Positions 1 to 64,000 of a stretch of DNA of 64,000 nt are shown here, one piece after another. The notes beneath the pieces are model-generated. The model made no database searches. It saw only the letters and a list, made by a program, of their open reading frames with translations, and was not told the origin of the DNA. How positions within the stretch are numbered: the stretch's first letter is position 1; every line of letters begins with the position of its first letter. The position numbers were made by a program, and so were the translations under genes. This DNA is from a virus: IMG/VR virus record IMGVR_UViG_3300037311_000293; one strand, 5' to 3'.

Positions 1-185
1 AGTACGACGCTTGGGCGCGGGACGGTCGCGTAGGGAACCGCCTGCCGCAAGAAGAGCAGTGCTTCCAAGCCGTCGGATACTGTGTGAATCCGATGCGGCA
101 TTCTCATGCGTGCCAGCACCCGGTGCATCGCTCGGACGTCCGGTAGATGGTCTTCGACGAGAAGTATCTGCGGTCTGTTCGGCAT
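1..185 (-). CDS. Rcp1-like response regulator receiver domain (partial, runs off window start)
   Basis: Manual translation from ATG at 185: MPNRPQILLVEDHLPDVRAMHRVLARMRMPHRIHTVSDGLEALLFLRQAVPYATVPRPSVV. It shows the ILLVED acidic pocket and the DGLEAL.FL....Y...PRP pattern of Rcp1-type receivers. The phospho-Asp lies beyond the window. Not in the ORF track. Confidence 0.85.
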   Translation of the reverse strand, partial: MPNRPQILLVEDHLPDVRAMHRVLARMRMPHRIHTVSDGLEALLFLRQAVPYATVPRPSVV

Positions 186-1254
186 GACGTCGTGCCACCA
201 CGAAGCGGACTGTAGCACCACCCCCAGGTGTGGACTCAATCCAAATCCGACCACGATGAATCTGAATGATCTTGTTGCAGATAGCGAGGCCGATACCAGT
301 CCCGGGCTTCGAAGTGTCGAGCCGCTTGAAGACACCGAAGACCTGTTGGGTATAGACGGGGTCGATACCGATGCCGTGATCGACGACGGAGAACAACCAG
401 CCCTCTTCTGTCTCTTCCCCGGTGAGGTGAACTACGGGAGCCACTCCGGGACGGGCGAACTTCACGGCGTTCGACAACAGATTGCTAAGGAGCAACCGCA
501 TCAAGCTCTCATCGGCCCATGTGATGGGCAACGGGTCCCTAGTGATCTTTGCTCCGGTCTCGCGTACACGAAACTCGTTGTCCAGCACGGCGTTATCGGC
601 GGTGGTATTCATGTCCACCCACTTCATGTCGACAGCACGCCCGACGCGACTGAGCTTCAGCAAATCACTGACGAGCTCACGACCACGCGCGGCGGCGTCA
701 ACGATGTAGCCGAGCTGCTCAAGGCCTTCCGGAGGCAAGAGGTTACCGAAGTCTTCCTTGATGAAGGCGGCCCAGTTGGCGATGGTACGAAGAGGCTCCT
801 GGAGATCATGTGACGCGGCGTATGCCAACGTCTCTGCCTCTTCCTTGGCACGCTTGTAATCATCGGCGGTGTGGGTGAGATCGATGACGTACTTTCCGAT
901 CTGGTTTTCGATGACCTTCTCGCTCGTGATGTCCTTGGCGCAGCAGTGGATGCTTCCGTCGGCATCTACATCAGGATGACATCGCCAACGCATCCAGACG
1001 ATCTTACCTGCCTTGGTGATGAAGCGGTTCTCGAAGACACCGGTACAGGAGGCACTGGCACAGGCGTCGAAAGACGCCACTACCTCATCCCGATCTGCCA
1101 TGTGCGACAGCTCAACAAGATCCCTAGAAGCCAACTCGCCCCTGGTGTAGCCGAGAAGATCACAGAATGCGTCGTTGGCTTCGACCACGACCCCTCGACG
1201 CAAAACACACATCGCATCGAAGGCGGCCTCGAAGAAACGCTTGTAGTACGGCAT
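1..1254 (-). CDS. PAS-domain sensor histidine kinase (no stop codon inside window)
   Basis: Manual translation from ATG at 1254. N-terminal PAS (EANDAFCDLLGYTRGEL...RFITKAGKIVWMRW...KDIT), H-box ASHDLQEPLR, N-box LLSNLLSNAVKF, G1 VVDHGIGID, F-box VFGVFKRL, G2 PGTGIGLAIC, then IWIESTPGGGATVRF. Missed by the ORF track because no stop occurs before base 1. Confidence 0.93.
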   Translation of the reverse strand, partial: MPYYKRFFEAAFDAMCVLRRGVVVEANDAFCDLLGYTRGELASRDLVELSHMADRDEVVASFDACASASCTGVFENRFITKAGKIVWMRWRCHPDVDADGSIHCCAKDITSEKVIENQIGKYVIDLTHTADDYKRAKEEAETLAYAASHDLQEPLRTIANWAAFIKEDFGNLLPPEGLEQLGYIVDAAARGRELVSDLLKLSRVGRAVDMKWVDMNTTADNAVLDNEFRVRETGAKITRDPLPITWADESLMRLLLSNLLSNAVKFARPGVAPVVHLTGEETEEGWLFSVVDHGIGIDPVYTQQVFGVFKRLDTSKPGTGIGLAICNKIIQIHRGRIWIESTPGGGATVRFVVARRHAEQTADTSRRRPSTGRPSDAPGAGTHENAASDSHSIRRLGSTALLAAGGSLRDRPAPKRRT

Positions 1255-1258
1255 GTGA

Positions 1259-2509
1259 TCACAAGTACGTTGGGAAGTCCATATTCCAGAGATCCCAGAC
1301 CTCTGTCCGGAGTGTCGCGTTGTGGGCAACGGGATACAGCGCCAGCCTTGAGATCGACGCATCTGCGAAGCTACTGAGCGACGTGAGGGCCGCCAACATC
1401 GCACTGCCGCCGACAGCCCGTGGGGTGTATGCCTGATCACTACCGATCTGGGTGCGTCCACGGAAGAGCCGACAGAGGTTGGCGCTCCCGTCGAGTACCC
1501 ACGTCAGTACCTGAGCATCAGCGAGCGACGCCCCAAACGTTCGCCAAGCCCCATCGAAAAGTGAAACATTGTCACCCTCCGCGATCGAGCTCAGCATGAA
1601 CCGCAGAGGCCCGGTCTCGACGTCGAGGATACAGGCATCACCTGTACCAGCGTTGTCGTAAAGGGCCACGTAGAGCGTCCAGTTCGTAGAGGCATTGACG
1701 AGCCCGGAGATCGCCATGCGCTGTTCGCTTGAAGCGAGGAAGTCAACCGTAGGGTACCCGTCGATGCCGCCGACAGCTAAGTAGAGTGGCTTGTTGAACG
1801 CTGCGGACTCTTCGGCATCAGTTCCTGCGGTTCCCTGGTCTTCCCAGATCTCCACATAGTCCAGATTCTCCACGGGATCACCAGGAGCCTCAAGGACTCC
1901 AATCGCAGCGTCAAATAGGATCAATGGGTCACCGAGGACATCATCCGAGGTCACTGCGATTCCGTTCGTCACGACCTCAGTAGCGCTGACAGCTTGCCCG
2001 AATGTGACACCACGAATCGCGCATGTGATCGTCGTTCCGGCGTCGGCGATCTGTGCCTGGTATGCCTGGTTCGTGGCACCTGCGATGTCGACACCATTTC
2101 TGCGCCACTGGTACCTGTACTCCTCGATCGGCAACTCTTGGCCCGCGCTATTGGTCGCCAGTACCCAGCCACCTTCGGCTGCGGTGAACGTGGTCCCGAC
2201 AACTGCGGGTTCGGCGTCACCCACAATGGAAGGCTCAATGATCCCGGGTGTTGGTGCTCCAGGTAGTTCGGTAGCAAACGTACCGGCGACACGAGAAGCC
2301 AGCGCCAACGCATCTGATCGACGGACAACTTGGACATCACCAAGAAGAGTAGCTGCACCCGAAATGGGATCCGGCAACGCCGGCATGCTTACGCGCGTAG
2401 AATCCGGATCATCCGTGACCCAGACAACGTAGCCGTAATCGACCGGGAACGGCGCATCTCCAATGAGCGTGGAGTACGAGATGTAGAGCTGTCGGTTGAG
2501 TACCGGCAT
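1259..2509 (-). CDS. virion/tail-associated protein with Ig-like and LamG/concanavalin-like regions
   Basis: YQWRRNGVDIAGATNQAY...DAGTTITC is an Ig-like signature; C-terminal W.DQG....A and RLALYP.AH....RTEV pattern resembles LamG-like domains; in an operon with tail-fibre-like genes. Confidence 0.6.
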   Translation of the reverse strand: MPVLNRQLYISYSTLIGDAPFPVDYGYVVWVTDDPDSTRVSMPALPDPISGAATLLGDVQVVRRSDALALASRVAGTFATELPGAPTPGIIEPSIVGDAEPAVVGTTFTAAEGGWVLATNSAGQELPIEEYRYQWRRNGVDIAGATNQAYQAQIADAGTTITCAIRGVTFGQAVSATEVVTNGIAVTSDDVLGDPLILFDAAIGVLEAPGDPVENLDYVEIWEDQGTAGTDAEESAAFNKPLYLAVGGIDGYPTVDFLASSEQRMAISGLVNASTNWTLYVALYDNAGTGDACILDVETGPLRFMLSSIAEGDNVSLFDGAWRTFGASLADAQVLTWVLDGSANLCRLFRGRTQIGSDQAYTPRAVGGSAMLAALTSLSSFADASISRLALYPVAHNATLRTEVWDLWNMDFPTYL

Positions 2510-2510
2510 C

Positions 2511-3704
2511 TCAGATCACCGAGTAGTTGGAGGTGTCGACACCGAACGTGCCGGGACCGTCGTACTGCGCTCCTGTGGGATCAGCACCGTTTGTCGTGAC
2601 CCATACATGCCAGCCGCCGGCGACGGTATCCCAAACACGGTTGCGCGTCTCTGAGCTCGGGGCTGGTGGTCCGTTGTCGGGAAGCGCGAGCTCGACACGG
2701 GCTTCTGCGACAGGCTCATCTGCAATGGGCCATCCACCTGTCCATGCAACAGGCCATCCTGCGGTGCCGTAGAACGCGTGGGCTCCGTAGTCCGTACCGG
2801 TGCCCGTAGTGACACCGTGGGGCCACGGAAAGAAGTAGTTGCCCCACCGGATGAAGCTACGTCCTTCGGTGGCGTTGTTGATTGTGTCGTTCGCCGCAGG
2901 CGTAGCCGTCGGGAAATAGGCGAAGGAGGTGCCAAGGCCTTTTCGGATTTCACGACCGCCAGTGTTCTCGCCGATGAACGCGGGCTGGATGTCGTACTGC
3001 CCGGAATACGGATTGGTCTGCACGCCCGTTGTGTACGGCGCGCCGTTTGTGATCTGAAACGCAATGGCTTCGATCTGTCCCGAAAGACCCAGCAGACCCG
3101 ATGCCGAGCTGGTCGCACGAAGGCAAATCCAAGGCTCGTAGTCCACGTTCCCGTTGTCGCCGTTTGCGACTGTACTCAGCGCAAACAGCCCTACTGCTGT
3201 CTGAACAGTGGTTCCGGCGATCAACTGGATGACGAAGTAGAACTCATAGACATCGCCGGTCTGGCCGCGCCCGACTTGAGCAGCGGCGACGTGGTACTCG
3301 TAGGATGCGAAGCTCGAAGGGATGAATGCCGTGTCATACGCACCCGACGTACCTACAAGCTGCACGCGCGTCAGAGATCCAGTAGGCGCTGTGGTGGCCG
3401 TTCCTCCTGAGAAGATGTCGCCGTACTGACCGAGATACCAACGCCACGACCGATTGGTCGTACCGCGCTGCATCGTGAAGTCACGGTTACCTGCGGGATC
3501 GCGCCAATGCTCCCAGGAGTCAGCGTTGCTCCATCGCGTAGCGTCGTTGCGTGTGGACGCCGACGTCGAAGACCCGTTGCTGGACCGGACAATCACCCAT
3601 CCCGCGGCCGCAAGACGATCACCGAACGCGATGATCGGGGCGATCTCCGAAGCCAGGGCCTCGTTGACGTCAAACCGCCAGTTGTCTGAGAGATGTAGCG
3701 TCAT
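2511..3704 (-). CDS. putative tail/virion protein (paralog of 3704-4624)
   Basis: 397-aa Gly/Thr/Trp-rich ORF in the structural operon; shares an N-terminal motif and GG.E.RKG with the neighbouring gene. Confidence 0.5.
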   Translation of the reverse strand: MTLHLSDNWRFDVNEALASEIAPIIAFGDRLAAAGWVIVRSSNGSSTSASTRNDATRWSNADSWEHWRDPAGNRDFTMQRGTTNRSWRWYLGQYGDIFSGGTATTAPTGSLTRVQLVGTSGAYDTAFIPSSFASYEYHVAAAQVGRGQTGDVYEFYFVIQLIAGTTVQTAVGLFALSTVANGDNGNVDYEPWICLRATSSASGLLGLSGQIEAIAFQITNGAPYTTGVQTNPYSGQYDIQPAFIGENTGGREIRKGLGTSFAYFPTATPAANDTINNATEGRSFIRWGNYFFPWPHGVTTGTGTDYGAHAFYGTAGWPVAWTGGWPIADEPVAEARVELALPDNGPPAPSSETRNRVWDTVAGGWHVWVTTNGADPTGAQYDGPGTFGVDTSNYSVI

Positions 3705-4624
3705 CAGAACCCGAAGCTCACGTTATGGGGCCACGGAATCGTCCAGACTCCAAGGTTGAGGCGACACTCCCCCCCGGTCATCGGAGACAGCACCGCGAGG
3801 TTCCCTCGGATCGCGGAGTCTCCGGTTACGTTGTCAAAGATGCCCTTGCGCTGCTCACGCCCGCCAGTCGTTTCGCCAACGAACAGCGGAGGCAGGTCAT
3901 CGAACAGCGTCAGGGGGTTCCGGCCGGTCCAGGTGCTGGGCTCAGAAGCCTGTAGTGTGGTCGTCTGTAGTTCCCCGGAGAGCCCAGCCTTGTACCAGCC
4001 ACGAAGGCCGCTCAGGGAGTTCTGCGACGATGCTGAAGCCCAGGGCTCGTTGTCGGGGTCGCCGACAACACCGTCTGCGGTGCTGGTGAGCGAATCCACG
4101 AACATGAAACCTTGCGGAGCTGAAGCTGAGTTCGTGGGTTGGATCAGAATCCAGAACGGATAGACATCACCGCTGACACCGCTGGCAACACCTGCGGCGC
4201 CGAAGTGGAACCTGAAGTTCGAGATCGTGGAGGTACCGAAGAAGTTGGACGCCGCCGCGCCTCCAGTACCGACAAGCTGTATGCGGCCCGCAGAGCTCGG
4301 AAGCACGGTGGCGCTGCCACCGGTCATCGGCTCTCCGGCCTTGCCCTGGTAGAACAACAAGTTCTGGGCCGACGACGGTCGCTGGAACGCGATGTCGCGA
4401 CCGGATGCGCCACCGGGATCACGGAGATGGACCCATGCGTTGCTGTTGTTCCACTGCGAAGCCGTGGGCACCACCGATGCCGTCACCGCGCTGCCATCGC
4501 TCGACTGTACCGCGGTCCATCCGGCGGCAAGGAAGACGTTGACCCAGGCGGCGTAGGCGTCGCCATGTGTGGCGTAGCCTTCGTTGACGTTGTAGTGCCA
4601 GTTGTTCGAAATGTGGATCGTCAC
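3704..4624 (-). CDS. putative tail/virion protein (paralog of 2511-3704)
   Basis: 306 aa; MTIHISNNWHYNVNE vs MTLHLSDNWRFDVNE in the neighbour; overlapping stop/start junctions. Confidence 0.5.
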   Translation of the reverse strand: MTIHISNNWHYNVNEGYATHGDAYAAWVNVFLAAGWTAVQSSDGSAVTASVVPTASQWNNSNAWVHLRDPGGASGRDIAFQRPSSAQNLLFYQGKAGEPMTGGSATVLPSSAGRIQLVGTGGAAASNFFGTSTISNFRFHFGAAGVASGVSGDVYPFWILIQPTNSASAPQGFMFVDSLTSTADGVVGDPDNEPWASASSQNSLSGLRGWYKAGLSGELQTTTLQASEPSTWTGRNPLTLFDDLPPLFVGETTGGREQRKGIFDNVTGDSAIRGNLAVLSPMTGGECRLNLGVWTIPWPHNVSFGF

Positions 4625-5868
4625 AGCGAGCCTCCAACGCGGATCCCGGCGTACAGGACATGAAGAAGATCACCGGGGCTACCGGATTCCAAGATGATGC
4701 GAACCTCGTACATCGAGACGTTGTCGAGAATCTCGTTGAGGTCCACTCCAGGAGTCGCAGACAGCGTCAGCGGCTGAATCGGGTTCACCGGAACCCCGTC
4801 ATCTGCGGCATCGATGTAGAGACGGCATCGCCGTACCGGGACGATCGGACTGCCCGGGGGACCGAGATCGTAGAGATCGATATACCCACTGGCGGTCGAC
4901 GAGAACATCGTGGCGAGTGTGCGGAACTCGTAGGTCAACGTGGCGTAGTCGTATTCATCGGGATCGAAAACGAATCCACCAAGCACGAAGGCTACATCCG
5001 GGGTATCGGCTGTGACATTCGTACCCGCGGCGAGCTCGTGTACGGCAGCGATGGGGTAGCCGGTCGGACTCTGGTTTTCGTAGCGGTTGTTGGCCGCCAC
5101 CCAAGTGAGTACCTGACCGTCGGTCGGCGCTGCGCTGTGGACGTCCCAGCCACGAATCCGAACCACCGAGCTCGCCGCAACGGTACCGGTGACGTCTCCG
5201 GCAATAGCAAGCGTTGCCGGGGCGTAGCGGTTGTTGACAGCATCCCAGGACAACACCTGATTCGCCGTAGGCGCCGTGGTGTGGACGGCGTAACCCCTGA
5301 TGCGCTCGACTACCGTCGTGCCCGAAGGCCCGGTGACGTCTCCGGCGAGCGTGACTGACGCAGATCCCGCGATGGACTCCACGGCCCCGACGAGCTCATA
5401 GACCCACTCGGCCCATGCGCGCCAGTTTTGCTCCGCAGAACCAAGACCCGCGCGATCGGCGTACAACGCGTTGTCTTCGGACTCGTCGGGATCGTTGCTG
5501 GCAAGAGTCGCCGTAGCCGGTGCTGTTTCCCCGAAGGTCGGAATCCGAAGACCCGTCAGAGGTGCACGCACACTGAACGGTCTTGTAGTCGTGGTGATCG
5601 TACCGTTGTCGTCAACGGTCAAGCGGACTCGGAAAGAACACGGCTCTGTGATCTGCCCACTGGGCCCCACGGTGACCACTGCGCCTGTAGATCCCGACAA
5701 TGCAGCCGTAGAGCCGACCTTGTCCAAGATCTCCCAGGTATACGTTACGCCCGGCCCCGTCGGCGCCGTGGCGGTCAACGTGATGATTTCCCCGGGTACG
5801 AGGTCATGCCTGGCTCGGCCGGCGACGCCGACTCCAGGGGTAGCTTGGTCGATCCGGAACTCAGCCAT
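4621..5868 (-). CDS. putative tail fibre protein
   Basis: Two internal repeats LAGDVTG....V.RIRG..VH..APT..QVL.W...NNRY, typical of tail-fibre shafts; beta-sandwich/PKD-like N-terminus (VTYTWEI, FRVRLTVDD). Confidence 0.6.
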   Translation of the reverse strand: MAEFRIDQATPGVGVAGRARHDLVPGEIITLTATAPTGPGVTYTWEILDKVGSTAALSGSTGAVVTVGPSGQITEPCSFRVRLTVDDNGTITTTTRPFSVRAPLTGLRIPTFGETAPATATLASNDPDESEDNALYADRAGLGSAEQNWRAWAEWVYELVGAVESIAGSASVTLAGDVTGPSGTTVVERIRGYAVHTTAPTANQVLSWDAVNNRYAPATLAIAGDVTGTVAASSVVRIRGWDVHSAAPTDGQVLTWVAANNRYENQSPTGYPIAAVHELAAGTNVTADTPDVAFVLGGFVFDPDEYDYATLTYEFRTLATMFSSTASGYIDLYDLGPPGSPIVPVRRCRLYIDAADDGVPVNPIQPLTLSATPGVDLNEILDNVSMYEVRIILESGSPGDLLHVLYAGIRVGGSL

Positions 5869-5874
5869 GTCGCG

Positions 5875-5880
5875 AGGATA
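5875..5880 (-). promoter_or_regulatory. -10-like hexamer TATCCT 6 nt before SD-less ATG at 5868 (candidate leaderless promoter)
   Basis: Coding strand reads gatgcTATCCTcgcgacATG, with an extended -10 TG and no SD. Confidence 0.45.
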
Positions 5881-5906
5881 GCATCGTCGACTCGCTTCCA
5901 GAAACT

Positions 5907-5914
5907 CCTATCAG
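5907..5914 (+). promoter_or_regulatory. recurrent motif CCTATCAG (putative phage promoter)
   Basis: Followed by GGAGG and ATG at 5930; one of more than 12 intergenic copies. Confidence 0.55.
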
Positions 5915-6107
5915 GACGTGGAGGAATACATGGACACAGTTCTAACGAAGCGACTCACAGCGCACTACCCGCACCCATGCGGTCCCGGCTGCCCGTGTGG
6001 ACGGCCATGGGAACGGCCGCAACGCGCTTCGTCAAGTACGACAAGCGAGGGAGCGTGACCGATCCTTATCGCGACTCAGATCACAACCGCTACTGCAAGG
6101 ACAACGA

Positions 6108-6320
6108 ATGAGTAATGAATCGTCCTCCGAACTGACACATGGAGTACGTCTAGATCTCGCTCTTGAGATCATCGCAGTTCGAGGCCCCGCAGACCATCCC
6201 GGCCCCGAGGGCTGGTACGCCGTGGAAGACGCCGGCCTCGGTATCGTCGCCTACTTTCTCAAAGAGACCGACGCGCTTCGCTATCGACTCGATCTCGCAA
6301 ACCGAATGGTGAATCCGTGA
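6108..6320 (+). CDS. hypothetical protein
   Basis: Starts MSNESSSEL; overlapping stop/start junctions in a plus-strand operon. Confidence 0.45.
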   Translation: MSNESSSELTHGVRLDLALEIIAVRGPADHPGPEGWYAVEDAGLGIVAYFLKETDALRYRLDLANRMVNP

Positions 6321-6556
6321 GCAACGAGGATGTCTTCAAGTCGATCCTAGTCGTGTTCCTCGTAGAAGCGATTGGACTGATCGCCTACGTACTCTTACGG
6401 CCCAACGACAAACCGCTCGATACCCAGACCGATGCTGTCTTCTGTCTCGAGCAGTGCCACGCCATCGGATGTGGTGCGTGGATCAACGCCCGCTACCCCA
6501 ACAGCAACGAGACAGGCTGTATCTGCGCCTGCGAAGGACCAGGAGATCCGGAATGA
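6317..6556 (+). CDS. small membrane protein with Cys-rich C-terminus
   Basis: N-terminal hydrophobic helix followed by C..C...C and C.C.C motifs. Confidence 0.5.
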   Translation: MSNEDVFKSILVVFLVEAIGLIAYVLLRPNDKPLDTQTDAVFCLEQCHAIGCGAWINARYPNSNETGCICACEGPGDPE

Positions 6557-6988
6557 ACTACTCCGACGAGATGGATCGGATCATGTCTATCGTGCTCTAC
6601 AGAGAAGACGAGGTGAAAGACTTGAAAGACGAAGAGGTGCCCCAGGGCTGCGTTTTCGTCCGCGGCCTCGCCCACAACTTCGGGTTCCATCCCGGGCGTC
6701 TACTCGACTCGGCGGAAGACGTCAGGAAGATCTTGGGTGCCGTGGTCACCGACGAGTTCATGGGGGGCCGAGGGTGGCTGGAGCTTCCTGAATCTCGTCG
6801 TCGGACGCAACGGCGAAATCTGGGGCAACCAGGTCGACGCCGAAGGTCTGATGTGCCTGGCGCTGGGTCTCGGGTGGGCCGAGATCCTGGTACCGCGCTC
6901 GATGTGGCAGATGATGCCCGGCGGCGTGCCTTACGTGCGCTTCAACTTCACCGGTGAGCCAAAGCTCACATCCGCCGAACAAGACTGA
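6553..6988 (+). pseudogene. hypothetical phage protein split by a frameshift in a G6 run (6762-6767)
   Basis: Frame 1 (MNYSDEMDRI...VVTDEFM) joins frame 2 (GAEGGWSFLNL...PGGVPY) if one G is removed; could be an assembly error. Confidence 0.55.
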
Positions 6989-7017
6989 TCACAGACTCAA
7001 GCAGAGATAGAACAGCA

Positions 7018-9072
7018 ATGAGCAACTTCAACGCATTCGCCCTCGCAGTCCACAACTCGTTCCAGAACATCGTCAAGTCCGGAGCCGCCCGCGCCGTTGT
7101 CGTCGACATCGAACCCGACGATCTCTGGCACAAGTACCTGGCCGCGTTCCCGGAAGGATCGAATCCGGTCTTCCGCGTCCGCACCGAGCACGACTGCGCG
7201 TGCTGCAAGCAGTTCATTCGACGAGCCGGCGTCGTGGTCGGTCTCCTCGGCGATAGCGTCCTGACGGTCTGGGACGAAGCCGCAAAGCAGGACGGTACCT
7301 ACGGCATCGTGGCGCGGGCTCTTCAGGCCGCCGTCAAGGACGCCTCCATCAAGGACACCTTCGTCGTCTCTCGCAACGAGACAGGCTTCGGAGCCAAGCA
7401 GTCGCGATCGCTTGACAAGGCCACTCAACGCGCCGTGACCTGGAATCATCTGTACACCGGGGAGATCCCCGTAGCGCTGCGCAGCGCTTCACCCGGCGAG
7501 CAGCGCGGCGACGCCCGGACTGCGGTTCAGGTCTTCACGCGTGGTCTCCTTGAGCTCAGCGAAGATGCTGTCTCCACCGTTCTCGGACTCATCGACAACA
7601 ACGCGTTGTACCGTGGTCAGGAGCATCGCCGTGCCGTCGTCGAGTTCCAGAAGATGCAGAAGGCATTCCTCGGGCTTGGCAGCCACCGGGATCGTCACTT
7701 CTTCGTCTGGAAGAACTACACCCATCCGGTCTCTCGTTTCCGCAACACCGTGATCGGAACATTGGTCCAGGATCTCTCCGAGGGCCAAGAGCTCGAACGA
7801 GCAGTCAGCAGCTTCGAAACCAAGGTGGCGCCGCAGAACTACAAGCGCACCACCGCGCTCATCACCCCCATGATGGCAAAGAAGGCGCTTGAGACCATCG
7901 AGACCCTCGGCCTTGAGCCCGCGCTTGAGCGACGTCTCGCCGTTCTCAGCGACGTCTCCGTCAACGACGTCCTGTGGGTCAGCAACGCCGCCAAGCCGCT
8001 CATGAAGGACGGTGTGGCCGGAATGCTGTCGTCGCTGGCCAAGACGGAATCGAAGACCAAGATCGCCGCTGAAGACATCAGCCTCGACGACTTCATGTCC
8101 CGCGTGCTGCCGGAAGTCACGGAGCTCGAGCTGTTCTTCAGCGGTGCCCACCTCGGCAACCTGATGGCGCTGACGGCCCCGGTTCATCCGGAACCCAAGC
8201 AGCTCTTCCGCTGGGACAACGACTTCGCTTGGTCCTACGCCGGCAACATCACGGACTCCATCGCTGAGCGCGTCCGCAAGGCCGGCGGCAAGGTCGATGG
8301 TGCCGTGATGCGGGTGTCGCTGTCGTGGTTCAACTACGACGATCTCGACCTCCACATCCACGAGCCCGAGCGCGGAGCACGAAGCGTCAACAGCCACATC
8401 TTCTACGGCAGCAAGATCGGGTGGACCGGAGGGCGGCTCGACGTCGACATGAACGTGGGACCGAACGGCAGTCGGCAAGCAGTCGAGAACGTCGTGTGGT
8501 CCTCGAAGCCGGCGGACGGCGACTACAAGGTCGTGGTCCACAACTTCACACACCGCGAGACTTCAGATCCTGGCTTCGTCATCGAGGTCGAGAACGCCGG
8601 CAAGCTCTTGCACTTCTCGTACAACAAGCAAGTCCGACAGAGCCAGTTCATCGAGGTCGCCGTCTTGACCGTGAAGGACGGCGTGATCACTGGTGTGAAG
8701 CCCGGAAACGGAATCACGGCCAGCAACATCTCCCAGGAGCGCTGGGGTCTCACCACAGAGCGCTACATCCCGGTCACCACGGTGATGCTGAGCCCCAACT
8801 ACTGGGGCACCAACGCAGTCGGCAACAAGCACGTGTTCTTCGTTCTCGAAGGCGCCCGCGCCGACGAGGAGTTGCGCGGCATCTACAACGAGTTCCTTCA
8901 CCCCCGCCTCGAGGCACACCGCAAGGTGTTCGAGGTCATCGGAGATCGCACCAAGTGCAAGACCAGCCCGGACCACATGGCCGGGCTGGGCTTCTCCAGC
9001 ACCAAGCACACCACCTTCTCGGTGCGTGCTCAGCAAGGCTCGCGCAAGCGCGTCTTCAACATCCATGTCTGA
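7018..9072 (+). CDS. large phage protein containing a YfaP/DUF2135-like region
   Basis: 684 aa with strong C/G3 codon bias; HDCACCK Cys motif; RVSLSWFNYDDLDLHIHEP...GGRLDVDMN...AVENVVW matches the DUF2135/YfaP pattern. Confidence 0.55.
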   Translation: MSNFNAFALAVHNSFQNIVKSGAARAVVVDIEPDDLWHKYLAAFPEGSNPVFRVRTEHDCACCKQFIRRAGVVVGLLGDSVLTVWDEAAKQDGTYGIVARALQAAVKDASIKDTFVVSRNETGFGAKQSRSLDKATQRAVTWNHLYTGEIPVALRSASPGEQRGDARTAVQVFTRGLLELSEDAVSTVLGLIDNNALYRGQEHRRAVVEFQKMQKAFLGLGSHRDRHFFVWKNYTHPVSRFRNTVIGTLVQDLSEGQELERAVSSFETKVAPQNYKRTTALITPMMAKKALETIETLGLEPALERRLAVLSDVSVNDVLWVSNAAKPLMKDGVAGMLSSLAKTESKTKIAAEDISLDDFMSRVLPEVTELELFFSGAHLGNLMALTAPVHPEPKQLFRWDNDFAWSYAGNITDSIAERVRKAGGKVDGAVMRVSLSWFNYDDLDLHIHEPERGARSVNSHIFYGSKIGWTGGRLDVDMNVGPNGSRQAVENVVWSSKPADGDYKVVVHNFTHRETSDPGFVIEVENAGKLLHFSYNKQVRQSQFIEVAVLTVKDGVITGVKPGNGITASNISQERWGLTTERYIPVTTVMLSPNYWGTNAVGNKHVFFVLEGARADEELRGIYNEFLHPRLEAHRKVFEVIGDRTKCKTSPDHMAGLGFSSTKHTTFSVRAQQGSRKRVFNIHV

Positions 9073-9084
9073 ACAGGAGAGAAC

Positions 9085-9495
9085 ATGAGCGACGACAGCA
9101 TCTTCCAGTACGCAACGCGCAACAAGCTCCGCTTCCCTTCCGGCCGCGGAGAGCTCACGGTCGAGCAGCTCTGGGACGTGCCGCTGCGTTCCAGCAACGA
9201 CTTCAACCTCGACGTGATCGCCAAGACCATCAACAAGGCCCTCAAGGAGGCCTCCGAGGAGAGCTTCGTCAACAGCACGCGCTCGCCGGCACAGACGCGT
9301 CTTGAGATCATGCTTCAGATCGCGAAGCACGTGATCATCACCAAGCTGGAAGAGGAGCGCCTGGCCGAGAAGCGCGCCGCGAACAAGAAGGAGCGTGAGA
9401 AGCTGCTCGAGATCTTGGCCGAGAAGCAGGAGGGCAAGCTCTCCAAGCTCAGCGAGACCGAGCTGCGCCGCCGCATCGAAGCGCTCGAGGTCTGA
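9085..9495 (+). CDS. coiled-coil phage protein partnering the 684-aa gene
   Basis: SD AGGAG; IFQYATRNKLRFPS.RG.LTVEQLWDVPL N-terminus; charged helical C-terminus. Confidence 0.6.
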   Translation: MSDDSIFQYATRNKLRFPSGRGELTVEQLWDVPLRSSNDFNLDVIAKTINKALKEASEESFVNSTRSPAQTRLEIMLQIAKHVIITKLEEERLAEKRAANKKEREKLLEILAEKQEGKLSKLSETELRRRIEALEV

Positions 9496-9509
9496 GGACA
9501 GAACGCAAG

Positions 9510-9545
9510 CAAAAGAAGAGGGGATCACTCCCCTCTTCTTCTTTG
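9510..9545. terminator. bidirectional rho-independent terminator
   Basis: AAGAAGAGGGGA-tcac-TCCCCTCTTCTT between convergent genes, with A/T tracts on both sides. Confidence 0.8.
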
Positions 9546-9546
9546 C

Positions 9547-9870
9547 TCAGATTCTGAAGTACACGACGCCAAACACGGGCTCCGAGACTTCCATTGCTTG
9601 CTTGCCGAAGAACGCGAGCTTTGTCTTCTCGATGTCCTCGTCCGTAAGCCCTTCGCCGTTGACGTTGGCCAAGCTGATCTGCACGGATTCCGAAGCACTA
9701 AGAAAGACGACGCGCAATGCATCCTTCGTGAACGACTGCGCGAAACCGCGTTCCGAGACGATGTACCTGACGCCCTCCGGACTCTGCCAACCCTTCGGTG
9801 CCCGCTTCGGCAACAACAACGCGAGGCGTTTGTAACGCGCCGACTCCTCTGCGGTGTACTTGCGCTTCAT
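9547..9870 (-). CDS. hypothetical protein
   Basis: 107-aa ORF; ATGA overlap with the GroES gene. Confidence 0.5.
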   Translation of the reverse strand: MKRKYTAEESARYKRLALLLPKRAPKGWQSPEGVRYIVSERGFAQSFTKDALRVVFLSASESVQISLANVNGEGLTDEDIEKTKLAFFGKQAMEVSEPVFGVVYFRI

Positions 9871-10241
9871 GCCAAGACTCGATCGATGTCTTCGGGATCG
9901 AAGACCACGATGACACTGGATTCCTTGATCTTGACGAGGTCGAAGCGGACGAAGAACTGACGGTTTGTCTCCTGCTCCTTGAGGAACCGGATGAACGCCA
10001 CCTTGTCTCCGACCTTGAGCCCGCCAATCGGCGGACGCGGGCGTGACTTCGTGTTGGCGAAGCCGTAGGCGACGACCGTGCCCGTGGCCAGGATGCCGGC
10101 GTCCCCTCGATCCCCAGCGGTGTCCGGAATGTGGATGCCGCCAGAGGTCGTTTCTCGGAGCTCATCCATCTTCACGAGGATGTCGTCTCCGAGGATCTTG
10201 AGAAGACGACCATCGGCCAACTTGTATTCGTTGTGGTTCAT
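9867..10241 (-). CDS. groES: GroES-like co-chaperonin
   Basis: Start revised to MNHNEY. LKILGDDILVK....ETTSGGIHIPDTA....ATGTVVAYG....LKVGDKVAF...IKESSVI matches the Cpn10 mobile-loop pattern. Confidence 0.8.
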   Translation of the reverse strand: MNHNEYKLADGRLLKILGDDILVKMDELRETTSGGIHIPDTAGDRGDAGILATGTVVAYGFANTKSRPRPPIGGLKVGDKVAFIRFLKEQETNRQFFVRFDLVKIKESSVIVVFDPEDIDRVLA

Positions 10242-10633
10242 TCGACTTTCGTGAGGCGAGAGGTTTCGATCCATTCCTTGTGGTCGCCGAAGTCGACGAG
10301 CACGTGGTCTTCGCCGTCGTGGTTGACGTCGACCACGCGTCCCTCGAGCTGGCTGGCGGTCTTTCCGTCGGCGACGACTCGAACGCGATCCTTGGGGAAG
10401 TAGGTATTGGCGTGCTTGAACATGGTGTTGCCTTGTGCAGTACGGTACGGGCCGTGTGATGGCGGACTGGATGCCCAGATCCACTTCTCTACATTATCAC
10501 ACCACGAACATCCAGGATCGCAGCGCTTTGTATTGAAGTCAGGGCCCGGAAGGGGATACAGGCACGCCAACCTATGGAGTAGATCGACGTGCCTGTACAA
10601 CAGGGCCCAGATCAGTACGTAGGCCAGCATCAC
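10238..10633 (-). CDS. hypothetical protein with C-terminal SH3/KOW-like region
   Basis: FPKDRVRVV....EGRVVDV....VLVDF; possible internal start at 10423. Confidence 0.4.
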   Translation of the reverse strand: MMLAYVLIWALLYRHVDLLHRLACLYPLPGPDFNTKRCDPGCSWCDNVEKWIWASSPPSHGPYRTAQGNTMFKHANTYFPKDRVRVVADGKTASQLEGRVVDVNHDGEDHVLVDFGDHKEWIETSRLTKVE

Positions 10634-11019
10634 TTGTCGTCGCCGACCTCGATCTCCATGATGTCGAGCTCCTTGACGCCGGGCGGAGCATCCATCGTGC
10701 CGACGTCGACACCCGTGACACCCGAAGGTACCTCGCCGAGCTCACCGCTGTGAGCCGCGAGGAACGCACGAACCCCCTGCTTGATCGTGGGATTCGCGAC
10801 ACGAAGCTGATTCTTCATGTCTTCGGCGTCGGCGAGGATGAACACGCCGGGCTTGCCGTCCGTGTTGTCCTTGCCGAACTGAAGCGCCAGGCACATCGAG
10901 CGGCGACCGTCGCTGTCGGTCCATGCCACTGCGAACAGCTTGGCCTCGGTCACACCCTCGACAGCGTTGATCTTCTTGCTGAACTCCGGCGCTGCGGTGG
11001 GTTGAATCACACGTCCCAT
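10630..11019 (-). CDS. hypothetical protein
   Basis: SD GGAGG before ATG; biased codon usage. Confidence 0.55.
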   Translation of the reverse strand: MGRVIQPTAAPEFSKKINAVEGVTEAKLFAVAWTDSDGRRSMCLALQFGKDNTDGKPGVFILADAEDMKNQLRVANPTIKQGVRAFLAAHSGELGEVPSGVTGVDVGTMDAPPGVKELDIMEIEVGDDK

Positions 11020-11028
11020 GTCGTCCTC

Positions 11029-11337
11029 CTAAACCAGAAGGTCCTTGTGGTCCTTCTCTCCTGACAAGATCTCAGAAACCGTCTGACCGCTCACCACCAT
11101 GGGAGCGCCATCACCGACGCGCATCTTGACCACGGAGGCCTTGTGCGCACGAATCATGTCGATGCAGAACTGTAGCAGACCCGAACGATCAAGTGGTGGA
11201 CTGCTACTCAGCAGCTTGAGGTTGCCGTCGCGTTCTTCGTAGGCCGCGACATCGACGGCCTCCACTGCGGCGAGTTCCCCAGCAGAGTCGCAGGCGTTGC
11301 CCAGCCTGTATTGAATCACCAATACAGTCATCGGCAT
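11029..11337 (-). CDS. hypothetical protein
   Basis: Co-directional ORF abutting its neighbours. Confidence 0.45.
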   Translation of the reverse strand: MPMTVLVIQYRLGNACDSAGELAAVEAVDVAAYEERDGNLKLLSSSPPLDRSGLLQFCIDMIRAHKASVVKMRVGDGAPMVVSGQTVSEILSGEKDHKDLLV

Positions 11338-11927
11338 CAGCCCTGCTGGAAACCGTCTTCATCGACGTCACCCACGACGTCCTGAAGCGTTCTCGCGGCC
11401 TGTGGCGCCGTCTGCGGTACCTCGGGATAGCCCATCTCGTCTGCGGACACCCGCCGAGGCGGAACCTGTCGGGCTCGCCGCTTCATGTCTTCCTTCTGGG
11501 CGTGCCGTAGCCGAAGAGCCTCGGTTTGCTTCGCCTTGATCTGCGCCTTTCGCGTCTCCTGCGCCGTGGGCTCGTGCTCTTGTTCCGGAGGCGTGAACGC
11601 GTCCTCCGGGAAGGAGGCGAAGGGAGAAGGGGGATCGGAGACAACACCCTCGTCTTCGTCTTCGAGATCGGGGAACGTCTCTACCACCTCGTCTTGTACT
11701 TCATCCCTGGATTCGATCCATCCAGCCGAGTGAACCATGCCAAGTGCGCCGCCCACGACTTGGAAGTCACCATGAACTGCCGAGGCGACGACAGCGGCGA
11801 CGTCTTCTTCGGCGCACTGCACCTCGAACTCTCGGTCAGCGATCCGGATGACCAAGCAGTTGTGCTGCTCACGGGTATCGGGATCCCATTCCTGGCGAAC
11901 GCGCACCAGGTCGACGACGATCTTCAT
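11337..11927 (-). CDS. hypothetical protein, acidic low-complexity centre
   Basis: 196 aa; ATGA/TGATG overlaps. Confidence 0.5.
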   Translation of the reverse strand: MKIVVDLVRVRQEWDPDTREQHNCLVIRIADREFEVQCAEEDVAAVVASAVHGDFQVVGGALGMVHSAGWIESRDEVQDEVVETFPDLEDEDEGVVSDPPSPFASFPEDAFTPPEQEHEPTAQETRKAQIKAKQTEALRLRHAQKEDMKRRARQVPPRRVSADEMGYPEVPQTAPQAARTLQDVVGDVDEDGFQQG

Positions 11928-12250
11928 GAGCGTCCTCCAAAGGGATTGGGAGGCGGGGGCGGTGTGCGGGGGTCATCCATCTTCTTCGCCAGGCGGATGA
12001 CGGCGAGCGCGCCAGAACCAATCTGGCCCGCGTACTTCAGGATCAAACACTTGTTCGGTGTATCCAGAACCAGACCGTTCTCGTCGAGGCCTTCTTCGGC
12101 GTTGAAGGCCATGCAGTCCGGACCGCAGACGCGATCACGGTCGTGCCAGCACAGCGCGCCGTTTCGTACGTCCTGTGTATCGGGACGCTCGATGTACGGG
12201 CTGTCCTTGAGATCTTCGACCAACGAGTCGAGCTCGTCATCACGATTCAT
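11924..12250 (-). CDS. hypothetical Cys-containing protein
   Basis: C....DRVCGPDCMAF motif; ATGA overlaps. Confidence 0.5.
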   Translation of the reverse strand: MNRDDELDSLVEDLKDSPYIERPDTQDVRNGALCWHDRDRVCGPDCMAFNAEEGLDENGLVLDTPNKCLILKYAGQIGSGALAVIRLAKKMDDPRTPPPPPNPFGGRS

Positions 12251-12777
12251 CGCTTCCTCTTCTTCTTTCCCGGCGAGCGAGTACGTACCGTAGGCGTGTT
12301 GTCGGGATCCACGAACACGGGATGGAGTGGTAGGTTGTTCTCCACGGCGAACATGCGGTGCTGTACTTCGGCTTCTTCGAAGGCAGCGGTAACCGCGGCT
12401 CCGCAGATCTTCTGCATCACGGCGTCACGAGCTGCTTGAGCCAGACGATTGTGACGACGCGCTTTCTCGACTGCCTCATCGTCGCCTTCCGGTACCTCGA
12501 CCATCTTGGGTAGCAGACCGATGAACTCGAGCGACTGCACCAGCGGCCCGGCACCATGAACGGCGAGCGTGCGGATCAGTACGGTACCGATACGCTCGAT
12601 ATCCCAGACCTGCTCTGAGGTCACGAACCCTACAGTATCGGCTAGCCGACCCTCCCACCCGCAGTTCGGGCACTGAGCTGTCGACGTCGATGACCCTTCG
12701 GCGTCTCTGAGCTCTGAACGGGTGATCTTCAAATCGATTCCACCACAATCCGGGCATGTGTGTCGTGCGTCAGCCAT
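12247..12777 (-). CDS. Zn-ribbon protein
   Basis: CPDCGG...CPNCGW; SD AGGAG. Confidence 0.55.
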   Translation of the reverse strand: MADARHTCPDCGGIDLKITRSELRDAEGSSTSTAQCPNCGWEGRLADTVGFVTSEQVWDIERIGTVLIRTLAVHGAGPLVQSLEFIGLLPKMVEVPEGDDEAVEKARRHNRLAQAARDAVMQKICGAAVTAAFEEAEVQHRMFAVENNLPLHPVFVDPDNTPTVRTRSPGKKKRKR

Positions 12778-12803
12778 GTGATCTCCTGAAAGGACTGGAG
12801 CAT

Positions 12804-12823
12804 ACCCGCCCCGAAGGGCGGGT
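12804..12823 (-). terminator. C(UUCG)G tetraloop hairpin
   Basis: ACCCGCCC-UUCG-GGGCGGGU on the minus strand between genes; U-tract weak. Confidence 0.55.
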
Positions 12824-12828
12824 CCTAG

Positions 12829-13230
12829 TCACTTCTTTCGCTTCTTCTTGGCGCGGTACTTCGCCTCTTCCTTGAAAGTGTCGTACAGATCTTGCTCCGC
12901 CGACGAGTCCATGCAGATCACCCCGAACATGTCAGGCACCGTCGATGACCGAAGATGCTTGCGGTCGATCTTGCATTGCAGCTCGTTGTGCAGGTACTGG
13001 TAATCCGAGGACAGCTCGAGGTAGGCAGCCCTGCGCGCCTTGAGAATGTCGACGAAATCCGAGTCCGCTTGCTTGGATGCCAGATGCCTGGCGATCTTGC
13101 GCTCCATCTGTTCAGCCGACTTGTCCATCGCCTTCGAAAGACGGAGGTACTTACGGCTGAGCTCTTGTATCGGCTTGATGGCTTCGGCGAGGTCACGAGC
13201 CACGCGCCGCGAGAGGTCGGGCATCTTCAT
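12829..13230 (-). CDS. hypothetical coiled-coil protein
   Basis: 133 aa, helical, basic tail. Confidence 0.5.
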   Translation of the reverse strand: MKMPDLSRRVARDLAEAIKPIQELSRKYLRLSKAMDKSAEQMERKIARHLASKQADSDFVDILKARRAAYLELSSDYQYLHNELQCKIDRKHLRSSTVPDMFGVICMDSSAEQDLYDTFKEEAKYRAKKKRKK

Positions 13231-13885
13231 CGGTAGACCCGCTTCAGGATCTTGACATCATGATCCGAAATCCATGGAGGGAGCTGCCCCATGGGCGTTG
13301 GTGTTTGAATCGGCCGCATGATGCTCTGTTCGTAGTCGTCGTGGGCAAGCCCGAGACAGTGACCGAGCTCGTGCAGGAGCACGTGACCCTCCATCTCGGT
13401 ATCGCCCGTGTTCGACGTCCGAATGGTGCAGTAAACGTCGAGGTCGCCGGGATCGTACTCCATCACCCAGTGACGTGCATCACCAGCGCTGTCCATCCAA
13501 TCTGGATCTCGGGCTTGTTCGGGGTGGTAGCAGATCATCGAGCCGTCGAGACACAGGCCGTCTTCCAAGTCATCGGCAAGGATGAGAAGCCCGAAGCCAA
13601 CACGGCTGTTCACGTGACCCACTGCGTCTTCGAGAATCGCCGTGTAGTCCATGGCGTAGACACGGTCCTCGAGGAAGATATCGATCTCGATCGGTGACTG
13701 ACGCAGCATGACGTCGAAGCATGACGTCGAAGCAATCCCCGGTGTAGTCGTAGCGATCGTCCGTCGTACGGCAGGCGCGCATCAGACCGGGCTCATCGTG
13801 GGTGAGGACCCCCGACAAGTACGAGTACGAGAGCAGTGACAGTCAGCGCCGCCACGATCCCGAGCATGATGTAGTTCCGCTTCAT
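13227..13885 (-). pseudogene. matrixin-like (metzincin) metallopeptidase with N-terminal signal/TM segment, interrupted by two frameshifts
   Basis: HELGHCLGLAH plus Met-turn SIMRP in ORF 13227-13709. The upstream part joins it if one base of the C5 run (13809-13813) and one copy of a 13-bp duplication (13705-13734) are removed. Confidence 0.6.
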
Positions 13886-14481
13886 GAACCTTCTCCCATG
13901 ACCCTCACGGGCCACGCATCGATCAGCAACTCCCTGTGCATACCATAGTTGCTGGTCCGCTCATAGACATCGATTTTGGACTCGTCGAGCTCCAAGATCT
14001 TTTCGTCCACTTGGCCCTTGCGGATCAGGTAGGCGAGCCAGGCCTGTGGGTTCTTCGGTATCCGAGGCGCGTTGATGGTGGTCTTGGCGACGCTGAACCT
14101 CTGCGGCCGGTGACCAATCCTGGGGTCCGGGCTGTTCACCACGAGAGCGGTGAGGCCGTCGATCAGCCCGGAGCCGAACAAGATCGTGGCTACATCATCG
14201 GGTCTCACCTGTACCACCACCGCGGTCTCGTCTCGGATGAAGAACAAGGAGCTTGAGCCGGGGTCGTATTCGAGACCGGCTCCTGCCTTGCCGACCAGAA
14301 GAGAGTGCATGTAGATCGTGTTGATCTCGAAGCGCATGATGCGCTTGCGTGACCGCGCACAGGTGATCTCCCAGCCACGTTCCCGAGTCTCACCCTTGAA
14401 CGCCTCGTGAAAGACCAGAATCTCGATGTCGGTCTGAATCTTGGTCTTGATCTTGATACCATCGCGTCGTAGCTGCTTCAC
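13882..14481 (-). CDS. hypothetical protein
   Basis: GTG start at 14481 after SD GAGGAG. Confidence 0.5.
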   Translation of the reverse strand: MKQLRRDGIKIKTKIQTDIEILVFHEAFKGETRERGWEITCARSRKRIMRFEINTIYMHSLLVGKAGAGLEYDPGSSSLFFIRDETAVVVQVRPDDVATILFGSGLIDGLTALVVNSPDPRIGHRPQRFSVAKTTINAPRIPKNPQAWLAYLIRKGQVDEKILELDESKIDVYERTSNYGMHRELLIDAWPVRVMGEGS

Positions 14482-14485
14482 TGGT

Positions 14486-15160
14486 CTACTCCTCGTGCTT
14501 GATGCGCCGTACACCGGCCATCTGGAAAAGCGCTTCCTCAAGCTCAGCGATTCTGTCGTGAAGAGCCTGCACAGCACCGAGATGCTCGATCTCGGAGAGG
14601 AGCTGGCCGATGGCCCAGTCCTCGGTGCCCTCCATGAGAGACTCCTCTGCGGTACGGGTCCGGTACGTCCTGGCGATCTCCTGAATCGTCTCCGGAGACG
14701 GCCGAGGCGGCAGGGTCGGCGGGCCGCCGTCCCCGGGAAGCCATCGCTTGTTCCACGGTCTGAACTTCAGGATCCACTCAGGCGACGGAAATGCGCCGGT
14801 GAAGTGGTAGCCTCGATCGTCGATGTACAGCACCGACGGTGGCTTCTCGGTAGGCCACTTGATCTTGAAGTACTCGCGCTGTGCCGCTTCCCAGGCATCG
14901 ACAGGCTCGAAGCCCGCGGCGAGCATGAACTTCTTGAGATGACTGCGCATCCATTCCTTCATCGCCTGGATACCTCCTGGCGCCGAGGAACGGCTTGAGT
15001 GGATGTGGAGCACGAGCTCGGGATGACTGACGACCTCGACAACCCAGGCCATCGCGCCGGGAACAGGACCGTCGTGGATCTCCACCGCAGTCGTCCACGG
15101 AGAGTCGTAGGCGTGAAGAACACCATCGAAGTCGCAGCACACGTTGTATTTCTTGCTCAT
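14486..15160 (-). CDS. HAD-superfamily phosphatase-like protein
   Basis: Motif I CCDFDGVL, motif II HSSR, K in EKP and YIDDR motif IV. Confidence 0.7.
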   Translation of the reverse strand: MSKKYNVCCDFDGVLHAYDSPWTTAVEIHDGPVPGAMAWVVEVVSHPELVLHIHSSRSSAPGGIQAMKEWMRSHLKKFMLAAGFEPVDAWEAAQREYFKIKWPTEKPPSVLYIDDRGYHFTGAFPSPEWILKFRPWNKRWLPGDGGPPTLPPRPSPETIQEIARTYRTRTAEESLMEGTEDWAIGQLLSEIEHLGAVQALHDRIAELEEALFQMAGVRRIKHEE

Positions 15161-16131
15161 CGTTTCCTCTTGGGCTTCTTGCCTCGGATCGACTCGACTG
15201 CTTTGATCAGCAGCTTCTTGTCCTTCTCTTCTTTGCGGATGACCTTCTGCACCAACGTGTCATCGATGAGCTCGTCGAGCCTGTCTTCGATGAGGCTACG
15301 AAGAACCTGCGGCGGCAGCGCGTCGACCTCCCATGACGAGTCGCCGTGCTGCTCGACGTACTTCGCCGCGCGACTATCGGTGAGCTTCGCCGGGTTCGGT
15401 GGAGGATCATACTGCTCGATCTGACTCATCGTGAGCGCCAGCTTCTCCACGCGGACCTTGAGCCCAGGAAGCCGGAGCTTGCGCTCCTCCGCGGTCTCCT
15501 GTTCGAAGTCGTCATCGATGAGCCAGCCGTTGTTGACGTACTCGTAGAGCCGCTCGTCGATGTCACGGACCATGTCCTCACCGCTGGGATCGTGATCTCC
15601 GAGGTACAGGATGACGGCGGAGTCGGCACCGATGGCGTCGCAGCTCTCTCGAACCCGTGTTCCGGCTTCCTTCATCGCTGAGGTCGAGCTGTAGCCCCGA
15701 TTGACCATCAACGTGATGTGGTACTCCCTGGCGATGGGCGCCAAGACACCGGCAAGGGCGTCCTTCTCGACCCAGAGCTCGACGTAGGCGTCCTGGCCGA
15801 CAAGTCGAGGAAGCCGGTAGCTGTACAGCGCGGCGTCGAGGAGCTGGTTGAGGTCGTCGTACTGCGGCGGTTGCTGGGGCCGGCGAACACGGTCCTCCAC
15901 AGCATCCCAGCGGATCCAGCCACCCCGACGAGCTCGACTGACGATCTCTCCGATTCGCTTGTACGAGTTCTCGGTGTTTGGGATCAGATCCCTGGCAACG
16001 AGCTGGTAGTACAACTGACGAAGCGTGAGCCGAAGGTTCTGCTCGGCATAGCTATCGATGATCCCGATGATAACGTGAAGCAGCGCTCGCGTCGCCTTGG
16101 TCGGGCTGTAGCGCTCATAGATCTCCCTCAT
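15157..16131 (-). CDS. Topoisomerase VI subunit A-like / Toprim-domain protein
   Basis: Winged-helix LTLRQLYYQL; Toprim motifs WVEKDAL, VNRGYSS, YLGDHDPSG; WEVDAL. Confidence 0.7.
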   Translation of the reverse strand: MREIYERYSPTKATRALLHVIIGIIDSYAEQNLRLTLRQLYYQLVARDLIPNTENSYKRIGEIVSRARRGGWIRWDAVEDRVRRPQQPPQYDDLNQLLDAALYSYRLPRLVGQDAYVELWVEKDALAGVLAPIAREYHITLMVNRGYSSTSAMKEAGTRVRESCDAIGADSAVILYLGDHDPSGEDMVRDIDERLYEYVNNGWLIDDDFEQETAEERKLRLPGLKVRVEKLALTMSQIEQYDPPPNPAKLTDSRAAKYVEQHGDSSWEVDALPPQVLRSLIEDRLDELIDDTLVQKVIRKEEKDKKLLIKAVESIRGKKPKRKR

Positions 16132-16427
16132 CTTGCACCCACACTTTCTCCTGAGCCGTTCTGTGGTAGCCCGACAGCACCAAGGCGATCAGCGGCATGA
16201 GCTCGCCGCGCCGATTCAGAGCGCTGAGTGCGTCGGCATAGAAGACCGGACGCACTTGCCGCTTCTCCACGATCTGGATCATCTCAGATCTGACATAGCC
16301 TTTCGCGCACAACGCCGTCAGGGCAACGTGGGCGAAGTAACGCTCGAGCTCCTTCATCGCCGCCGCCGTCGGAATACGCCACAGGGCCAGAGCACGAACG
16401 CGATCATGGTGTAGAGATACGTCGTCT

Positions 16428-16850
16428 TCACTTGAACCTCTTGTACATGTTGACGCTTCCAGCGATCTCGGCGGTGAGAGACTCACACCCGCAGTCGTCT
16501 TCGCAGACAAATCCAAGACTGCGAAGTAGAGGGATCATATGGATGTTGACCACCTCGGCGTGTACTTCGATCCCGACCTCTTCGGCCTCGTCTACCACGG
16601 CTTCGCAGAGTGCTCTCGCAACGCCTTGTCTACGAAACCTTGAATCGACCACAACAGAGAGGGTGATGCAGAGGCTGTCGGCATTGACAGCGACCGCCCC
16701 TATGACATCCCTATCGCCGTCAACCGCTAGATATCGGATCTCTTGATTGCGGTAGAGGTAGAGACCGGCTTCGTTGAAGAGATCGTAGCCCTCGTCGACA
16801 TCAACGTCATCGTCATCGGCCCCGACGATCTCGTACTCCACTTCGGACAT
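16428..16850 (-). CDS. GNAT-family acetyltransferase
   Basis: Acetyl-CoA motif VVDSRFRRQGVARAL; LRSLGF. Confidence 0.75.
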   Translation of the reverse strand: MSEVEYEIVGADDDDVDVDEGYDLFNEAGLYLYRNQEIRYLAVDGDRDVIGAVAVNADSLCITLSVVVDSRFRRQGVARALCEAVVDEAEEVGIEVHAEVVNIHMIPLLRSLGFVCEDDCGCESLTAEIAGSVNMYKRFK

Positions 16851-16868
16851 GAATAGTCTCCTCGAGCC

Positions 16869-16876
16869 CTGATAGG
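16869..16876 (-). promoter_or_regulatory. recurrent motif CCTATCAG
   Basis: TTTTGCCTATCAG then GAGGAG and ATG at 16850; follows a UUCG hairpin. Confidence 0.55.
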
Positions 16877-16894
16877 CAAAAGAGCAGAAGGACT

Positions 16895-16914
16895 AGCCCC
16901 GGCGAACCGGGGCT
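16895..16914 (-). terminator. UUCG hairpin terminator
   Basis: AGCCCCGG-UUCG-CCGGGGCU. Confidence 0.6.
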
Positions 16915-17124
16915 GTCCTCTGCATCAGAGACCCTACAGCTAGAAACGCCACCGCCCCGTCCTGATGTAGTAACCCGCTACCTGTGTAGGGTTAGGAACG
17001 ATCAAACTATTGGCCGCCGAAACTCCACCAAGTTTGATCATGTAGTTGATACGGTAAGGCATCTCCTGAGCGATACGACGCGTCGCTTCTCGAAGGATCC
17101 GTCGGCGCTTTCTACTCACGGCAC

Positions 17125-17535
17125 TCATTGCGATTGCTCGAGCGCTAGGCGCATTGCGGTTCCACGGAGCCAGCCTTCGAAGTGTGCTTGCTCCAGCGGG
17201 CCGCAGGGCCCTCCCGAAGCGGACTCAGGAACAACGAGCCGTGGCCCTTTGGGCCCCAAGCTGACGTAGGTCGGCCCGTAGACCTTCCTCCACTCACGGA
17301 GGCACGGGCTCATCCAGAGGGCGAAGCCTACGGCCGCGCTGCCTTCAGCCTGTGCTTTGTCGATGAGCTTCTGTGGCGTGGTGCCATGAGCAACGGCGTA
17401 CGACACGTAGTAGGGGTTCCAGCCCGTTGCGTGTTTCGTCTCTTCGGCGCCGGGTGGCACGATCACGATCACTTCCATCAGTCGACCTCTTGCGGGTCTG
17501 GGTTTCGCTCCATGTCGCAAGCGAAACAGGTACAC
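17125..17535 (-). CDS. hypothetical protein
   Basis: 136-aa co-directional ORF. Confidence 0.45.
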   Translation of the reverse strand: MYLFRLRHGAKPRPARGRLMEVIVIVPPGAEETKHATGWNPYYVSYAVAHGTTPQKLIDKAQAEGSAAVGFALWMSPCLREWRKVYGPTYVSLGPKGPRLVVPESASGGPCGPLEQAHFEGWLRGTAMRLALEQSQ

Positions 17536-17673
17536 AGCTCTCCACGAGCCCTTTCTGCCTGCCGTTCAGGATGATCGTGCTTGAGGCGGGGATTGAGCCA
17601 CATGCCGCCGACTACCTTTCCGTCCCTGACAACCTCGGCGTCGGGCTCTCCCATGAACCTCTTTGGGGTGTTG

Positions 17674-17865
17674 TTAGTCATCAGTCGACCCCTTCTCCAG
17701 CTTGCTGAGTACCTGATGCTGTTTGGCGACGAGACGTTTGAGCTCGCGGATCTCACGATCTTTCTCGGCGAGCAGCTTGATGAAGTACGAAGAAGGCGCC
17801 ACGCGCCGTGCGCCGAGCCGGTAGGCCACGACGCACAGCGCTAGTGTGATCGAGATGTAGAGCAC
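17674..17865 (-). CDS. small membrane-anchored coiled-coil protein
   Basis: N-terminal hydrophobic helix followed by heptad repeats. Confidence 0.45.
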   Translation of the reverse strand: MLYISITLALCVVAYRLGARRVAPSSYFIKLLAEKDREIRELKRLVAKQHQVLSKLEKGSTDD

Positions 17866-17868
17866 GGT

Positions 17869-18861
17869 TCACCCGTCGATCTCTTCCCAGATCTCCTTGA
17901 CGCATTCGTAGACCATACGCCCGTACGTCAGTCCGGGACGCATCTTCACTCCGAGGAAGTGGAGAACAACGCGCATCTCGCTCAGTTCGGGCGGTTTGCC
18001 GCGCCGTTCGCCGCCAGCCAGAGCCATCATCATGCTCTGCGCCCAATAGCCGCCCCGATCGCCGTACACCAGGCGACAGAACCAGTGAGGGAGCTTGGTG
18101 CCGGGCTCGTCGAGTGCGGCAAACCGCGTGAGCTCATTGATCGAGGCCACCAGATCCTTGTCCGAGGCCTCGATTTCGGCGATGCGCCGTCTGATGGTGT
18201 TGTTCGTTCGCTTCTGGTTCGACTTCAGGCGGAGGTAGAAGGCGCCATCTTGTAACGACCTCAACATGGGAGCCGGCAACATCCTGGACCTGTCGCTCGC
18301 GAAGATCTCGTCGATGCGCGCGACAACGCGCTTCGCCGGCAACTCGCTGTTCTGAATCATGGGTGTGTACTCCATGATCTGACACGCCTCGATGCACAGC
18401 TTCTCTAGAGCCTCGACGAGGGCGTCGAGGGTGTTGGACACGAAGGTGTCCTTCGGCGTCGGCACAGCCGTTTCCGGCGGCAGCTTCTTCACCTCCCACG
18501 AAGAAGCGAAGAGGCGGCTGTGACCAACGGCGAGACGGAGCTTCTTCTCCGCCATCTGCCGAGATGGATGCACCGCAGTGACGTGTACCGGCTGCCTGGT
18601 GGCGCCGTGGATCGACAGAGAGACCCCGTAGATCTTCTCGCCGTGTACGACGAACTCCCCGATGGCGTCGTACATCCGCTGCCAGTCGGTGTCGCTGATT
18701 CGACAGACCTCACGGCGCTGGCCGAACACCGGATTGCAGGTCGGGCAGTACGGCCGCTCGGTGTCCATGAGGCGATTGCACGTCTCGCAGCGCACCGGAT
18801 TGATCGTGATGTCGGCTTGAGGAACCTTGTCCATGAGCACTTCGTCCGAGAGATACATCAT
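17869..18861 (-). CDS. Zn-finger-containing hypothetical protein
   Basis: Start revised to MMYLSDE; CETC...CPTC. Confidence 0.5.
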   Translation of the reverse strand: MMYLSDEVLMDKVPQADITINPVRCETCNRLMDTERPYCPTCNPVFGQRREVCRISDTDWQRMYDAIGEFVVHGEKIYGVSLSIHGATRQPVHVTAVHPSRQMAEKKLRLAVGHSRLFASSWEVKKLPPETAVPTPKDTFVSNTLDALVEALEKLCIEACQIMEYTPMIQNSELPAKRVVARIDEIFASDRSRMLPAPMLRSLQDGAFYLRLKSNQKRTNNTIRRRIAEIEASDKDLVASINELTRFAALDEPGTKLPHWFCRLVYGDRGGYWAQSMMMALAGGERRGKPPELSEMRVVLHFLGVKMRPGLTYGRMVYECVKEIWEEIDG

Positions 18862-19108
18862 CTCTTTCCTTTCCATGCGTTGTTGCGCATGCGCGATCGG
18901 GATGCTTGCTTTCTTGAGACCCCGAGAAACTTGGCTTCGGTTTTGTTCCACCAGTTGACCGTTTTGGACCTGAGCTTTGGAGAGGACCAGAGCCAGCCCT
19001 TGAACGTACGGTCCGGCCACCGCGGCAGGCTGACACCGTACTGGCGCAGACGACGTAGCCTGTTGTAGGCGATGCGCTCAAGGCGCATTCGTCGTTTTGT
19101 CGCCATGA

Positions 19109-19528
19109 TCAGACCTCTCGGATCCCGCTGTAGTCAGGGCGCTCACTCTTGTACAGAGAAGTGTGGTAGCGCCGGACCTGTTGAGTGAGCTCACGTCGGA
19201 TGTGTTTCCGGAAGAGCTTTGTCGCGCGTTGCAACGTGGTTCGCATCTTATCCTTCGAGACCAGGCCGCTGATCTTGAACTTCTTGAGGAACCACGCGGT
19301 TCCAAGATCGATGTCGAAGCCGGTCTTCGGGATGTGAAGAACCCCGACGCTGGCGTACGTCGTGTTGATGCTGGTACTGATGGCAACGACACAAGCGAAC
19401 TCGCCGGCCCTGCCGATGTAGCCGTACTTCAAGCCGTACTCACCCGAAGGCGCGCTGGTATCGAGATCACAGATGTCTTCGGCGCCGAACGTACGGAGCT
19501 GCGTCGCTGTCTTGTAGACCCACTTCAT
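19109..19528 (-). CDS. hypothetical protein
   Basis: Start MKWVYK at a TGATG overlap. Confidence 0.45.
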   Translation of the reverse strand: MKWVYKTATQLRTFGAEDICDLDTSAPSGEYGLKYGYIGRAGEFACVVAISTSINTTYASVGVLHIPKTGFDIDLGTAWFLKKFKISGLVSKDKMRTTLQRATKLFRKHIRRELTQQVRRYHTSLYKSERPDYSGIREV

Positions 19529-19917
19529 CAATCCTCCATCAAGAGCGCTAGGGCTCTGTTCACCGTTATCTCGGTCACGCGAAGCTCGTTGAGCCGCTTC
19601 ACCGCAGTACTCATGCGGATGTTGTCCCGTGCACCCGGACAACCCATCCATGCCTGTGCGGCATCAAGCACCTCGCGTTCTGCTTCGATCAAAGCCTTAG
19701 TGATCTCCGCTTTACTGCTTATAGCGGCATTCAGCTCGGCTTTGCGCGCCTCGGCCCGCTGCATCTCTGGCTCGGTGGCGTGGAGCTCGTGCTCTTGTAC
19801 GACGGTGTCGGTACCGCCGGGTAGAACAACGATCCAAGTATTAGGGCCCAGTCGACAGTAGACTTCTACCTGACCGAGCCCCGCTACCCAGCGCGTCTGG
19901 TTCTCTTCTACGCTCAT
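19528..19917 (-). CDS. hypothetical protein
   Basis: 129 aa; overlapping junctions. Confidence 0.45.
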   Translation of the reverse strand: MSVEENQTRWVAGLGQVEVYCRLGPNTWIVVLPGGTDTVVQEHELHATEPEMQRAEARKAELNAAISSKAEITKALIEAEREVLDAAQAWMGCPGARDNIRMSTAVKRLNELRVTEITVNRALALLMED

Positions 19918-20423
19918 CCTTCACGCGACTCCCAGAGGTCGGTTTTGTACAGCGCCGTGATCCACTCGAAGTTCTGAATACTCAATCGCTCGCGGAAGGC
20001 GACGCGCTCTTCTCTTCTGGTGTAAGCGACTCCGATCACCGATACACGATCGGCCGTCTTGGTAGATACACGAGCACGAAGACCACCTGTCGAGTGCCTC
20101 GACTCCCAACGCATCACACCGATGTCGGCGCGTAGACGTTGTCGTGCCAAGTCGACCCCTGGTGTGGACGTTGCCCAGGAATCGATCTCACGAAGCAACA
20201 TCTCGACAAGAGCGTGAACCTGCTCATCACTACGAGCGAAACGAGCAAGTGCCCAAACACGCCACTCCTCTCGAGTATTTTTCCAGATATCCTCGAACAT
20301 CTGGTCTGCTGAAGCGTCGAACCGCCAGTTCCATCCGACCTCCGAAATGGCCGCTTTGCACGCATGAGATCTTCTCAAGTTGTGCATCAACATCTTGAAG
20401 GCCTGAGCGAGCTCACTAGACAA
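19914..20423 (-). CDS. hypothetical protein
   Basis: 169 aa, co-directional. Confidence 0.4.
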   Translation of the reverse strand: MSSELAQAFKMLMHNLRRSHACKAAISEVGWNWRFDASADQMFEDIWKNTREEWRVWALARFARSDEQVHALVEMLLREIDSWATSTPGVDLARQRLRADIGVMRWESRHSTGGLRARVSTKTADRVSVIGVAYTRREERVAFRERLSIQNFEWITALYKTDLWESREG

Positions 20424-20727
20424 TGCCGGCCTCCTCCCTGGCTAGCAGACAGATCTCATAACCCGGTACCACGAGCTCCTTGCACGTCGCCGGTCGATTG
20501 GCGTAGATCGAACAACGAACACGGCCGCCGACAACACCGTCCAGCGCGATGCAGACCTGGACGCCTTGCTTGTTGGTCTTCGTTCGCAGAGGGATCAAGC
20601 CGTGGGAGGCTTTCTTGTGGAGCATCTCTTCTGGGATCAAGACTGACTCCTGCGGCGTGGCGTCGACGTGGGCATCGATGCCCCGCTCCGTGGTGCAGCA
20701 GGCGCCGCAGCGCTGGCAGTCCATCAC
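20416..20727 (-). CDS. YkgJ-like CxxCxxCC cysteine-cluster protein
   Basis: CQRCGACC...CIAL...CSIYANRPATC. Confidence 0.75.
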   Translation of the reverse strand: MMDCQRCGACCTTERGIDAHVDATPQESVLIPEEMLHKKASHGLIPLRTKTNKQGVQVCIALDGVVGGRVRCSIYANRPATCKELVVPGYEICLLAREEAGIV

Positions 20728-21143
20728 CGTAGCAGCCTCTTCAAGTCGACGTCACGCCCATCGCGCCGGGCGTACTGAAGGCTTTCGTAGACATGCATCC
20801 AGATACGACCGATGTGATGACCCACGACGTCTCGTGTATCCGAGAGATCTTGGATTGCCTCGGCGTAGCGTCCGCTCAGCGCGTGCTCGTGGGCACGATA
20901 GACCTTCGCCAGCGGATGGAGCTCGGCGACATCAGCCACTGGCACCACCCAGATGTGGTACTTCGAGCCATCTTCGTAGGTGCCCTCGAACTCGAAGGCA
21001 TCGACCGAACATGCACACGCCGCAGCAGCATCGCTGTCGTAGACCTTGTTGGTGTCGTCTCGCTGGACTTCGACGAAGCCTTCGGGGATTCCGGTCTTCT
21101 TGTTGTGCTCTTCGTTCACCAGAAGTGCGCCGTGCATCAGCAT
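20724..21143 (-). CDS. hypothetical protein
   Basis: 139 aa; SD GGAG. Confidence 0.5.
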   Translation of the reverse strand: MLMHGALLVNEEHNKKTGIPEGFVEVQRDDTNKVYDSDAAAACACSVDAFEFEGTYEDGSKYHIWVVPVADVAELHPLAKVYRAHEHALSGRYAEAIQDLSDTRDVVGHHIGRIWMHVYESLQYARRDGRDVDLKRLLR

Positions 21144-21152
21144 GATTGCTCC

Positions 21153-21584
21153 TCAGTATCTCAGGGCGCCGGTGTGCCAGCCTTCGATGAGTTGATCGAA
21201 GATGGCGTTCCAGCGCGCGGTTTCATTGCTGATGTCCTCGAGGTCGAACTCGATCTCAGCCTTCTTGGTCAACTTGGGCTTGGCCTCGACACGCCGCACA
21301 ACCGATGCGACGTGCATGTAGGTCACCGGCTCGCTGTACGTCGAGCCTTCCTCAATCCAGGTGTGGAGCTCCTCGAGCCTGTCTTCCTCAAGATCTTCGA
21401 CGGGGATGTAGTCGACGCCGATGTATATCAAGCAGTGACTCGGAGTCGTCTCGGCGCAGTACGTGTACTCCGCTGCGTCGTAAGCGTATACCCCGTAGAT
21501 CTCTTGTGTCAGCGATTTGACCTCGTCAGACCAGTGCTCGCGTTCCGGCAGTTTGATCAGATGGTAGTTGTGGTCCATCATCAA
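21153..21584 (-). CDS. hypothetical acidic protein
   Basis: 143 aa; biased codons. Confidence 0.5.
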   Translation of the reverse strand: MMMDHNYHLIKLPEREHWSDEVKSLTQEIYGVYAYDAAEYTYCAETTPSHCLIYIGVDYIPVEDLEEDRLEELHTWIEEGSTYSEPVTYMHVASVVRRVEAKPKLTKKAEIEFDLEDISNETARWNAIFDQLIEGWHTGALRY

Positions 21585-21835
21585 GCCTCAATGTCAGCGA
21601 TCGTCACGCGGACGCTGCTCGGGTCGTGTAACGAGCGGATGACATCGACTCTGTTGATGACAAAGCCGTACTCCCTGAGACGGTCGCTCTCGCGTTCGAA
21701 TGCGTAGCGCATCTTGGTCAGTACTCCCGGCGAGGCTGGCAAGCCCAAGTATTGCTCTGCGATCTTTACATACCTTTCTCTTACGTGGCCTTCGATCAGT
21801 GAATACACGAACTCGTAGATGATGGTCTTGAGCAT
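21581..21835 (-). CDS. hypothetical protein whose ATG overlaps the tRNA CCA end
   Basis: MLKTIIYEFVYSL...; the A of ATG (21835) is the terminal A of the tRNA. Confidence 0.45.
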   Translation of the reverse strand: MLKTIIYEFVYSLIEGHVRERYVKIAEQYLGLPASPGVLTKMRYAFERESDRLREYGFVINRVDVIRSLHDPSSVRVTIADIEA

Positions 21836-21909
21836 GGTAGGACCAGTCGGGATCGAACCGACGACAGCCGCCTTGTAAGGGCGGTGCTCTACCGCTGAGC
21901 TATGGTCCC
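21835..21909 (-). tRNA. trnV: tRNA-Val (anticodon UAC), CCA encoded
   Basis: 75-nt cloverleaf: GGGACCA/TGGTCCT acceptor, GCTC/GAGC D-stem, CCGCC-CTTACAA-GGCGG anticodon arm, GTCGG-TTCGATC-CCGAC T-arm, ACCA end. Confidence 0.95.
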
Positions 21910-22258
21910 AGATTCCCGCAGTACATCCTTTAGGGCGGGATCTCTTGTTTCCGGTGACGTGCTGTGTTGTTCCCTGAGTACCGTCAAGCGCACAGCAGAT
22001 CATGCTCACCAGCTACACGGGTCGTACTTGGTTCACGTGACGACCGAACGCCCGGATTCAAAGGGCACCAGATGCTTCCACCGCCGAGCCCGCAGGGCAA
22101 CGAAGAAGCCCTGACGTAGCTGCGCCGACACAGTGGGGGAGACGACCTCCGCCTTAGTGACGACTTGTCCCAGCAGCCATGGGACGGGCAGGAGCACTGG
22201 GACCAGTCCCAGTACTAGAAGGTGGATCATCCGTTCCCCGGCACCTTGCTACTGATGT

Positions 22259-22549
22259 TCATATGACCTTGGGGATGTCGTAGCCCAGCTTTGCGCCGAG
22301 CATCAAGACGATAGCTAGAGGTAGCTCGAAGCGGTCGTACTGGCCGTAGATGCCATCCTTGACCACGTTGCGCGCGAACACGATCCCAGGCGAGTACGCC
22401 ACAACATCGTAGTCATCGAAGATCTTGCGCGCCAAAGCGATGATCGGATCCCAAGCAGCGAAGAACAGGGCTTCGTCACGGGTCGCGTTTCCGCTTGGAA
22501 GACGTAGTGCCGGTGTTAGCTCACGCATTGCTGAAGGCTCCAACCTCAT
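22259..22549 (-). CDS. hypothetical protein
   Basis: Co-directional ORF. Confidence 0.4.
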   Translation of the reverse strand: MRLEPSAMRELTPALRLPSGNATRDEALFFAAWDPIIALARKIFDDYDVVAYSPGIVFARNVVKDGIYGQYDRFELPLAIVLMLGAKLGYDIPKVI

Positions 22550-22817
22550 CGACGATCATGATCGTACGACGCATGTAGTCATCGAACTTGGGGTGTTGCA
22601 GCGTCAGGCCCTTCACGCGAGCCAGATGACGCCAATGCAACCACGTAACCCACGGATGATACGGATACGACAACGGCCGCAGAGCAAGCTCCTGGCGACG
22701 CATGAGGCGGCGCGTCGACTTCTGCTGACCGTCTGCCGAGCGATTCTTGTTGTGTAGACGCTTCTGCGCCTTGCGGTGCCGCTTGAGCGCGGCGCGTTGT
22801 TGCGGTGTCAGCTTCAC
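22521..22817 (-). CDS. basic hypothetical protein
   Basis: Arg/Lys-rich, 98 aa. Confidence 0.4.
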   Translation of the reverse strand: MKLTPQQRAALKRHRKAQKRLHNKNRSADGQQKSTRRLMRRQELALRPLSYPYHPWVTWLHWRHLARVKGLTLQHPKFDDYMRRTIMIVDEVGAFSNA

Positions 22818-23185
22818 GCCCGGCTCCCAAGAATGGTGTTGAAGAACGCGACGTCACGACGGGCTTCCTCGAGCGCGCCAGCGATCGCCTGCTTGACGAT
22901 CCTAGATCCGACGTAGGGCTTGGTATCGCATCGCAGACTGTCGGACTCAAGTAGTGCAACCGTCTTGAGTGCGTTGTCCCGGCATGCTGTGATCCGACAC
23001 GGCAACGGGCGCTTGTCATCCACTGGCTTGAGCTCGTGACTACCAACCCAAACGAGTGAGTCCTTGAACTGCAACAGCGCGTCGCATGAGCCGAGAGGAC
23101 CGTAGGGCTCCCATTTCACGACGACACCGAGCTCACCACGGAATATGACCTCACGCCCGATCATGGGCGTAATGATAGGATCCAT
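22814..23185 (-). CDS. hypothetical protein
   Basis: 123 aa; SD GAGG. Confidence 0.45.
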   Translation of the reverse strand: MDPIITPMIGREVIFRGELGVVVKWEPYGPLGSCDALLQFKDSLVWVGSHELKPVDDKRPLPCRITACRDNALKTVALLESDSLRCDTKPYVGSRIVKQAIAGALEEARRDVAFFNTILGSRA

Positions 23186-23792
23186 CTGACCTCGTGAAAG
23201 CGCTGATGATCTTGCTCACCGGAACGTGAACATGCACGATGTCTGCGGCGTGCTGAAGTTGCGCGTTGAACTTTGGCAGAAACACGGCGTTGTAGAAGGC
23301 CGGGTCGGCCTTGCGGCCAGGCAAGTCGTCGAGCACCAGAGCATGAGCCCAGCAGGTGACGGCCACGGAGCACGCGACGCCAGAATGCCGACCCGCGAAT
23401 GAATCGGCAGCGAGAATCACCGCCTTGTGTGCGTAGAAGTGCGGGGACCATGAAAGATCGAGGTAGCTGGTCTTCACCAGACGATGCAGATCGTCGCGGT
23501 TATAGTTCCCCGTCATCCAGCGACGAAAGGCCCCGAGCAACTCCTCGGCGTAGGGCTCGAGGCGATCTTCGAGCTCACCGAGCAACTCAGAAAGAGCTGC
23601 GGCGCGGGGAAGGTCGATCTCAGCCTGCCGTGCAAGCCACATCAACCAGTCACCCCTGGGGCATGTTTCCCACACGCCGGCAAGGGTGATGTTGTCGTCT
23701 TGCTGCTTGACCCACATCAGGGCTTCGTTGCATGCGTGTATTCTGATCAAGAGCTCGATCAGTTCGTCGCGCTTACCGAGAATGGCAGTCAT
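23151..23792 (-). CDS. hypothetical protein
   Basis: ACNEALMWV...WETCPRGDWLMWL helical pattern. Confidence 0.5.
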   Translation of the reverse strand: MTAILGKRDELIELLIRIHACNEALMWVKQQDDNITLAGVWETCPRGDWLMWLARQAEIDLPRAAALSELLGELEDRLEPYAEELLGAFRRWMTGNYNRDDLHRLVKTSYLDLSWSPHFYAHKAVILAADSFAGRHSGVACSVAVTCWAHALVLDDLPGRKADPAFYNAVFLPKFNAQLQHAADIVHVHVPVSKIISAFTRSDGSYHYAHDRA

Positions 23793-24427
23793 GTCTCGAT
23801 GTCCTTTCGGATCTCACCTGTGATGAGGTCGTAGATCGGGTTCTTCTTGAGGTGCTCGGCGATGGCCTTGTCCTCCCAGAGATGGCGACGCGCCATCAGA
23901 TCGGCGTAGTCCTTCCTGATCTTCTTGTCTTCATCAGTCTCCGGGTACTTGTCCGAGAACGTTTGCGTCCCTGCCCAGTTCTTGGCGTTCTTCACAGCAC
24001 GGGCGCGCAACGCCGGAAGACCCTCGATGCTGAAGCGCAGCTTCATTCTGATCCGCTTGTTCGACGGCCGCTCCACTGCGCTGCGCCTCAGGTGCTTGGC
24101 GTACCAGTGGGTGTTGATCACCTTCCTAGACACCCGAATCACATCTCGGGCACTCCAGGTGGCACCAGTCAACACGCTCCAAGGATCCACTGCGTCAAGA
24201 ACAGCAGGTGACTTGTGAGCGATGAGCCCGGTTTCGACGTGAAGAATGATCGCGAGATTCGGAAGGCTCACTGGGACTGTGGTGTGCGACAGCCCATGAT
24301 GGCTGTCGGTGGCCTCGATCAGCTTCCAATGCAGCGGTGTGGCCGAGAACCGTTGCGCGTCGGCGTGAAGCGCAGCGTTGATTTCCAGTGCCGTGAGGCA
24401 CTTGGCATAGAGCTTTGCTGTAGACAT
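23789..24427 (-). CDS. hypothetical protein
   Basis: First gene after a CCTATCAG motif; SD GGAGG. Confidence 0.55.
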   Translation of the reverse strand: MSTAKLYAKCLTALEINAALHADAQRFSATPLHWKLIEATDSHHGLSHTTVPVSLPNLAIILHVETGLIAHKSPAVLDAVDPWSVLTGATWSARDVIRVSRKVINTHWYAKHLRRSAVERPSNKRIRMKLRFSIEGLPALRARAVKNAKNWAGTQTFSDKYPETDEDKKIRKDYADLMARRHLWEDKAIAEHLKKNPIYDLITGEIRKDIET

Positions 24428-24440
24428 GATCCTCCACAGC

Positions 24441-24448
24441 CTGATAGG
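24441..24448 (-). promoter_or_regulatory. recurrent motif CCTATCAG
   Basis: Upstream of GGAGG and ATG at 24427. Confidence 0.55.
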
Positions 24449-24457
24449 CCAGGATTC

Positions 24458-24949
24458 CTAGGACTTTGCCCGGTCAGGCGTCATCAGTTCGTAGGGCAGA
24501 TACAACGGGTGCCGGGGCTCGCCGTCTTTCGTACGCGCCAAGGCATACGTAGCGCTGCCGCATCCCAGTGTATCGATCATCTCGTTGATCTCTCTGCTGC
24601 GCCCGAGGAAGCTACCATGAGCTCCCCATGCCAAGACAGTGTGGTGGCAGGCGCCGAGCGTCCACGAGATCCAGGCGTCGTTGTCGGGACCGATGGGTTC
24701 CGGGCTGCGCTTGAGGTCTTTGGGATCTGTGGCGCGGAAGGCGAAGAGGTTGGCCACAGCAATGCCGCCGTAGCCACCACGGCGGGCAAATCCCATGCAC
24801 TTGCCGATGGTGGGGTCGTCGACCTCAGCATCTGCCGTGCTGGGGTTCAGCATGATCCACCCGAGTTGGGGAAGCGTCCCATCCCACACACGGGTGAGGC
24901 TGTAGCGGTACATGCCCGTAGGTGAGAGATGGGCCGTCTTCTTGATCAT
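24458..24949 (-). CDS. DUF1643 family protein
   Basis: YRYSLTRVW, IMLNPSTAD...DDPT, NLFAFRATDP.DL, VLAWG, G.PRHPLY. Confidence 0.85.
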   Translation of the reverse strand: MIKKTAHLSPTGMYRYSLTRVWDGTLPQLGWIMLNPSTADAEVDDPTIGKCMGFARRGGYGGIAVANLFAFRATDPKDLKRSPEPIGPDNDAWISWTLGACHHTVLAWGAHGSFLGRSREINEMIDTLGCGSATYALARTKDGEPRHPLYLPYELMTPDRAKS

Positions 24950-25362
24950 ACCGTTCCTGGTAGTTTGGGTTGGAGCTTGAACCGCTTGAGCGTCGCCATC
25001 TTCTTGGCGTGCTCTGCCTGCTGCTTGTACACCGGATTGAGATTGATGCGCGCCGGACGCTTGACGAACTCGGCAAGGCGCTTCCTGGCTTCCTCGGATT
25101 CGTTATCGATCGCACGATCCAAGAACGGCATCATCTTGTCGCAGAACTCCTGGTAGGCCGCGATGGCCGGATCCTGCGTCGCCTTCTCCTCGTGCAGACC
25201 AACGATGCTTTGCACCAGAGCTCGAGTACTGAGGATCTCGGCTTGTGTGCGCTGGAGGCGGACCAAAACGAAGAGGGTCTCCAATGGGCTACCGCGACGA
25301 GGGATGCCTTGGTACTTGTCGTACCACATCGACGACAGCCCCCAGCCCATCGGAGACCTCAT
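24946..25362 (-). CDS. putative tail assembly chaperone C-terminal (gpT-like) segment
   Basis: Lies in the -1 frame of the upstream gene directly after the slippery heptamer A AAA AAT. Confidence 0.45.
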   Translation of the reverse strand: MRSPMGWGLSSMWYDKYQGIPRRGSPLETLFVLVRLQRTQAEILSTRALVQSIVGLHEEKATQDPAIAAYQEFCDKMMPFLDRAIDNESEEARKRLAEFVKRPARINLNPVYKQQAEHAKKMATLKRFKLQPKLPGTV

Positions 25363-26252
25363 CCATTTTTTACGAAGTCTGCCGTGAACATCTTGCGGAC
25401 GCGCATGTCGAACCAGCCGGCATGCACGCTGATCGCATGGATGAGCGGCATCGGCATCAGCCGGAAGATCTCGTACTTCTTCTGGAACACGGCCTCGTTG
25501 AACTCACGGTCGTAGCCTTCACCGATGAGATGCGCCGGCTGCTTGGTCTGGTTGATCTGAGCGACCGCGGCGACCACGGTGGCGATGCCGTAGATCTCCG
25601 ACGCCAGACGGTCGATGCGCGGGTCCTTCTGCGCCATATTGAAGATCCAGAGCCGGATGGCCTGGTGCTCCAAGCTGTTGATGGTGCGGAACTGGACCTT
25701 CAAGCGACCAGGGATGATGTCCACCCACTGGGTGAACTCGCTGTTCGCCATACCGTCGGCGAAGTCGATCTCCGATGCTCGGGCTTCTGCGGCAGCGCGC
25801 TCCTTGTCGTTGTTGATCACGTCGTTCTGAACGCTGCGCATCAGGCGCTCGAGCTCGAAGTCGTCGAGACGATCGATGTCTTCTTCGAGCTTCTTCTTGG
25901 GCTCGGGCTTGTCTTCCTTCTCAGTGGTCTCCACGACTGGCTCCTTCTTCAGTTGCTCACGGCTGGCTTCAGCCGTGGCGCGTAGCACTTCGATGGTCTG
26001 CGGACTCAGGGCGGCGGGGGCTGCTGCATCGGGCTGCGACGTCGCTACCCGCTGGGCCTCCGCAATCTGGGCGATGGTCATAGGACGGTCCTTGCCGGGC
26101 TTGTAGGCCTCGTTGGCGGCCAGGAGGTCCCCAATGGGCGCCTTGGCCTTCCTGGAGGCCTCAGCACGCGCCTTGATGCCGTCGCTGTACTTCTTGAGCT
26201 CAGGGTCCGTGCTGGGGTCGATTCCACCGACTCCGATAGGATCTTTCTTCAT
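25359..26252 (-). CDS. putative tail assembly chaperone (gpG-like)
   Basis: Start revised to MKKDPIG; ends FVKNG* across A AAA AAT; helical C-terminal domain. Confidence 0.45.
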   Translation of the reverse strand: MKKDPIGVGGIDPSTDPELKKYSDGIKARAEASRKAKAPIGDLLAANEAYKPGKDRPMTIAQIAEAQRVATSQPDAAAPAALSPQTIEVLRATAEASREQLKKEPVVETTEKEDKPEPKKKLEEDIDRLDDFELERLMRSVQNDVINNDKERAAAEARASEIDFADGMANSEFTQWVDIIPGRLKVQFRTINSLEHQAIRLWIFNMAQKDPRIDRLASEIYGIATVVAAVAQINQTKQPAHLIGEGYDREFNEAVFQKKYEIFRLMPMPLIHAISVHAGWFDMRVRKMFTADFVKNG

Positions 26253-26259
26253 GCGTAGG

Positions 26260-26288
26260 AGAATACATAGAGAATACAAAGCCGTCAA
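26260..26288 (-). promoter_or_regulatory. sigma70-type promoter TTGACG-N17-TATTCT, 7 nt before ATG at 26252 (leaderless)
   Basis: Near-consensus -35 and -10 with 17-nt spacing; no SD. Confidence 0.65.
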
Positions 26289-26297
26289 CGCAGCAAA

Positions 26298-26320
26298 GGA
26301 ATAGGTACGTTACCTATTCC
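26298..26320. terminator. 10-bp-stem hairpin
   Basis: GGAATAGGTA-cgt-TACCTATTCC, followed by TTT on the minus strand. Confidence 0.5.
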
Positions 26321-26480
26321 AGTGATCAGCCCTTGACGACTTCCGCCATCGTCTTCTTGATCTCTGTTCCGTTCAGCCATGTCCAGCAGAACTCGCAGCG
26401 CCTACTACACACCGGCATGCTGGTGCTGTGCACTGGATACAGCACGACCGCACCGCACTTACGGCACAGCGGATGCAGCG

Positions 26481-26941
26481 TCACGGCTTCAGGCTCTCGA
26501 TGTAGTCCCAGAGGCCAGCGCTGAAGCCACTGATGCCTTCTGCCCAGGACGAAGACATATCGGCTTCGTAGTCGGCGACGATTTCGGCGGTGACGTCGTT
26601 ACCACCGGCGTCCAAGAAGGTGACGACGTACGAGCGGTCTTCGGCGAGCGCTGCGGTGAAGATCACTAGCGACCGGTTGCCCCGTGCGTAGGTCCAGGCA
26701 CTGTATGCGCAAACACCGTAGACCTCCATGTCCTTCAGCCTATCGGCGTATCTCATGGCGACGTGCAACGGGGCGTCGAGGGTATCCCCGCTGTCGTCAG
26801 CATGAGCACGTCTTGGTTGCCGCGACGACCATAGATCTCAACTATGCGGTCGCCGTGTTGAATGATGCGCTGCGCGGCTTTGGCATCGGGTTTCGCAGAG
26901 TCGAAGGCTCTACGCCACTCCGGCAACACCACATCCGTCAT
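26481..26941 (-). pseudogene. paralog of 26938-27411, split by a frameshift at the C4 run 26786-26789
   Basis: ORFs 26753-26941 and 26481-26768 fuse if one G is added; the fused product aligns by eye with the neighbour (VLP.WR..F, LAEDRSY, D.TAE...EAD). Confidence 0.55.
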
Positions 26942-27411
26942 CCTGCCCTCCGCTTCTCGACCAGATCCCAGAACGTATCGCCAGTGCTTTTGGCTCCCCT
27001 GTCCCAGGGAATCCCGGTGTCTGCTTCGAACGCCGCCGCGACCTCAGCAGTGATGTCCTTCCCCTTGAAGTCTCGGAGCACGGCGCGGTACGACCTGTCC
27101 TCGGCGAGACCAGCGATGGAGAGCACCATGTCGCTTCCACCGCCATCTTGCCTGCGGACGCGTGCGCAGTGGTACACCGCAGTGATTTCGACGCCGCTAA
27201 GATCTGCCTTGGTCGTCATGAGGTCCATGATCGGACCCGCCATCCCAGGTGCCGCCGACGCCGTGGCTACCGACACATCGGCGCCTTTTCTGAGTCCGAG
27301 GAACTGAGTCGTATAGACCGCCAGGTTGGGGATCTTCCGCAACAGCACCTCTTCCAGCGTGCCGAAGTACAGGCGCCACGGTATCGGCAACACCGCCACC
27401 ACGACGTTCAT
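26938..27411 (-). CDS. hypothetical protein (LAEDRSY family)
   Basis: Start revised to MNVVVAVLP at an ATGA overlap. Confidence 0.55.
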   Translation of the reverse strand: MNVVVAVLPIPWRLYFGTLEEVLLRKIPNLAVYTTQFLGLRKGADVSVATASAAPGMAGPIMDLMTTKADLSGVEITAVYHCARVRRQDGGGSDMVLSIAGLAEDRSYRAVLRDFKGKDITAEVAAAFEADTGIPWDRGAKSTGDTFWDLVEKRRAG

Positions 27412-27854
27412 CGGTAGCCTTCGGGAAGGAAGACGGCGTCGCCATCGCAGGGCAGGCGAAGAAGCCTGACGATGCGACCGGCTTCGATCTCGGCGACGAC
27501 GGCTTGGCCGACACCATCGCTGAGCCGCGTGACTCCGAGGAAGCGGTGGAGGTCGACCAAGCACTTGGCAAGCCGACCCTCCGGCACAACGTGGTCTTGT
27601 GCCGACATCAGCGCCTTCCCCGTCAGCAGGTACATCACAACGCTTTGGTTCAGGCCGCCGCCGTAGTACAGAGCGATCTCGAGAGCCATGTGGTTCTCGG
27701 AAAACGACAGATCGATGGCCTTGATTCGCCCGATTCGTGATTCAGACATATCTCTCCAGGTGTTGCAGACCAAACACCCCAGGACTCCCCTGGGGTGATG
27801 GATGTGGTCAGTGACTTCGCGGCATCTGGGACACCGCTCTTTGTGTGCGATCAT
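27408..27854 (-). CDS. Zn-ribbon hypothetical protein
   Basis: CPRC...CLVC; ATGA overlaps. Confidence 0.45.
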   Translation of the reverse strand: MIAHKERCPRCREVTDHIHHPRGVLGCLVCNTWRDMSESRIGRIKAIDLSFSENHMALEIALYYGGGLNQSVVMYLLTGKALMSAQDHVVPEGRLAKCLVDLHRFLGVTRLSDGVGQAVVAEIEAGRIVRLLRLPCDGDAVFLPEGYR

Positions 27855-28222
27855 TTCGTACCCGGCCACTGACCGGTCTCGATGTAGACCTGCGCAGCCG
27901 TGGTCCACGAGCTCGGCATGAAGTACTTGTTGATGTAGCGGTAGACCATCAAGGCGTCGTACAGCTCCTTGGTCTCGTGCATCAGGAACAGCAGTTCCCG
28001 GCACGGCTGTGCGCGATGGACACCGTAGATCGCGGCACCACGCAACGCGGCATCGACGGAGGACCCGCCGTACGACGCGACTACGACCTGGAACTCCGGG
28101 CCCAGTGTCGTCGGACTCGGCTCGGTGTAGAGGCCGACACGAATGATCTTGGCATCCGGCATGTGGCCGATGCAGTAGCCCATGAACACGCCGCGCTCGG
28201 GGCGTCCTTTCTTCTGCTTCAT
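27851..28222 (-). CDS. hypothetical protein
   Basis: Start MKQKKG. Confidence 0.45.
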   Translation of the reverse strand: MKQKKGRPERGVFMGYCIGHMPDAKIIRVGLYTEPSPTTLGPEFQVVVASYGGSSVDAALRGAAIYGVHRAQPCRELLFLMHETKELYDALMVYRYINKYFMPSSWTTAAQVYIETGQWPGTK

Positions 28223-28952
28223 CCGGCCTCCGGCTTGACTACCTCGTGGGTGAACAGCGCGTTGGCGACATCCCATGCGGTGTCGGCGTTCCATTCGGTC
28301 GTGGGACCGTCGGCGAAGACGATGCCAACGACCGCCTCCAGTGCGGCGCGGAGCTCGTCGACGTCCATCTCAGGGATCCGATTCTTCATATGACTCCTTG
28401 AGCCTCGACAGATCGACGCGGTACAGCATCTCGCCGCACTCGACACCTTCGGGCTGCGGTTCTCCACCGGCTTGATGGAAGAAGATGTGGAGGTTGCAGT
28501 CACAGCCGAAGTTGCCTTCGGTGAACAAGTACTCAGCGGTGTCGTAATCGTCGTAGGCCTACGGCAGCTCACGGCGAACACCGTCAGCGACGCGCTCGAT
28601 GATCACGATACCCTTCATTCGTCCTCTGCGTTCTGGTCTTCGCGAAGACCGTCGAGCTCCATCTCGAGCAAGGTCTGTAGGTTCTCGAGGAACTCGATGG
28701 TCCATCAGGGGGTGGCGCCGGATACCATCCATCACGACTTCGGCTTCGCGTTCGGGTTTCACTTCTGTCTCCTCTGCCACACGACCTCATCGGCGAGCTC
28801 GAGTGCGGTGACCAAGTCACTGCTGAAGGCGACCTCGCCTTCCCAGACGTCGACGGCGCCGGGATCTCTCAGCGCCTTGACCAACGCCTTGAGGGCGTCA
28901 AGCGGTTCGGTGGCTGCGGCCTTGGCCTTCAGCAGCTCCTGTGCTTTCTTGC

Positions 28953-29294
28953 TCATTGCTTTGCCGCCCGTGCCATGGACAACAACTTCTCGGCGACGAT
29001 CTGAAGACTATCCACAGTCCTCTGATCCAGGTCACCCCAGCCACTGTGAATCGAAATCTCGGAGTTGCTGCCCAGGTGCTCGATCATCAAGTCGAACAGC
29101 GCACGGGCCTCGGAGACCTCTTCGAGCGAGTTCTCGAGTGCCCGGATGACCTGAACGGTCTCTTCGACGGTGTAGAGCTCTTTGTCGAGGTCACGCTGCT
29201 CGATGTTCAGCATCACGCCGTCTACCGTGACGTGGCCGGTACACCAGAACGTCGACGCGTTGTTCAGCGCGTCTTTCTTGATCCGCTTCAACAT
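28953..29294 (-). CDS. hypothetical protein
   Basis: Start MLKRIKK after SD GGAGG. Confidence 0.5.
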   Translation of the reverse strand: MLKRIKKDALNNASTFWCTGHVTVDGVMLNIEQRDLDKELYTVEETVQVIRALENSLEEVSEARALFDLMIEHLGSNSEISIHSGWGDLDQRTVDSLQIVAEKLLSMARAAKQ

Positions 29295-29854
29295 CAGTCC
29301 TCCTCGTAGTTGTCGTAGTCCGGCGCGATGTATTGCAGCAGCGACGCCAACGTGAGCCCCACTGTTGTCGTGCCCCGGCTCGTGGTTTCCGACACCTGGA
29401 CATCGTGCGGCGACGTCATCACGACGTCGCTGCCTCGGCGGATCATGCGCCAAGCAATGTAGGGCTCGTAGTTCTGGTACATGTCGTTGTCGAACTGGAC
29501 GTAGACGTCCTGGTACCACTCCGGGAAGCCAGGCTTGATCTCCGCGGTGTCGGCAACGACATAGAAACCGTGATGCCCCAATGCCTCAGCGGTGGTCAGC
29601 CGAATGCGTCCAGCCATTGGCTGCGACAGAACCGAGTGAGCCATGAGCACGCGTTCTTCGTGATCGATGCTGCTCTGCGCAGGACGCCGGTGCTTGACGT
29701 TGACCCCGAGCAACCAGAGCTCGACGTTGCCGTCTTTCTCCGCAGCGGGGTCGTAAGCGTAGACTGCCTCGGCGACCGTGATGATATCGATGTACCTGTC
29801 GCCCAGTGCGCCGGTTTCGTCAATGCAAACTATTCGGATCTTTCTTGCCATCAA
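29294..29854 (-). CDS. hypothetical protein
   Basis: 186 aa, co-directional. Confidence 0.45.
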   Translation of the reverse strand: MMARKIRIVCIDETGALGDRYIDIITVAEAVYAYDPAAEKDGNVELWLLGVNVKHRRPAQSSIDHEERVLMAHSVLSQPMAGRIRLTTAEALGHHGFYVVADTAEIKPGFPEWYQDVYVQFDNDMYQNYEPYIAWRMIRRGSDVVMTSPHDVQVSETTSRGTTTVGLTLASLLQYIAPDYDNYEED

Positions 29855-30710
29855 TACGCTCCTTGAACAATCGGCGAAGCGACGAGAACCATGCGTCGCC
29901 CTCGGGATACGTGGCAGCCGTCGTGGTGTAGACGCAGATGCGGTCCTTGTGCTTGGGCATCACCACGGCTGCCGCGATGATCTCCCCTGAATCCTTGAGA
30001 GCGTCGATGAGCTCGAGCGCCGACGAAACAGACCCCAAGGATTCCGCAGTCCGGTAGGCATGATGGGTTCCGTAGCGCTGCCTCACGACGACGTGGATGA
30101 GCTCGGCGTTGTCGTGCATCAGGTTACGGACGGACTTCAGCCCTTCTTCGATCACGCCGCGCACGACGTTGTCGATGTCTGCCGACAGATCATTGGCTGG
30201 CAGGTAGAACGATGCAGTGCCCTTGGGTACTGCGACGTGGGACGAGGTCAGGAGCTCTTGCATCACGGTGTCCAGATTGGTGAACGCCGTACCGAACAGG
30301 CTGACGCCGTACTTGGCCACTTCCTCGACGTACTCCGTGGTGATGTCGTTGCCGCTGGCGTCGACGACACGGGCGAAGAGCGGGGCACTACGCCGGATCA
30401 CCAAGATGAGCAAGGCATCGTTCTTGGTCGAATCGGCCCTCCTGATCATCGGCGCCAGCCAACAGATGGCATCCAGCGTGGGGTCTTTCTCGAGAAAGCA
30501 GACCTCGAGGTGCATCTCGGCCATCTCGAGAGCCAGATTCTTCGGCGCCCAGGCGACATCATCGGTATAGGAGACCGTGTGACCCTGGCGCTGCGTGATG
30601 TAGGCCGCGCATTGCGTCGATGCGATCAGCTTCTTGGCGTTCTGCACCGCAGACTTCGTGAGGCCATCGATGACGTCTTCTACTGTGCCTTGTGCTGTGT
30701 GTCGTTTCAT
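29820..30710 (-). CDS. hypothetical protein with two internally similar halves
   Basis: Start MKRHTAQ; contains DASGNDIT.E, similar to the LAEDRSY-family motif. Confidence 0.5.
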   Translation of the reverse strand: MKRHTAQGTVEDVIDGLTKSAVQNAKKLIASTQCAAYITQRQGHTVSYTDDVAWAPKNLALEMAEMHLEVCFLEKDPTLDAICWLAPMIRRADSTKNDALLILVIRRSAPLFARVVDASGNDITTEYVEEVAKYGVSLFGTAFTNLDTVMQELLTSSHVAVPKGTASFYLPANDLSADIDNVVRGVIEEGLKSVRNLMHDNAELIHVVVRQRYGTHHAYRTAESLGSVSSALELIDALKDSGEIIAAAVVMPKHKDRICVYTTTAATYPEGDAWFSSLRRLFKERIDGKKDPNSLH

Positions 30711-31318
30711 CGGCTTCTGTGGTGGGATTTGTTTGGGACACCGCTGCCTTTCCATTGCGGCGGCTTCCACGTCGGTTTGAGATCAGGAGTCAACAACCCG
30801 AGCCGCACGGCTCGGTGTTCGGCTTCCTTGTACCAGCCCTCATCGCGCATGTACGACTTGAAGTTGGTATCGAACGGCCCGTTGGGTCCGATAAACGAGA
30901 TCGTCGTGGCCTCTTGGTAGTAGTCGGCGGCATCCAAGAACTTCTTCCTCGCCTCTGGAACATGCGGACCTTCCTCGACCAACTTGCACACCACACGCCA
31001 CTCAAAGGGCAACAGGATGTAGCCCTCACAGACATGGAACGACTTTTCTCCGAGCGTCACGTGTATGACCTCGTGGATGAGCTGTGCAGCATCCATGGCG
31101 CCCAGAATCAAGCGCCCTGCCGTGATCGTTCGTAGTTCCCGTCTGCCTTCGAGGTAGTGGTCGAAATCTGACTTCAGCCCGTTCTTCACGTGCTTCCTGA
31201 ACCAGCGCACGCCGTACTTCAGACAGACCCGGCGGACGCACCAGACGTAGAATGCTGTGTTGCGATCTTTCTCCGTCTGCATCATGCGGATGTCGTCGAC
31301 CCATTCAGTATCGATCAT
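30707..31318 (-). CDS. hypothetical protein
   Basis: Start MIDTEW. Confidence 0.45.
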   Translation of the reverse strand: MIDTEWVDDIRMMQTEKDRNTAFYVWCVRRVCLKYGVRWFRKHVKNGLKSDFDHYLEGRRELRTITAGRLILGAMDAAQLIHEVIHVTLGEKSFHVCEGYILLPFEWRVVCKLVEEGPHVPEARKKFLDAADYYQEATTISFIGPNGPFDTNFKSYMRDEGWYKEAEHRAVRLGLLTPDLKPTWKPPQWKGSGVPNKSHHRSR

Positions 31319-31926
31319 CTTTGCCGGCCCACCAGATGACTCTGTACCCCGCCACATTGGTGAGGCTTTCGAACCACTTCTGACCTTCTGTCATGTAATG
31401 CCTCCAGTGATCGAAGTCTTCGTCACTGGTACGGGCAACCACCCAGTCGGGGACGCTAACGGCATGGCGTTCCCAGGTGCCGTTTTCGAAGAACACGGCG
31501 ACGTCGACACTCACGTACTTCGGCATTCGCCTTTCGATGCTGGCGCTGGTCTCGATGACGTAGCTGCCCGGTAGCTTCGAGACATACTCGATGATGGCCT
31601 CAGCGAGCTCTGCTGTGCTGCCATAGCAGGCCACACGAAGGCGAATGATGGCCTTGTAGGTATTCACGATCAGAATCCCTTTGGTCTGTTTTCTTTGATC
31701 CGCTGGATCGTGTCTTCGTAGATGTAGAGGAGGTAGTCCTTCCTGAACGGAAAGAACTCTTTGACCATCACTCGACAAGCGTTCTTCTTTTCGTAGTCTT
31801 GCATGAACGGCCAGATCGGGATCTCGATGACCATGCCGAGCAAGACTACGAGCCACAGGAACATCAGGACGAGATAGACGCTCAGCGAGTTAGCTATCAC
31901 TGTGCCAACAACTAGCACGCGATAGA

Positions 31927-32433
31927 TCATACGGGCTCCGGATCGAACTCGAACCCCGAGCGCTTTACCGCAGTACTGGCTTCGCCGAGTGCCAGCTTGA
32001 ACTGCTTGCGGACGTCGTGGACCCCATGGACCCTGCGGTATGGTTGCTTGTCGTTGCGAGCAACAGACATCCGGTGACTGAGTAGCTTGATCACCTCGAT
32101 GGTCTCTGGTGTCCGTGCCTTTTCCGTGGCGCGGAAGACGTCGTCGAAGCTGTCGAGCACCACAGCAGTGAGCTCGGGCTTCAGCGTGCCAACGGAGTAG
32201 TCGATCATCCATGTTTCCGCGGCCAGGAAAAACCTCGCTGCTGCGGGATCGAGGATGGCCTTGTCACGGGAGATCTCGGTTTTGGCGTTCTCATCAGATT
32301 CTAGCCCGAAGAACACCGACACGTTCTGGATGCGGAGCGCACCGTATTCGTTGACGACTTGAACCCAGAGCACAGAGACCGTGTGATCCTTGATCAAGTT
32401 GCACAATGCCTGTGCGGCTTCTGAAAAGCTCAT
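31927..32433 (-). CDS. hypothetical protein
   Basis: SD GGAG; 168 aa. Confidence 0.45.
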   Translation of the reverse strand: MSFSEAAQALCNLIKDHTVSVLWVQVVNEYGALRIQNVSVFFGLESDENAKTEISRDKAILDPAAARFFLAAETWMIDYSVGTLKPELTAVVLDSFDDVFRATEKARTPETIEVIKLLSHRMSVARNDKQPYRRVHGVHDVRKQFKLALGEASTAVKRSGFEFDPEPV

Positions 32434-33578
32434 GTGCTCTCCTTGACGATGTAGTTGTGGTGGGCGACCGGCGTCGGCAGCTCGGCGCCTCTGATGTGTG
32501 GCTCGATCCAGATCTTCTTCCGCTCGGCCCGCGCTTTGCCATGGGCCTGATTGCGCCAGTGCCCTCGAACCAGAGTTCGGTACGTCAGCGCCTCGCCGAC
32601 ACCACCCTTGGCCACGGCCTCGCGGAAGACGGCAGATACCTCGACGCTGGTGCCGACGAGGAAGACTCGGTCATTCTTGAGCCGAGCAATACGATCTCTA
32701 GTGACCTGCCTGAGTTGCTTCGGCTTCTTGCCTTGCATCAGCCGAGCGATTTCTTGCTCGTGCTGGAACACGACGTCGGCCTTCTCGGATGACATGTAGA
32801 GGCAGAGATTGCAGACGAAGCGAAGAAGCGCGGCTCGTGCGTCCTCACCGGCGAGCTCGGTGTTGACGAGGCGGATGCGCATCGTCTTCGACCGTGTCGC
32901 CCACTCGTCCTGAAGCGTCGGCGTGTTGTAGTGCAGGTGCATCCCCGCCGACACCTCAGCCGTAGGATCAGACGTATTGTAGACGAAGAAGGACCAACTG
33001 TCGTCGAAAGGGTTCTTCGACCGCTCGTTGGGCATTCCCTCCATCATCACGAGAAGGCGCTTACCCGGAAGGACGGCGGTGACAGAAGGATCACCCTGTG
33101 CCGCCCCCAGATCCACCGTTTCCTGCGTGATCTCCCCAGAGGCAATCGCCAGACTGCGGACTTCGTGGTATCGCGTAGTGCGATCGTAAGTCCACAAGAT
33201 CCCCGGAGGAATCTCGACACGAAAGCCCTCCATGGGTAGCCGGACATCACCGACTACCACACCCTTCATCTCAGTGGCCAAGAACTTGTAGGTCAGGCCC
33301 TCGCTGATCACAAACCAGTTCGTGGTTGGTGTCCGCATCCGCATACGAGCAGTCACCCAGCCCATGAGTGCGCTGTCGAAGTCCAGGTTAGGCCGCTGCT
33401 TCTTGACTTCTTCGTCGTGATAGAGCGCGCTGAACCACGAGGGTCCGCCGTTGTCGAGAAGTTTCCCGAACGCTTTGATCGAGATCAGGTCTTTGAGCTC
33501 CACAAGATCTCGGTGGAATGCTTGCTTGCGCTTCCACTTGTCTTCGATCCTGCTCTGTAGCGTCTCGAAATCAGCCAT
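32430..33578 (-). CDS. phage protein with C-terminal VRGHWR.Q...IWI.P motif
   Basis: Start MADFETL after motif plus SD GAGGAG; the C-terminal motif recurs in phage proteins of unknown function. Confidence 0.6.
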   Translation of the reverse strand: MADFETLQSRIEDKWKRKQAFHRDLVELKDLISIKAFGKLLDNGGPSWFSALYHDEEVKKQRPNLDFDSALMGWVTARMRMRTPTTNWFVISEGLTYKFLATEMKGVVVGDVRLPMEGFRVEIPPGILWTYDRTTRYHEVRSLAIASGEITQETVDLGAAQGDPSVTAVLPGKRLLVMMEGMPNERSKNPFDDSWSFFVYNTSDPTAEVSAGMHLHYNTPTLQDEWATRSKTMRIRLVNTELAGEDARAALLRFVCNLCLYMSSEKADVVFQHEQEIARLMQGKKPKQLRQVTRDRIARLKNDRVFLVGTSVEVSAVFREAVAKGGVGEALTYRTLVRGHWRNQAHGKARAERKKIWIEPHIRGAELPTPVAHHNYIVKEST

Positions 33579-33595
33579 GTATCTCTCCTCACAGG

Positions 33596-33603
33596 CTGAT
33601 AGG
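33596..33603 (-). promoter_or_regulatory. recurrent motif CCTATCAG
   Basis: After hairpin GAGAGGC/GCCTCTC and a T-tract; before GAGGAG. Confidence 0.55.
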
Positions 33604-33633
33604 GGCAAAAGAGAGGCGTATTGCCTCTCTGGA

Positions 33634-33870
33634 TCAGAGGATCTTGTAGATGACAAGACCGTGCGACACGCGCTTGGTGAGCTCCTCAACAAGAAGGTCC
33701 CGCTGATCACGCAAAGAACGCAGCATGAGGGATATGGTGTCTTGTGGTGTCAAGCCATCACGCACGGCGATCTCGAAGACGTTGCGTAATATGGCGTCTC
33801 GATTCAGATCGTTTTCCGTAATGCCGTACGCCATCAGTTCCGCGAAAAGGCGTTCTCGGCACTCTACCAC
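33634..33870 (-). CDS. small helical protein
   Basis: 78 aa. Confidence 0.4.
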   Translation of the reverse strand: MVECRERLFAELMAYGITENDLNRDAILRNVFEIAVRDGLTPQDTISLMLRSLRDQRDLLVEELTKRVSHGLVIYKIL

Positions 33871-34225
33871 AGATCCTCCGTGGTCAATCTTCCTGGTGAG
33901 AGCTCCTGAGACTGGCGTAGCTGACCGGCGACGCGTGCAAGACCGAGGGCTTCTTCACGAGACACCCAACGACCCCGTGACGTCATGAAGCCCTGCATGT
34001 TCAACCGAATGCCTGCGACCCATGACTGCCCGTGATGGGCCAATGCGTAGGCATGGATCAGAACGTGATGCCGTGCTGGGCGCGGAAGCGTCCAGATCAC
34101 ACCATCGACGAGCAACGCCGCCGTGGTGATCATCTCCGGTGTCTTTTGTTGAAGACAGTGGTTGCACAGTCGCTTGAGCGTCCTGCAATGGCACTTGTTG
34201 TAGATCAGACTTTCGTCCTCGAGAT

Positions 34226-34696
34226 TCATCTGTAAGCCTCCAAAGCCCGTTTGTATGCACGAAGAAGCGGACGCACCCGACGCAGCGGCAACAACCCGAG
34301 ACGCGTGAGATCGGCGATGACACGCTGAGGCTCCGTTGTACCATCGAGCCAACTGTGATCCATGAAGACGCCGTTCACGGCATCAGGCGGAGATTCAACA
34401 CGGACCAAGAACTCGATGCCTAGCAGTGACGCGCGCTCTTCTTCGTCCAATGCCGTGCGTGCGGACACCTCGCCACCTTCGCCCGCGGGGCTGCCAAGAC
34501 CGAAGTGTTTCTTCATCCGACGAGACGGTGGCGCAGCGACCCAATGACCCATCTCATGGGCCAGGTCTTCTACGCGATCGGCGAGATGCCCGACTCCCGG
34601 AAGAAAGCCGGGCCAGGGACCATAAGCCCAGCGAACTCCAATACGCCTGGCCAGTTGCTGCAACCGAAGTCCATCTGCTCTGTTGAGATCGTCCAT
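34226..34696 (-). CDS. HExxH protein resembling the EF-P hydroxylase (EpmC/YfcM) motif
   Basis: LAHEMGHWVAAPPSRRMKKHFG resembles HE..HW..A...RR...(D/H)FG; EEERA downstream. Confidence 0.4.
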   Translation of the reverse strand: MDDLNRADGLRLQQLARRIGVRWAYGPWPGFLPGVGHLADRVEDLAHEMGHWVAAPPSRRMKKHFGLGSPAGEGGEVSARTALDEEERASLLGIEFLVRVESPPDAVNGVFMDHSWLDGTTEPQRVIADLTRLGLLPLRRVRPLLRAYKRALEAYR

Positions 34697-35068
34697 CCTA
34701 CACCGCGCGCAGCTTCGGTCGCTTCGGTTTATCTGGTTCCGTCTCGGCGAAGGTGATGATGAGCTTCGGCGCGTGATACGTGTTCTGATCGCCGGCGCTA
34801 GCGTACGCCATGAAGCGGATGACGCCCTCCCATTTCACCGTGACCGGACGAGCCACACCGCCGAACGACACGCCGTGAAGTACGAGAAGATCGTCAGTGA
34901 TCTGGATGTCGACGGGACGAACCATACCGTGACCGGTGTGAAGCGCGATCTCCTCGGCCGGGTTCTTGTTCTCCGGCAACCCCGTCGCTGCCGCAGTCTT
35001 GATGAGCAAGAGCCCAAAGGGTACGTCTTGACTAAAGGCTTGAAAGAAAGCCTTGGCGCTGATCTGCA

Positions 35069-35461
35069 TCACTCCTCCTCCCTGTCTTCTGCCCACTTCG
35101 TCACGAACATGTTCACCACCCCGCGCTGAGCGAAGAACAGAACCAGGCTGCTCTGTTCGGTGAACCACTTCATGAAGACTTCCTGCGATCTCAGGTCGTT
35201 CACCCACTGCGGTACTGTGACGTGATCGGTGACCCACGTGTTGTCTGCGCGAAGACACGCAACCTCAAGGAGCACTACAGGCATGTGGTAGAACGACGTG
35301 TTCTCACGCACCTGATCAAGCAAGTTGTCGACCTCTGCCAGCACACGCCGTGTCACGCGCGTAGACTGATTCGGTGTGATCGACAGACCGCGATACTTCT
35401 CTTTGTAGTGCTTCAACGAACGAGTGATATCGGAGATCATTTGCGTAGCTCGGCTAGCCAT
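35069..35461 (-). CDS. hypothetical protein
   Basis: 130 aa; SD GAGGAG. Confidence 0.45.
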   Translation of the reverse strand: MASRATQMISDITRSLKHYKEKYRGLSITPNQSTRVTRRVLAEVDNLLDQVRENTSFYHMPVVLLEVACLRADNTWVTDHVTVPQWVNDLRSQEVFMKWFTEQSSLVLFFAQRGVVNMFVTKWAEDREEE

Positions 35462-35630
35462 CGTCCTCCTCGAGATCCAGTTGCTTGTTTTGTCGTATAA
35501 TGATCATCAACGGCTTACCGCAGCGCATCACAACGACGCGACCCCGCTTGGCAAGCCGGATTGCCGATACGGGGTCTGAGAGGAACTCTTCCTCAGTGAT
35601 CGTGATCTCAGAGCTTCCGTCGTCCGACAT
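35454..35630 (-). CDS. small Phd/YefM antitoxin-like protein
   Basis: ITEEEF.SDP.SAI..AKRGRVVVMRCGKP.MII resembles the Phd N-terminal pattern. Confidence 0.35.
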   Translation of the reverse strand: MSDDGSSEITITEEEFLSDPVSAIRLAKRGRVVVMRCGKPLMIIIRQNKQLDLEEDDG

Positions 35631-36732
35631 GAAAGGTCTTGACCTTGCCGAAACGAGGGATGCCATCCGGCGTGCGTTGGGCGAAGTACTTCACGGTGGC
35701 CTGCCCGCCGATGTACTCGGCGCGTCGGCGCAAGATGTCTTTGCGCTCGGCAACGGTGCCTGTGATGTCAGCCTTGAAGATGACATCGGGATTGGTGTCG
35801 AGCCGAAGATGAGCGATCTTGGCGCCCCCGGCGGCGTTACCGACCCCTTCTTCGATGTCGACCACAACGAACTCGGAGTCCACGAACTCCTTACGCTTCA
35901 GCAGTAGCGAACTTCGCTTCTGCTCGTAAGGCCCGCTGATCCTGATCATCTGACCCTCGTAACCCGCATCGAGGTAGCTGGCGTAGTAGGCGTCGAGCTC
36001 GTCTCGGTCGTGGACTACTGCGGTGCTCACCGCAACCATTCCGGTGAGGTTCGCGACCTCGTGTGCGGACTGGATACGCGCATGAGTGGATTCCTCCCCG
36101 GCGCTGCCGGCGACGTCGAAGATGTGGTATTCGATCATCTCCTCGGAGTTGCGGATGTCGAGATCTGTGAGCTTCGTCTTCTTCGTCAAGCTGACGATGG
36201 CGTTGAAGTCCTCGCGAAGATCGTGGTTGTAGAGCTCGCCGTCGATGATGAGTCCCGGCCGGCTGCGGAATACTGGACGCAGCGCCTCCATGATGTGGGG
36301 CGTCGCCACGATCGGGTTACCGAGACGACTGAACAGCCCCGATGACGTAGCGATGCAGCGAATGCCGTCGAGCTTGGGTTGAACCAGCACGTACGATCCC
36401 GAGCAATGCGCGACCCACACTTTGTCATGATAGTCGTCGTAGTTCTTGGCCAACATGGGCTTGAACTTAGTGGACGCCTCGGCTTCCCCGATGCTGGGGA
36501 GATAGCCTTCCTTGGTCTTCTTGGTGTAGTTGGAGTCGACCTCCAACGACGCCTGCTGGATCGGGGTGGTCTCGTTGCTGCGGCCGACGTTCTTGGCTTG
36601 AGCCTCCGTCCACGCCGAGGTCACGATCTGCCCGCCGACCTGTCCACTATGCGTGCGGTAGCGGTGGCCCTGTTGCTCTTGCCACCACACCTGAACCGCG
36701 CCTGTTGCCGTCTTCTTGTAGAGCTTGTGCAT
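35608..36732 (-). CDS. ATP-dependent DNA ligase
   Basis: Start MHKLYKK; KPMLA, motif I QPKLDGIRC, IIDGELY, FDV, EGQM, LLKRKEF, PRFG. Confidence 0.9.
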   Translation of the reverse strand: MHKLYKKTATGAVQVWWQEQQGHRYRTHSGQVGGQIVTSAWTEAQAKNVGRSNETTPIQQASLEVDSNYTKKTKEGYLPSIGEAEASTKFKPMLAKNYDDYHDKVWVAHCSGSYVLVQPKLDGIRCIATSSGLFSRLGNPIVATPHIMEALRPVFRSRPGLIIDGELYNHDLREDFNAIVSLTKKTKLTDLDIRNSEEMIEYHIFDVAGSAGEESTHARIQSAHEVANLTGMVAVSTAVVHDRDELDAYYASYLDAGYEGQMIRISGPYEQKRSSLLLKRKEFVDSEFVVVDIEEGVGNAAGGAKIAHLRLDTNPDVIFKADITGTVAERKDILRRRAEYIGGQATVKYFAQRTPDGIPRFGKVKTFHVGRRKL

Positions 36733-36745
36733 GTGTCCTCGGGAT

Positions 36746-36753
36746 CTTATAGG
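36746..36753 (-). promoter_or_regulatory. recurrent motif CCTATAAG
   Basis: Directly after the terminator T-tract and before GAGG-ATG. Confidence 0.55.
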
Positions 36754-36762
36754 CCAAAAGAA

Positions 36763-36786
36763 AAGGGCGGGATTTCTCCCGCCCTT
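36763..36786 (-). terminator. rho-independent terminator
   Basis: AAGGGCGGGA/TCCCGCCCTT stem, followed by TTCTTTT. Confidence 0.75.
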
Positions 36787-36805
36787 GTTCTCGAGCTCGC
36801 TGGAC

Positions 36806-37144
36806 TCAGCCCTCTTCGCCCTCGACCACCTGACGCTCGGCGCGCGCCTTCTTCGCCTTGGCCGGCTTGGTCTTCTTCGCCGGCTTCGACTTGGTCGCCG
36901 GCTTCGCCTTCTCGGCCTTCGCCTTGGCGGGCTTGGTGGCCTTCGCCTTGGCCGGCTTGGCCTTCTTCGCCGCGCGCTTGGACGCGCCACCGCTGGCCTT
37001 GCTCGAGTACTTCGTGCTCGCGAGATGACGCGAGACGCCCGTGGCGAGAAGGCGGCGCTTTGCCTCCGCCGGGGTGATCTCCCGCTCCTTCGCGTACTGC
37101 TCGACGAACTTCTCGACTTCGGCCGTGCTCAACTCTCGGGGCAT
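36806..37144 (-). CDS. Lys/Ala-rich histone H1-like DNA-binding protein
   Basis: KPAKAK repeats; strong SD AGGAGG; very biased codons. Confidence 0.65.
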   Translation of the reverse strand: MPRELSTAEVEKFVEQYAKEREITPAEAKRRLLATGVSRHLASTKYSSKASGGASKRAAKKAKPAKAKATKPAKAKAEKAKPATKSKPAKKTKPAKAKKARAERQVVEGEEG

Positions 37145-37870
37145 GTGCTTCCTCCTGTAGAAGGACAGCAGATCGCTGTCCCAGATCTCATAGACGGATC
37201 AGAGGTCTTACTCTACACACCCCGGATCTGGGCGCAAGACCTTTTGTGCGGATCGGTCAAAAATCCTCCGGATCGTCTTCGTCCTCGTCCCCCAGCATCG
37301 TCGAGCTCTTCGGCATCCAGGTTGTCGTCGATGTGCTCGGCGACGTGAGACCAGAACTCTGCGAACGTCAGATCCTCCTCATCGAAGTCCTCGAGAACGG
37401 TATCGATGATCTGGTGCATCCGCTTGGTAAACACGTGTTTCTTCATGATTGTCCCCGTAGTAGTTGTGATGCCCGCGCCAGCGTCTCGTACAGATCTGGG
37501 AGCGGCGGACCCGCTGATACTACAAGCGCAGCGAAGTCCACAACGGCGGCGCGACCCGTGCGGTAGAGGTCAAAGGAGGCGTGAAGAACAGCTACCGGCC
37601 GACCCTGCGCCGTAGACCTGGAGAACGCAGCGGCGTACGACTTCCCCGCCACGAGCTCGAGCGCTAGGTCTTGCTCAACCCAAAGCAGCGGGGCAGCAAC
37701 GATACGGTGGTCCTTGTAATCGACCCACCGTGCTTGATCTGCCCACGCCACCTTGTTCGGTCCGGCGAACAGCTCGAGCTCATTCATCGGAAACCCCAGA
37801 AGGCTCGTTCTGAATCTCAAGCCGGGCCGCCCCGCACCGGATGCAAGACGCTGTCTCTGCGCCGAACCCG

Positions 37871-38524
37871 CTAGTCACCAGAAGAAGCGTCCCCTTCCTG
37901 AACGCCGGATTCGGGTACGCCAAGATCTTCTTCTTGGCTCCGCATTTCTGGCACTTGAGCTCCATATGGTACCTGTAGTCCATAGATAGTCCCCGAGATC
38001 ACTTTCTGTTCGAGCCAGGTCAGTGATACTTCGAGTGCCTGCGCATGTCTACGTCGGAGCTCGACTTCTACGCTCGAGGCCTGTGCTGCGCATGTTGAGC
38101 ACAGCAAGACCTTTCTCCAGATCGTAGTGTTGGCCGCGGTCAGCGGTACCTTACAGCTCATGCAGTCCACGTCGAGGCCTCTCTCTTCCTTGATCTCGCC
38201 GACTGCGGCGAGAAGATAAGGATACGTCGAGACCCGATCGACCTTCATCGAGAAACGACCAGCATGGCCGATCAGATCTGCGCGCACTATACCCAAGACG
38301 TCAAAGACTTGCTGAGGAATGGCTGCAAGTGACGCATCTGGGCGCCCTTGTTCCGCCGCCTTCTGTAGAAGCGAGCGTCGAGGTATCTCTGGCAAGTTGA
38401 TCAGCAACCGATAATCAAACCCCTTCTTGTCCAGAGCGTGAAGAAGAAGGGCTTTGAACATCTTCACATGGAGATCGAAGGGATCGAAAGGCCCGGAGAG
38501 GTCACCACCAGTCGTAGCGCTCAT
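37871..38524 (-). CDS. hypothetical protein with Zn-finger
   Basis: CMSC...CSTC. Confidence 0.45.
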   Translation of the reverse strand: MSATTGGDLSGPFDPFDLHVKMFKALLLHALDKKGFDYRLLINLPEIPRRSLLQKAAEQGRPDASLAAIPQQVFDVLGIVRADLIGHAGRFSMKVDRVSTYPYLLAAVGEIKEERGLDVDCMSCKVPLTAANTTIWRKVLLCSTCAAQASSVEVELRRRHAQALEVSLTWLEQKVISGTIYGLQVPYGAQVPEMRSQEEDLGVPESGVQEGDASSGD

Positions 38525-38755
38525 ACGCCAGCCTCACTGCCGAGATGTGAATGAACGCCTGCTCTGCCGGCAACCCCTCTGGGTACTCCAGTCCTGCCCA
38601 CCGAAAGACCTGACGTGTTGTAGTGAACGGGTCATCCCAATCCGGAGAATGACCCACGCAGTCGTTCCAAACGACCCAGCTACCCCAGCGTTCCTTCAGG
38701 AGCTCGATGTACACCACAGCATGGGCGTAGAGAACAGCCGTGGCGCTGTCGTAGC

Positions 38756-39316
38756 TCAGCCCAGACTGCTCATCACCGAGTCGCATGTTGTCCGAAACCG
38801 CTCGATCAGGCGCTTCACTCTGTCGTCGGTCGTGTCCTCTGCCGCCATGACAACGCGGAAGGCGTCCCTGACGTAGCTCTTGCGAGCGTTCACGCCCCAG
38901 GACGGGGGCTCCGAGATCATGCCACCGACGTTCGACATCTTGTCTGCGATCTTCACCGCTCGCGCCGAGTCATTCATGTGACCCATCATCGTGATCTGAT
39001 GCTGAGCCTTTGCGGCGTAGTCGTTCTGCAATGCAGGCGGAAGAGTCAGCCACTCGACCTCAAGTGCCACCTCGCCACCAAATGACTCCTTGATGTGCGA
39101 CAACGGGACATGGGTGTCCTCGACGACGTCGTGGAGAAGAGCCACGATGACAGTGTGATCAGGAAACCCTTCTTCGGCAACGATCTGTCCGACCTCGAAA
39201 CAGTGCGAGACGTACGGAATCTTCCGCTTGGTGATCGGGTCGTAGTGATCCACGCTGCGGTACTGGCCCTGATGCGCGCGGGCCGCAAGACGCGCTGCCT
39301 TCATGACGTCTTTCAT
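38756..39316 (-). CDS. HD-domain hydrolase, small alarmone hydrolase / Mesh1-like
   Basis: A.AHQGQYR....PYVSH, ALLHDVVEDT, I...FG.EV...V..LT, VKIADK.SN. Confidence 0.8.
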   Translation of the reverse strand: MKDVMKAARLAARAHQGQYRSVDHYDPITKRKIPYVSHCFEVGQIVAEEGFPDHTVIVALLHDVVEDTHVPLSHIKESFGGEVALEVEWLTLPPALQNDYAAKAQHQITMMGHMNDSARAVKIADKMSNVGGMISEPPSWGVNARKSYVRDAFRVVMAAEDTTDDRVKRLIERFRTTCDSVMSSLG

Positions 39317-39660
39317 GCGTCCTCCTTCTTGGTGGACAACAAAGCGTTGAGTAGGGTTCCTCCCATCGACTGTGTCGCCGTTCCCTTGAGCTTCTTCTTG
39401 CCGTTGGCGAATCGGACGTGGGTGTCCGACGACGCATGCCTGATGAGATCGAGAATCTCGACGATCCTGTCATCCGGAAGATGACTCATGGGCTGGAACC
39501 CATCTGCGGTCAGGCGCCCGATCCTGTAGCTGTAGATCGGCTTGTCCATTTTGGTTCGCTGATCGAACACGAATGCCACGCTCACGCGACACACTACCCG
39601 CCACTTCAGGTGCTCGGGTCCCGTGTAGTCCAAGAAATCTTTCCACTCCAACTTTCTCAT
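39313..39660 (-). CDS. hypothetical protein
   Basis: Start MRKLEWK. Confidence 0.45.
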   Translation of the reverse strand: MRKLEWKDFLDYTGPEHLKWRVVCRVSVAFVFDQRTKMDKPIYSYRIGRLTADGFQPMSHLPDDRIVEILDLIRHASSDTHVRFANGKKKLKGTATQSMGGTLLNALLSTKKEDA

Positions 39661-40424
39661 CGCCTTGCTCCTCGGGGGTATCCCCACGCCCAGATGTTCC
39701 ATCCTGCCCGTCGCTTGGACTCCAGCTTCCAGTCCTCGCGTGCGGCAAAGAAGCCCTCCCAGATATCGAGGGCGAATCGACAACTACGCGGAAACTTCTC
39801 CATCTCCTCCCAGACATCACCACAGATCACGTCGGCACCGTACTTCTTGCAAAGGTCGTTGCCGAACCAATCCAAGAGCTCTCTATTCTTCTCGATGACT
39901 GTGATCTTCTTCACCACCGAGCGCTTCTGCACCTCGTGAAGAAACCACCCCATCCCGAGCCCACCAATCACTACGTGATCACGGGAGAAGCGGATACCAC
40001 TCTGTTGAGACAAGATCTCAGCAGGGGTGAGACTCATCCACGTACTGCCCCCAAGCTGAAGACACGGAAAGACAATGTCTTCGGTGAAGAAGACATAGGG
40101 ATGGTGATCTGTCCGATGATCGAGAGGCATCGACAATGCCACACCCCTGGGGAGCTTGAGGGTCCGTACAGTGATGTCGCCATAGTCCAGGTAAGTGCCT
40201 TCTCTGTGATCCATCGGATTCGATGATATCACCTCCGTCTTGAGCGGGAACTCGAAGTCCGAAACGTATGTCTCGGCACGTACCAGGATGTCCCCGCGTG
40301 GCGCCTTCATCTTAGGGTTCCAGTCGATCTCCTCCTTGTTCTTGATCAGCATCTCGAAGCGGCGTTGCAGCATCGTAGCGCGACGTTCGCCTGTAGGATC
40401 TGAGAGCCACGAGTACATCATCAT
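39657..40424 (-). CDS. class I SAM-dependent methyltransferase / spermidine-synthase-like protein
   Basis: VVIGGLGMG, ITVIEK, VICGD and ALDIW motifs. Confidence 0.65.
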   Translation of the reverse strand: MMMYSWLSDPTGERRATMLQRRFEMLIKNKEEIDWNPKMKAPRGDILVRAETYVSDFEFPLKTEVISSNPMDHREGTYLDYGDITVRTLKLPRGVALSMPLDHRTDHHPYVFFTEDIVFPCLQLGGSTWMSLTPAEILSQQSGIRFSRDHVVIGGLGMGWFLHEVQKRSVVKKITVIEKNRELLDWFGNDLCKKYGADVICGDVWEEMEKFPRSCRFALDIWEGFFAAREDWKLESKRRAGWNIWAWGYPRGARR

Positions 40425-41182
40425 GTTCTGATAGGTCTTCTGCCTGTTTTCTCGCCACTAGCGGCCTGGACGCGCTCGAGTCGTATCTGCTGCGCCACAT
40501 CGGCGTACTTGATGTGCGGAGGCTTGGCCTCTTCGTTCAGTACGTACTCCCACGCCCGTCCTTGCTTCTTACCGTTGGCCTTGATCCATTTGTTCTGCAC
40601 CCACCGCGTCATGCTCATCCCGATGTTGCGGAAGTCTGAGCTGGTGAGAAAGCCACGCTCCAAGCAATCAAGGCACAGATTGATCGCCTTGACCTTCCAT
40701 GGAGTGATCTTCGTCGGACTGCGTACACCGGCTGGCGTCCAGAGCTCGATGTCGGGATACCACAGCGGTGTGCCGTAGTACTGCTTCATCCGGAGCGGAA
40801 GAGCATCGAGAATAGTTGGATCCTTTTTCCGTTTCGGGTGGGTTTCATAGACCTCTACCTGAAGCCGGCGAGCGAGCTCACGAAAGTCCGAGGTGGCCGT
40901 GGGTACGAGTGCGACGTGGAAATCTGGACCCGCATCGCCGTGCCACGCAGGCATCGCCTGCCTAAGAACCGTGACGTTGGCCTGCATCTTGGCCTCTACA
41001 GCTATCTGCATGCCGGGCGTCGCCTGACGCGTCGTCGTCTTGTTCGTGGCAACGAGCAGAAGATCGCAATCCGAGGTCTCGGGATACACAGACCATCCCC
41101 TGCCACGTGCGAGCTCGCTAAAGCGGTCGCAAAGGTCTTTCTCGTTCTTGAGATCGTGCTTCTTTCGTCCCATGACCAACAC
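40421..41182 (-). CDS. PD-(D/E)XK nuclease-like protein
   Basis: E...C...D.LLV...IAVEAK...VLRQA pattern. Confidence 0.55.
   Translation of the reverse strand: MLVMGRKKHDLKNEKDLCDRFSELARGRGWSVYPETSDCDLLLVATNKTTTRQATPGMQIAVEAKMQANVTVLRQAMPAWHGDAGPDFHVALVPTATSDFRELARRLQVEVYETHPKRKKDPTILDALPLRMKQYYGTPLWYPDIELWTPAGVRSPTKITPWKVKAINLCLDCLERGFLTSSDFRNIGMSMTRWVQNKWIKANGKKQGRAWEYVLNEEAKPPHIKYADVAQQIRLERVQAASGEKTGRRPIRT
40428..40435 (-). promoter_or_regulatory. recurrent motif CCTATCAG
   Basis: Only 3 nt before ATG at 40424. Confidence 0.45.
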
Positions 41183-41191
41183 CGTAGCAAA

Positions 41192-41215
41192 AAGGGCGGT
41201 GAGATCACCGCCCTT
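41192..41215 (-). terminator. rho-independent terminator
   Basis: AAGGGCGGTGA/TCACCGCCCTT stem plus T-tract. Confidence 0.75.
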
Positions 41216-41219
41216 GAGT

Positions 41220-41885
41220 TCAACTTCTGATGATGTCCGCTGCGGCTACTGTTCCTCGCCGCTGCTCCTCTTCTTGCTGAGCAGCGCGTTGTAGGCGCTG
41301 TCTTCGTGCGGCTTCACGATCTACTCGGTAGAACCGGTTGTGTAGACGAAGCTGAGCACCATCTTCGATGCTGCGTACTGTTCGTGTCAGAAGAACACCT
41401 CCAGCAGGCGTTCGGTCCATGCTGCCTCCCCAGTGCTCGGCCTGGGGAAGGGGGTCCGTCAGTCTGCCTGCCTCGAACAACGCCACTGTTTCACGGACAT
41501 GATCCCACGCCGGAGCGTAGTTCCGCCAATCCACGACACTCGGCATTCCGGGGTCGGATACCAGAGGACCCCACGGCAGAGCTCGAACCCATGCTTGTCT
41601 CGACGACGGGCGGCGAACTCTGTGAACGGAACAGTACCTCCGGATCGTGGTCTCGAACCGATAGGCACCTCGAGTTTCTCGGATCGACTGCCATCGACGA
41701 AGAAGCACGTGACTGATTGCTGAGTGCTCGGTCCGGTTTCTCCAACCGGCCTCGGCCACCAAGCACTGAGCCAGCGCCAATCGAGTGGAGTCGTCCCACA
41801 CCGGTGTCGTTTCCGACGCCGATGCCTCCTGGGGGCCAAGAAGGAGCCCCAAGGTGGTCAGAATCAAGATGGTGTACGTACGCAT
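41220..41885 (-). CDS. SleB/Hydrolase_2-like cell-wall hydrolase with signal peptide
   Basis: Hydrophobic N-terminus plus ASA; LAQCLVAEAG...AI.HV..RR...DP...A.H...H.FY. Confidence 0.55.
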   Translation of the reverse strand: MRTYTILILTTLGLLLGPQEASASETTPVWDDSTRLALAQCLVAEAGWRNRTEHSAISHVLLRRWQSIRETRGAYRFETTIRRYCSVHRVRRPSSRQAWVRALPWGPLVSDPGMPSVVDWRNYAPAWDHVRETVALFEAGRLTDPLPQAEHWGGSMDRTPAGGVLLTRTVRSIEDGAQLRLHNRFYRVDREAARRQRLQRAAQQEEEQRRGTVAAADIIRS

Positions 41886-41900
41886 TTCTATCTCCCAGGA

Positions 41901-42485
41901 TCAAGTGGTGTACTTGATCTGTCTGTGCACCGGTGTTGTGCCGTGCTTCTTGATGGCACGCCGGTGTTCCTCGGTGCCGTAACCAAAGTTCCTCTCCCAG
42001 CCGTATGCAGGGTACTCCGCGTGAAGTTTGATCATCGCGTCGTTTCTGAGGGTCTTTGCTACGACACTGGCCGCACCCACGGCGACGATGCGATCGTCGG
42101 CCTTGGGCATGAACCGAACATGTAGATGTGGTCTAACACGAGACAGCGTCCTGGCGACTATAGAGTCGGGGAGGCCGTCGATCACGATTTTTGCTGTAGT
42201 GTCCTCCGTAGTGAGACGCTTGATCACTTCGATTACGGCGCGACGCCATGCCGTACCGTGTCCTTCTTGCTTCATCTGATCGGCACTGACGTACTCGCAT
42301 ACGGCATGTGCCGTGTCAGCTATCTCGACGAACATGCGCCGACGAGCCTGGTCGCTGAGCTTCTTGGAGTCCCGTACCCCAGCCGCCCTTAGATAGGCCG
42401 CTGTGGTTTCATCCATCGCAGCAGCAACAACCGTGAACGGACCAGCCCACGCCCCAGTACCAGACTCATCGACGCCGATGATCAT
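41901..42485 (-). CDS. rnhB: ribonuclease HII
   Basis: GVDESGTGAWAGP, DSKKL, IDG, KAD, AASVVAK..R, YGW..N.GYGT..H. Confidence 0.92.
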   Translation of the reverse strand: MIIGVDESGTGAWAGPFTVVAAAMDETTAAYLRAAGVRDSKKLSDQARRRMFVEIADTAHAVCEYVSADQMKQEGHGTAWRRAVIEVIKRLTTEDTTAKIVIDGLPDSIVARTLSRVRPHLHVRFMPKADDRIVAVGAASVVAKTLRNDAMIKLHAEYPAYGWERNFGYGTEEHRRAIKKHGTTPVHRQIKYTT

Positions 42486-43078
42486 GCTTGCTTGAGCTCC
42501 ATCATGATTTCCACGAAGGCGTAGCTCTGTCTCCGTGCATCCTCAAGCGCAACATGAGGCTGATCGCCCGAGATCCATTCGGGCTTCCAATGCCGACGCC
42601 TGGATTCCGGGTACGTCTTACCCAAGGCGACCATCGCGAGCGTCGGCAGATCGAGGCATCCGATGCCGCAGTGGTTCTCCGCAGCGAACGCTGCCCAACG
42701 CGGCTCGTAGGACTCCATGTAATCGCGTAGGAGCGGGAAATCGAACGCCGCTGGGTTGGCGACGAAGGCGATGCCCTCGCCCTCCTTCTTCAGGCCGAGG
42801 AGCCAGTTCATGAAGTACGGGATCGCCGTTTCGGGCTCCCACGGAGAGCTGGTTGACGCCGCCAATGCCTTCTCGTTCTCCGGCAATGCCCACCACGCCC
42901 GCGTGTCCGCGTCCCAGGAGCGCCACGGCGGCACCTCGAGGTTCATCGTGAAGTCGGAGACCGGCTCCAGCGTACTTCCAACGAGCTCCTGTCGATGTGC
43001 GACGGCACCGATGCTCAGAACCGCATGACGGCGGGGCACCCATCCAGTGGTCTCGAGGTCGAAGTTGATGTAGATCAC
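42482..43078 (-). CDS. DEDDh 3'-5' exo(ribo)nuclease
   Basis: FDLETTG, NPAAFDF, HVALEDA. Confidence 0.8.
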   Translation of the reverse strand: MIYINFDLETTGWVPRRHAVLSIGAVAHRQELVGSTLEPVSDFTMNLEVPPWRSWDADTRAWWALPENEKALAASTSSPWEPETAIPYFMNWLLGLKKEGEGIAFVANPAAFDFPLLRDYMESYEPRWAAFAAENHCGIGCLDLPTLAMVALGKTYPESRRRHWKPEWISGDQPHVALEDARRQSYAFVEIMMELKQA

Positions 43079-43563
43079 AGATTCCTCTTGTGCTTTCGGA
43101 TCACAGACATGATTCGGTCAACGGCGATTTGGTGCCGTTCTCGTGTTGGAAACTTCGTCAGTACAGGACGGATAGCCTCGCGTCCCGCAGGGGTCATGTT
43201 GAGCTCAGACATCATCCGCAGGAAAGCGACTCCTAGCGGCCGGCCGAATACCTCTTTTCCGGTAACGATCTCGAAGACTCGCATCACAATGGCTTGCGTA
43301 CGAATCTCATCGATGTCCTTGGCGAGATTCCTACGATCCTTCTGAATCTCCCAAAACGCTGCCGGCGCCTCGCCAATATCCTCGGTCAGCACCCCGGCCA
43401 GTTCGTAGTGCGCGAGCTCGTGAACGATGTACTCGAAGTACCCGTATTCCTTTGCCCCGAAGGCGTGTGCAACGTGGGTGAAGCCGAAGGATTCGTCGAT
43501 CTCTATGTCCAGGTCATAGCCGATCGACAAGGCTATGGCCTCGAGTTTAGAGGGGGTGTACAT
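43075..43563 (-). CDS. HExxH metallopeptidase-like protein
   Basis: IVHELAHY...DEIRTQA. Confidence 0.4.
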   Translation of the reverse strand: MYTPSKLEAIALSIGYDLDIEIDESFGFTHVAHAFGAKEYGYFEYIVHELAHYELAGVLTEDIGEAPAAFWEIQKDRRNLAKDIDEIRTQAIVMRVFEIVTGKEVFGRPLGVAFLRMMSELNMTPAGREAIRPVLTKFPTRERHQIAVDRIMSVIRKHKRNL

Positions 43564-43574
43564 GCTCTCTAACG

Positions 43575-43582
43575 CTGATAGG
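43575..43582 (-). promoter_or_regulatory. recurrent motif CCTATCAG
   Basis: TTTTTGCGCCTATCAG, 11 nt before ATG at 43563. Confidence 0.5.
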
Positions 43583-43618
43583 CGCAAAAAGATGATCGTT
43601 ACCGACCATCTTCTTCAA

Positions 43619-44755
43619 TCACCACTGCACCTGGACGACTCCTGTGGTGTGCGTGCGGTAGCACCACAACCCGAAGTCGGCATAGGCACAGAGATGCGCG
43701 TTCCCCTGGAGCAGCGTGACTTCATAGTCCACGAGGTCAGTGATCACAGTGGTCTGCCAGAACGAGTCGCGGCGCTGACAACGTACGCGGTCGGTCACCC
43801 AGGCGCAGTCGTTCTGCAACCACAACCGGCGATCGTTCTCGCCGGCACGGCCGATCTGATACGACCCACAATCCGTCGTAGCACCGGGCTTGGAGCGGCA
43901 CGTACCGTCGAACAAGTCGAAGGCCACACCACCGGTCCCGTCGAACGCCAACACGCCTTCCGGGCGCGCGCCTGCGACTGACTGACGAACCACGACATCG
44001 GCGCACTCTCGAGGAATGTCCGTCGTTGTCACCCGGCAGTCGTAGGAGTAGAGACCGCGGGTCGAGTGATAGCACCTGACCTCGCTGCCTCTCCATCCGC
44101 AGACCGACATCACACCGTACTCCGAAGATCGCGAGCTGAACCCGCTGCCCTTGGCCAGCCTGTCGAGGACGAGCCCTGGCGCCTCGTACATCACACCCGA
44201 GGGCACTGCACCGGATACCGGGCGCTCTGCGTTGGCACACCACGTCGACCCGTCCGCCCGAAGCGCACAGGTCCCTGCGGCACTGACAAACCCGCTGCCG
44301 AACCAGCGCGGGCGCAGGAGCGCGTCGGCCTCGGCCTCCCAGCCGTATCGACCCCAGCACCAGAAGTGTCCGGCGTCGTCGACGGCACAGTTGGCCTCGG
44401 TGATGTCGACCGCAGCCCCCACCGGGGTCTCCGGAGGACCAGGCGGCCCGGCATCGACGCCGGAGTCCACACCACCATCGGTACCGCCATCCATCCCGGC
44501 GTCGCTGGGCTCGATCCCGACGTCGGCGCCGGCGTCAGAGCCATCCATCCCGGCATCCGTACCATCGACCCCAGAATCGGGCCCGGCGTCCGTACCGCCA
44601 TCCCCGAAGCCACCATCACTGCCGGCGTCATCACTGCCGGCGTCGCCGAAGATACCAGTATCCGCGACACCAGCGTCCTGCATGCTTTGCGCATCGATCC
44701 CCGGCACGGGGCGAGCGCTACCACACGCGACCAGAAACACGAAGATCATGCGCAT
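43619..44755 (-). CDS. lipoprotein with Asp-Ala-Gly low-complexity linker and RCC1/BLIP-II-like repeats
   Basis: Lipobox FLVAC; many DAG/DGG/DSG units; repeats such as CAVDDAGHFWCWG and CALRADGSTWC. Confidence 0.7.
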   Translation of the reverse strand: MRMIFVFLVACGSARPVPGIDAQSMQDAGVADTGIFGDAGSDDAGSDGGFGDGGTDAGPDSGVDGTDAGMDGSDAGADVGIEPSDAGMDGGTDGGVDSGVDAGPPGPPETPVGAAVDITEANCAVDDAGHFWCWGRYGWEAEADALLRPRWFGSGFVSAAGTCALRADGSTWCANAERPVSGAVPSGVMYEAPGLVLDRLAKGSGFSSRSSEYGVMSVCGWRGSEVRCYHSTRGLYSYDCRVTTTDIPRECADVVVRQSVAGARPEGVLAFDGTGGVAFDLFDGTCRSKPGATTDCGSYQIGRAGENDRRLWLQNDCAWVTDRVRCQRRDSFWQTTVITDLVDYEVTLLQGNAHLCAYADFGLWCYRTHTTGVVQVQW

Positions 44756-44775
44756 AGTTACCTCCTCTTCGCTAT

Positions 44776-44783
44776 CTTATAGG
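44776..44783 (-). promoter_or_regulatory. recurrent motif CCTATAAG
   Basis: Before GAGGAGGT and ATG at 44755. Confidence 0.55.
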
Positions 44784-44800
44784 CGATTTTGAGGGGGTAT

Positions 44801-45325
44801 TCAGACCATCGAAACGGCCTCCATGAGCGTGACACCTGCCGGCAGAAACCTCGACGCCTTCCGGGACAGCGCTTCACGCACGCGCCTCTGCTGACGATTC
44901 GCTCGACCAGACATCAACTGCTTGATGTGAGACAGCGTACGAAGTTGCTGATCGTTGAGGCGGCTGAGCTCCCTCATCACCTCGTCCCGCCTCCCGATGA
45001 GATCCGGCTCCGTATTGATCTCGTCGGTCTTCGGCTTTTCGGCGATGTGCACCGCATCCGGGCTTACGCCCAACGACGCCGCAACGCGGACCTCGAGGGC
45101 CGAGTAGTCGACACCGAGAAGAGTGCCGTCCGCGGTGCCCTTGACCTCGGTCTCTTCGGTCTTCGCGATCTCTTCGGTCTTCTGCGTGTCGATGTGCGCG
45201 CGGTACAGCTCGATGAGCTGGTCTTTCTTTTCGCGGGAGCGACCCTTCGCGAGCTCAGGATGCTCCTGGCGCAGGAACTGGATCATCTCGTCTCGCGTGA
45301 GGGCCTTGAACTCTTCGATCTTCAT
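44801..45325 (-). CDS. hypothetical protein with HeH/Rho-N-like N-terminus
   Basis: LTRDEMIQFL...KGRS..KKDQLI; contains DYSALEVRV. Confidence 0.45.
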   Translation of the reverse strand: MKIEEFKALTRDEMIQFLRQEHPELAKGRSREKKDQLIELYRAHIDTQKTEEIAKTEETEVKGTADGTLLGVDYSALEVRVAASLGVSPDAVHIAEKPKTDEINTEPDLIGRRDEVMRELSRLNDQQLRTLSHIKQLMSGRANRQQRRVREALSRKASRFLPAGVTLMEAVSMV

Positions 45326-45741
45326 AGCGGACCTTCCCATACTGTAGACCCGTCTCGGTACACACCGAGGATTGGGGTCCCTATCTTCCTGGCAAACTCA
45401 ACGATCTCACGATCTGCTGTATCCAACCGATGAACAGCAGATTTATCGAACACGTTTCGAGGAAACCCAATGAGCAGATCTACCCCATCCAGCAGAGCTA
45501 CAGATCGCTGCTCAGAGTCGTCGTGGAGCGCGTATCCCGACCATGCACACACGCACCCCGTCACGTGATCGAAAGCCACACGACTGCCACGTACGAACAG
45601 CGCTTGCGGATTCACAGACACAACGATGCTCAGCACATCGTGAAGCATGAAGTAGTCGGTCCATGCCGTACGCGACACATCGCCCACGACGGCGACTACA
45701 GCCGAGCCACGGCGCCGAAGATGATTGATCGCGTTCTGCAT
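45322..45741 (-). CDS. divergent SLOG (DUF2493-like) protein
   Basis: VAVVGD...L...LFVRGS...D.LIGF...IV..A..IG.P. Confidence 0.35.
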   Translation of the reverse strand: MQNAINHLRRRGSAVVAVVGDVSRTAWTDYFMLHDVLSIVVSVNPQALFVRGSRVAFDHVTGCVCAWSGYALHDDSEQRSVALLDGVDLLIGFPRNVFDKSAVHRLDTADREIVEFARKIGTPILGVYRDGSTVWEGPL

Positions 45742-45742
45742 G

Positions 45743-46090
45743 TCAGAGCTCGTGTACGTATACGGGCTTACCCCTACTCTTCATCTTTGCGATCATGTCT
45801 GCGGTTCCCCCACTCTTGGAGAACCACACGGCGATCAGGGCATCAGCATAGTCGGCCATGCGGGTGTTGCGCAGTTTGCCGGCGGCCATGTTCTTGTCCC
45901 AGTCGGCGTCTTCGACGTAGAACGTCTTGATCGGCTTGCGATTGACCCCGGCCCACACTTCTCCAAAGGTATCAGCGCCCGCAGCACCACCGCTCACGAC
46001 TTCCGTGATCGAATAGCCGGACAACCGTATGGCGTCGAGCACGTCGGTATACTTCACGCCCTTCCTGCTACCCGCGATGATCACTTTCAT
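45743..46090 (-). CDS. YspA/SLOG (DUF2493-like) nucleotide-binding protein
   Basis: VIIAGSR, VVSGGAAGAD, AG.LRN..MA.YADALIA.W..KSGGT..MI. Confidence 0.8.
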   Translation of the reverse strand: MKVIIAGSRKGVKYTDVLDAIRLSGYSITEVVSGGAAGADTFGEVWAGVNRKPIKTFYVEDADWDKNMAAGKLRNTRMADYADALIAVWFSKSGGTADMIAKMKSRGKPVYVHEL

Positions 46091-47300
46091 GTTCGATGAT
46101 CCTGTTGTAGAGAGTAGTAGTTCTTGACCGCGGATCGTTGTTGGTCAACGCCGAAGCGAGACCGGTGTCGCTGTAGAACATGACCACACCCTTCTTAGCG
46201 CGCGTAACCGCGGTGTAGAGTAGCTGGCGGTTCCACATGTAGTGGTGGCTGCCGTGTACCACCACGACAACCCAGTCCCATTCCGATCCCTGCGACTTGT
46301 GGATGGTGAGAGCATAGGCGAGCCGTAGAGTCGCCGCTTCCTCACGGGTGAAGTCAACTACGTTGCCGTCGAAGTCGACTGACATCTTGTCGTCTTTGAT
46401 CTCTACGACCTCTCCAATCTCCCCGTTGAAGACGTTCTTGTCGTAGTTGTTCTCGGTGGCCATCACTTGATCACGCGCACGGATTGCGTACTTCCCGCCC
46501 TTCGACGTCTTGGCGTTGAAGTGTGGTTCGTCCTCACCGTTGATCCGTTGAATCGGATTGATTGCAGACTGCAAGTAGTTGTTCAGCTTCTCGATGCCGA
46601 TGTCGCCTGAGTTCTGCGGAGCCAAGACTTGGATATCCTTGATCCCGGCTTCGGGCATGGACTTTGTGACCATGGCCGTGAGGGTACGCGCCAGCTTTTC
46701 TGCATCCGACAGCTTGTACGCCCGAAAGTCCGGACATCCTGTCAGGATGTCGATGTCTCCTGACAGGATCAGCGGAGCGTTTCTGCACACCCAGGACTCC
46801 AGCGCAGAACGATGAACCTTCTCGAGACGGACCACGGGCAGAGCATTGGACAAGATGATGTCTTCGAAGACGCGCCCAGGACCCACTGAAGGCAACTGAT
46901 CGACGTCTCCCATGAAGAAGAGTCGGGTCTTCTGCGTGTTGACGGCGTCGAGGAGCGCTGCCGCCGTCTCCGTGTCGAGCATGGAAGACTCGTCGACGAT
47001 CAATACATCGTGAGTCAGCGGATTCTGTGCGTTGTATCCGTATTCCCAACGACCAGGGCCGCCCTTGGCATCCAGAAGCCGATGAACCGTGAACGCCGCG
47101 GTGTTGGTGACCTCTGTGATCCTCTTGGCTGCTTTGCCGGTTGGGGCTACGAGACCAACAAGCCGCCCACGCATTCGCGACAGCGCCTCCTTGAGGATCG
47201 TAGTCTTACCCGTACCAGGCCCACCGGTGACGACACCGCTACGACTGTTCACCAACATCTGAACTGCTGTCTCTTGCGTCGGATCCAGTACGATCGTCAT
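46068..47300 (-). CDS. recD: RecD/RecD2-like SF1B helicase, catalytic part
   Basis: Walker A GGPGTGKT, LVAPTGKAA, IVDESSM, GDVDQLPSVGPG, YALTIHKSQGSE, LLYTAVTRAK. Confidence 0.9.
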   Translation of the reverse strand: MTIVLDPTQETAVQMLVNSRSGVVTGGPGTGKTTILKEALSRMRGRLVGLVAPTGKAAKRITEVTNTAAFTVHRLLDAKGGPGRWEYGYNAQNPLTHDVLIVDESSMLDTETAAALLDAVNTQKTRLFFMGDVDQLPSVGPGRVFEDIILSNALPVVRLEKVHRSALESWVCRNAPLILSGDIDILTGCPDFRAYKLSDAEKLARTLTAMVTKSMPEAGIKDIQVLAPQNSGDIGIEKLNNYLQSAINPIQRINGEDEPHFNAKTSKGGKYAIRARDQVMATENNYDKNVFNGEIGEVVEIKDDKMSVDFDGNVVDFTREEAATLRLAYALTIHKSQGSEWDWVVVVVHGSHHYMWNRQLLYTAVTRAKKGVVMFYSDTGLASALTNNDPRSRTTTLYNRIIEHESDHRG

Positions 47301-48177
47301 TGTCGTCCCTCGAAAGATTGATCAGTTTGTCTGCGATCGATTGTTCTGCACGAGCCAAACCGGCAAGTTGAATGTGGTCGCGATACAGAATGACCTGTTG
47401 CAGTAGTATCGCTTGCTCCACCGCAGAGACCGCTTCTTGATACTTGATGTCCGCGAGCCCGAGTACCAGGTTCACGACCTCGAAGGGGTCCACTGCGGTG
47501 TCGCCCTCTTGAGCTCTGCGCCGCATTGCCTCCACGACGCTTGCTACAAGCCTGTTCTCACTTGTACGGCTCTGAGCCTTGGCGGCCCGAATAGCATCCA
47601 AGCGGTCGTAGGACAGGTTGACGCCCTCGACGAAGTACAGGGCGAAGACCTCGTTGATGAAGTCGTCGAGTACGATCCCGGAGCGTCGAAGCCTGTGGAC
47701 CTCAGTCGCGGTGAACCCGCAGTTGTAGCAAGTGACGTAGTACTCGCGCTCTTCCTTGAACTTGATGTACGCAGTACGGATCTCTTCCGCGCGTTCGAGA
47801 GTGATACCGCTGATCGCAGCAAGACGTACCGGCTCGAACTCGATGACATCCCAGAGCTCCTCACCGAAGGTCTCCACGAGAGCCTTCACGCGCTGCGGCC
47901 CGATCTGGGGAAGTCGATCGATCATCCACTTCTCGTTGGCCGCGTTGCCCGTGGGTGCACTTCTGATCACCGTAGATACAGCGAACTGCCGCCCATACTT
48001 CGGGTGCTCTTTCCATTGACCCGTGAGATCGACGACATCGCCTACGCGAAACTCTTCAAGATGACCGCTGATTTGGTAGAACCGCGGACCGCTCTGAAGC
48101 GTGCCGTATTTCCACCCATCCCACGACTTGCTCGAAAGCGCGGTGATCTCACCGCTCAGCCCTACGATTACGCTCAT
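47239..48177 (-). CDS. RecD2 N-terminal OB/HhH domain protein
   Basis: G.V..L.GQW..HPKYG.QF; LP.IGP; L..ISGI....A..I; E..IA..L. Confidence 0.75.
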   Translation of the reverse strand: MSVIVGLSGEITALSSKSWDGWKYGTLQSGPRFYQISGHLEEFRVGDVVDLTGQWKEHPKYGRQFAVSTVIRSAPTGNAANEKWMIDRLPQIGPQRVKALVETFGEELWDVIEFEPVRLAAISGITLERAEEIRTAYIKFKEEREYYVTCYNCGFTATEVHRLRRSGIVLDDFINEVFALYFVEGVNLSYDRLDAIRAAKAQSRTSENRLVASVVEAMRRRAQEGDTAVDPFEVVNLVLGLADIKYQEAVSAVEQAILLQQVILYRDHIQLAGLARAEQSIADKLINLSRDDNDDRTGSDARDSSSDVGEQS

Positions 48178-48428
48178 CCAGCAACTCCCTGAGTTTCGCA
48201 GGAGGACTGACCTCGTATCCCGGCGGATCGGCCAGAAAGGGTACCCACTCCTGTACGTCGAACACGAAAAAGATCACCCATACCTCGGAGGTGTGGCGAT
48301 CTACATAACATCCGATGTCAGAGCCCGACAGCATGAACCCTGATCCATCAGCCGCCGTGAACCGTGCATCGTTCCCTTCTCTGATCACCGTACCATACCC
48401 AAACAGCGGGCAGTATGTGATACAGGGA

Positions 48429-48707
48429 TCAGAAAGGGATGTCATCTGACCCGAAATCATCTTCGGGGAAGTCGACCCCACGAGGCTGTGGTCTTCGTCC
48501 TTTTGTATCAGACCGCTTCCCAGTCCCGCGCGGCTTGACCACGAGCTTGGCCGTTTCCGGGAGCCTGGACAGATCCAGAAGCGGATTGAGGTGCAGCACC
48601 AACCCGCTGTCGTCCCCGCGCAGGGGCCAGGCAACACCACAGACGTGCCATCTGTTGTCGATGACCACGAGAATGTCGTGCGTCGGGGGTACGCGCTCGT
48701 TACTCAT
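48429..48707 (-). CDS. small protein with SSB-type acidic tail (DDIPF)
   Basis: Start MSNERV; W...GVAW...G..L.L.P core; ends DDFGSDDIPF. Confidence 0.55.
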   Translation of the reverse strand: MSNERVPPTHDILVVIDNRWHVCGVAWPLRGDDSGLVLHLNPLLDLSRLPETAKLVVKPRGTGKRSDTKGRRPQPRGVDFPEDDFGSDDIPF

Positions 48708-48876
48708 CGTGAACCTCGAGACGTCGGTGCATCTTGTTGATCTTCGCACACAGAGCCGGAAAGGCTTTGTTTCTGCGAAGGACACTGGTGTCTCCACCAC
48801 GAGCCAGAGCGTTGAACAGCGCGTTCAGGAGGATGATCTCCTCGTCACTGAACGACGTAGAAAGTCGCTTCTTCAT
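48700..48876 (-). CDS. small hypothetical protein
   Basis: MKKRLSTSFSDEEIILLNALF...; SD GAGG; not in the ORF track (58 aa). Confidence 0.5.
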   Translation of the reverse strand: MKKRLSTSFSDEEIILLNALFNALARGGDTSVLRRNKAFPALCAKINKMHRRLEVHDE

Positions 48877-48894
48877 GTGGCCTCAGTTAGTAAC

Positions 48895-48951
48895 GAGGAT
48901 CCGCGCTTCATTGGAGGAGAGAACGAGAGGAGGTACGAAGCGCGGATCCTC
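48895..48951 (-). ncRNA. candidate small RNA / 5' leader: 15-bp perfect hairpin with a 27-nt loop carrying two anti-SD tracts
   Basis: GAGGATCCGCGCTTC at 48895-48909 and GAAGCGCGGATCCTC at 48937-48951; minus-strand loop GUACCUCCUCUCGUUCUCUCCUCCAAU; directly downstream of the CCTATCAG motif. Confidence 0.5.
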
Positions 48952-48956
48952 AAATA

Positions 48957-48964
48957 CTGATAGG
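48957..48964 (-). promoter_or_regulatory. recurrent motif CCTATCAG
   Basis: TTTTTGCCTATCAG after the thyA terminator. Confidence 0.55.
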
Positions 48965-48970
48965 CAAAAA

Positions 48971-48996
48971 TGAAAGGGATCCGAAGATCCCCTTCA
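48971..48996 (-). terminator. UUCG hairpin terminator after thyA
   Basis: GGGATC-UUCG-GATCCC core plus T-tract. Confidence 0.65.
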
Positions 48997-48997
48997 T

Positions 48998-49849
48998 TCA
49001 CACGGCAACAGGTGCCTTGATGGCTGGGTGGTGATTGTAGTCCACAACCCGCACGTTCTCTGGCCGCACCTTGAACAGATCGGTGGGCCCGTCGATGCGA
49101 AGCGTAGGAGACGGAAAGACCTCACGCCGCAGTTGCTCCAACGCCTGATCGCGGTGGTTGGCGTAGAGATGAACATCCCCGAAGGTGTGGACGAACTCGC
49201 CGACCTCGTATCCAGTGCTCCGTGCAACCAGATGCGTCAGCAACGCATAGCTCGCGATGTTGAAGGGGACGCCGAGGAAGATGTCGGCGCTGCGCTGGTA
49301 CAGGTGGCAGCTCAGCTTCCCGGACTCGACGTAGAACTGGAACAGCGTGTGGCACGGCGGAAGAGCCACCTCGGTCGCTTCCTTTGGGTTCCAGCCGCTC
49401 ACAACAAGACGTCGACTTGTCGGGTTTTTCTTGATCTCGTTCACCACCCACGAGAGCTGGTCGAAGCCATCACTGGCGTACGTACCGTCAGCGAGCTTCG
49501 TGGCCCCGAAGTTGCGCCACTGGTGCCCGTATACCGGACCGAGCTCGCCTTCGGGTCTGCCAAACCGCGCACACTGCTGCTCGGTGGCCCACTCGTCCCA
49601 GATCGTAACACCAGCCTGTTTCAGCGGAGCCACGTTCGTCGATCCGCTGATCATCCAGAACAACTCGTGGACGATCGACTTCACGTGCATCTTCTTCGTG
49701 GTCAGAAGCGGAAAGTTTCTCTCCAGGTTGAACCGAAGCTGCTCACCGAAGAGCCCGTAGGTGCCCACTCCCGTTCGGTCGGAACGCTCTGCTCCTCGAA
49801 GCAAGAGCTTCTCAAGAAGAGTGAGGTACGCCATGTCGTGATACATCAT
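48998..49849 (-). CDS. thyA: thymidylate synthase
   Basis: [68 protein letters not shown]. Confidence 0.97.
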
Positions 49850-50038
49850 TCCACCACCTTCTGATCCTGAACAAAACGCAAGAGCCCTTCCATCCGTGCG
49901 GCGATTGCCGCCCATGCCGCGGCGTGCCCGATGGCCCATTGATCGTTGTCATCGTGTGCGCCGGCCCGTGTGTCTTTCACCATGGACTTGGCGTGATCGA
50001 CTTCGCGGGCAACCCGCTGTTCGAGAGCCTTGCGTTCG

Positions 50039-50578
50039 TCATGCGTCATCGTCTTGCTCCAACTTGCTTGGTGTGACCGTCGTAGAGCCCTGGTACTTGG
50101 ACTTGCGCGTCGCGGCACCGTAGGGTCGACGAGCCGGTCGATCCATCTTGTGAAGACTGACCTGACACACTCTCATGCCGGGGCGCAAGTACAGAGGCTT
50201 GGAGCCTACGAGGTCGATCTCCAGAGTGATGATGCCCTCGAAGCCGGGATCAATAAACCCCGCGGTGCTGTGTACACGAAGGCCCATGCGCCCCAAGCTG
50301 CTTCGACCATCGACACGACCGACGATATGATGGGGCAGCCTGATGTACTCCATCGTCTCGCCAAGGATGAAGTTGTCGTGTCCCGGCTCGAGCAGCAGTC
50401 CGCTCTCCGGAATCTTCCCACGACCCATCGTAGATGGGTCGATCCACGAATCACCCAGGCGAAGATCGATACTCGCTGGCTGCACCTGCACCAACCGATC
50501 AATGGTCCTGTTGCCCGGATGGCTGACCGGGAACAAGTCTTCGAGGTTCTCTTCGATGAAGAAGTCGGAGTAGATCAT
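50039..50578 (-). CDS. dcd: dCTP deaminase
   Basis: QPASIDLRLG, LGETMEYI.LP, GRSSLGRMGL, TAGFIDPGFEG.ITLE, RVCQ, KYQG. Confidence 0.92.
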   Translation of the reverse strand: MIYSDFFIEENLEDLFPVSHPGNRTIDRLVQVQPASIDLRLGDSWIDPSTMGRGKIPESGLLLEPGHDNFILGETMEYIRLPHHIVGRVDGRSSLGRMGLRVHSTAGFIDPGFEGIITLEIDLVGSKPLYLRPGMRVCQVSLHKMDRPARRPYGAATRKSKYQGSTTVTPSKLEQDDDA

Positions 50579-51072
50579 GCTGTTCCTCTGCTTCCCTGAA
50601 TACCCAGGGGAATGATCGAGGGAAACTTGCATGTCCATCCCTCGAAGATCGTTTGCTCCTCACCCACCTTGACCCACGTCTTGTAACCGTTGAACACGTG
50701 CTCGACGTGGAACAAGAAGACGGTCTCTTCGGTCTCCACCGGCAAGTAGGTAGCGATCACAGCGCCCGGAACCCGAGCCAGGAGCCCTACAGCCTCCAGA
50801 CGCGCGATGTTCGGGGGCTGCATGGCCCGAAGACCCGCTGCCACTGTCTCGAGCCGTTCTGCGCTGTCGATGGTATCGTGTTGGTGCGCGCTCAATGCGT
50901 GTTGCCCGTCTCTGAGCCCTGTGATGAACCCGATGCTTTGGGGACGCAATAGAGCTTCCTGGAGTGCCTTCTCGATGTAGGCCTCCGCAATGTCTGTGAT
51001 CCTGGACCACGTGTAGAAGATGTCCATTGGTTCCTGGTGCAAAAGAGACACCGAAGTGTCTCCTGGGGTCAT
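50575..51072 (-). CDS. hypothetical protein
   Basis: Co-directional with ATGA overlaps. Confidence 0.4.
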   Translation of the reverse strand: MTPGDTSVSLLHQEPMDIFYTWSRITDIAEAYIEKALQEALLRPQSIGFITGLRDGQHALSAHQHDTIDSAERLETVAAGLRAMQPPNIARLEAVGLLARVPGAVIATYLPVETEETVFLFHVEHVFNGYKTWVKVGEEQTIFEGWTCKFPSIIPLGIQGSRGTA

Positions 51073-51482
51073 AGACCGAGCAGCTTTCGAAGAGCGACCC
51101 GAAGATCGTCTTCTTCTTCTGGCTCTGGCTTTCGGATGTAGGGAGCGTACTCGCCCCGATACGGGCGCCGCCTGCCCTGGGCGGCCTCGTCTTCGACGAA
51201 CTGTTTCTGGATCCGCTCGTGTTCATCGAATGCGGCATCGACGAGCTCGTGAAACTCCTCGCGGTTCATCCCGCTCAGAGCCACAGCATTCCGGCGCATG
51301 TCGCCGAAGTACCGGGGCTTGAAGCCCTGGAGCTCACCATCCCGGAAGACCGCCTCCTTCTCGTAGAGCAGGAGATAGACCTCGGGTCCCGCGTCGTCAT
51401 GGGAGACGTAGAGTCTCCCAAATGTAAGATCGCCGACCGGTTTCTCTCCCAGCCAGCGCTTACCCTTTCGCTCCTCGTGCAT
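51069..51482 (-). CDS. hypothetical protein
   Basis: First gene after the CCTATAAG motif; SD GGAGGT. Confidence 0.55.
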   Translation of the reverse strand: MHEERKGKRWLGEKPVGDLTFGRLYVSHDDAGPEVYLLLYEKEAVFRDGELQGFKPRYFGDMRRNAVALSGMNREEFHELVDAAFDEHERIQKQFVEDEAAQGRRRPYRGEYAPYIRKPEPEEEDDLRVALRKLLGL

Positions 51483-51497
51483 TAGCACCTCCAAGAT

Positions 51498-51505
51498 CTT
51501 ATAGG
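51498..51505 (-). promoter_or_regulatory. recurrent motif CCTATAAG
   Basis: Before GGAGGTG and ATG at 51482. Confidence 0.55.
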
Positions 51506-51977
51506 CGTTACGCCTACTGTTTTGTGGTGCTTGAGCCGGCTGGTTTGGGGCCGTTCTTCAAGAGACCGCGAACACCCCACATGTCTTCGAACACGCGGAT
51601 CAACGATACCAAGTAGGATGACACCCGGACGCTAGTCGGCGTCTTACCCTTGTCACCGACCCCGTGTACATGATCTCCCCACCTGCCGTTGACAGCGACA
51701 AAGCCCACGAACGTGGCGAAAGCAGCCGTAGTAGGCTGCATGTCTGTAGGCTTTGGGGCATCTTCTGGAGGATCATGCTTTGATAGCATGACTTGGATGA
51801 GAGCTCGACACGCCTGAAGCCGCTGGCCGTCAGGAAGATCACGTACCAGCAGGCTGAGAGTGCTCGCGCGCTGACGGAACTTCGGGTCCTTCAGTATGGC
51901 TTGTATCACTTGGTAGGCATCACCCATGGTTCCCTGATCTCTCGAGATCAGAAGAAACGACGCCCCAAGATCTTGCA

Positions 51978-52262
51978 TCAGTCCCTCAACTTGATGATGG
52001 GTGTGTGGTGGATGGGCTTCGTGTCGGCTTCGAAGGACAACTTCACGCTGTCCTCTACCTGGACGACTCGAATCTCGAAGTCGAAGAAGCCCTTGCGACG
52101 TCCGTACTCAGCCCAAGCCACACGGCCGGCGGCTTCGTCGAGAGAAGTCATGGCGACGATTAGATCAGCATCCTGCATGGACGCCAAGATGTTGTAGATC
52201 TGCTCCGGAGGATCCGGATTGTAGGTCCACTTGACGAGGTTGTTGATGATCTCTTTGTTCAT
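51978..52262 (-). CDS. hypothetical protein
   Basis: 94 aa. Confidence 0.45.
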   Translation of the reverse strand: MNKEIINNLVKWTYNPDPPEQIYNILASMQDADLIVAMTSLDEAAGRVAWAEYGRRKGFFDFEIRVVQVEDSVKLSFEADTKPIHHTPIIKLRD

Positions 52263-52612
52263 GTGAAGTCGTAGTCACCTAGCAGCGTCCAGCCGACGTT
52301 ACCCTGACGATCAGGCGTAACCATGACAGACACCGGGTTGGTTGCGTTGAGGTTGAGTACTGCATCGACGTCCTCGCGTGTGATGGGACGGTCGAGCTCG
52401 AGCTGGTAGGTAGCGTCCGTGGGCCATGCCACGAACTCGATACGCCGAGGCGCCTGACCCCCGATGTCCTGCCATCGGATGAACAGGAAGTAGCGTCGTA
52501 CGCCGTTGTTGTTGTCGATGATGTCCCTGATCCTGCGGACCTCGTCCGTGTTACCGGCCAAGGCCGCCGTGATCAAAGCATCGTACTGCGTGCGCTCAAG
52601 AGTGATGGGCAT
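52259..52612 (-). CDS. hypothetical, possibly virion, protein
   Basis: 117 aa; preceded by TATGAT-N6-ATG without SD. Confidence 0.5.
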   Translation of the reverse strand: MPITLERTQYDALITAALAGNTDEVRRIRDIIDNNNGVRRYFLFIRWQDIGGQAPRRIEFVAWPTDATYQLELDRPITREDVDAVLNLNATNPVSVMVTPDRQGNVGWTLLGDYDFT

Positions 52613-52619
52613 AGGCCCA

Positions 52620-53084
52620 TCATACCGAAAACCGCAGAATCAGACCCGAACGGATGCAGGAGTCGACGTAGTGGATCTCCTTGGTCGCGTTCGCCTCGGT
52701 GTCCGACCCGTGAACAGCATTTCGCATCACCGGACCCTTGTGGTCGCCAAAGGTACAGCGAAGTGTGTGCATCGGAGCCTTCTTCGGGTCCGTGGGCCCG
52801 ATGAGGGCGCGCCAACGCGACACCGCATCGCGCCCGGACAGCACCACCGAGAAGATCATCCCCGACGACATGAAGTCGACGAGGTCTGGGAAGAAGTCGC
52901 GATCTGCGAGATCGATGTAGAACCCCTCGACCGCCGATCGTGTCCATTGCGCGGCATGGACAGCCTTGATGTCGAACTGGGAGCTCATGACACCCAGAAT
53001 GGTGGGAGCGTACCCGCTTTCGACGGCATCCGGTTTGATCAGCGCGAGAGTACGCTCGATCTTTACAGCGGCAGTGATATCCAT
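52620..53084 (-). CDS. ndk: nucleoside diphosphate kinase
   Basis: ERTLALIKPDAV, FF.DLVDFMSSG, WRALIGPTDP.KA, RNAVHGSD. Confidence 0.95.
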   Translation of the reverse strand: MDITAAVKIERTLALIKPDAVESGYAPTILGVMSSQFDIKAVHAAQWTRSAVEGFYIDLADRDFFPDLVDFMSSGMIFSVVLSGRDAVSRWRALIGPTDPKKAPMHTLRCTFGDHKGPVMRNAVHGSDTEANATKEIHYVDSCIRSGLILRFSV

Positions 53085-53101
53085 GTCTGTCTCCAAAAGA
53101 A

Positions 53102-53127
53102 AAGGCACGCAGTCTCCCGCGTGCCTT
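53102..53127 (-). terminator. rho-independent terminator
   Basis: AAGGCACGC/GCGTGCCTT stem plus T-tract. Confidence 0.7.
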
Positions 53128-53145
53128 ACTTGTTGTCGTCGTCGG

Positions 53146-53707
53146 TCAGGTGGTCTCGGGCTTGAGGGCTTGGATGTACTTGGCGTAGTACGCGACCTTC
53201 TCGGGCTCGGCGTAGAGATCGATCACTTCCGCGAGGTTGTCGAAGAAGTCCGCGATGCCCTTGCGATTGAGACCCGCCGGCATGTTCTCGATCTCGGCGG
53301 CGTCGAGTGCGGGAAGAGCATACTCGGTGGGGTTGTCGGGCACCGCAGCCGCGATGTCAGCGAGCGTCTCGAGGTAGCGCATCGCATGGGCCGACACGAA
53401 GTACACGATCTGACGCACGTTGTTGCCGACACGCTTGACGAGGTTCGGGATGCCATCGGTGTCGGAGTCGTTGAACTCGACACCAGAGGTGAAGCGGTTG
53501 GACAGGATGCCCGCCACTCGCAGATCGGTCATCGCTAGAGCGGCCTCTTTGTAGCCGTCGTCGCTTCCGGAAACCCCGAGGGCTTCCCGCATCTCGGCGA
53601 ACGTGAAGCCGACCGGGCTCTTTCCTTCGTCGACTTGCGCCAAGAACTTCTCGACCACCAGACGCTTCCAGTTCGGCGCCTCCGCCTTCTTCTTCTTCGA
53701 TGCCATG
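53146..53707 (-). CDS. hypothetical protein
   Basis: Start MASKKKK after GAGG; frame stays open further upstream. Confidence 0.5.
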
Positions 53708-53924
53708 ATCCAATCCTCTCTGTATGCCTTCAAGAAGGCCTTCTCCCCGATGGGGGTCAGGCACCACTTCTTACGGAACGGAACGAACCACGCCGACGAC
53801 CCTAGTGCCGCCTCGATCTGTAGCGGGTCCGTGCCGCTTGGTAATACACCCAAGACGCTGTGTGTATCTACCGCCTTCTCGGGGTCGCGGAAAGCAAGCG
53901 TTGCCGCCGCGACAAGCCACCTCT

Positions 53925-54230
53925 TCACTCCTCGGTCACCCCGTACTTGCGTGCGTCTTCGACACTCCCGAGACGCAGCGGATTCTTGTCTCCAACGATG
54001 TAGTAGTGCTCGGCCTCGCACTCCGCGCAGAAGATCGGACCACGAAGAGGCTGGTCCGGTCCTTGTTCGTGCCCACCGATCTTGTCCCACGAGTTCTTGG
54101 CGTCGGCTTGCCCGACCTTGAGACCACCGAGCTTGATGGTGCCATTGCGATCCGCAAGAGGAACCATCTTCGTGATCACGACCTTGCACAACAGCGCTGC
54201 GGAACCGCAGCTCAAGCACTTCTTCTTCAT
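53925..54230 (-). CDS. Zn-binding hypothetical protein
   Basis: CLSCG...CAEC. Confidence 0.5.
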   Translation of the reverse strand: MKKKCLSCGSAALLCKVVITKMVPLADRNGTIKLGGLKVGQADAKNSWDKIGGHEQGPDQPLRGPIFCAECEAEHYYIVGDKNPLRLGSVEDARKYGVTEE

Positions 54231-54260
54231 GTCTCGCGCCACAAACACCTCCTTCAACAA

Positions 54261-54288
54261 CTGATACGCGATCTGATGCTCCTATAAG
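54261..54288. promoter_or_regulatory. back-to-back divergent motif copies (CGTATCAG on minus, CCTATAAG on plus)
   Basis: Each is followed by GGAGGTG and a start codon in its own direction. Confidence 0.55.
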
Positions 54289-54302
54289 CACGTGGAGGTG
54301 CT

Positions 54303-54965
54303 ATGTACGAGCTACCCATCCACATCCTCGATCAACGAAGCATGACACAAGCCGACGAAGAGATCTTGTCGGCGATGACTGAGTACCCGCCGGCAACCAA
54401 CCTGAAGAAAGGCGACCTCGTCTATCTGACCGAAACCACCCCCTACACCCGCATCAGCCGTATCGGTGTTCCTCGCCTCTGGCAAGTGCGTCTCGTGATT
54501 TCGGCCTGGACGTTCGAGCTCCACCGAATCGCTCAGGACCCATACCACAAACCCGCAGGGATCGACTACGCCATCGGCGTGCTCGAAGCACAGAACTTCC
54601 CGCGCAGCAAATGGCGCAAGCCCATCGTCTACGCCCACGGCTATCCCCACGGCAACTGGCCAGACACCGCATCGTGGTTTCCGGAACGCGTGCTGCGGAA
54701 GATCACCTTCCGAGAAGCCACCCAGCCGTGGGAACGAATCCTCGACGAAGCTCAAGCGCCGTTCCGTGGATACGACGCCTCTCAGCTCGTCGTTCCCTAC
54801 ACCTTCGACCTGGCGCCCGACATGTACAGCGCGGGCGAGAACTTGGGCCGCCCGTTCAGCTTCGAGCAGGACACAGCGCACACCATCGCGCTTCTCGGTG
54901 GCGAAGAGATCCTGTTCCGCCCGCTGAAGAAAGAGCTCGACCGTGAGCACGATATCTTCCGGTGA
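54303..54965 (+). CDS. hypothetical protein
   Basis: 220 aa; SD GGAGGT. Confidence 0.55.
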   Translation: MYELPIHILDQRSMTQADEEILSAMTEYPPATNLKKGDLVYLTETTPYTRISRIGVPRLWQVRLVISAWTFELHRIAQDPYHKPAGIDYAIGVLEAQNFPRSKWRKPIVYAHGYPHGNWPDTASWFPERVLRKITFREATQPWERILDEAQAPFRGYDASQLVVPYTFDLAPDMYSAGENLGRPFSFEQDTAHTIALLGGEEILFRPLKKELDREHDIFR

Positions 54966-55206
54966 AATCGATCCCGAAGTGCTGGAGATCATGAGGTCAC
55001 GGCACAGCGAAGGAAAGAAGTGGGCTGCGTATCGTAACAGCGATCTCAGCAGCCCGAACGCGGGTCATCTGACGTTTCTCCAGGTCGGCGAAGGCTGTAC
55101 GTATCCTACGGCCCCGCCAAAACACCCCGACACCCCGTCGCTCATCGGCTGGCGCTATCTCCTGATCGGATTCGTAGAGCTCGAGTCCGGAGACATCGTG
55201 GAGTAG
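54943..55206 (+). CDS. hypothetical protein
   Basis: 87 aa; ends at the terminator. Confidence 0.45.
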   Translation: MSTISSGEIDPEVLEIMRSRHSEGKKWAAYRNSDLSSPNAGHLTFLQVGEGCTYPTAPPKHPDTPSLIGWRYLLIGFVELESGDIVE

Positions 55207-55208
55207 CG

Positions 55209-55231
55209 AAGAAGAGGCCAGGCCTCTTCTT
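55209..55231. terminator. bidirectional terminator
   Basis: AAGAAGAGGCC-a-GGCCTCTTCTT between convergent genes. Confidence 0.7.
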
Positions 55232-55235
55232 TTGC

Positions 55236-55811
55236 CTACTTCAGCCACTGCTCGCTGTACTTGGTGTAGGTCAGCTCTACGGGGCGCGTCCCCATCAAGG
55301 CGGGCATGAGCTGCACCAGCAGGTTGGTGTCGTATTCGGCGTTATGAGTACCGCTGAGATCGTAGTCGAAACCGAGAGCACCAGCGATCTCGACCAGCTT
55401 GTGTCCCCTACGCGTACTCAGTATGGGGTGCTTCTTCTTTGCGAAGTCCATCGTGCACAGCGTAGGAATGCCGCGAGGCCATTCGTCACGTGGGATCGAG
55501 TAACTCAGCATCCGAGTGTCGAAGGACATGTTGTGTGCGACCCACGGCGCATCGAGACGAAGGAACTCGAGAACTTGCCCCTTGATGTCTTCGAAGCGTG
55601 GTGCGTCCTTCAACATATACTCACTGATCCCATGCACGGCCTCCGCACCGGGCTCGATGGAGACCCCTGGATTGATGAGGCTGTGGAACTTCTTGAGGAC
55701 ACGAGAGCCCTGAGCCAGGACGATACAGATCTCACAGATCCTGTCCTCCTTGCTGAAGCCAGTCGTTTCGGTGTCGAAGGCGACGTAGTACGCGTTGTCC
55801 CAGGTTTCCAT
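55236..55811 (-). CDS. DnaQ/epsilon-like DEDDh exonuclease
   Basis: VAFDTETTG, ICEI, VHGIS, VAHNMSFD, CTM, HNAEYD. Confidence 0.88.
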   Translation of the reverse strand: METWDNAYYVAFDTETTGFSKEDRICEICIVLAQGSRVLKKFHSLINPGVSIEPGAEAVHGISEYMLKDAPRFEDIKGQVLEFLRLDAPWVAHNMSFDTRMLSYSIPRDEWPRGIPTLCTMDFAKKKHPILSTRRGHKLVEIAGALGFDYDLSGTHNAEYDTNLLVQLMPALMGTRPVELTYTKYSEQWLK

Positions 55812-56407
55812 TACGTATCTCCGTGAACCCTTTTGTGGTGGGCGTCGTTGGGGTCGTCGAAGACCCGAAGCATCTGAAGGGCCCCGGAGCGGCACAGCCC
55901 TTCTACGCGTTCGACGGGAATCACCAGTGTCGCGCCTCCAGGATCGGATGTCGAGGCCTCCAGTAGAAGATCACGAAGCGCCATGGCGGTCAGTGACAAC
56001 CGATGATTCAGCTCTTCGGGATCAAACCTCGACAGTTTCTCCTTGTCCCGGATCGGAGGAGAAAACGAAGCCAGCCATTGCTTCGCCATCTCAGCGATGA
56101 GCTCGAGGGGCCTTGCGTATCCCTTGGCGAGTAGGACGCCGCCGTTGTCGTGGTAGTTCTTGACTGCCTCTTTGATGGCGGCTTCGGTGGTCTCCAACAG
56201 CTTATCCCGGATACCAGTGTTGTGAGGGATCCTTTGGTCCTGCATTCCTGTGCTCAGCAGAACTGCCGCTACGGCTTCGACAGCCGGCTGGATCCTACCG
56301 GCTTCGCATTGCTGACGAACTACGCCTTGTCCCTTGGCGGTCATCAACCCCTGGGCCTTCAGGACACCCAGTAGCGTCGACACCAAGTAAGCATCACCCA
56401 TGACCAC
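55811..56407 (-). CDS. hypothetical protein
   Basis: 198 aa; begins at the strand-switch region. Confidence 0.5.
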   Translation of the reverse strand: MVMGDAYLVSTLLGVLKAQGLMTAKGQGVVRQQCEAGRIQPAVEAVAAVLLSTGMQDQRIPHNTGIRDKLLETTEAAIKEAVKNYHDNGGVLLAKGYARPLELIAEMAKQWLASFSPPIRDKEKLSRFDPEELNHRLSLTAMALRDLLLEASTSDPGGATLVIPVERVEGLCRSGALQMLRVFDDPNDAHHKRVHGDT

Positions 56408-56426
56408 CCGCCTTCCTTCGTTTTCT

Positions 56427-56634
56427 CTCTATACTCTATACTATTTGGATCGTCCAGGGTATTGTTGTGCTCTGATTGTCTTCTTGTTCCTAAACATGTG
56501 TAATATTGAGTATAGAATATAGAGACTTCTACAGATAGAACTTCTCTATACACTATACTGAACGATCAAAGAACACTGGACGGCAGGTATAAGACGGTGT
56601 ACCACTGCTTGCCAGAAAAGTATAGAGTATAGAG
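56427..56634. repeat. four copies of the 16-mer AGTATAGAGTATAGAG in alternating orientation (nested inverted repeats)
   Basis: Reverse copy 56427-56442 (perfect), forward 56509-56524 (1 mismatch), reverse 56544-56559 (1 mismatch), forward 56619-56634 (perfect); AT-rich intergenic DNA. Confidence 0.85.
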
Positions 56635-56642
56635 GAAAGCAG

Positions 56643-57290
56643 ATGAAGAAGAGCCTACCCGGAGACATCAAGGCCCGGCTGTCGAGCATCGTCGATGCCG
56701 CAGAGCGGCAGGCTTCTGCGCCCCGTGTAGTTGACAACGGCACTGAAGCCGAGAAGCCACGACCCACTCGACCAAAGACCCGGGAGGAATCGTTCAAGGA
56801 TCTCGATGCCTGGCTCGAGGAAGCCAACGCCGGGATGCCAGATGAGAACCTTGCACGAGCGGCAAACGTCTCGATGACTGCTGTTCTGGAATGGCGACGA
56901 GCCAGAGGAGTCAAGCGGCTTCGTGGTCACCTGCGCCGTCGTGAGAAAGAGCTCTGGGCAGTGGATGCCTTCGGTGACCACTACGATGCCGAGCTCCATG
57001 CCGTTAGCAGTACGCTCCGTGGGATGTGGGATCTTCCAGAGTACATGCTTCGGCAACCCCTGAACTACGATCTGCTGTGTCGGTATCTGTACTTCCTGCA
57101 CATCGAGCTCGGATGTACGCCCGATGCCCTGGCAGAAGCCTTTGGTATCAAGGAACGCGACGTCGAGATGGCGATCGCTGTCGAAGTCTCACATCTGTCC
57201 CGCGTCAGCGTGCCCTGCAAGACCTGCGGACAGTCTACCGACCCGGCCTACGGGCCGTATTGTTCTGAGCGCTGTAAGGTGACAAAATGA
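56643..57290 (+). CDS. putative DNA-binding protein with two HTH-like segments and a C-terminal Zn ribbon
   Basis: DENLARAANVSMTAVLEWRR; TPDALAEAFGIKERDV; CKTCG...YCSERC. Confidence 0.55.
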   Translation: MKKSLPGDIKARLSSIVDAAERQASAPRVVDNGTEAEKPRPTRPKTREESFKDLDAWLEEANAGMPDENLARAANVSMTAVLEWRRARGVKRLRGHLRRREKELWAVDAFGDHYDAELHAVSSTLRGMWDLPEYMLRQPLNYDLLCRYLYFLHIELGCTPDALAEAFGIKERDVEMAIAVEVSHLSRVSVPCKTCGQSTDPAYGPYCSERCKVTK

Positions 57291-57964
57291 TCACTACATG
57301 GGACTGGCTACTCGCTCCTGCCGACGTGCTACGCGGCAACGGGGTAGATCCTGCGCATAGGATCGCAAAGACCGGGCATGCCCGACCCCTGGCACTCCGG
57401 TGGGCGCGTACCCTTGGTATGTGGTGCGTTGCTTCCCCAAAGGAGATCGTCGAGGTCGCGGCGACTACACGGACGACCTACGACATGTTTCGCCAGCGCC
57501 ATGCTCTACGCGTTGGTCGCAACACCGATCAACAGATCTCAGAGCGCTACGGACTCGCCAAGGCGTCAGAGATGTACCGTCAGGTCTTCGTCGCCAATGC
57601 GTGTCATCGAATGATTGCAAGCCGCCGCGCACGAGACCCCGGTCTCAGCTTTGGCGCAGCGGCAAACCTGTCTACCGGACGTGAATCCTACGACCAAAAG
57701 ATCCCACTGCGTCAGCGTCCGCCGGTTGTCGGGAATCTGGGTCTTCTCCCAATCGAGGTGCTGCTCTACTACTACGCCGTGGAGCATGTTCGTATAGACA
57801 GCGCCATCGAGCTCAGGCAGTGGCTTGTGCTCTCGGCTTCGGCAGAGGCAGCAGACCTCAAGCACATGCGTCTTCTTTGGGCAGCTTCTGAGGGCAGCGC
57901 GCTGGTGCGGTTGCCAGACAGCGTGCTTCAGCAATACGATGGCAACGATGAAGATCAAGAATGA
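57287..57964 (+). CDS. hypothetical protein
   Basis: 225 aa; ATGA-type overlap. Confidence 0.45.
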   Translation: MITTWDWLLAPADVLRGNGVDPAHRIAKTGHARPLALRWARTLGMWCVASPKEIVEVAATTRTTYDMFRQRHALRVGRNTDQQISERYGLAKASEMYRQVFVANACHRMIASRRARDPGLSFGAAANLSTGRESYDQKIPLRQRPPVVGNLGLLPIEVLLYYYAVEHVRIDSAIELRQWLVLSASAEAADLKHMRLLWAASEGSALVRLPDSVLQQYDGNDEDQE

Positions 57965-58421
57965 GTTCATCGAGCTCCATCGGCCGCGGCATGTTCACTT
58001 CGAGGCCTTCCGGGAAGCTGTGCAAAACAAAACGCACGTAGCCCTTGCGGAGGAAGAGGTCAGCAGAAAAGAGCCCAGCAATCTGTTGGACGTCTATCTC
58101 AAGGGCGACATGAGGCAGATCATCCAGGACTTCTGGATGCGTCCTGATCACTACAGCCCTCGTCAGCAAGACATCTTGATTGCCCTGAGTCAGTACCAAG
58201 ACCCAGATCCCGCCATCACTGATCCGGAGAAGACAGACCTGCTGCTGACGTGGATGCGAGACACGGCAACACAGCAGCGCTTCAGAGAGCTCAACAGAAA
58301 GACTACCGATCCTGATGAAGAGATTGTCCTCGAAGACGGCCGAACGCTGGACGAATCGGTAAAGGCAGAGAAGGAGCCTGACTTCGAGACCCAAGACTTT
58401 GGCGATAAAATCATCATCTGA
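57939..58421 (+). CDS. hypothetical acidic protein
   Basis: Start MATMKIKNE. Confidence 0.45.
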   Translation: MATMKIKNEFIELHRPRHVHFEAFREAVQNKTHVALAEEEVSRKEPSNLLDVYLKGDMRQIIQDFWMRPDHYSPRQQDILIALSQYQDPDPAITDPEKTDLLLTWMRDTATQQRFRELNRKTTDPDEEIVLEDGRTLDESVKAEKEPDFETQDFGDKIII

Positions 58422-58425
58422 TCCT

Positions 58426-58433
58426 CCTATGAG
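58426..58433 (+). promoter_or_regulatory. recurrent motif CCTATGAG
   Basis: Before GAGGAGG and ATG at 58451. Confidence 0.5.
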
Positions 58434-58450
58434 AAGGTGAGGAGGCAATA

Positions 58451-58732
58451 ATGATCACGATTCAGGAGTATGCAGAAACAGCAGAACTCGTCTACGGCGA
58501 AGAAGACGTCGCCGAAGTCGCCAACGAGCAGCTCAAGCTGTTCATGGATTTGGCGCATGTACTGCGCCGGCAAGAGGTGCTGCGCGCCAACGTGAAGAGC
58601 CGAGCGCTGTCAGACCTGGCAGCGTCGATCCTGATGGCGCAGAACACGTACATGATCAACAAGTTGCAGTACAGCATCACGTTGAATCGTGTCGTGCTTC
58701 AAGCCCTTCGGTTGCCGAGGGCAGAAGCATGA
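58451..58732 (+). CDS. hypothetical helical protein
   Basis: SD GAGGAGG. Confidence 0.5.
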   Translation: MITIQEYAETAELVYGEEDVAEVANEQLKLFMDLAHVLRRQEVLRANVKSRALSDLAASILMAQNTYMINKLQYSITLNRVVLQALRLPRAEA

Positions 58733-59190
58733 TCGCCGCAGCGGCTCACGGCGCCTGTGCGGATTGCGGATGCGCCCATGAAGAGTGCGAGTGCACAGAG
58801 GTCCCGGTCGCCGAGACCTATGTCTACGAAGGCGGGTTCGAGTGCCACGGCACTTACCTGTCCGAGTACCGCGGCTTCCGTGTCGTCCGTAAGCTCGGTC
58901 TCTACGAGGCCTTCGTGCTTCTGCGCGACAGCAAGCATGTCAAGGGTCCGCATAACTGGCCCGGCGATCGCGTGTTTCTCAGCCATGCGGGCCTGGTGAA
59001 CCGCGGATGGGCTGCCGTCGACGTCGATCGTGAGCGCGGTCGGATCCGTGTGGTCTACAACTACGACGGCCGCTACACCCTCCAGGAAGCCGGGCTTCAC
59101 GGCTTTCTCGAGGCCACGCGGCAGGCCACGACGTGGTCGGCGAGTCTACGAGCTCTCCACGACTACGCCGAAGACGGAGTGGATCAATGA
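58729..59190 (+). CDS. hypothetical protein with N-terminal Cys cluster
   Basis: CADCGCAHEECEC. Confidence 0.5.
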   Translation: MIAAAAHGACADCGCAHEECECTEVPVAETYVYEGGFECHGTYLSEYRGFRVVRKLGLYEAFVLLRDSKHVKGPHNWPGDRVFLSHAGLVNRGWAAVDVDRERGRIRVVYNYDGRYTLQEAGLHGFLEATRQATTWSASLRALHDYAEDGVDQ

Positions 59191-59214
59191 AGAAGAGGGC
59201 TCGCGCCCTCTTCT
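59190..59214. terminator. bidirectional terminator
   Basis: AAGAAGAGGGC-tcgc-GCCCTCTTCTT. Confidence 0.75.
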
Positions 59215-59220
59215 TTTGCT

Positions 59221-61377
59221 TCAGAACGTACGGCCGACGCCTGCATATCCCGGAGGGGCCAGGGGCGTCTCGTGGTGGTGTTGGAGCATGTTGCCTACGG
59301 TTTGGATCCCTTTGTAGGCACCATAGAGCCCGAGACCCCCGACTCCGATCACTCCGGCCTTCGCCAGGTTCCCTGGGGTGACGAGTAGCTTCTTGGCCGC
59401 CACTCCCGCTGCACCCGTTGCGCCAGGTGCGTTGGTCGGCGCCGGAACTCCCGCTGCGGCCGGTGCTGTCGTCGCGGCCACAGGAGCCATCTTGGCCTTC
59501 TGAGCCTTGTGGGCCTGGAGACGGTCCCCCAAAGACGGAGCCGGCGCCTGGGCGTTCTGTGCCGCCCTCTGGGCGCGCACGACGTCGCGCTGTGCGAGTT
59601 GCTGGCCCACGGTACCCGTGGTGACCTCGCCGCGTGCGATGGCGCGGTTCCGCATCGCCTTCTCGCTGGCCCGGCTCGCCGAGGCGTTCGCGACTTGTGT
59701 CGATTGCCCTTGAAGGCCGGCTCGGAACTGGGCCTTTCGAGCCGCCGAAGAACCGGCACGGAGGTCTCCGATGTTGTGGCCGAAACCCTTTACCGCACGG
59801 GTGCCTTCCTCGACGAAGTCACGACCGAGCTGTCGGGCGCCCTGACCCATGTGCTTTGCCGTCTGCACGGCTTTGCCGACGACACCTCTGGCAACTCGGC
59901 CCGCCATGTTGGCGAGCACGTTGGAGATCTTCTCTTGTTCCTCGGTCGTCATGTACTCCCAATCGGGGTACAGCAACTGCGCGATCTTCTCGAGCTGCGC
60001 CTTCTTGGTACGATCGTCGATCGCCTTGGCCGCGCGATGGGTCACCCCGGGAGCGACCATGGCGAGCCCGGCGATCTCTCTACCGTGGCTCTTGCCGAAC
60101 TTGCTGTCGGTCCCGAGGCCCTTCTCGAGCGCCAATCCGGCAGCACGGATCTTGGGGTTGCGGGCCTTGGACAACCGATGACCCGCTGCGCTCGCTGCAT
60201 ACGGCGCGGCAAGAACGGCGAGACCTGCGTCGTCGATGCGGTCTGAGATGTGCTGCGCCCGCTCGCTCAGGGCCGCTGCCTTGATTTCGGCCTCTGCGGC
60301 TTCGACATCTTCTGCGGTCTGCGTGGCGCGAGCAAACGCCGATGTACCCGGGAGCGCAGAGATGCCGGCGTGGTCCTCCCCGAGAACCGGACGCGAGCGC
60401 GTCAGCTCTTCGCCCTTCGAGGCTTTGGCCATGTTGAGCTCGGCGGTGAGGCGGGCTGCCTTCTCCATCTTGTCGAGCTTGGTGTAGTAGTCCGGGCGTT
60501 CGCGAAGGTGATCGATCGCGATCTGCTTTGCGATGCTGGGCTTGTCGGTGTGTTCCTTCTCCACGGCGATTCCCTTTCTGACCTGCGAACCGGGTAGGCC
60601 GCGAGCAGAGTCGTGAGGTGTCGTCAGATCTTTCTTGCTGATGCCGGCGGCCTTCATCCGCTCTGCACGTCCAGCAAGACGAAGGCCTTCGTTGAGAGCC
60701 CCGAGCTGAGCCACGCGTTTCGGTGACGTCTTGGCCTTTGCAGCAGCATCGAAGGCCGCGTCGTAGCGAGCTCGTGTCGCCTTGGCCGCTGAGCCAATAC
60801 CACTGGGGGCCTTGTCCAATAGGCGCTTGCGAATCCAATCGGCACTCACGGCTTCTTTGATGCCCACAGAGCTGTCGGCTGCGGCACCACCGAATACCGC
60901 ACCCTCGCGGGTGTGGAGGATCTTGGCAACCTTCTTGCCGTGGTTTGCTTTGTCCAGAACCTTGGACTTGAAGTCTTCCATCGCCATCTCCTTCATCGAT
61001 CCGAAGAAGCGAGGATCGTTGTATTGCTTCATGTACGCGGCTTTGGCTTCCTCAGCGGACTTGAAGCCCAGCATGACCTTCTGTTCATCGAAGAGCATCC
61101 AGTCCAGACCGTCTCCGGGGGACGAACCGCGGGGCTTCTTCATCTGATCGATGATGAAGACCTTCTCGCTGGTGGTATCCGGGCCGATGTAGACGTCGAC
61201 GTGATCACCATCGGTACCCTCGGTGTTCCAGATGTAGCCGTAGTGGTGATGCATCTTGGTCGATCCAGTCTCCTTGCCATGAGGATCGAACCATCGGCGC
61301 ACAGAACCCCGGGCGTTCTCGATGCTGATGTCGAGTCCCCACAGTTTCATGCGGCCCTGGAGCTTGTGAGCAGTCAT
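59221..61377 (-). CDS. multidomain protein: inorganic-pyrophosphatase-like (InPase) domain, DUF5661-like motif and Ala/Lys-rich tail; possible internal virion protein
   Basis: ISIEN..GS.R...HYGYI..TEG.DGDHVDVYIGP...FDEQKVMLGF.S.EEA..AY; GIAVEKEHT....AKQIA.DHL.E.PDYYTKL. Confidence 0.65.
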   Translation of the reverse strand: MTAHKLQGRMKLWGLDISIENARGSVRRWFDPHGKETGSTKMHHHYGYIWNTEGTDGDHVDVYIGPDTTSEKVFIIDQMKKPRGSSPGDGLDWMLFDEQKVMLGFKSAEEAKAAYMKQYNDPRFFGSMKEMAMEDFKSKVLDKANHGKKVAKILHTREGAVFGGAAADSSVGIKEAVSADWIRKRLLDKAPSGIGSAAKATRARYDAAFDAAAKAKTSPKRVAQLGALNEGLRLAGRAERMKAAGISKKDLTTPHDSARGLPGSQVRKGIAVEKEHTDKPSIAKQIAIDHLRERPDYYTKLDKMEKAARLTAELNMAKASKGEELTRSRPVLGEDHAGISALPGTSAFARATQTAEDVEAAEAEIKAAALSERAQHISDRIDDAGLAVLAAPYAASAAGHRLSKARNPKIRAAGLALEKGLGTDSKFGKSHGREIAGLAMVAPGVTHRAAKAIDDRTKKAQLEKIAQLLYPDWEYMTTEEQEKISNVLANMAGRVARGVVGKAVQTAKHMGQGARQLGRDFVEEGTRAVKGFGHNIGDLRAGSSAARKAQFRAGLQGQSTQVANASASRASEKAMRNRAIARGEVTTGTVGQQLAQRDVVRAQRAAQNAQAPAPSLGDRLQAHKAQKAKMAPVAATTAPAAAGVPAPTNAPGATGAAGVAAKKLLVTPGNLAKAGVIGVGGLGLYGAYKGIQTVGNMLQHHHETPLAPPGYAGVGRTF

Positions 61378-61383
61378 TGCGGG

Positions 61384-61389
61384 AGTATA
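61384..61389 (-). promoter_or_regulatory. -10-like hexamer TATACT 6 nt before SD-less ATG at 61377
   Basis: Coding strand reads cgcTATACTcccgcaATG. Confidence 0.45.
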
Positions 61390-61436
61390 GCGTGCCGATC
61401 TCCTGTAAGGGAACGACCAAAATACCCGAGAAAACG

Positions 61437-61444
61437 CCTATAAG
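61437..61444 (+). promoter_or_regulatory. recurrent motif CCTATAAG
   Basis: Upstream of the MYG1-like gene. Confidence 0.5.
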
Positions 61445-61487
61445 ATCATGAAGAGAACAACTAGTGCCATTGGCACACGGAGGTATC

Positions 61488-62402
61488 ATGATCATTGCAA
61501 CTCACAACGGCGTGTTTCAAGCGGACGACGTCTTCGCTGTGGCAACGCTTCTTCTCATCCACCCCAAGGCGCGCGTCATCAGGACGCGTGACCCCAAGGA
61601 GCTCGCGTCCGCCGACATCGTGGTGGACGTCGGCGGGGTCTACGACCCCGACACGAAGAGGTACGACCACCACCAGCGCGGACGCGCTGGCGTGCGCCCG
61701 CTCTCGGGGATTCCGTACTCGGCCTTCGGGCTGGTGTGGAAGCATCATCAGCACTGGCTCGCCACCACGCTGAGCTCCATGGCCGTGGAGGATGCGACGG
61801 AGGCACTGAAGCGCGTCGAGGAGACCCTCGTCATCGGAATCGACGCCACCGACAACGGCTTCGATCTCCCGCACTCGCCGTACGCGCTGAGCATCAGCGC
61901 GGTCATCTCTCAGATGAACCCGACGTGGGTGGGGTCGCCGGAGATGCCGACGTTCGACAGCCGCTTCTTCGAAGCCGTCGAGTTCGCGACGCGGGTGCTT
62001 CGTGACCGCATCGCGTCGGAGTACGCCACGGTCAAGGCGCGGAACAAGGTCCGCGAGGCGATCGACTACTCCAAGCGCAACGATCCTCGGATCATCCTGC
62101 TGGACAACGGCGGAATGCCGTGGACCGATGTTGTCTGCGCAGAGGCGCCATACGCCCAGTACGTCGTGTTCCAGGCGCCCGACAGCACCTGGATGTGCCA
62201 GGCGGTCCCGGATGCACCGGGGTCGTTCGGCATGCGCCGCGCGCTGCCTGAAGAATGGGCGGGTCTGCGTGACCAGGAGTTCCGCTCGAAGACTGCGGTG
62301 GAATCCGCAGTCTTCTGTCACCCCGGGCGCTTCATCTGCGGCGCCGGTACCAAGCTGGACGCCCTCAAGCTGGCCAACCAGGCCATGATGGGAAAGCAGT
62401 GA
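61488..62402 (+). CDS. MYG1-family (DHH-like) 3'-5' exonuclease
   Basis: IATHNG.F.ADD, RTRD, DVGG.YDP...YDHHQ, GLVWKH, IDA.DNG, FCH.G.FI. Confidence 0.85.
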   Translation: MIIATHNGVFQADDVFAVATLLLIHPKARVIRTRDPKELASADIVVDVGGVYDPDTKRYDHHQRGRAGVRPLSGIPYSAFGLVWKHHQHWLATTLSSMAVEDATEALKRVEETLVIGIDATDNGFDLPHSPYALSISAVISQMNPTWVGSPEMPTFDSRFFEAVEFATRVLRDRIASEYATVKARNKVREAIDYSKRNDPRIILLDNGGMPWTDVVCAEAPYAQYVVFQAPDSTWMCQAVPDAPGSFGMRRALPEEWAGLRDQEFRSKTAVESAVFCHPGRFICGAGTKLDALKLANQAMMGKQ

Positions 62403-62644
62403 TCTACATCGCTTTTCTGTGGGGCATGTTCTTGATCATCGCGAATGCACCACTGCGTGCGTTCGCTCGAGGAGCTGGTTGGGGTGTCGCCCTGAACCCC
62501 GGCACGATCCTCGTTCTGGGTGCTCTCCTCCCCTTCATCGCCTTCGCCAAGCTCCTCCTCCTCTTCGGTGGTGGCGATGACGGGATGTACGAGGACGAGA
62601 TGCACGCCGCCGGGGCTGGGCTCCGGTGTCGTGATCGGAGTTGA
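62399..62644 (+). CDS. small membrane protein
   Basis: Two hydrophobic segments. Confidence 0.45.
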   Translation: MIYIAFLWGMFLIIANAPLRAFARGAGWGVALNPGTILVLGALLPFIAFAKLLLLFGGGDDGMYEDEMHAAGAGLRCRDRS

Positions 62645-62668
62645 GCCCCGGGGTTCGCCCCGGGGTTC
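62643..62668 (+). terminator. UUCG hairpin terminator
   Basis: GAGCCCCGGGG-TTCG-CCCCGGGGTTC. Confidence 0.65.
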
Positions 62669-62711
62669 CTCCGAACCCTTTGCTTTTCTTCTATGAGTCA
62701 GTGAGGAGCCC

Positions 62712-63029
62712 ATGAATACCAAGACAGTGATTGCCTTCGCCGAGCACGGACGAAACACCCCATCAGCAGTAGTGCTCAAGGAAGCACTGGATACCCCGGG
62801 ATTCAAGGAGCTGACACTTCTTGATCTGGAGGAACCATACATTCTCGAAGAGTTCGAAGCGTGCTCTTGGGGACATGCACAGACCTATCTACAAGCCAAG
62901 TACTTCCAAACGATCTATTCACCGCCTGACCCGATCGTTTGGCTTCCGTGGGATGAGATGCACAAGGCGGCTCGAACTCCTGTGGGAAAAGCAGTGATCA
63001 ATAAACTTCGACTCAAAAAGCCAAAGTGA
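62712..63029 (+). CDS. hypothetical protein
   Basis: TCTATGAG motif plus SD GAGGAG. Confidence 0.5.
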   Translation: MNTKTVIAFAEHGRNTPSAVVLKEALDTPGFKELTLLDLEEPYILEEFEACSWGHAQTYLQAKYFQTIYSPPDPIVWLPWDEMHKAARTPVGKAVINKLRLKKPK

Positions 63030-63046
63030 TGATGCATCGGTTTTCT

Positions 63047-63054
63047 CCTATGAG
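63047..63054 (+). promoter_or_regulatory. recurrent motif CCTATGAG
   Basis: TTTTCTCCTATGAG before GAGGAG. Confidence 0.5.
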
Positions 63055-63085
63055 TTAGTGAGGAGCGTTCCTCAGAGGAGACAAC

Positions 63086-63538
63086 ATGAGCATTCATCAG
63101 CAACTGCGGGCCCTCATCGAAGACAACGAGCTCACCAACGGCGACGTCGCCGCGCGTTCCCTGGAGATCTTGGGACTGACGCTCGACCAACTCCCGCAGG
63201 TCGACGGCAACATCTGGTGGGTTCCCGTCGTGCCCGACGAAGGCATGACGCTGGCCATCGCGGTCTCGTCGTACGCATTGGAGCACAATCGTCAGTCGGC
63301 CAAGAAGGTGCCGGTCGTCGAGATCCACGAGTACAGAGATCGGGGTGCTGCCCATCCGGTGACGGACGCACGTCACGCCTACATCACGGGACCGTCGACA
63401 CTGCTGTACACCCCCGACGAGCCTCTCGGTGGTGCTCCGCGCCGAACCGCGGTGCTCGTCACCACATCCGTCGTCCTCGCCGCCATGGACAAGGATCTGA
63501 TCAAGCGATTCAACACCGGGTTCATTCTCGGCTGCTGA
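63086..63538 (+). CDS. hypothetical protein (paralog of 63636->64000)
   Basis: Shares W..V.P.....IAVS..ALE.N and HPV..ARH...TGP with the next gene. Confidence 0.55.
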   Translation: MSIHQQLRALIEDNELTNGDVAARSLEILGLTLDQLPQVDGNIWWVPVVPDEGMTLAIAVSSYALEHNRQSAKKVPVVEIHEYRDRGAAHPVTDARHAYITGPSTLLYTPDEPLGGAPRRTAVLVTTSVVLAAMDKDLIKRFNTGFILGC

Positions 63539-63544
63539 GTCAAT

Positions 63545-63571
63545 GAATCGGGTTCCCCACCCGATTCTTTT
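63545..63571 (+). terminator. rho-independent terminator
   Basis: GAATCGGGT/ACCCGATTC stem plus TTTT. Confidence 0.7.
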
Positions 63572-63635
63572 GCATACAAAAACAGATCATAGATCACATA
63601 TAAGTCTGTGTAGGGCACATGCCCCTGGAGGAGAC

Positions 63636-64000
63636 ATGAACGCACAAGAAATCAATCAGAAGATCCGCGACATCAAGGCTGGCGAAGGCACGCACGGGGA
63701 CAAGATGGCGGAAGCCATCCGGTTCCTCGAGGAGAACGGCATCGCCGTCGTACTGCCCGAGACCGCGTTCAAGGTGTACTGGGACATCATCCCGGTCCCC
63801 GAGACCGCGCAGATGATCTGCATCGCCGTCAGCGGCAACGCCCTCGAGCGCAACCTCTACGAGGACCACGACAAGCACTGGAACGTGCTCGAGCTCTTCG
63901 CCACGTCCGAGATGATGAAGGAGGCGGGTTCCATCCACCCCGTCATCGCGCGGCACGTCGTCATGACGGGACCGGGGGAGATCATCCATCGTCCCGGTGA
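63636..64000 (+). CDS. hypothetical protein (partial; paralog of 63086-63538)
   Basis: SD GGAGGAG; MNAQEINQKIRDIKAGEG...; runs off the window end; not in the ORF track. Confidence 0.6.
   Translation, partial: MNAQEINQKIRDIKAGEGTHGDKMAEAIRFLEENGIAVVLPETAFKVYWDIIPVPETAQMICIAVSGNALERNLYEDHDKHWNVLELFATSEMMKEAGSIHPVIARHVVMTGPGEIIHRPG

Follow-up and report, generated by a model that had tools for sequence, protein, structure and literature searches.

A complete tailed-phage genome was found to carry a gene cassette encoding a PAS-domain histidine kinase (HK) followed by two receiver proteins (RR1 and RR2), and we put at roughly 60% the probability that this cassette is a genuine, functional two-component system which is owned by the phage and acts as a self-contained signalling circuit. 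The system is complete in that all catalytic residues are present in HK, RR1 and RR2; it is under selection, its gene order is conserved in many large phages, and both the output domain of RR2 and the small protein X4 encoded behind it have been seen essentially nowhere else. Two-component systems represent the main sensory device of bacteria. As working parts of phage genomes they are hardly documented, and a phage-owned sensor, if true, would provide a defined and testable case of a virus sensing the interior of its host by phosphotransfer, together with a new response-regulator output domain.

The phage genome and the position of the cassette

The window analysed here, a stretch of 64,000 nucleotides, corresponds to the reverse strand of positions 81517 to 145516 on one contig of 177,453 bp, and the virus record which holds it, likewise of 177,453 bp, is rated 100% complete by CheckV. 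Matches to PHROG profiles on the same contig include TerL (2e-48), the major head protein (6e-9) and the tail sheath (3e-17), and genes for a DNA polymerase and a UvsX-like recombinase are also present. With terminase, major capsid and tail sheath on one molecule, the record is a tailed phage (Caudoviricetes) genome, in agreement with the original prediction that the element is a phage. The cassette is located at 144.3 to 146.9 kb of the contig and is followed on its right by 31 kb of further phage genes, whose products include a dNMP kinase, an NTP pyrophosphohydrolase and a tail-fibre protein; the kinase-receiver pair, therefore, does not lie at a prophage edge. When the flanks were checked for host chromosome, as would be expected of a prophage edge or a chimeric contig, they were found to hold phage genes whose order is kept in other phage contigs.

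The phage is distant from those in culture. A megablast search of 50,697 phage records with window positions 1 to 20000 gave no DNA match, and among cultured phages the nearest, Salmonella phage Arash, shares an identity of only 24 to 27% in TerL and the capsid protein. A single tRNA gene (tRNA-Val) is encoded, and neither this gene, nor the cultured relatives, nor the cellular homologues of the kinase indicated a host. The myxobacterial host suggested earlier found no support; the cellular kinase homologues are spread over many phyla and the cultured phages are too distant. The features of the locus are collected in Table 1.

Table 1. Features of the cassette and of the genes preceding it (window positions unless assigned to the contig)
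Feature	Position	Strand	Size or extent	Assignment and remarks
Promoter-like element TGCTATCCT-N6-ATG	5866..5883	-		Upstream of U1; position and sequence conserved
U1	4621..5868	-	415 aa	Heads the chain; weak match (3.5e-4) to a PHROG tail-fibre connector
U2	3704-4624	-	306 aa	No family match
U3	2511-3704	-	397 aa	No family match
U4	1259..2509	-	416 aa	Adjoins the kinase gene; possible Ig-like stretch; PHROG matches to virion structural (4e-7) and tail (2e-4) proteins
HK	1..1254; contig 144263-145522	-	419 aa	Pfam PAS/PAS_3, HisKA, HATPase_c
HK, PAS sensor domain	925..1245	-	residues 4-110	Pfam PAS_3 1.2e-13, PAS 5.6e-13, PAS_9 7.7e-10
HK, HisKA dimerisation/phospho-acceptor domain	643..831	-	residues 142-204	Pfam 1.2e-6; 28.9 bits against a cut-off of 26.9
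HK, HATPase_c catalytic domain	196..513	-	residues 248-353	Pfam 7.9e-24
RR1	contig 145332-145766; first 61 codons at 1..185	-	144 aa	Single-domain receiver; Pfam Response_reg 5.9e-18
RR2	contig 145763-146548		261 aa	ATGA overlap with the RR1 stop; Response_reg plus unmatched C-terminus
X4	contig 146545-146946		133 aa	After RR2; coiled coil and C-terminal membrane helix
X5			555 aa	After X4; no family matches

The kinase, the receivers and X4

The two minus-strand frames from which the original prediction had read a complete PAS-HisKA-HATPase_c kinase and the start of an Rcp1-like receiver were both confirmed by Pfam, with all matches of HK exceeding the gathering scores. The HK frame opens with an ATG at window position 1254, and in a profile search of the phage genome its ATPase domain was detected with 85.4 bits (HATPase_c, contig 145004 to 145321); the only other GHKL ATPase match lies within a 640-aa ORF elsewhere. 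The H-box reads YAASHDLQEPL (ASHDLQEPLR in the earlier reading) and includes His149, whose codon occupies window positions 808 to 810. Across an alignment of a clade of 22 kinases, the residues H149, N258/N262, D292-G294-G296 and G318-T-G-I-G-L323 are invariant, and by these domain and residue criteria HK is assigned as a HisKA-type sensor histidine kinase. In the PAS domain, D13, C16, N27, R77 and W87 are invariant across the clade and the LOV-type NCRFL motif is absent. The kinase lacks any hydrophobic or transmembrane segment (maximum Kyte-Doolittle 19-residue mean of 0.99), which bears out its earlier description as cytoplasmic.

The gene pair had furthermore been likened to the Cph1-Rcp1 module, a comparison which holds in part. 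The best solved relatives of the HK core are one unnamed kinase (8f71) and otherwise bacteriophytochromes (9ys3/8uph at 1e-29, 8sgk and 8avv), and homologues of HK are annotated at source as "sensor kinase Cph1" or "bacteriophytochrome". Those of RR1 are RcpA (1k68, 1e-31), Rcp1 (1i3c, 3e-27), RcpB and a Deinococcus phytochrome regulator, such that the resemblance is real for the transmitter and for the subtype of the receiver. HK is nevertheless not a phytochrome, since it has one PAS domain and is without GAF or PHY: only about 130 residues precede the H-box, and at E <= 0.01 the Pfam search returned no GAF or PHY match, only models of the PAS family at residues 4 to 110. No NCBIfam equivalog was reached.

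RR1 starts at window position 185, its product beginning with MPNRPQILLVEDH, and carries E11, D12, D64, T94 and K116. The phospho-acceptor site, which had to be read from the sequence to the left of the window, is thus intact (D64, T94 and K116), and the E-D pair, D64, the T/S position and the lysine are kept in RR1 of all seven loci compared. On the grounds of sequence and solved relatives, RR1 is assigned as a stand-alone, single-domain response regulator of the Rcp1/RcpA type. It is not the single receiver at the locus, as had been supposed, given that two receiver proteins, RR1 and RR2, are present; these are the only receivers encoded in the whole phage genome.

The frame of HK is real, as claimed from the outset, but has no stop inside the window: it terminates at contig position 145522, 6 nt beyond the window start and 191 nt inside the RR1 gene. 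Bases 1 to 185 of the window (minus strand) encode both a C-terminal tail of about 66 aa on HK and the start of RR1, in different frames. The overlap, 191 nt here and 206 to 254 nt in six relatives, keeps within 191 to 254 nt also in the more distant locus L019; in the PAS-less cassettes it amounts to 26 nt (locus L018) or zero (a 60-kb contig). In the seven close loci and L019 the kinase frame continues without a stop well beyond the ATPase domain. In all 22 kinases of the clade the ORF reaches 190 to 250 nt into the RR1 gene, and all bear a tail of 55 to 100 residues, in which a stretch of the form ..ALLA.GG.LRDRP.. recurs. Over the first 63 codons of RR1 the kinase frame is free of stops in seven of seven loci, compared with 21 stops in about 560 codons over the remainder of the gene in the same loci. 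Because 36% of 60-codon windows are stop-free in the HK-type frame across the genome, such openness is unremarkable in a single genome; the same openness in six or more lineages whose synonymous sites are saturated is not (about 0.002 or less).

Two explanations of the overlap were discarded. Dual-coding constraint was rejected on the grounds that synonymous-codon conservation in RR1 is 0.465 inside the overlap and 0.479 outside it, and fusion of HK with RR1 by frameshifting was rejected because RR1 begins with an ATG of its own in each of the eight loci examined and no shared slippery site was seen; in L019, a stop in the RR1 frame also lies three codons upstream of the RR1 ATG. What is unusual about the overlap is the openness of the kinase frame only, and not the sequence of the tail. 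The conserved extension of HK over the first 60 to 85 or so codons of RR1 might serve as an extra layer of control or as a functional tail. In every public relative with an overlapping kinase ORF the RR1 gene had been missed by the gene callers, a lesson for annotation in that overlapping kinase ORFs hide receiver genes.

The second receiver, RR2, possesses the residues E10, D11, D57, S85 and K107, among which E10, D57 and K107 are kept in all 40 members of its family. Its last 150 or so residues yielded no match in Pfam, PHROGs or NCBIfam, where only the receiver part was recognised. A profile of the C-terminus found just 46 matches among 1.84 billion representative proteins, nearly all of them 255 to 290 aa long with the domain in the same position, and a word-based search with the C-terminus returned two near-identical proteins only. 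An AlphaFold2 (AF2) model built from a 7-sequence alignment left the C-terminus at a pLDDT of 40 to 65, whereas a 40-sequence alignment gave a confident model (mean pLDDT of 88) composed of the receiver, a long helix at residues 113 to 145, a linker and five further helices. The C-terminal domain is acidic (median pI of 5.3), which argues against DNA binding. An HPt-like domain was considered for this region and rejected: His165 is invariant in seven close RR2 sequences, but many of the 40 family members have another residue in its place, and a role of the C-terminus in phosphotransfer is, therefore, unlikely.

Structure searches with the whole RR2 model produced two lists filled by receiver matches, in which residues beyond about 139 were barely covered. 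The layout of the model is similar to that of the EutV-type (ANTAR) regulators, in which a receiver and a long helix are likewise combined with a small helical output domain, and EutV ranks first in the Foldseek list, with 218 aligned columns, of which only the receiver superposes (rmsd of 15.7 A). Unlike EutV, RR2 has no Pfam ANTAR match, and the resemblance is limited to layout.

Behind RR2, X4 ends in a single hydrophobic helix (Kyte-Doolittle 19-residue mean of 2.5 at residues 110 to 128) and is thus considered to be tail-anchored; it is homologous in eight loci. The following gene product, X5, gave matches with scores of at most 0.80 and a TM of at most 0.31 in a search of the Atlas, and is conserved over its full length in four relatives, while in the related locus L003 only the first 170 or so residues are shared by a protein of 889 aa.

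Conservation, ancestry and gene neighbourhood

Scans of IMG/VR with HK, RR2 and the RR2 C-terminus, by single protein and by alignment, retrieved no close relatives, and these were taken instead from protein collections. A search of 5.8 billion proteins identified a tight group of 21 kinases of 412 to 457 aa with identities of 47 to 87%, below which identity falls to 39% or less among ordinary bacterial kinases. Six close loci (kinase identity of 47 to 61%) were fetched, on contigs of 186, 170, 84, 79, 61 and 34 kb, and the order HK, RR1, RR2, X4, X5 and three further conserved genes was present in all six. The order HK-RR1-RR2-X4 is kept in at least eight other large metagenomic contigs of up to 196 kb, which derive from independent assemblies and different samples. 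Three distant loci, whose contigs measure 196, 60 and 37 kb and whose neighbouring genes are phage-like, retain a kinase, a receiver, RR2 and a small protein, and the small proteins of the distant cassettes are X4 homologues in which the C-terminal helix is likewise present.

The cassette genes are under purifying selection: mean pN is 0.31 to 0.34 against a mean pS of 0.66 to 0.70 for HK and both receivers, with synonymous sites near saturation, and the dN/dS of RR1 is 0.16 in the closest pair. Among 598 cellular kinase matches from 185,579 species genomes, the best has an identity of about 36% over its full length, and the matches are spread across many phyla without any one donor or host phylum being prominent. 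In the kinase tree, the 22 kinases from phages fall into a single group with SH-like support of 99 to 100, which is adjoined by the L019 kinase; the kinases of L018 and of Microcoleus phage My-WqHQDG fall outside it. As the kinases of these two most distant cassettes lie outside the clade, kinase and receivers may have been reassorted. Conservation, selection, the distance to cellular kinases and the tree together indicate that the cassette has long belonged to this phage lineage and been kept there by selection, rather than having been captured recently.

These data weigh heavily against the proposition that the cassette is a passenger or an artefact, i.e., host DNA at a prophage edge, a product of chimeric assembly or a recent capture in decay. 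Most kinase-like matches in the public phage collection do reside on fragmentary or contaminated records, yet the present cassette is internal to a complete virus record, the arrangement of its genes is found again in at least eight assemblies made independently from different samples, its genes are under purifying selection, its GC content matches that of the rest of the genome and it has no close cellular homologue. We consider this proposition to be very improbable indeed.

Upstream of the kinase gene, the ORFs of U1 to U4 abut or overlap by 1 to 4 nt, and the HK start codon lies 4 nt past the stop of U4 (TGA-TCAC-ATG). The spacing and the chain of abutting genes running from position 5868, on which the original prediction had placed the kinase behind the last tail gene, are accordingly as described; the evidence for a tail identity of these genes comes down to weak PHROG matches (4e-7 to 3.5e-4) and a pattern of N- and C-termini. 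The matches of U4 span residues 100 to 180 or so only, no Pfam or NCBIfam match was found for it and no homologue occurs in the six related loci; it is possibly a virion or fibre-like protein. U2 and U3 share similar N-termini (MT[IL]H[IL]S[DN]NW...), only the last 45 or so residues of U3 match relatives, and U2 to U4 are lineage specific. The N-terminus of U1 is 50 to 57% identical in five of six relatives by tblastn, and its 58 homologues, which range from 231 to 727 aa, have mainly this part in common (about 220 aa conserved, with a variable C-terminus). Such a pattern would be expected of a receptor-binding or fibre protein and is not specific to one, and U1 to U4 together with X5 would fit a host-recognition block. 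Coupling of the cassette to the tail operon and its expression with the late genes, as had been proposed, are both conjectures. The sheath gene lies about 64 kb away, small non-structural genes take the upstream position in L003, and the upstream neighbours in L019 also differ.

A TGCTAT(G/C)CT element precedes the start codon of U1 by exactly 6 nt in six of six aligned loci, and only three such promoter-like sites occur in the genome, each immediately before a long ORF. The element resembles an extended -10 box, and the transcript expected from it would be leaderless, starting at or next to the U1 ATG. Being conserved in front of U1, it makes this gene the likely start of a transcription unit, and it hints, weakly, at transcription by the host polymerase rather than by a late phage polymerase. 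A scan of the operon for promoters and terminators gave no signal above shuffled background. The cassette would, by this arrangement, be co-transcribed with U1 to U4 upstream and with X4 and X5 downstream.

From this neighbourhood it could be supposed that the cassette tunes the expression or assembly of the adjacent putative host-recognition proteins (U1 to U4 and X5) according to the state of the host. The conserved N-terminus and variable C-terminus of U1, the lineage specificity of U2 to U4 and the truncated conservation of X5 in L003 are in keeping with this supposition, as are the tightly abutting genes and the lack of internal promoter or terminator signal above background. Set against it are the weakness of the PHROG matches, found for U1 and U4, the lack of Pfam or NCBIfam hits, the different cassette neighbours in L003 and L019, and an RR2 output domain whose acidity is unlike that of a DNA-binding domain. 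It appears to us a distinctly unlikely account.

A proposed circuit and its relation to known systems

For the signal, the phosphotransfer partners and the output of the phage-owned circuit, we propose the following scheme. HK, as a soluble kinase with one PAS domain, would respond to a cue inside the cell, for which redox, energy state and a small ligand are candidates, and would autophosphorylate on His149. The phosphoryl group would then be handed to the two phage-encoded receivers. RR2 is the likely output arm, probably acting through protein-protein contact and not through DNA binding, with the tail-anchored coiled-coil protein X4 or the phage transcription machinery as possible partners; RR1, for its part, would most likely act as phosphate sink or modulator in a branched pathway. 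A bolder extension of this scheme, offered tentatively and with more doubt than conviction, is that a sensory phosphorelay of their own has been kept over a long time by a lineage of large, uncultured phages. Made up of the PAS kinase, the two receivers, an output domain specific to the virus and the tail-anchored membrane protein, it would serve to read the physiological state of the cell and to adjust a phage decision, such as the timing of lysis at the membrane via X4 or the expression of the flanking host-recognition genes. It would then constitute a virus-owned counterpart to bacterial two-component signalling as opposed to a borrowed host gene.

The main rival to a self-contained circuit is host take-over, in which HK would phosphorylate Rcp1-type regulators of the host or RR1 would drain phosphate from host kinases, and the behaviour of the infected host would be reprogrammed as a result. 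Cross-recognition of this kind is conceivable, given that the transmitter and the RR1 subtype are widespread in many bacterial phyla, and RR1 is without an output domain. Two phage receivers directly follow the kinase, however, and all three co-vary in a conserved order, while the closest cellular kinases reach about 36% identity or less over the full length, with no donor or host phylum standing out. Since the phage carries two cognate-looking receivers, feeding of phosphate into host signalling, as envisaged in the original prediction, is the less parsimonious reading, and we judge it to be rather unlikely.

No description of a phage-encoded kinase-regulator pathway was found in the full-text literature. 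A survey of 224 jumbo phages reported only a divergent receiver domain, which was never linked to kinases (PMC7824862). The closest case encountered is that of Microcoleus phage My-WqHQDG (OR578706), a metagenome-derived cyanophage in which the gene of a 545-aa HisKA/HATPase kinase, annotated as hypothetical, likewise precedes those of a receiver of 138 aa and a 171-aa receiver-like ORF; the preprint describing this phage makes no mention of the kinase-receiver genes. Its kinase differs in sharing an identity of only 30% with HK, in lying outside the clade and in having genes for primase and helicase beside it, and an X4-like protein was not seen.

Branched or phosphate-sink pathways in which one kinase serves two receivers are exemplified by CheA with CheY1 and CheY2 in Sinorhizobium. 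The phage cassette resembles these in having one kinase gene followed by two receiver genes, of which one encodes a bare receiver; it differs in the lack of chemotaxis components, and transfer to both receivers is, in the phage, a prediction. With the Cph1-Rcp1 and bacteriophytochrome pairs it has in common the SHDLQEPLR H-box and the succession of a kinase gene and a stand-alone receiver gene. In contrast to those pairs, it is viral, has one PAS domain in place of a GAF/PHY photosensory core or chromophore site, and adds RR2 with its novel output domain, a membrane-anchored partner and the overlap of kinase and receiver genes. While the chemistry follows classical two-component signalling, ownership by a phage, the output domain and the arrangement of the genes do not.

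Overlap of the kinase and receiver genes

In every relative with a PAS kinase, the kinase open reading frame (ORF) enters the gene of the adjacent stand-alone receiver, RR1, for 191 to 254 nt in a different frame. As a product of this overlap, all 22 kinases of the phage clade carry a tail of 55 to 100 residues, rich in Arg, Pro, Ser and Gly, in which an ALLA.GG.LRDRP stretch recurs. Across lineages, stops are absent from the kinase frame within the overlap more often than expected by chance; synonymous sites in the overlap exhibited no added conservation. Because the start of RR1 is covered by the extended kinase ORF, the gene was left uncalled in all seven public assemblies (L002, L003, L011 to L014 and L019), and the apparent gap of ~190 nt between the kinase and RR2 (the second receiver, with an acidic helical domain) in public gene tables is in fact a receiver gene of 138 to 146 aa.

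Features of the cassette, of the rest of its genome and of a cyanophage record (G000:C1, the virus contig containing the window)
Feature	Location	Strand	Remarks
Kinase/RR1 overlap	window 1-185 + 6 nt beyond; G000:C1 145332-145522		also L002, L003, L011-L014, L019
U2 (306 aa) and U3 (397 aa)	window 2511-4624	minus	
Extended -10-like element, TG.TA...T, before U1	window 5866-5883	minus	
Two further extended -10-like elements	G000:C1 84126 and 161934		
684-aa protein	window 7018-9072	plus	phrog_1735 (unknown function), full length, E 2e-222
tRNA-Val, anticodon TAC	window 21835-21909; G000:C1 123608-123682	minus	
X4	G000:C1 146545-146946 (L001 7546-7947), outside window		133 aa, coiled-coil
Sigma70_r2-like match	G000:C1 168086-168244, outside window		392-aa open frame; E 0.006, below cut-off
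L015 kinase and receivers	OR578706 88856-91414		public cyanophage record

Genes and promoter-like element upstream of the kinase

Among the four ORFs upstream of the kinase (U1 to U4), U2 and U3 look like paralogues and resemble each other at their N termini (MT[IL]H[IL]S[DN]NW..), and no homologues were found in related phages except for the last ~45 residues of U3. The element preceding U1, which is retained in five related phages, lies exactly 6 nt 5′ of the ATG, an arrangement present at only three sites genome-wide, each of which precedes a long ORF (415, 718 and 393 aa); this suggests leaderless transcripts. Divergent from the U1 operon is the phrog_1735 gene, representing the strongest phage-family match near the cassette. 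The tRNA-Val gene is the sole tRNA gene of the genome.

X4 and a possible sigma-like factor

X4, which is invariably located 3′ of RR2, even in distant cassettes, matched no known family; its N-terminal part carries a conserved ..ARGFAALKVLLDER.. motif, and its C-terminal end contains a transmembrane helix. Based on its weak Sigma70_r2-like match, the 392-aa frame possibly encodes a phage sigma-like factor, which could bear on the output of RR2.

Comparison with Microcoleus phage My-WqHQDG

The preprint describing Microcoleus phage My-WqHQDG (L015) makes no mention of its kinase and receivers. This phage encodes a kinase of 545 aa that its record lists as a hypothetical protein, together with a receiver of 138 aa and another, receiver-like ORF of 171 aa; these kinase and receiver genes adjoin primase and helicase genes.

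Follow-up and report, generated by a model that had tools for sequence, protein, structure and literature searches.

The 64,000-nt window analysed here, the whole stretch of DNA examined, very probably carries, in the 5′ leader of a replication operon, an RNA hairpin that is conserved, belongs to the sense strand, stands behind a phage-specific promoter and displays a double anti-Shine-Dalgarno (anti-SD) sequence in a sequence-constrained loop. The window is taken in reverse orientation from an IMG/VR phage record of 177,453 bp with 60% G+C that is rated complete. The case for the hairpin combines the layout of the locus, the recurrence of the promoter-like motif in front of it, and a comparison with a sister lineage in which the stem has changed by compensation and the loop tracts have stayed the same.

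Architecture of the locus and the hairpin

The genes around the hairpin all lie on the minus strand of the window, where the order is thyA, a terminator, the promoter-like motif CCTATCAG, 5 nt, the hairpin, 10 nt, GAGG, 4 nt and the AUG of a 58-aa gene. The upstream gene encodes a thymidylate synthase of 313 aa (48998..49939; Pfam PF00303, E 2.6e-108), and its stop codon overlaps the foot of an intrinsic terminator recognized by RNA folding (48966..48996), with the stem UGAAGGGGAUC/GAUCCCUUUCA (14 pairs, 2 of them G.U), a UUCG loop and then U5. The motif CCTATCAG, assigned by its counts and recurrence, stands directly behind this U-tract (48957..48964). The whole RNA hairpin (48894-48952), delimited by inverted repeat and RNA fold, consists of the 5′ arm, U GAGGAUCCGCGCUUC (48937..48952), the 27-nt pyrimidine loop GUACCUCCUCUCGUUCUCUCCUCCAAU (48910..48936) and the 3′ arm, GAAGCGCGGAUCCUC G (48894..48909).

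Downstream follows the GAGG Shine-Dalgarno (SD) sequence of the 58-aa gene (48881..48884). This first gene of the operon (48700..48876) has a 55% identical homologue in the sister contig L087; an AlphaFold model of its product (pLDDT 86) forms a two-helix hairpin, for which there was no Pfam or PHROG match and no significant PDB fold match. The idea of a ribbon-helix-helix repressor is neither backed nor refuted by this model. The rest of the operon head (46068..48707) comprises a 92-aa ORF, a 103-aa ORF, a 312-aa OB_YrrC/HHH protein of the RecD2 N-terminal type and a 410-aa RecD-like helicase, as assigned with Pfam, in a gene order common to L086 and L087. An independent Logan assembly of another run contains the identical hairpin sequence, which is therefore not an assembly artefact. 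The phage occurs in SRR13020431, and the sister lineage in SRR22973427 and ERZ27292645.

A preliminary description of this DNA had reported a perfect 15-bp inverted repeat enclosing a 27-nt loop, and we found it again exactly, with arms at 48895-48909 and 48937-48951 that are 15 nt each, 100% complementary and 27 nt apart. As RNA, the stem comprises 16-18 pairs, and the fold of the leader compared with shuffles gives z = -7.2. Both CUCCUC hexamers of the loop are unpaired with a probability of ~1.0 in the pseudoknot-free ensemble fold, so that the loop is predicted to be open, as that description had supposed. The whole genome holds 12 perfect inverted repeats of at least 11 bp with loops of up to 45 nt, among which this hairpin ties for longest as one of two; the longest repeats found by the same scan in five shuffled genomes measure 11-14 bp. 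The earlier statement that the stem exceeds the terminators of this phage and has no U-tract is also borne out, as the longest perfect terminator-type stems in the genome are 11-12 bp and the tail behind the 3′ arm reads GUUACUAACU. The hairpin does not appear in the genome terminator scan, and an intrinsic terminator is ruled out by the 27-nt loop together with the missing U-tract.

The loop is C-rich and nearly G-free and contains two tracts, ACCUCCUCUC (48925-48934) and CUCUCCUCCAA (48911-48921), each with one copy of CUCCUC, the complement of the GAGGAG that forms the core of this phage's ribosome-binding sites. ACCUCCU is found in the 3′ tail of the E. coli 16S rRNA, which ends ...GAUCACCUCCUUA-3′. 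At the foot of the 5′ arm lies an SD-like UGAGG, occupying the place that the SD holds at other motif copies, and the working SD follows 57 nt further on.

Several other features of the region were considered. Positions 48910-48936 form a perfect 9-nt mirror repeat, CCUCCUCUC GUU CUCUCCUCC, which shrinks to 7 nt in L087 and is probably a by-product of the two CUCCUC copies. A pyrimidine triplex clamp on GAGAGGAGG, combining Watson-Crick and Hoogsteen pairing, was set aside because its six C+ triplets are unlikely at neutral pH and because of that shortening of the mirror. An upstream small ORF (AUG at the junction of loop and 3′ arm, 12 codons, stop overlapping the AUG of the gene) was rejected, as its AUG is missing in L087 and L105, and a 42-aa intergenic frame was rejected as coding, as the indels between the lineages are not multiples of three.

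The promoter-like motif and the phage RNA polymerase

Judged by its number, placement and recurrence, CCTATCAG is a phage-specific promoter-like element. Seven copies occur in the window compared with 1.09 expected, and the pattern scan places them at 5907-5914 on the plus strand and at 16869, 24441, 33596, 40428, 43575 and 48957 on the minus strand; the variant CCTATAAG lies at 36746, 44776 and 51498 (minus) and at 54281 and 61437 (plus). Across the genome, 12 exact copies and 5 of CCTATAAG make 17 occurrences of CCTAT(C/A)AG, all of which are intergenic and aimed at the next gene, shortly before its SD or start codon, with the extended consensus CCTAT(C/A)AG N3 (G/A)TG(A/G)AGG. At least 4 copies of CCTATCAG stand directly behind a hairpin and U-tract. 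Some copies of the motif are found in divergent intergenic regions beyond the reach of any upstream transcript, which argues that the motif is a promoter. At two copies (aacATG and taagtgATG) the start codon is so near that the message would be leaderless.

Apart from the copy in front of the hairpin, the other 16 have an SD or start codon 3-6 nt behind the motif. From this spacing, transcription most likely starts a few nucleotides behind CCTATCAG, and at the hairpin, because SD or start follow so closely elsewhere, the first transcribed base would fall no further downstream than the initial bases of the 5′ arm.

The same octamer is enriched in the same position in three large phage records (G001-G003), distant relatives linked to this phage only by a homologue of the 312-aa protein with 33-35% identity. 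At several promoters of G003 (L029, L030 and L032; G003:C1 near 15.9, 17.3 and 28.2 kb) a small hairpin without a CU-rich loop stands between CCTATCAG and the SD, and judging by these sequences this phage group seems to employ 5′-proximal stem-loops repeatedly.

Sigma-70-type promoters showed no enrichment. Outside the window, a single open frame of 2080 aa on the plus strand (G000:C1 ~45.5-51.8 kb; loci L122 and L123) carries the Pfam domains of RNA polymerase beta (PF00562, E 3e-56) and beta′ (PF00623, E 6e-11) and looks like a fused, shortened multisubunit-type phage polymerase. Directly behind a copy of CCTATCAG lies a 271-aa ORF (L121:1327-2142, plus strand, equal to G000:C1:167912-168727) with weak colinear matches to sigma-70 region 2 (E 0.09), region 3 (E 0.0014) and the C-terminal HTH (E 0.02), and this ORF may encode a divergent phage sigma factor.

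Covariation of the stem and conservation of the loop in a sister lineage

A syntenic sister lineage with the same cassette is represented by two contigs traced from a large protein collection, L087 (Logan, 12.6 kb) and L105 (ENA, 802 bp); in L087, too, thyA precedes the cassette. Proteins of the sister lineage are 52-77% identical to those of the window, and 4-fold degenerate sites are only 38% identical and hence saturated. Between the thyA stop codon and the hairpin's end, the cassette is nevertheless ~90% identical. In L087 and L105 the motif and the terminator have hardly changed, the terminator differing at one loop base and one flanking base. The stem of the thyA terminator (L087:1455-1486) is identical despite the saturated synonymous sites and thus offers no covariation; it may double as the upstream part of the promoter, and, given this conservation of the terminator sequence, the whole cassette may carry further constraint.

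In the hairpin stem, all 16 pairs are kept in the three sequences, and the differences, at 8 of 30 positions, all fall within four compensatory pairs in which both sides have changed. Slid controls gave 0 doubly changed pairs, and 18 of 500 shuffles reached the observed covariation values, a comparison that rests on two lineages and three sequences and therefore on few events. Pair 19-65 runs from U-A (window) through U.G (L087) to C-G (L105), a step that fits the gene-sense RNA only, as the opposite strand would have A.C. Together with its distance of 5 nt from CCTATCAG, this sense-only step upholds the earlier proposal that the hairpin is promoter-proximal and belongs to the strand read from the motif.

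The loop tells the opposite story to the stem. Its tracts ACCUCCUC and GUUCUCUCCUCCAA (8 and 14 nt), each holding CUCCUC, are identical in L087 and L105, and the lineages differ in the loop only at the first base, at 2-3 bases between the tracts and at the last base. The two CUCCUC copies are spaced 12-13 nt apart in both lineages, within loops of 25-27 nt and hairpins of 57-59 nt. The chance of finding these loop bases unchanged is P ~2e-10 at the synonymous-site rate, counted over 23 positions (22 tract bases and the invariant U before ACCUCCUC), and P < 1e-3 at the stem's own divergence of 27%. GAGG is kept in both contigs, and the spacer between hairpin and SD is scrambled, with 6-7 nt there versus 10 nt in the window.

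Compensation in the stem together with unchanged loop tracts indicates that the stem has been selected for pairing and the loop for sequence. The loop as the working part, which the preliminary description had proposed and for which it had pointed to covariance and to the fate of the tracts in relatives, therefore stands. A recent transfer of the cassette is unlikely from these sequences, because the stem has had time for four double changes.

We then looked for further copies and relatives. Near-sequence and protein searches of isolate phages gave no close relative. Among viral contigs, a ThyA search returned only 52% matches and a search with the 312-aa protein none, and a scan of JGI metagenomes by alignment of the 312-aa protein returned only relatives at 22-34%, without the motif, plus one 26-residue fragment at 54%. 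Scans of IMG/VR viral contigs and 185,579 reference genomes for the exact loop pattern yielded low-complexity or chance matches only, without flanking stems, and a scan for the motif joined to the start of the arm gave a single match, in an unrelated coding region. A covariance model built from the three sequences found no second copy in the source genome (G000) and none in G001-G004, and at the equivalent promoters of distant relatives the motif runs straight into the SD. As far as these searches reach, the hairpin is single-copy and confined to one sub-lineage. An Rfam cmscan with E up to 10 gave no match on 48894-48952, its lone CcsR1 row, at 49106-49175, scoring 11 bits and being due to chance. 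In IMG/VR, several small contigs (6-10 kb; L039, L054, L059, L075 and L082) contain an unrelated repeat, CCTCCTCTCCCTGTCCCTCTCCTCC then cagtGGAGGAGAGGG, which occurs 2-3 times per contig on both strands and forms a hairpin of its own.

Possible modes of action and known systems

As to how the hairpin works, we tentatively favour, with somewhat less than even confidence and from sequence comparison, action by pairing with GAGGAG-type ribosome-binding sites combined with protection of the 5′ end. The hairpin would be cis-encoded at the very 5′ end of the replication-operon mRNA, ahead of the 58-aa gene, the two small ORFs and the RecD-type helicase genes, and transcription from CCTATCAG would put the 16-18-bp stem 0-5 nt from that end. 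The stem would be required as a stem alone, keeping the 25-27-nt pyrimidine loop open, and the loop would be required for its sequence, two CUCCUC hexamers that are the exact complement of GAGGAG-type SD sites. By pairing with such sites in other cistrons or messages, the loop would damp their translation, the acting form being either the leader itself or a stable 5′ fragment remaining after mRNA decay. The terminal stem would meanwhile shield the operon mRNA from 5′-end-dependent decay.

When compared with the predicted start regions of the phage, the loop finds 10 sites of at least 8 nt versus 3.2 expected, a value reached by 3.5% of shuffled loops, and an excess of this kind is expected in part for any CCUCC-containing, anti-SD-like sequence. 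The perfect 13-nt complement of the loop, UGGAGGAGAGAAC, ends one base before the AUG of a 222-aa gene, whose product has no detectable homologue (PHROGs and Pfam blank). At L106:2496-2600 (minus), corresponding to G000:C1 ~58995-59100 on the minus strand, the variant motif CCTATTAG precedes a leader of ~50 nt that ends in a hairpin and U9, and directly behind these come UGGAGGAGAGAACC and the AUG of this orphan gene, its ribosome-binding site being the 13-nt complement of the loop; from its sequence, this promoter-terminator-RBS arrangement looks like an attenuator. The best duplex that the loop can form inside the replication operon lies at homologous positions in the two phages and reaches -31.5 kcal/mol, a value that 2 of 25 shuffled loops equal, so that it is not significant.

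A wider version of the pairing reading has a low probability in our estimate. Here the leader-borne, perhaps released, RNA would be a phage riboregulator whose anti-SD copies titrate GAGGAG-type sites of host and phage, or mimic the 16S 3′ tail and so capture its factor. Under titration, ribosomes would be re-allocated during infection, for example toward the leaderless-looking starts behind some copies of CCTATCAG.

Regulation of the adjacent gene in cis, by masking of its GAGG at 48881-48884, had also been suggested and fits the hairpin poorly. Pairing would be limited to 4-5 nt, the hairpin does not include the SD, and the loop differences between the lineages do not track those of the SD. 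In the pseudoknot-free fold ensemble, the partners of the SD are coding-region bases and the loop stays unpaired. The variable linker of 6-10 nt behind the stem would, by A-form geometry, have to span a helix of 16-18 bp.

Among the rival explanations, a protein-binding RNA operator is unlikely but deserves serious weight. The stem would present the two CUCCUC sites to a dimeric or two-domain protein through which translation, stability or elongation of the operon is controlled. The partner might be a regulator of the phage, for example the 58-aa product, or ribosomal protein S1, or Rho, for which the loop would be a C-rich, G-poor loading site; the hairpin might also act on the polymerase in the manner of a put element, or bind a factor whose normal target is the 16S 3′ tail. 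RNA operators classically combine a stem constrained in structure with a loop constrained in sequence, a hexamer repeated at 12-13 nt in both lineages would suit a dimeric protein equally well, and to the C-rich, nearly G-free loop is added a next gene downstream that encodes a small conserved helical protein. However, it would be a coincidence for a protein site to equal the complement of the SD consensus exactly, and twice, and Pfam, PHROG and fold searches found no RNA-binding family for the 58-aa protein. A version based on antitermination meets no terminator inside the operon head, and one based on Rho meets a loop far shorter than the usual loading site. That the hairpin is a plain 5′-terminal stabilizer, in which the stem alone matters and the loop is incidental, appears improbable. 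Such a role would agree with a stem that starts at the predicted 5′ end and is kept by compensation, and with the small hairpins between the same motif and the SD at several G003 promoters, but it leaves the perfect conservation of the loop tracts, against a saturated background and a stem changed at 8 of 30 positions, without a reason, and a loop of 25-27 nt weakens a hairpin and is unneeded for protection.

Selection at the level of DNA is a quite improbable source of the pattern, whether through a cruciform, a section of a replication origin beside the helicase genes or a palindrome bound by a dimeric repressor, for which the 58-aa protein is one candidate, with the purine/pyrimidine mirror repeat as a structural element. 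Symmetric changes in the arms would also preserve a DNA palindrome, each arm has a 6-bp palindrome of its own (GGATCC here, GGGCCC in L105), the loop is a 9-nt mirror repeat, and the element sits at a promoter upstream of replication genes. Yet the arms have changed at 4 of 15 positions, although conservation would be expected of an operator, and a distance of 42 bp between half-sites is atypical. The region is not rich in A+T, and the model of the 58-aa protein has no match to a DNA-binding fold; moreover, L087 breaks the palindrome by exactly the change that RNA tolerates, the U.G pair.

The preliminary description had leaned towards a discrete trans-acting small RNA (sRNA), and a separate gene of this kind, ended by the hairpin or by processing and blocking SD sites globally, for example in a shift to leaderless messages, now seems very unlikely. 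Anti-SD loops are indeed found in cuckoo/CcsR and RNAIII-type sRNAs (PMC4615179), and the hairpin has its own promoter motif and, in the window, an AU-rich stretch behind the stem. This stretch is not conserved, however, Rfam offers no match, and a U-tract is missing in a phage whose terminators are otherwise of the hairpin-plus-U kind. Only 6-10 nt behind the stem, in 3 of 3 sequences, come the SD and AUG of a conserved gene (58/62 aa), and because the hairpin runs directly into them it is a 5′ leader, from which a free RNA would have to be processed. The same description had raised, for the opposite strand, an RNA whose GGAGGAG and GAGAGGAGG would lure 30S subunits as decoy SD sites, which we regard as extremely improbable. 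Two very strong SD-like tracts would indeed be exposed together in the loop on the plus strand, but in L087 this strand would carry the A.C mismatch, the genes and promoter motifs here all point the other way, and the antisense ORFs over the hairpin are not conserved in the relatives.

Phage translation control is known mostly from proteins, such as RegA and RegB of T4, and from a few prophage sRNAs. The constrained part of the leader hairpin is a double anti-SD copy, in an uncultured large phage that apparently has its own RNA polymerase, and if pairing is how the loop works, it would offer a compact and testable case in which a virus regulates by means of the very sequence that ribosomes use for recognition. 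A modest reading still gives a defined promoter-plus-leader cassette for this phage group and a clean example of a stem kept by structure and a loop kept by sequence, which shows which bases to mutate.

Among known leaders, those that sequester the SD (ROSE and fourU RNA thermometers, the expression platforms of riboswitches and aapA3-type toxin mRNAs) likewise combine CU-rich anti-SD tracts with an SD; there the anti-SD is paired to the leader's own SD, whereas here it is displayed unpaired and the SD lies outside the hairpin. The leaders of E. coli ompA and T7 gene 10 have 5′-terminal stabilizing stem-loops whose loop sequence is free. The present hairpin resembles them in being strong and a few nucleotides from the predicted 5′ end, directly behind a phage-specific promoter, and differs from them in that its unusually long loop is the most conserved part. 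In the PeSL cassettes of T4-type phages, reportedly described by Arbiol et al. in 2010, a stem-loop terminator abuts a short promoter between genes, an arrangement also repeated here at the at least 4 copies of CCTATCAG mentioned above; PeSLs are said to contain host sigma-70 early promoters and no downstream leader hairpin, in contrast to the present motif, which is not sigma-70-like, in a phage with its own polymerase and with a leader hairpin.

The cuckoo/CcsR sRNAs of alphaproteobacteria (RSs0680a-d and alpha-r14; RF02791 and relatives) consist of 2-4 adjacent hairpins of 24-50 nt each, with variable stems and the conserved loop motif CCUCCUCCC, one per loop and repeated within the RNA (PMC4615179). 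They are chromosomal, separate or processed sRNAs with a terminator-like hairpin, and their model allows loops of up to 27 nt (PMC4615179). In contrast, the phage leader has one hairpin of 57-59 nt with two motifs in a single loop, lacks a terminator and is fused to a phage operon; its loop tracts ACCUCCUCUC and CUCUCCUCCAA are without the CCC end and have only CCUCCUC in common with CCUCCUCCC, and the Rfam covariance model does not match it. The hairpin thus departs from the family in hairpin number and size, exact motif, separate transcript and model match, the features that define it. In logic, the cuckoo/CcsR sRNAs are nevertheless the closest known system, sharing with the phage hairpin a variable stem below a conserved, anti-SD-like pyrimidine motif in the loop, which is repeated within one RNA, here as CUCCUC twice.
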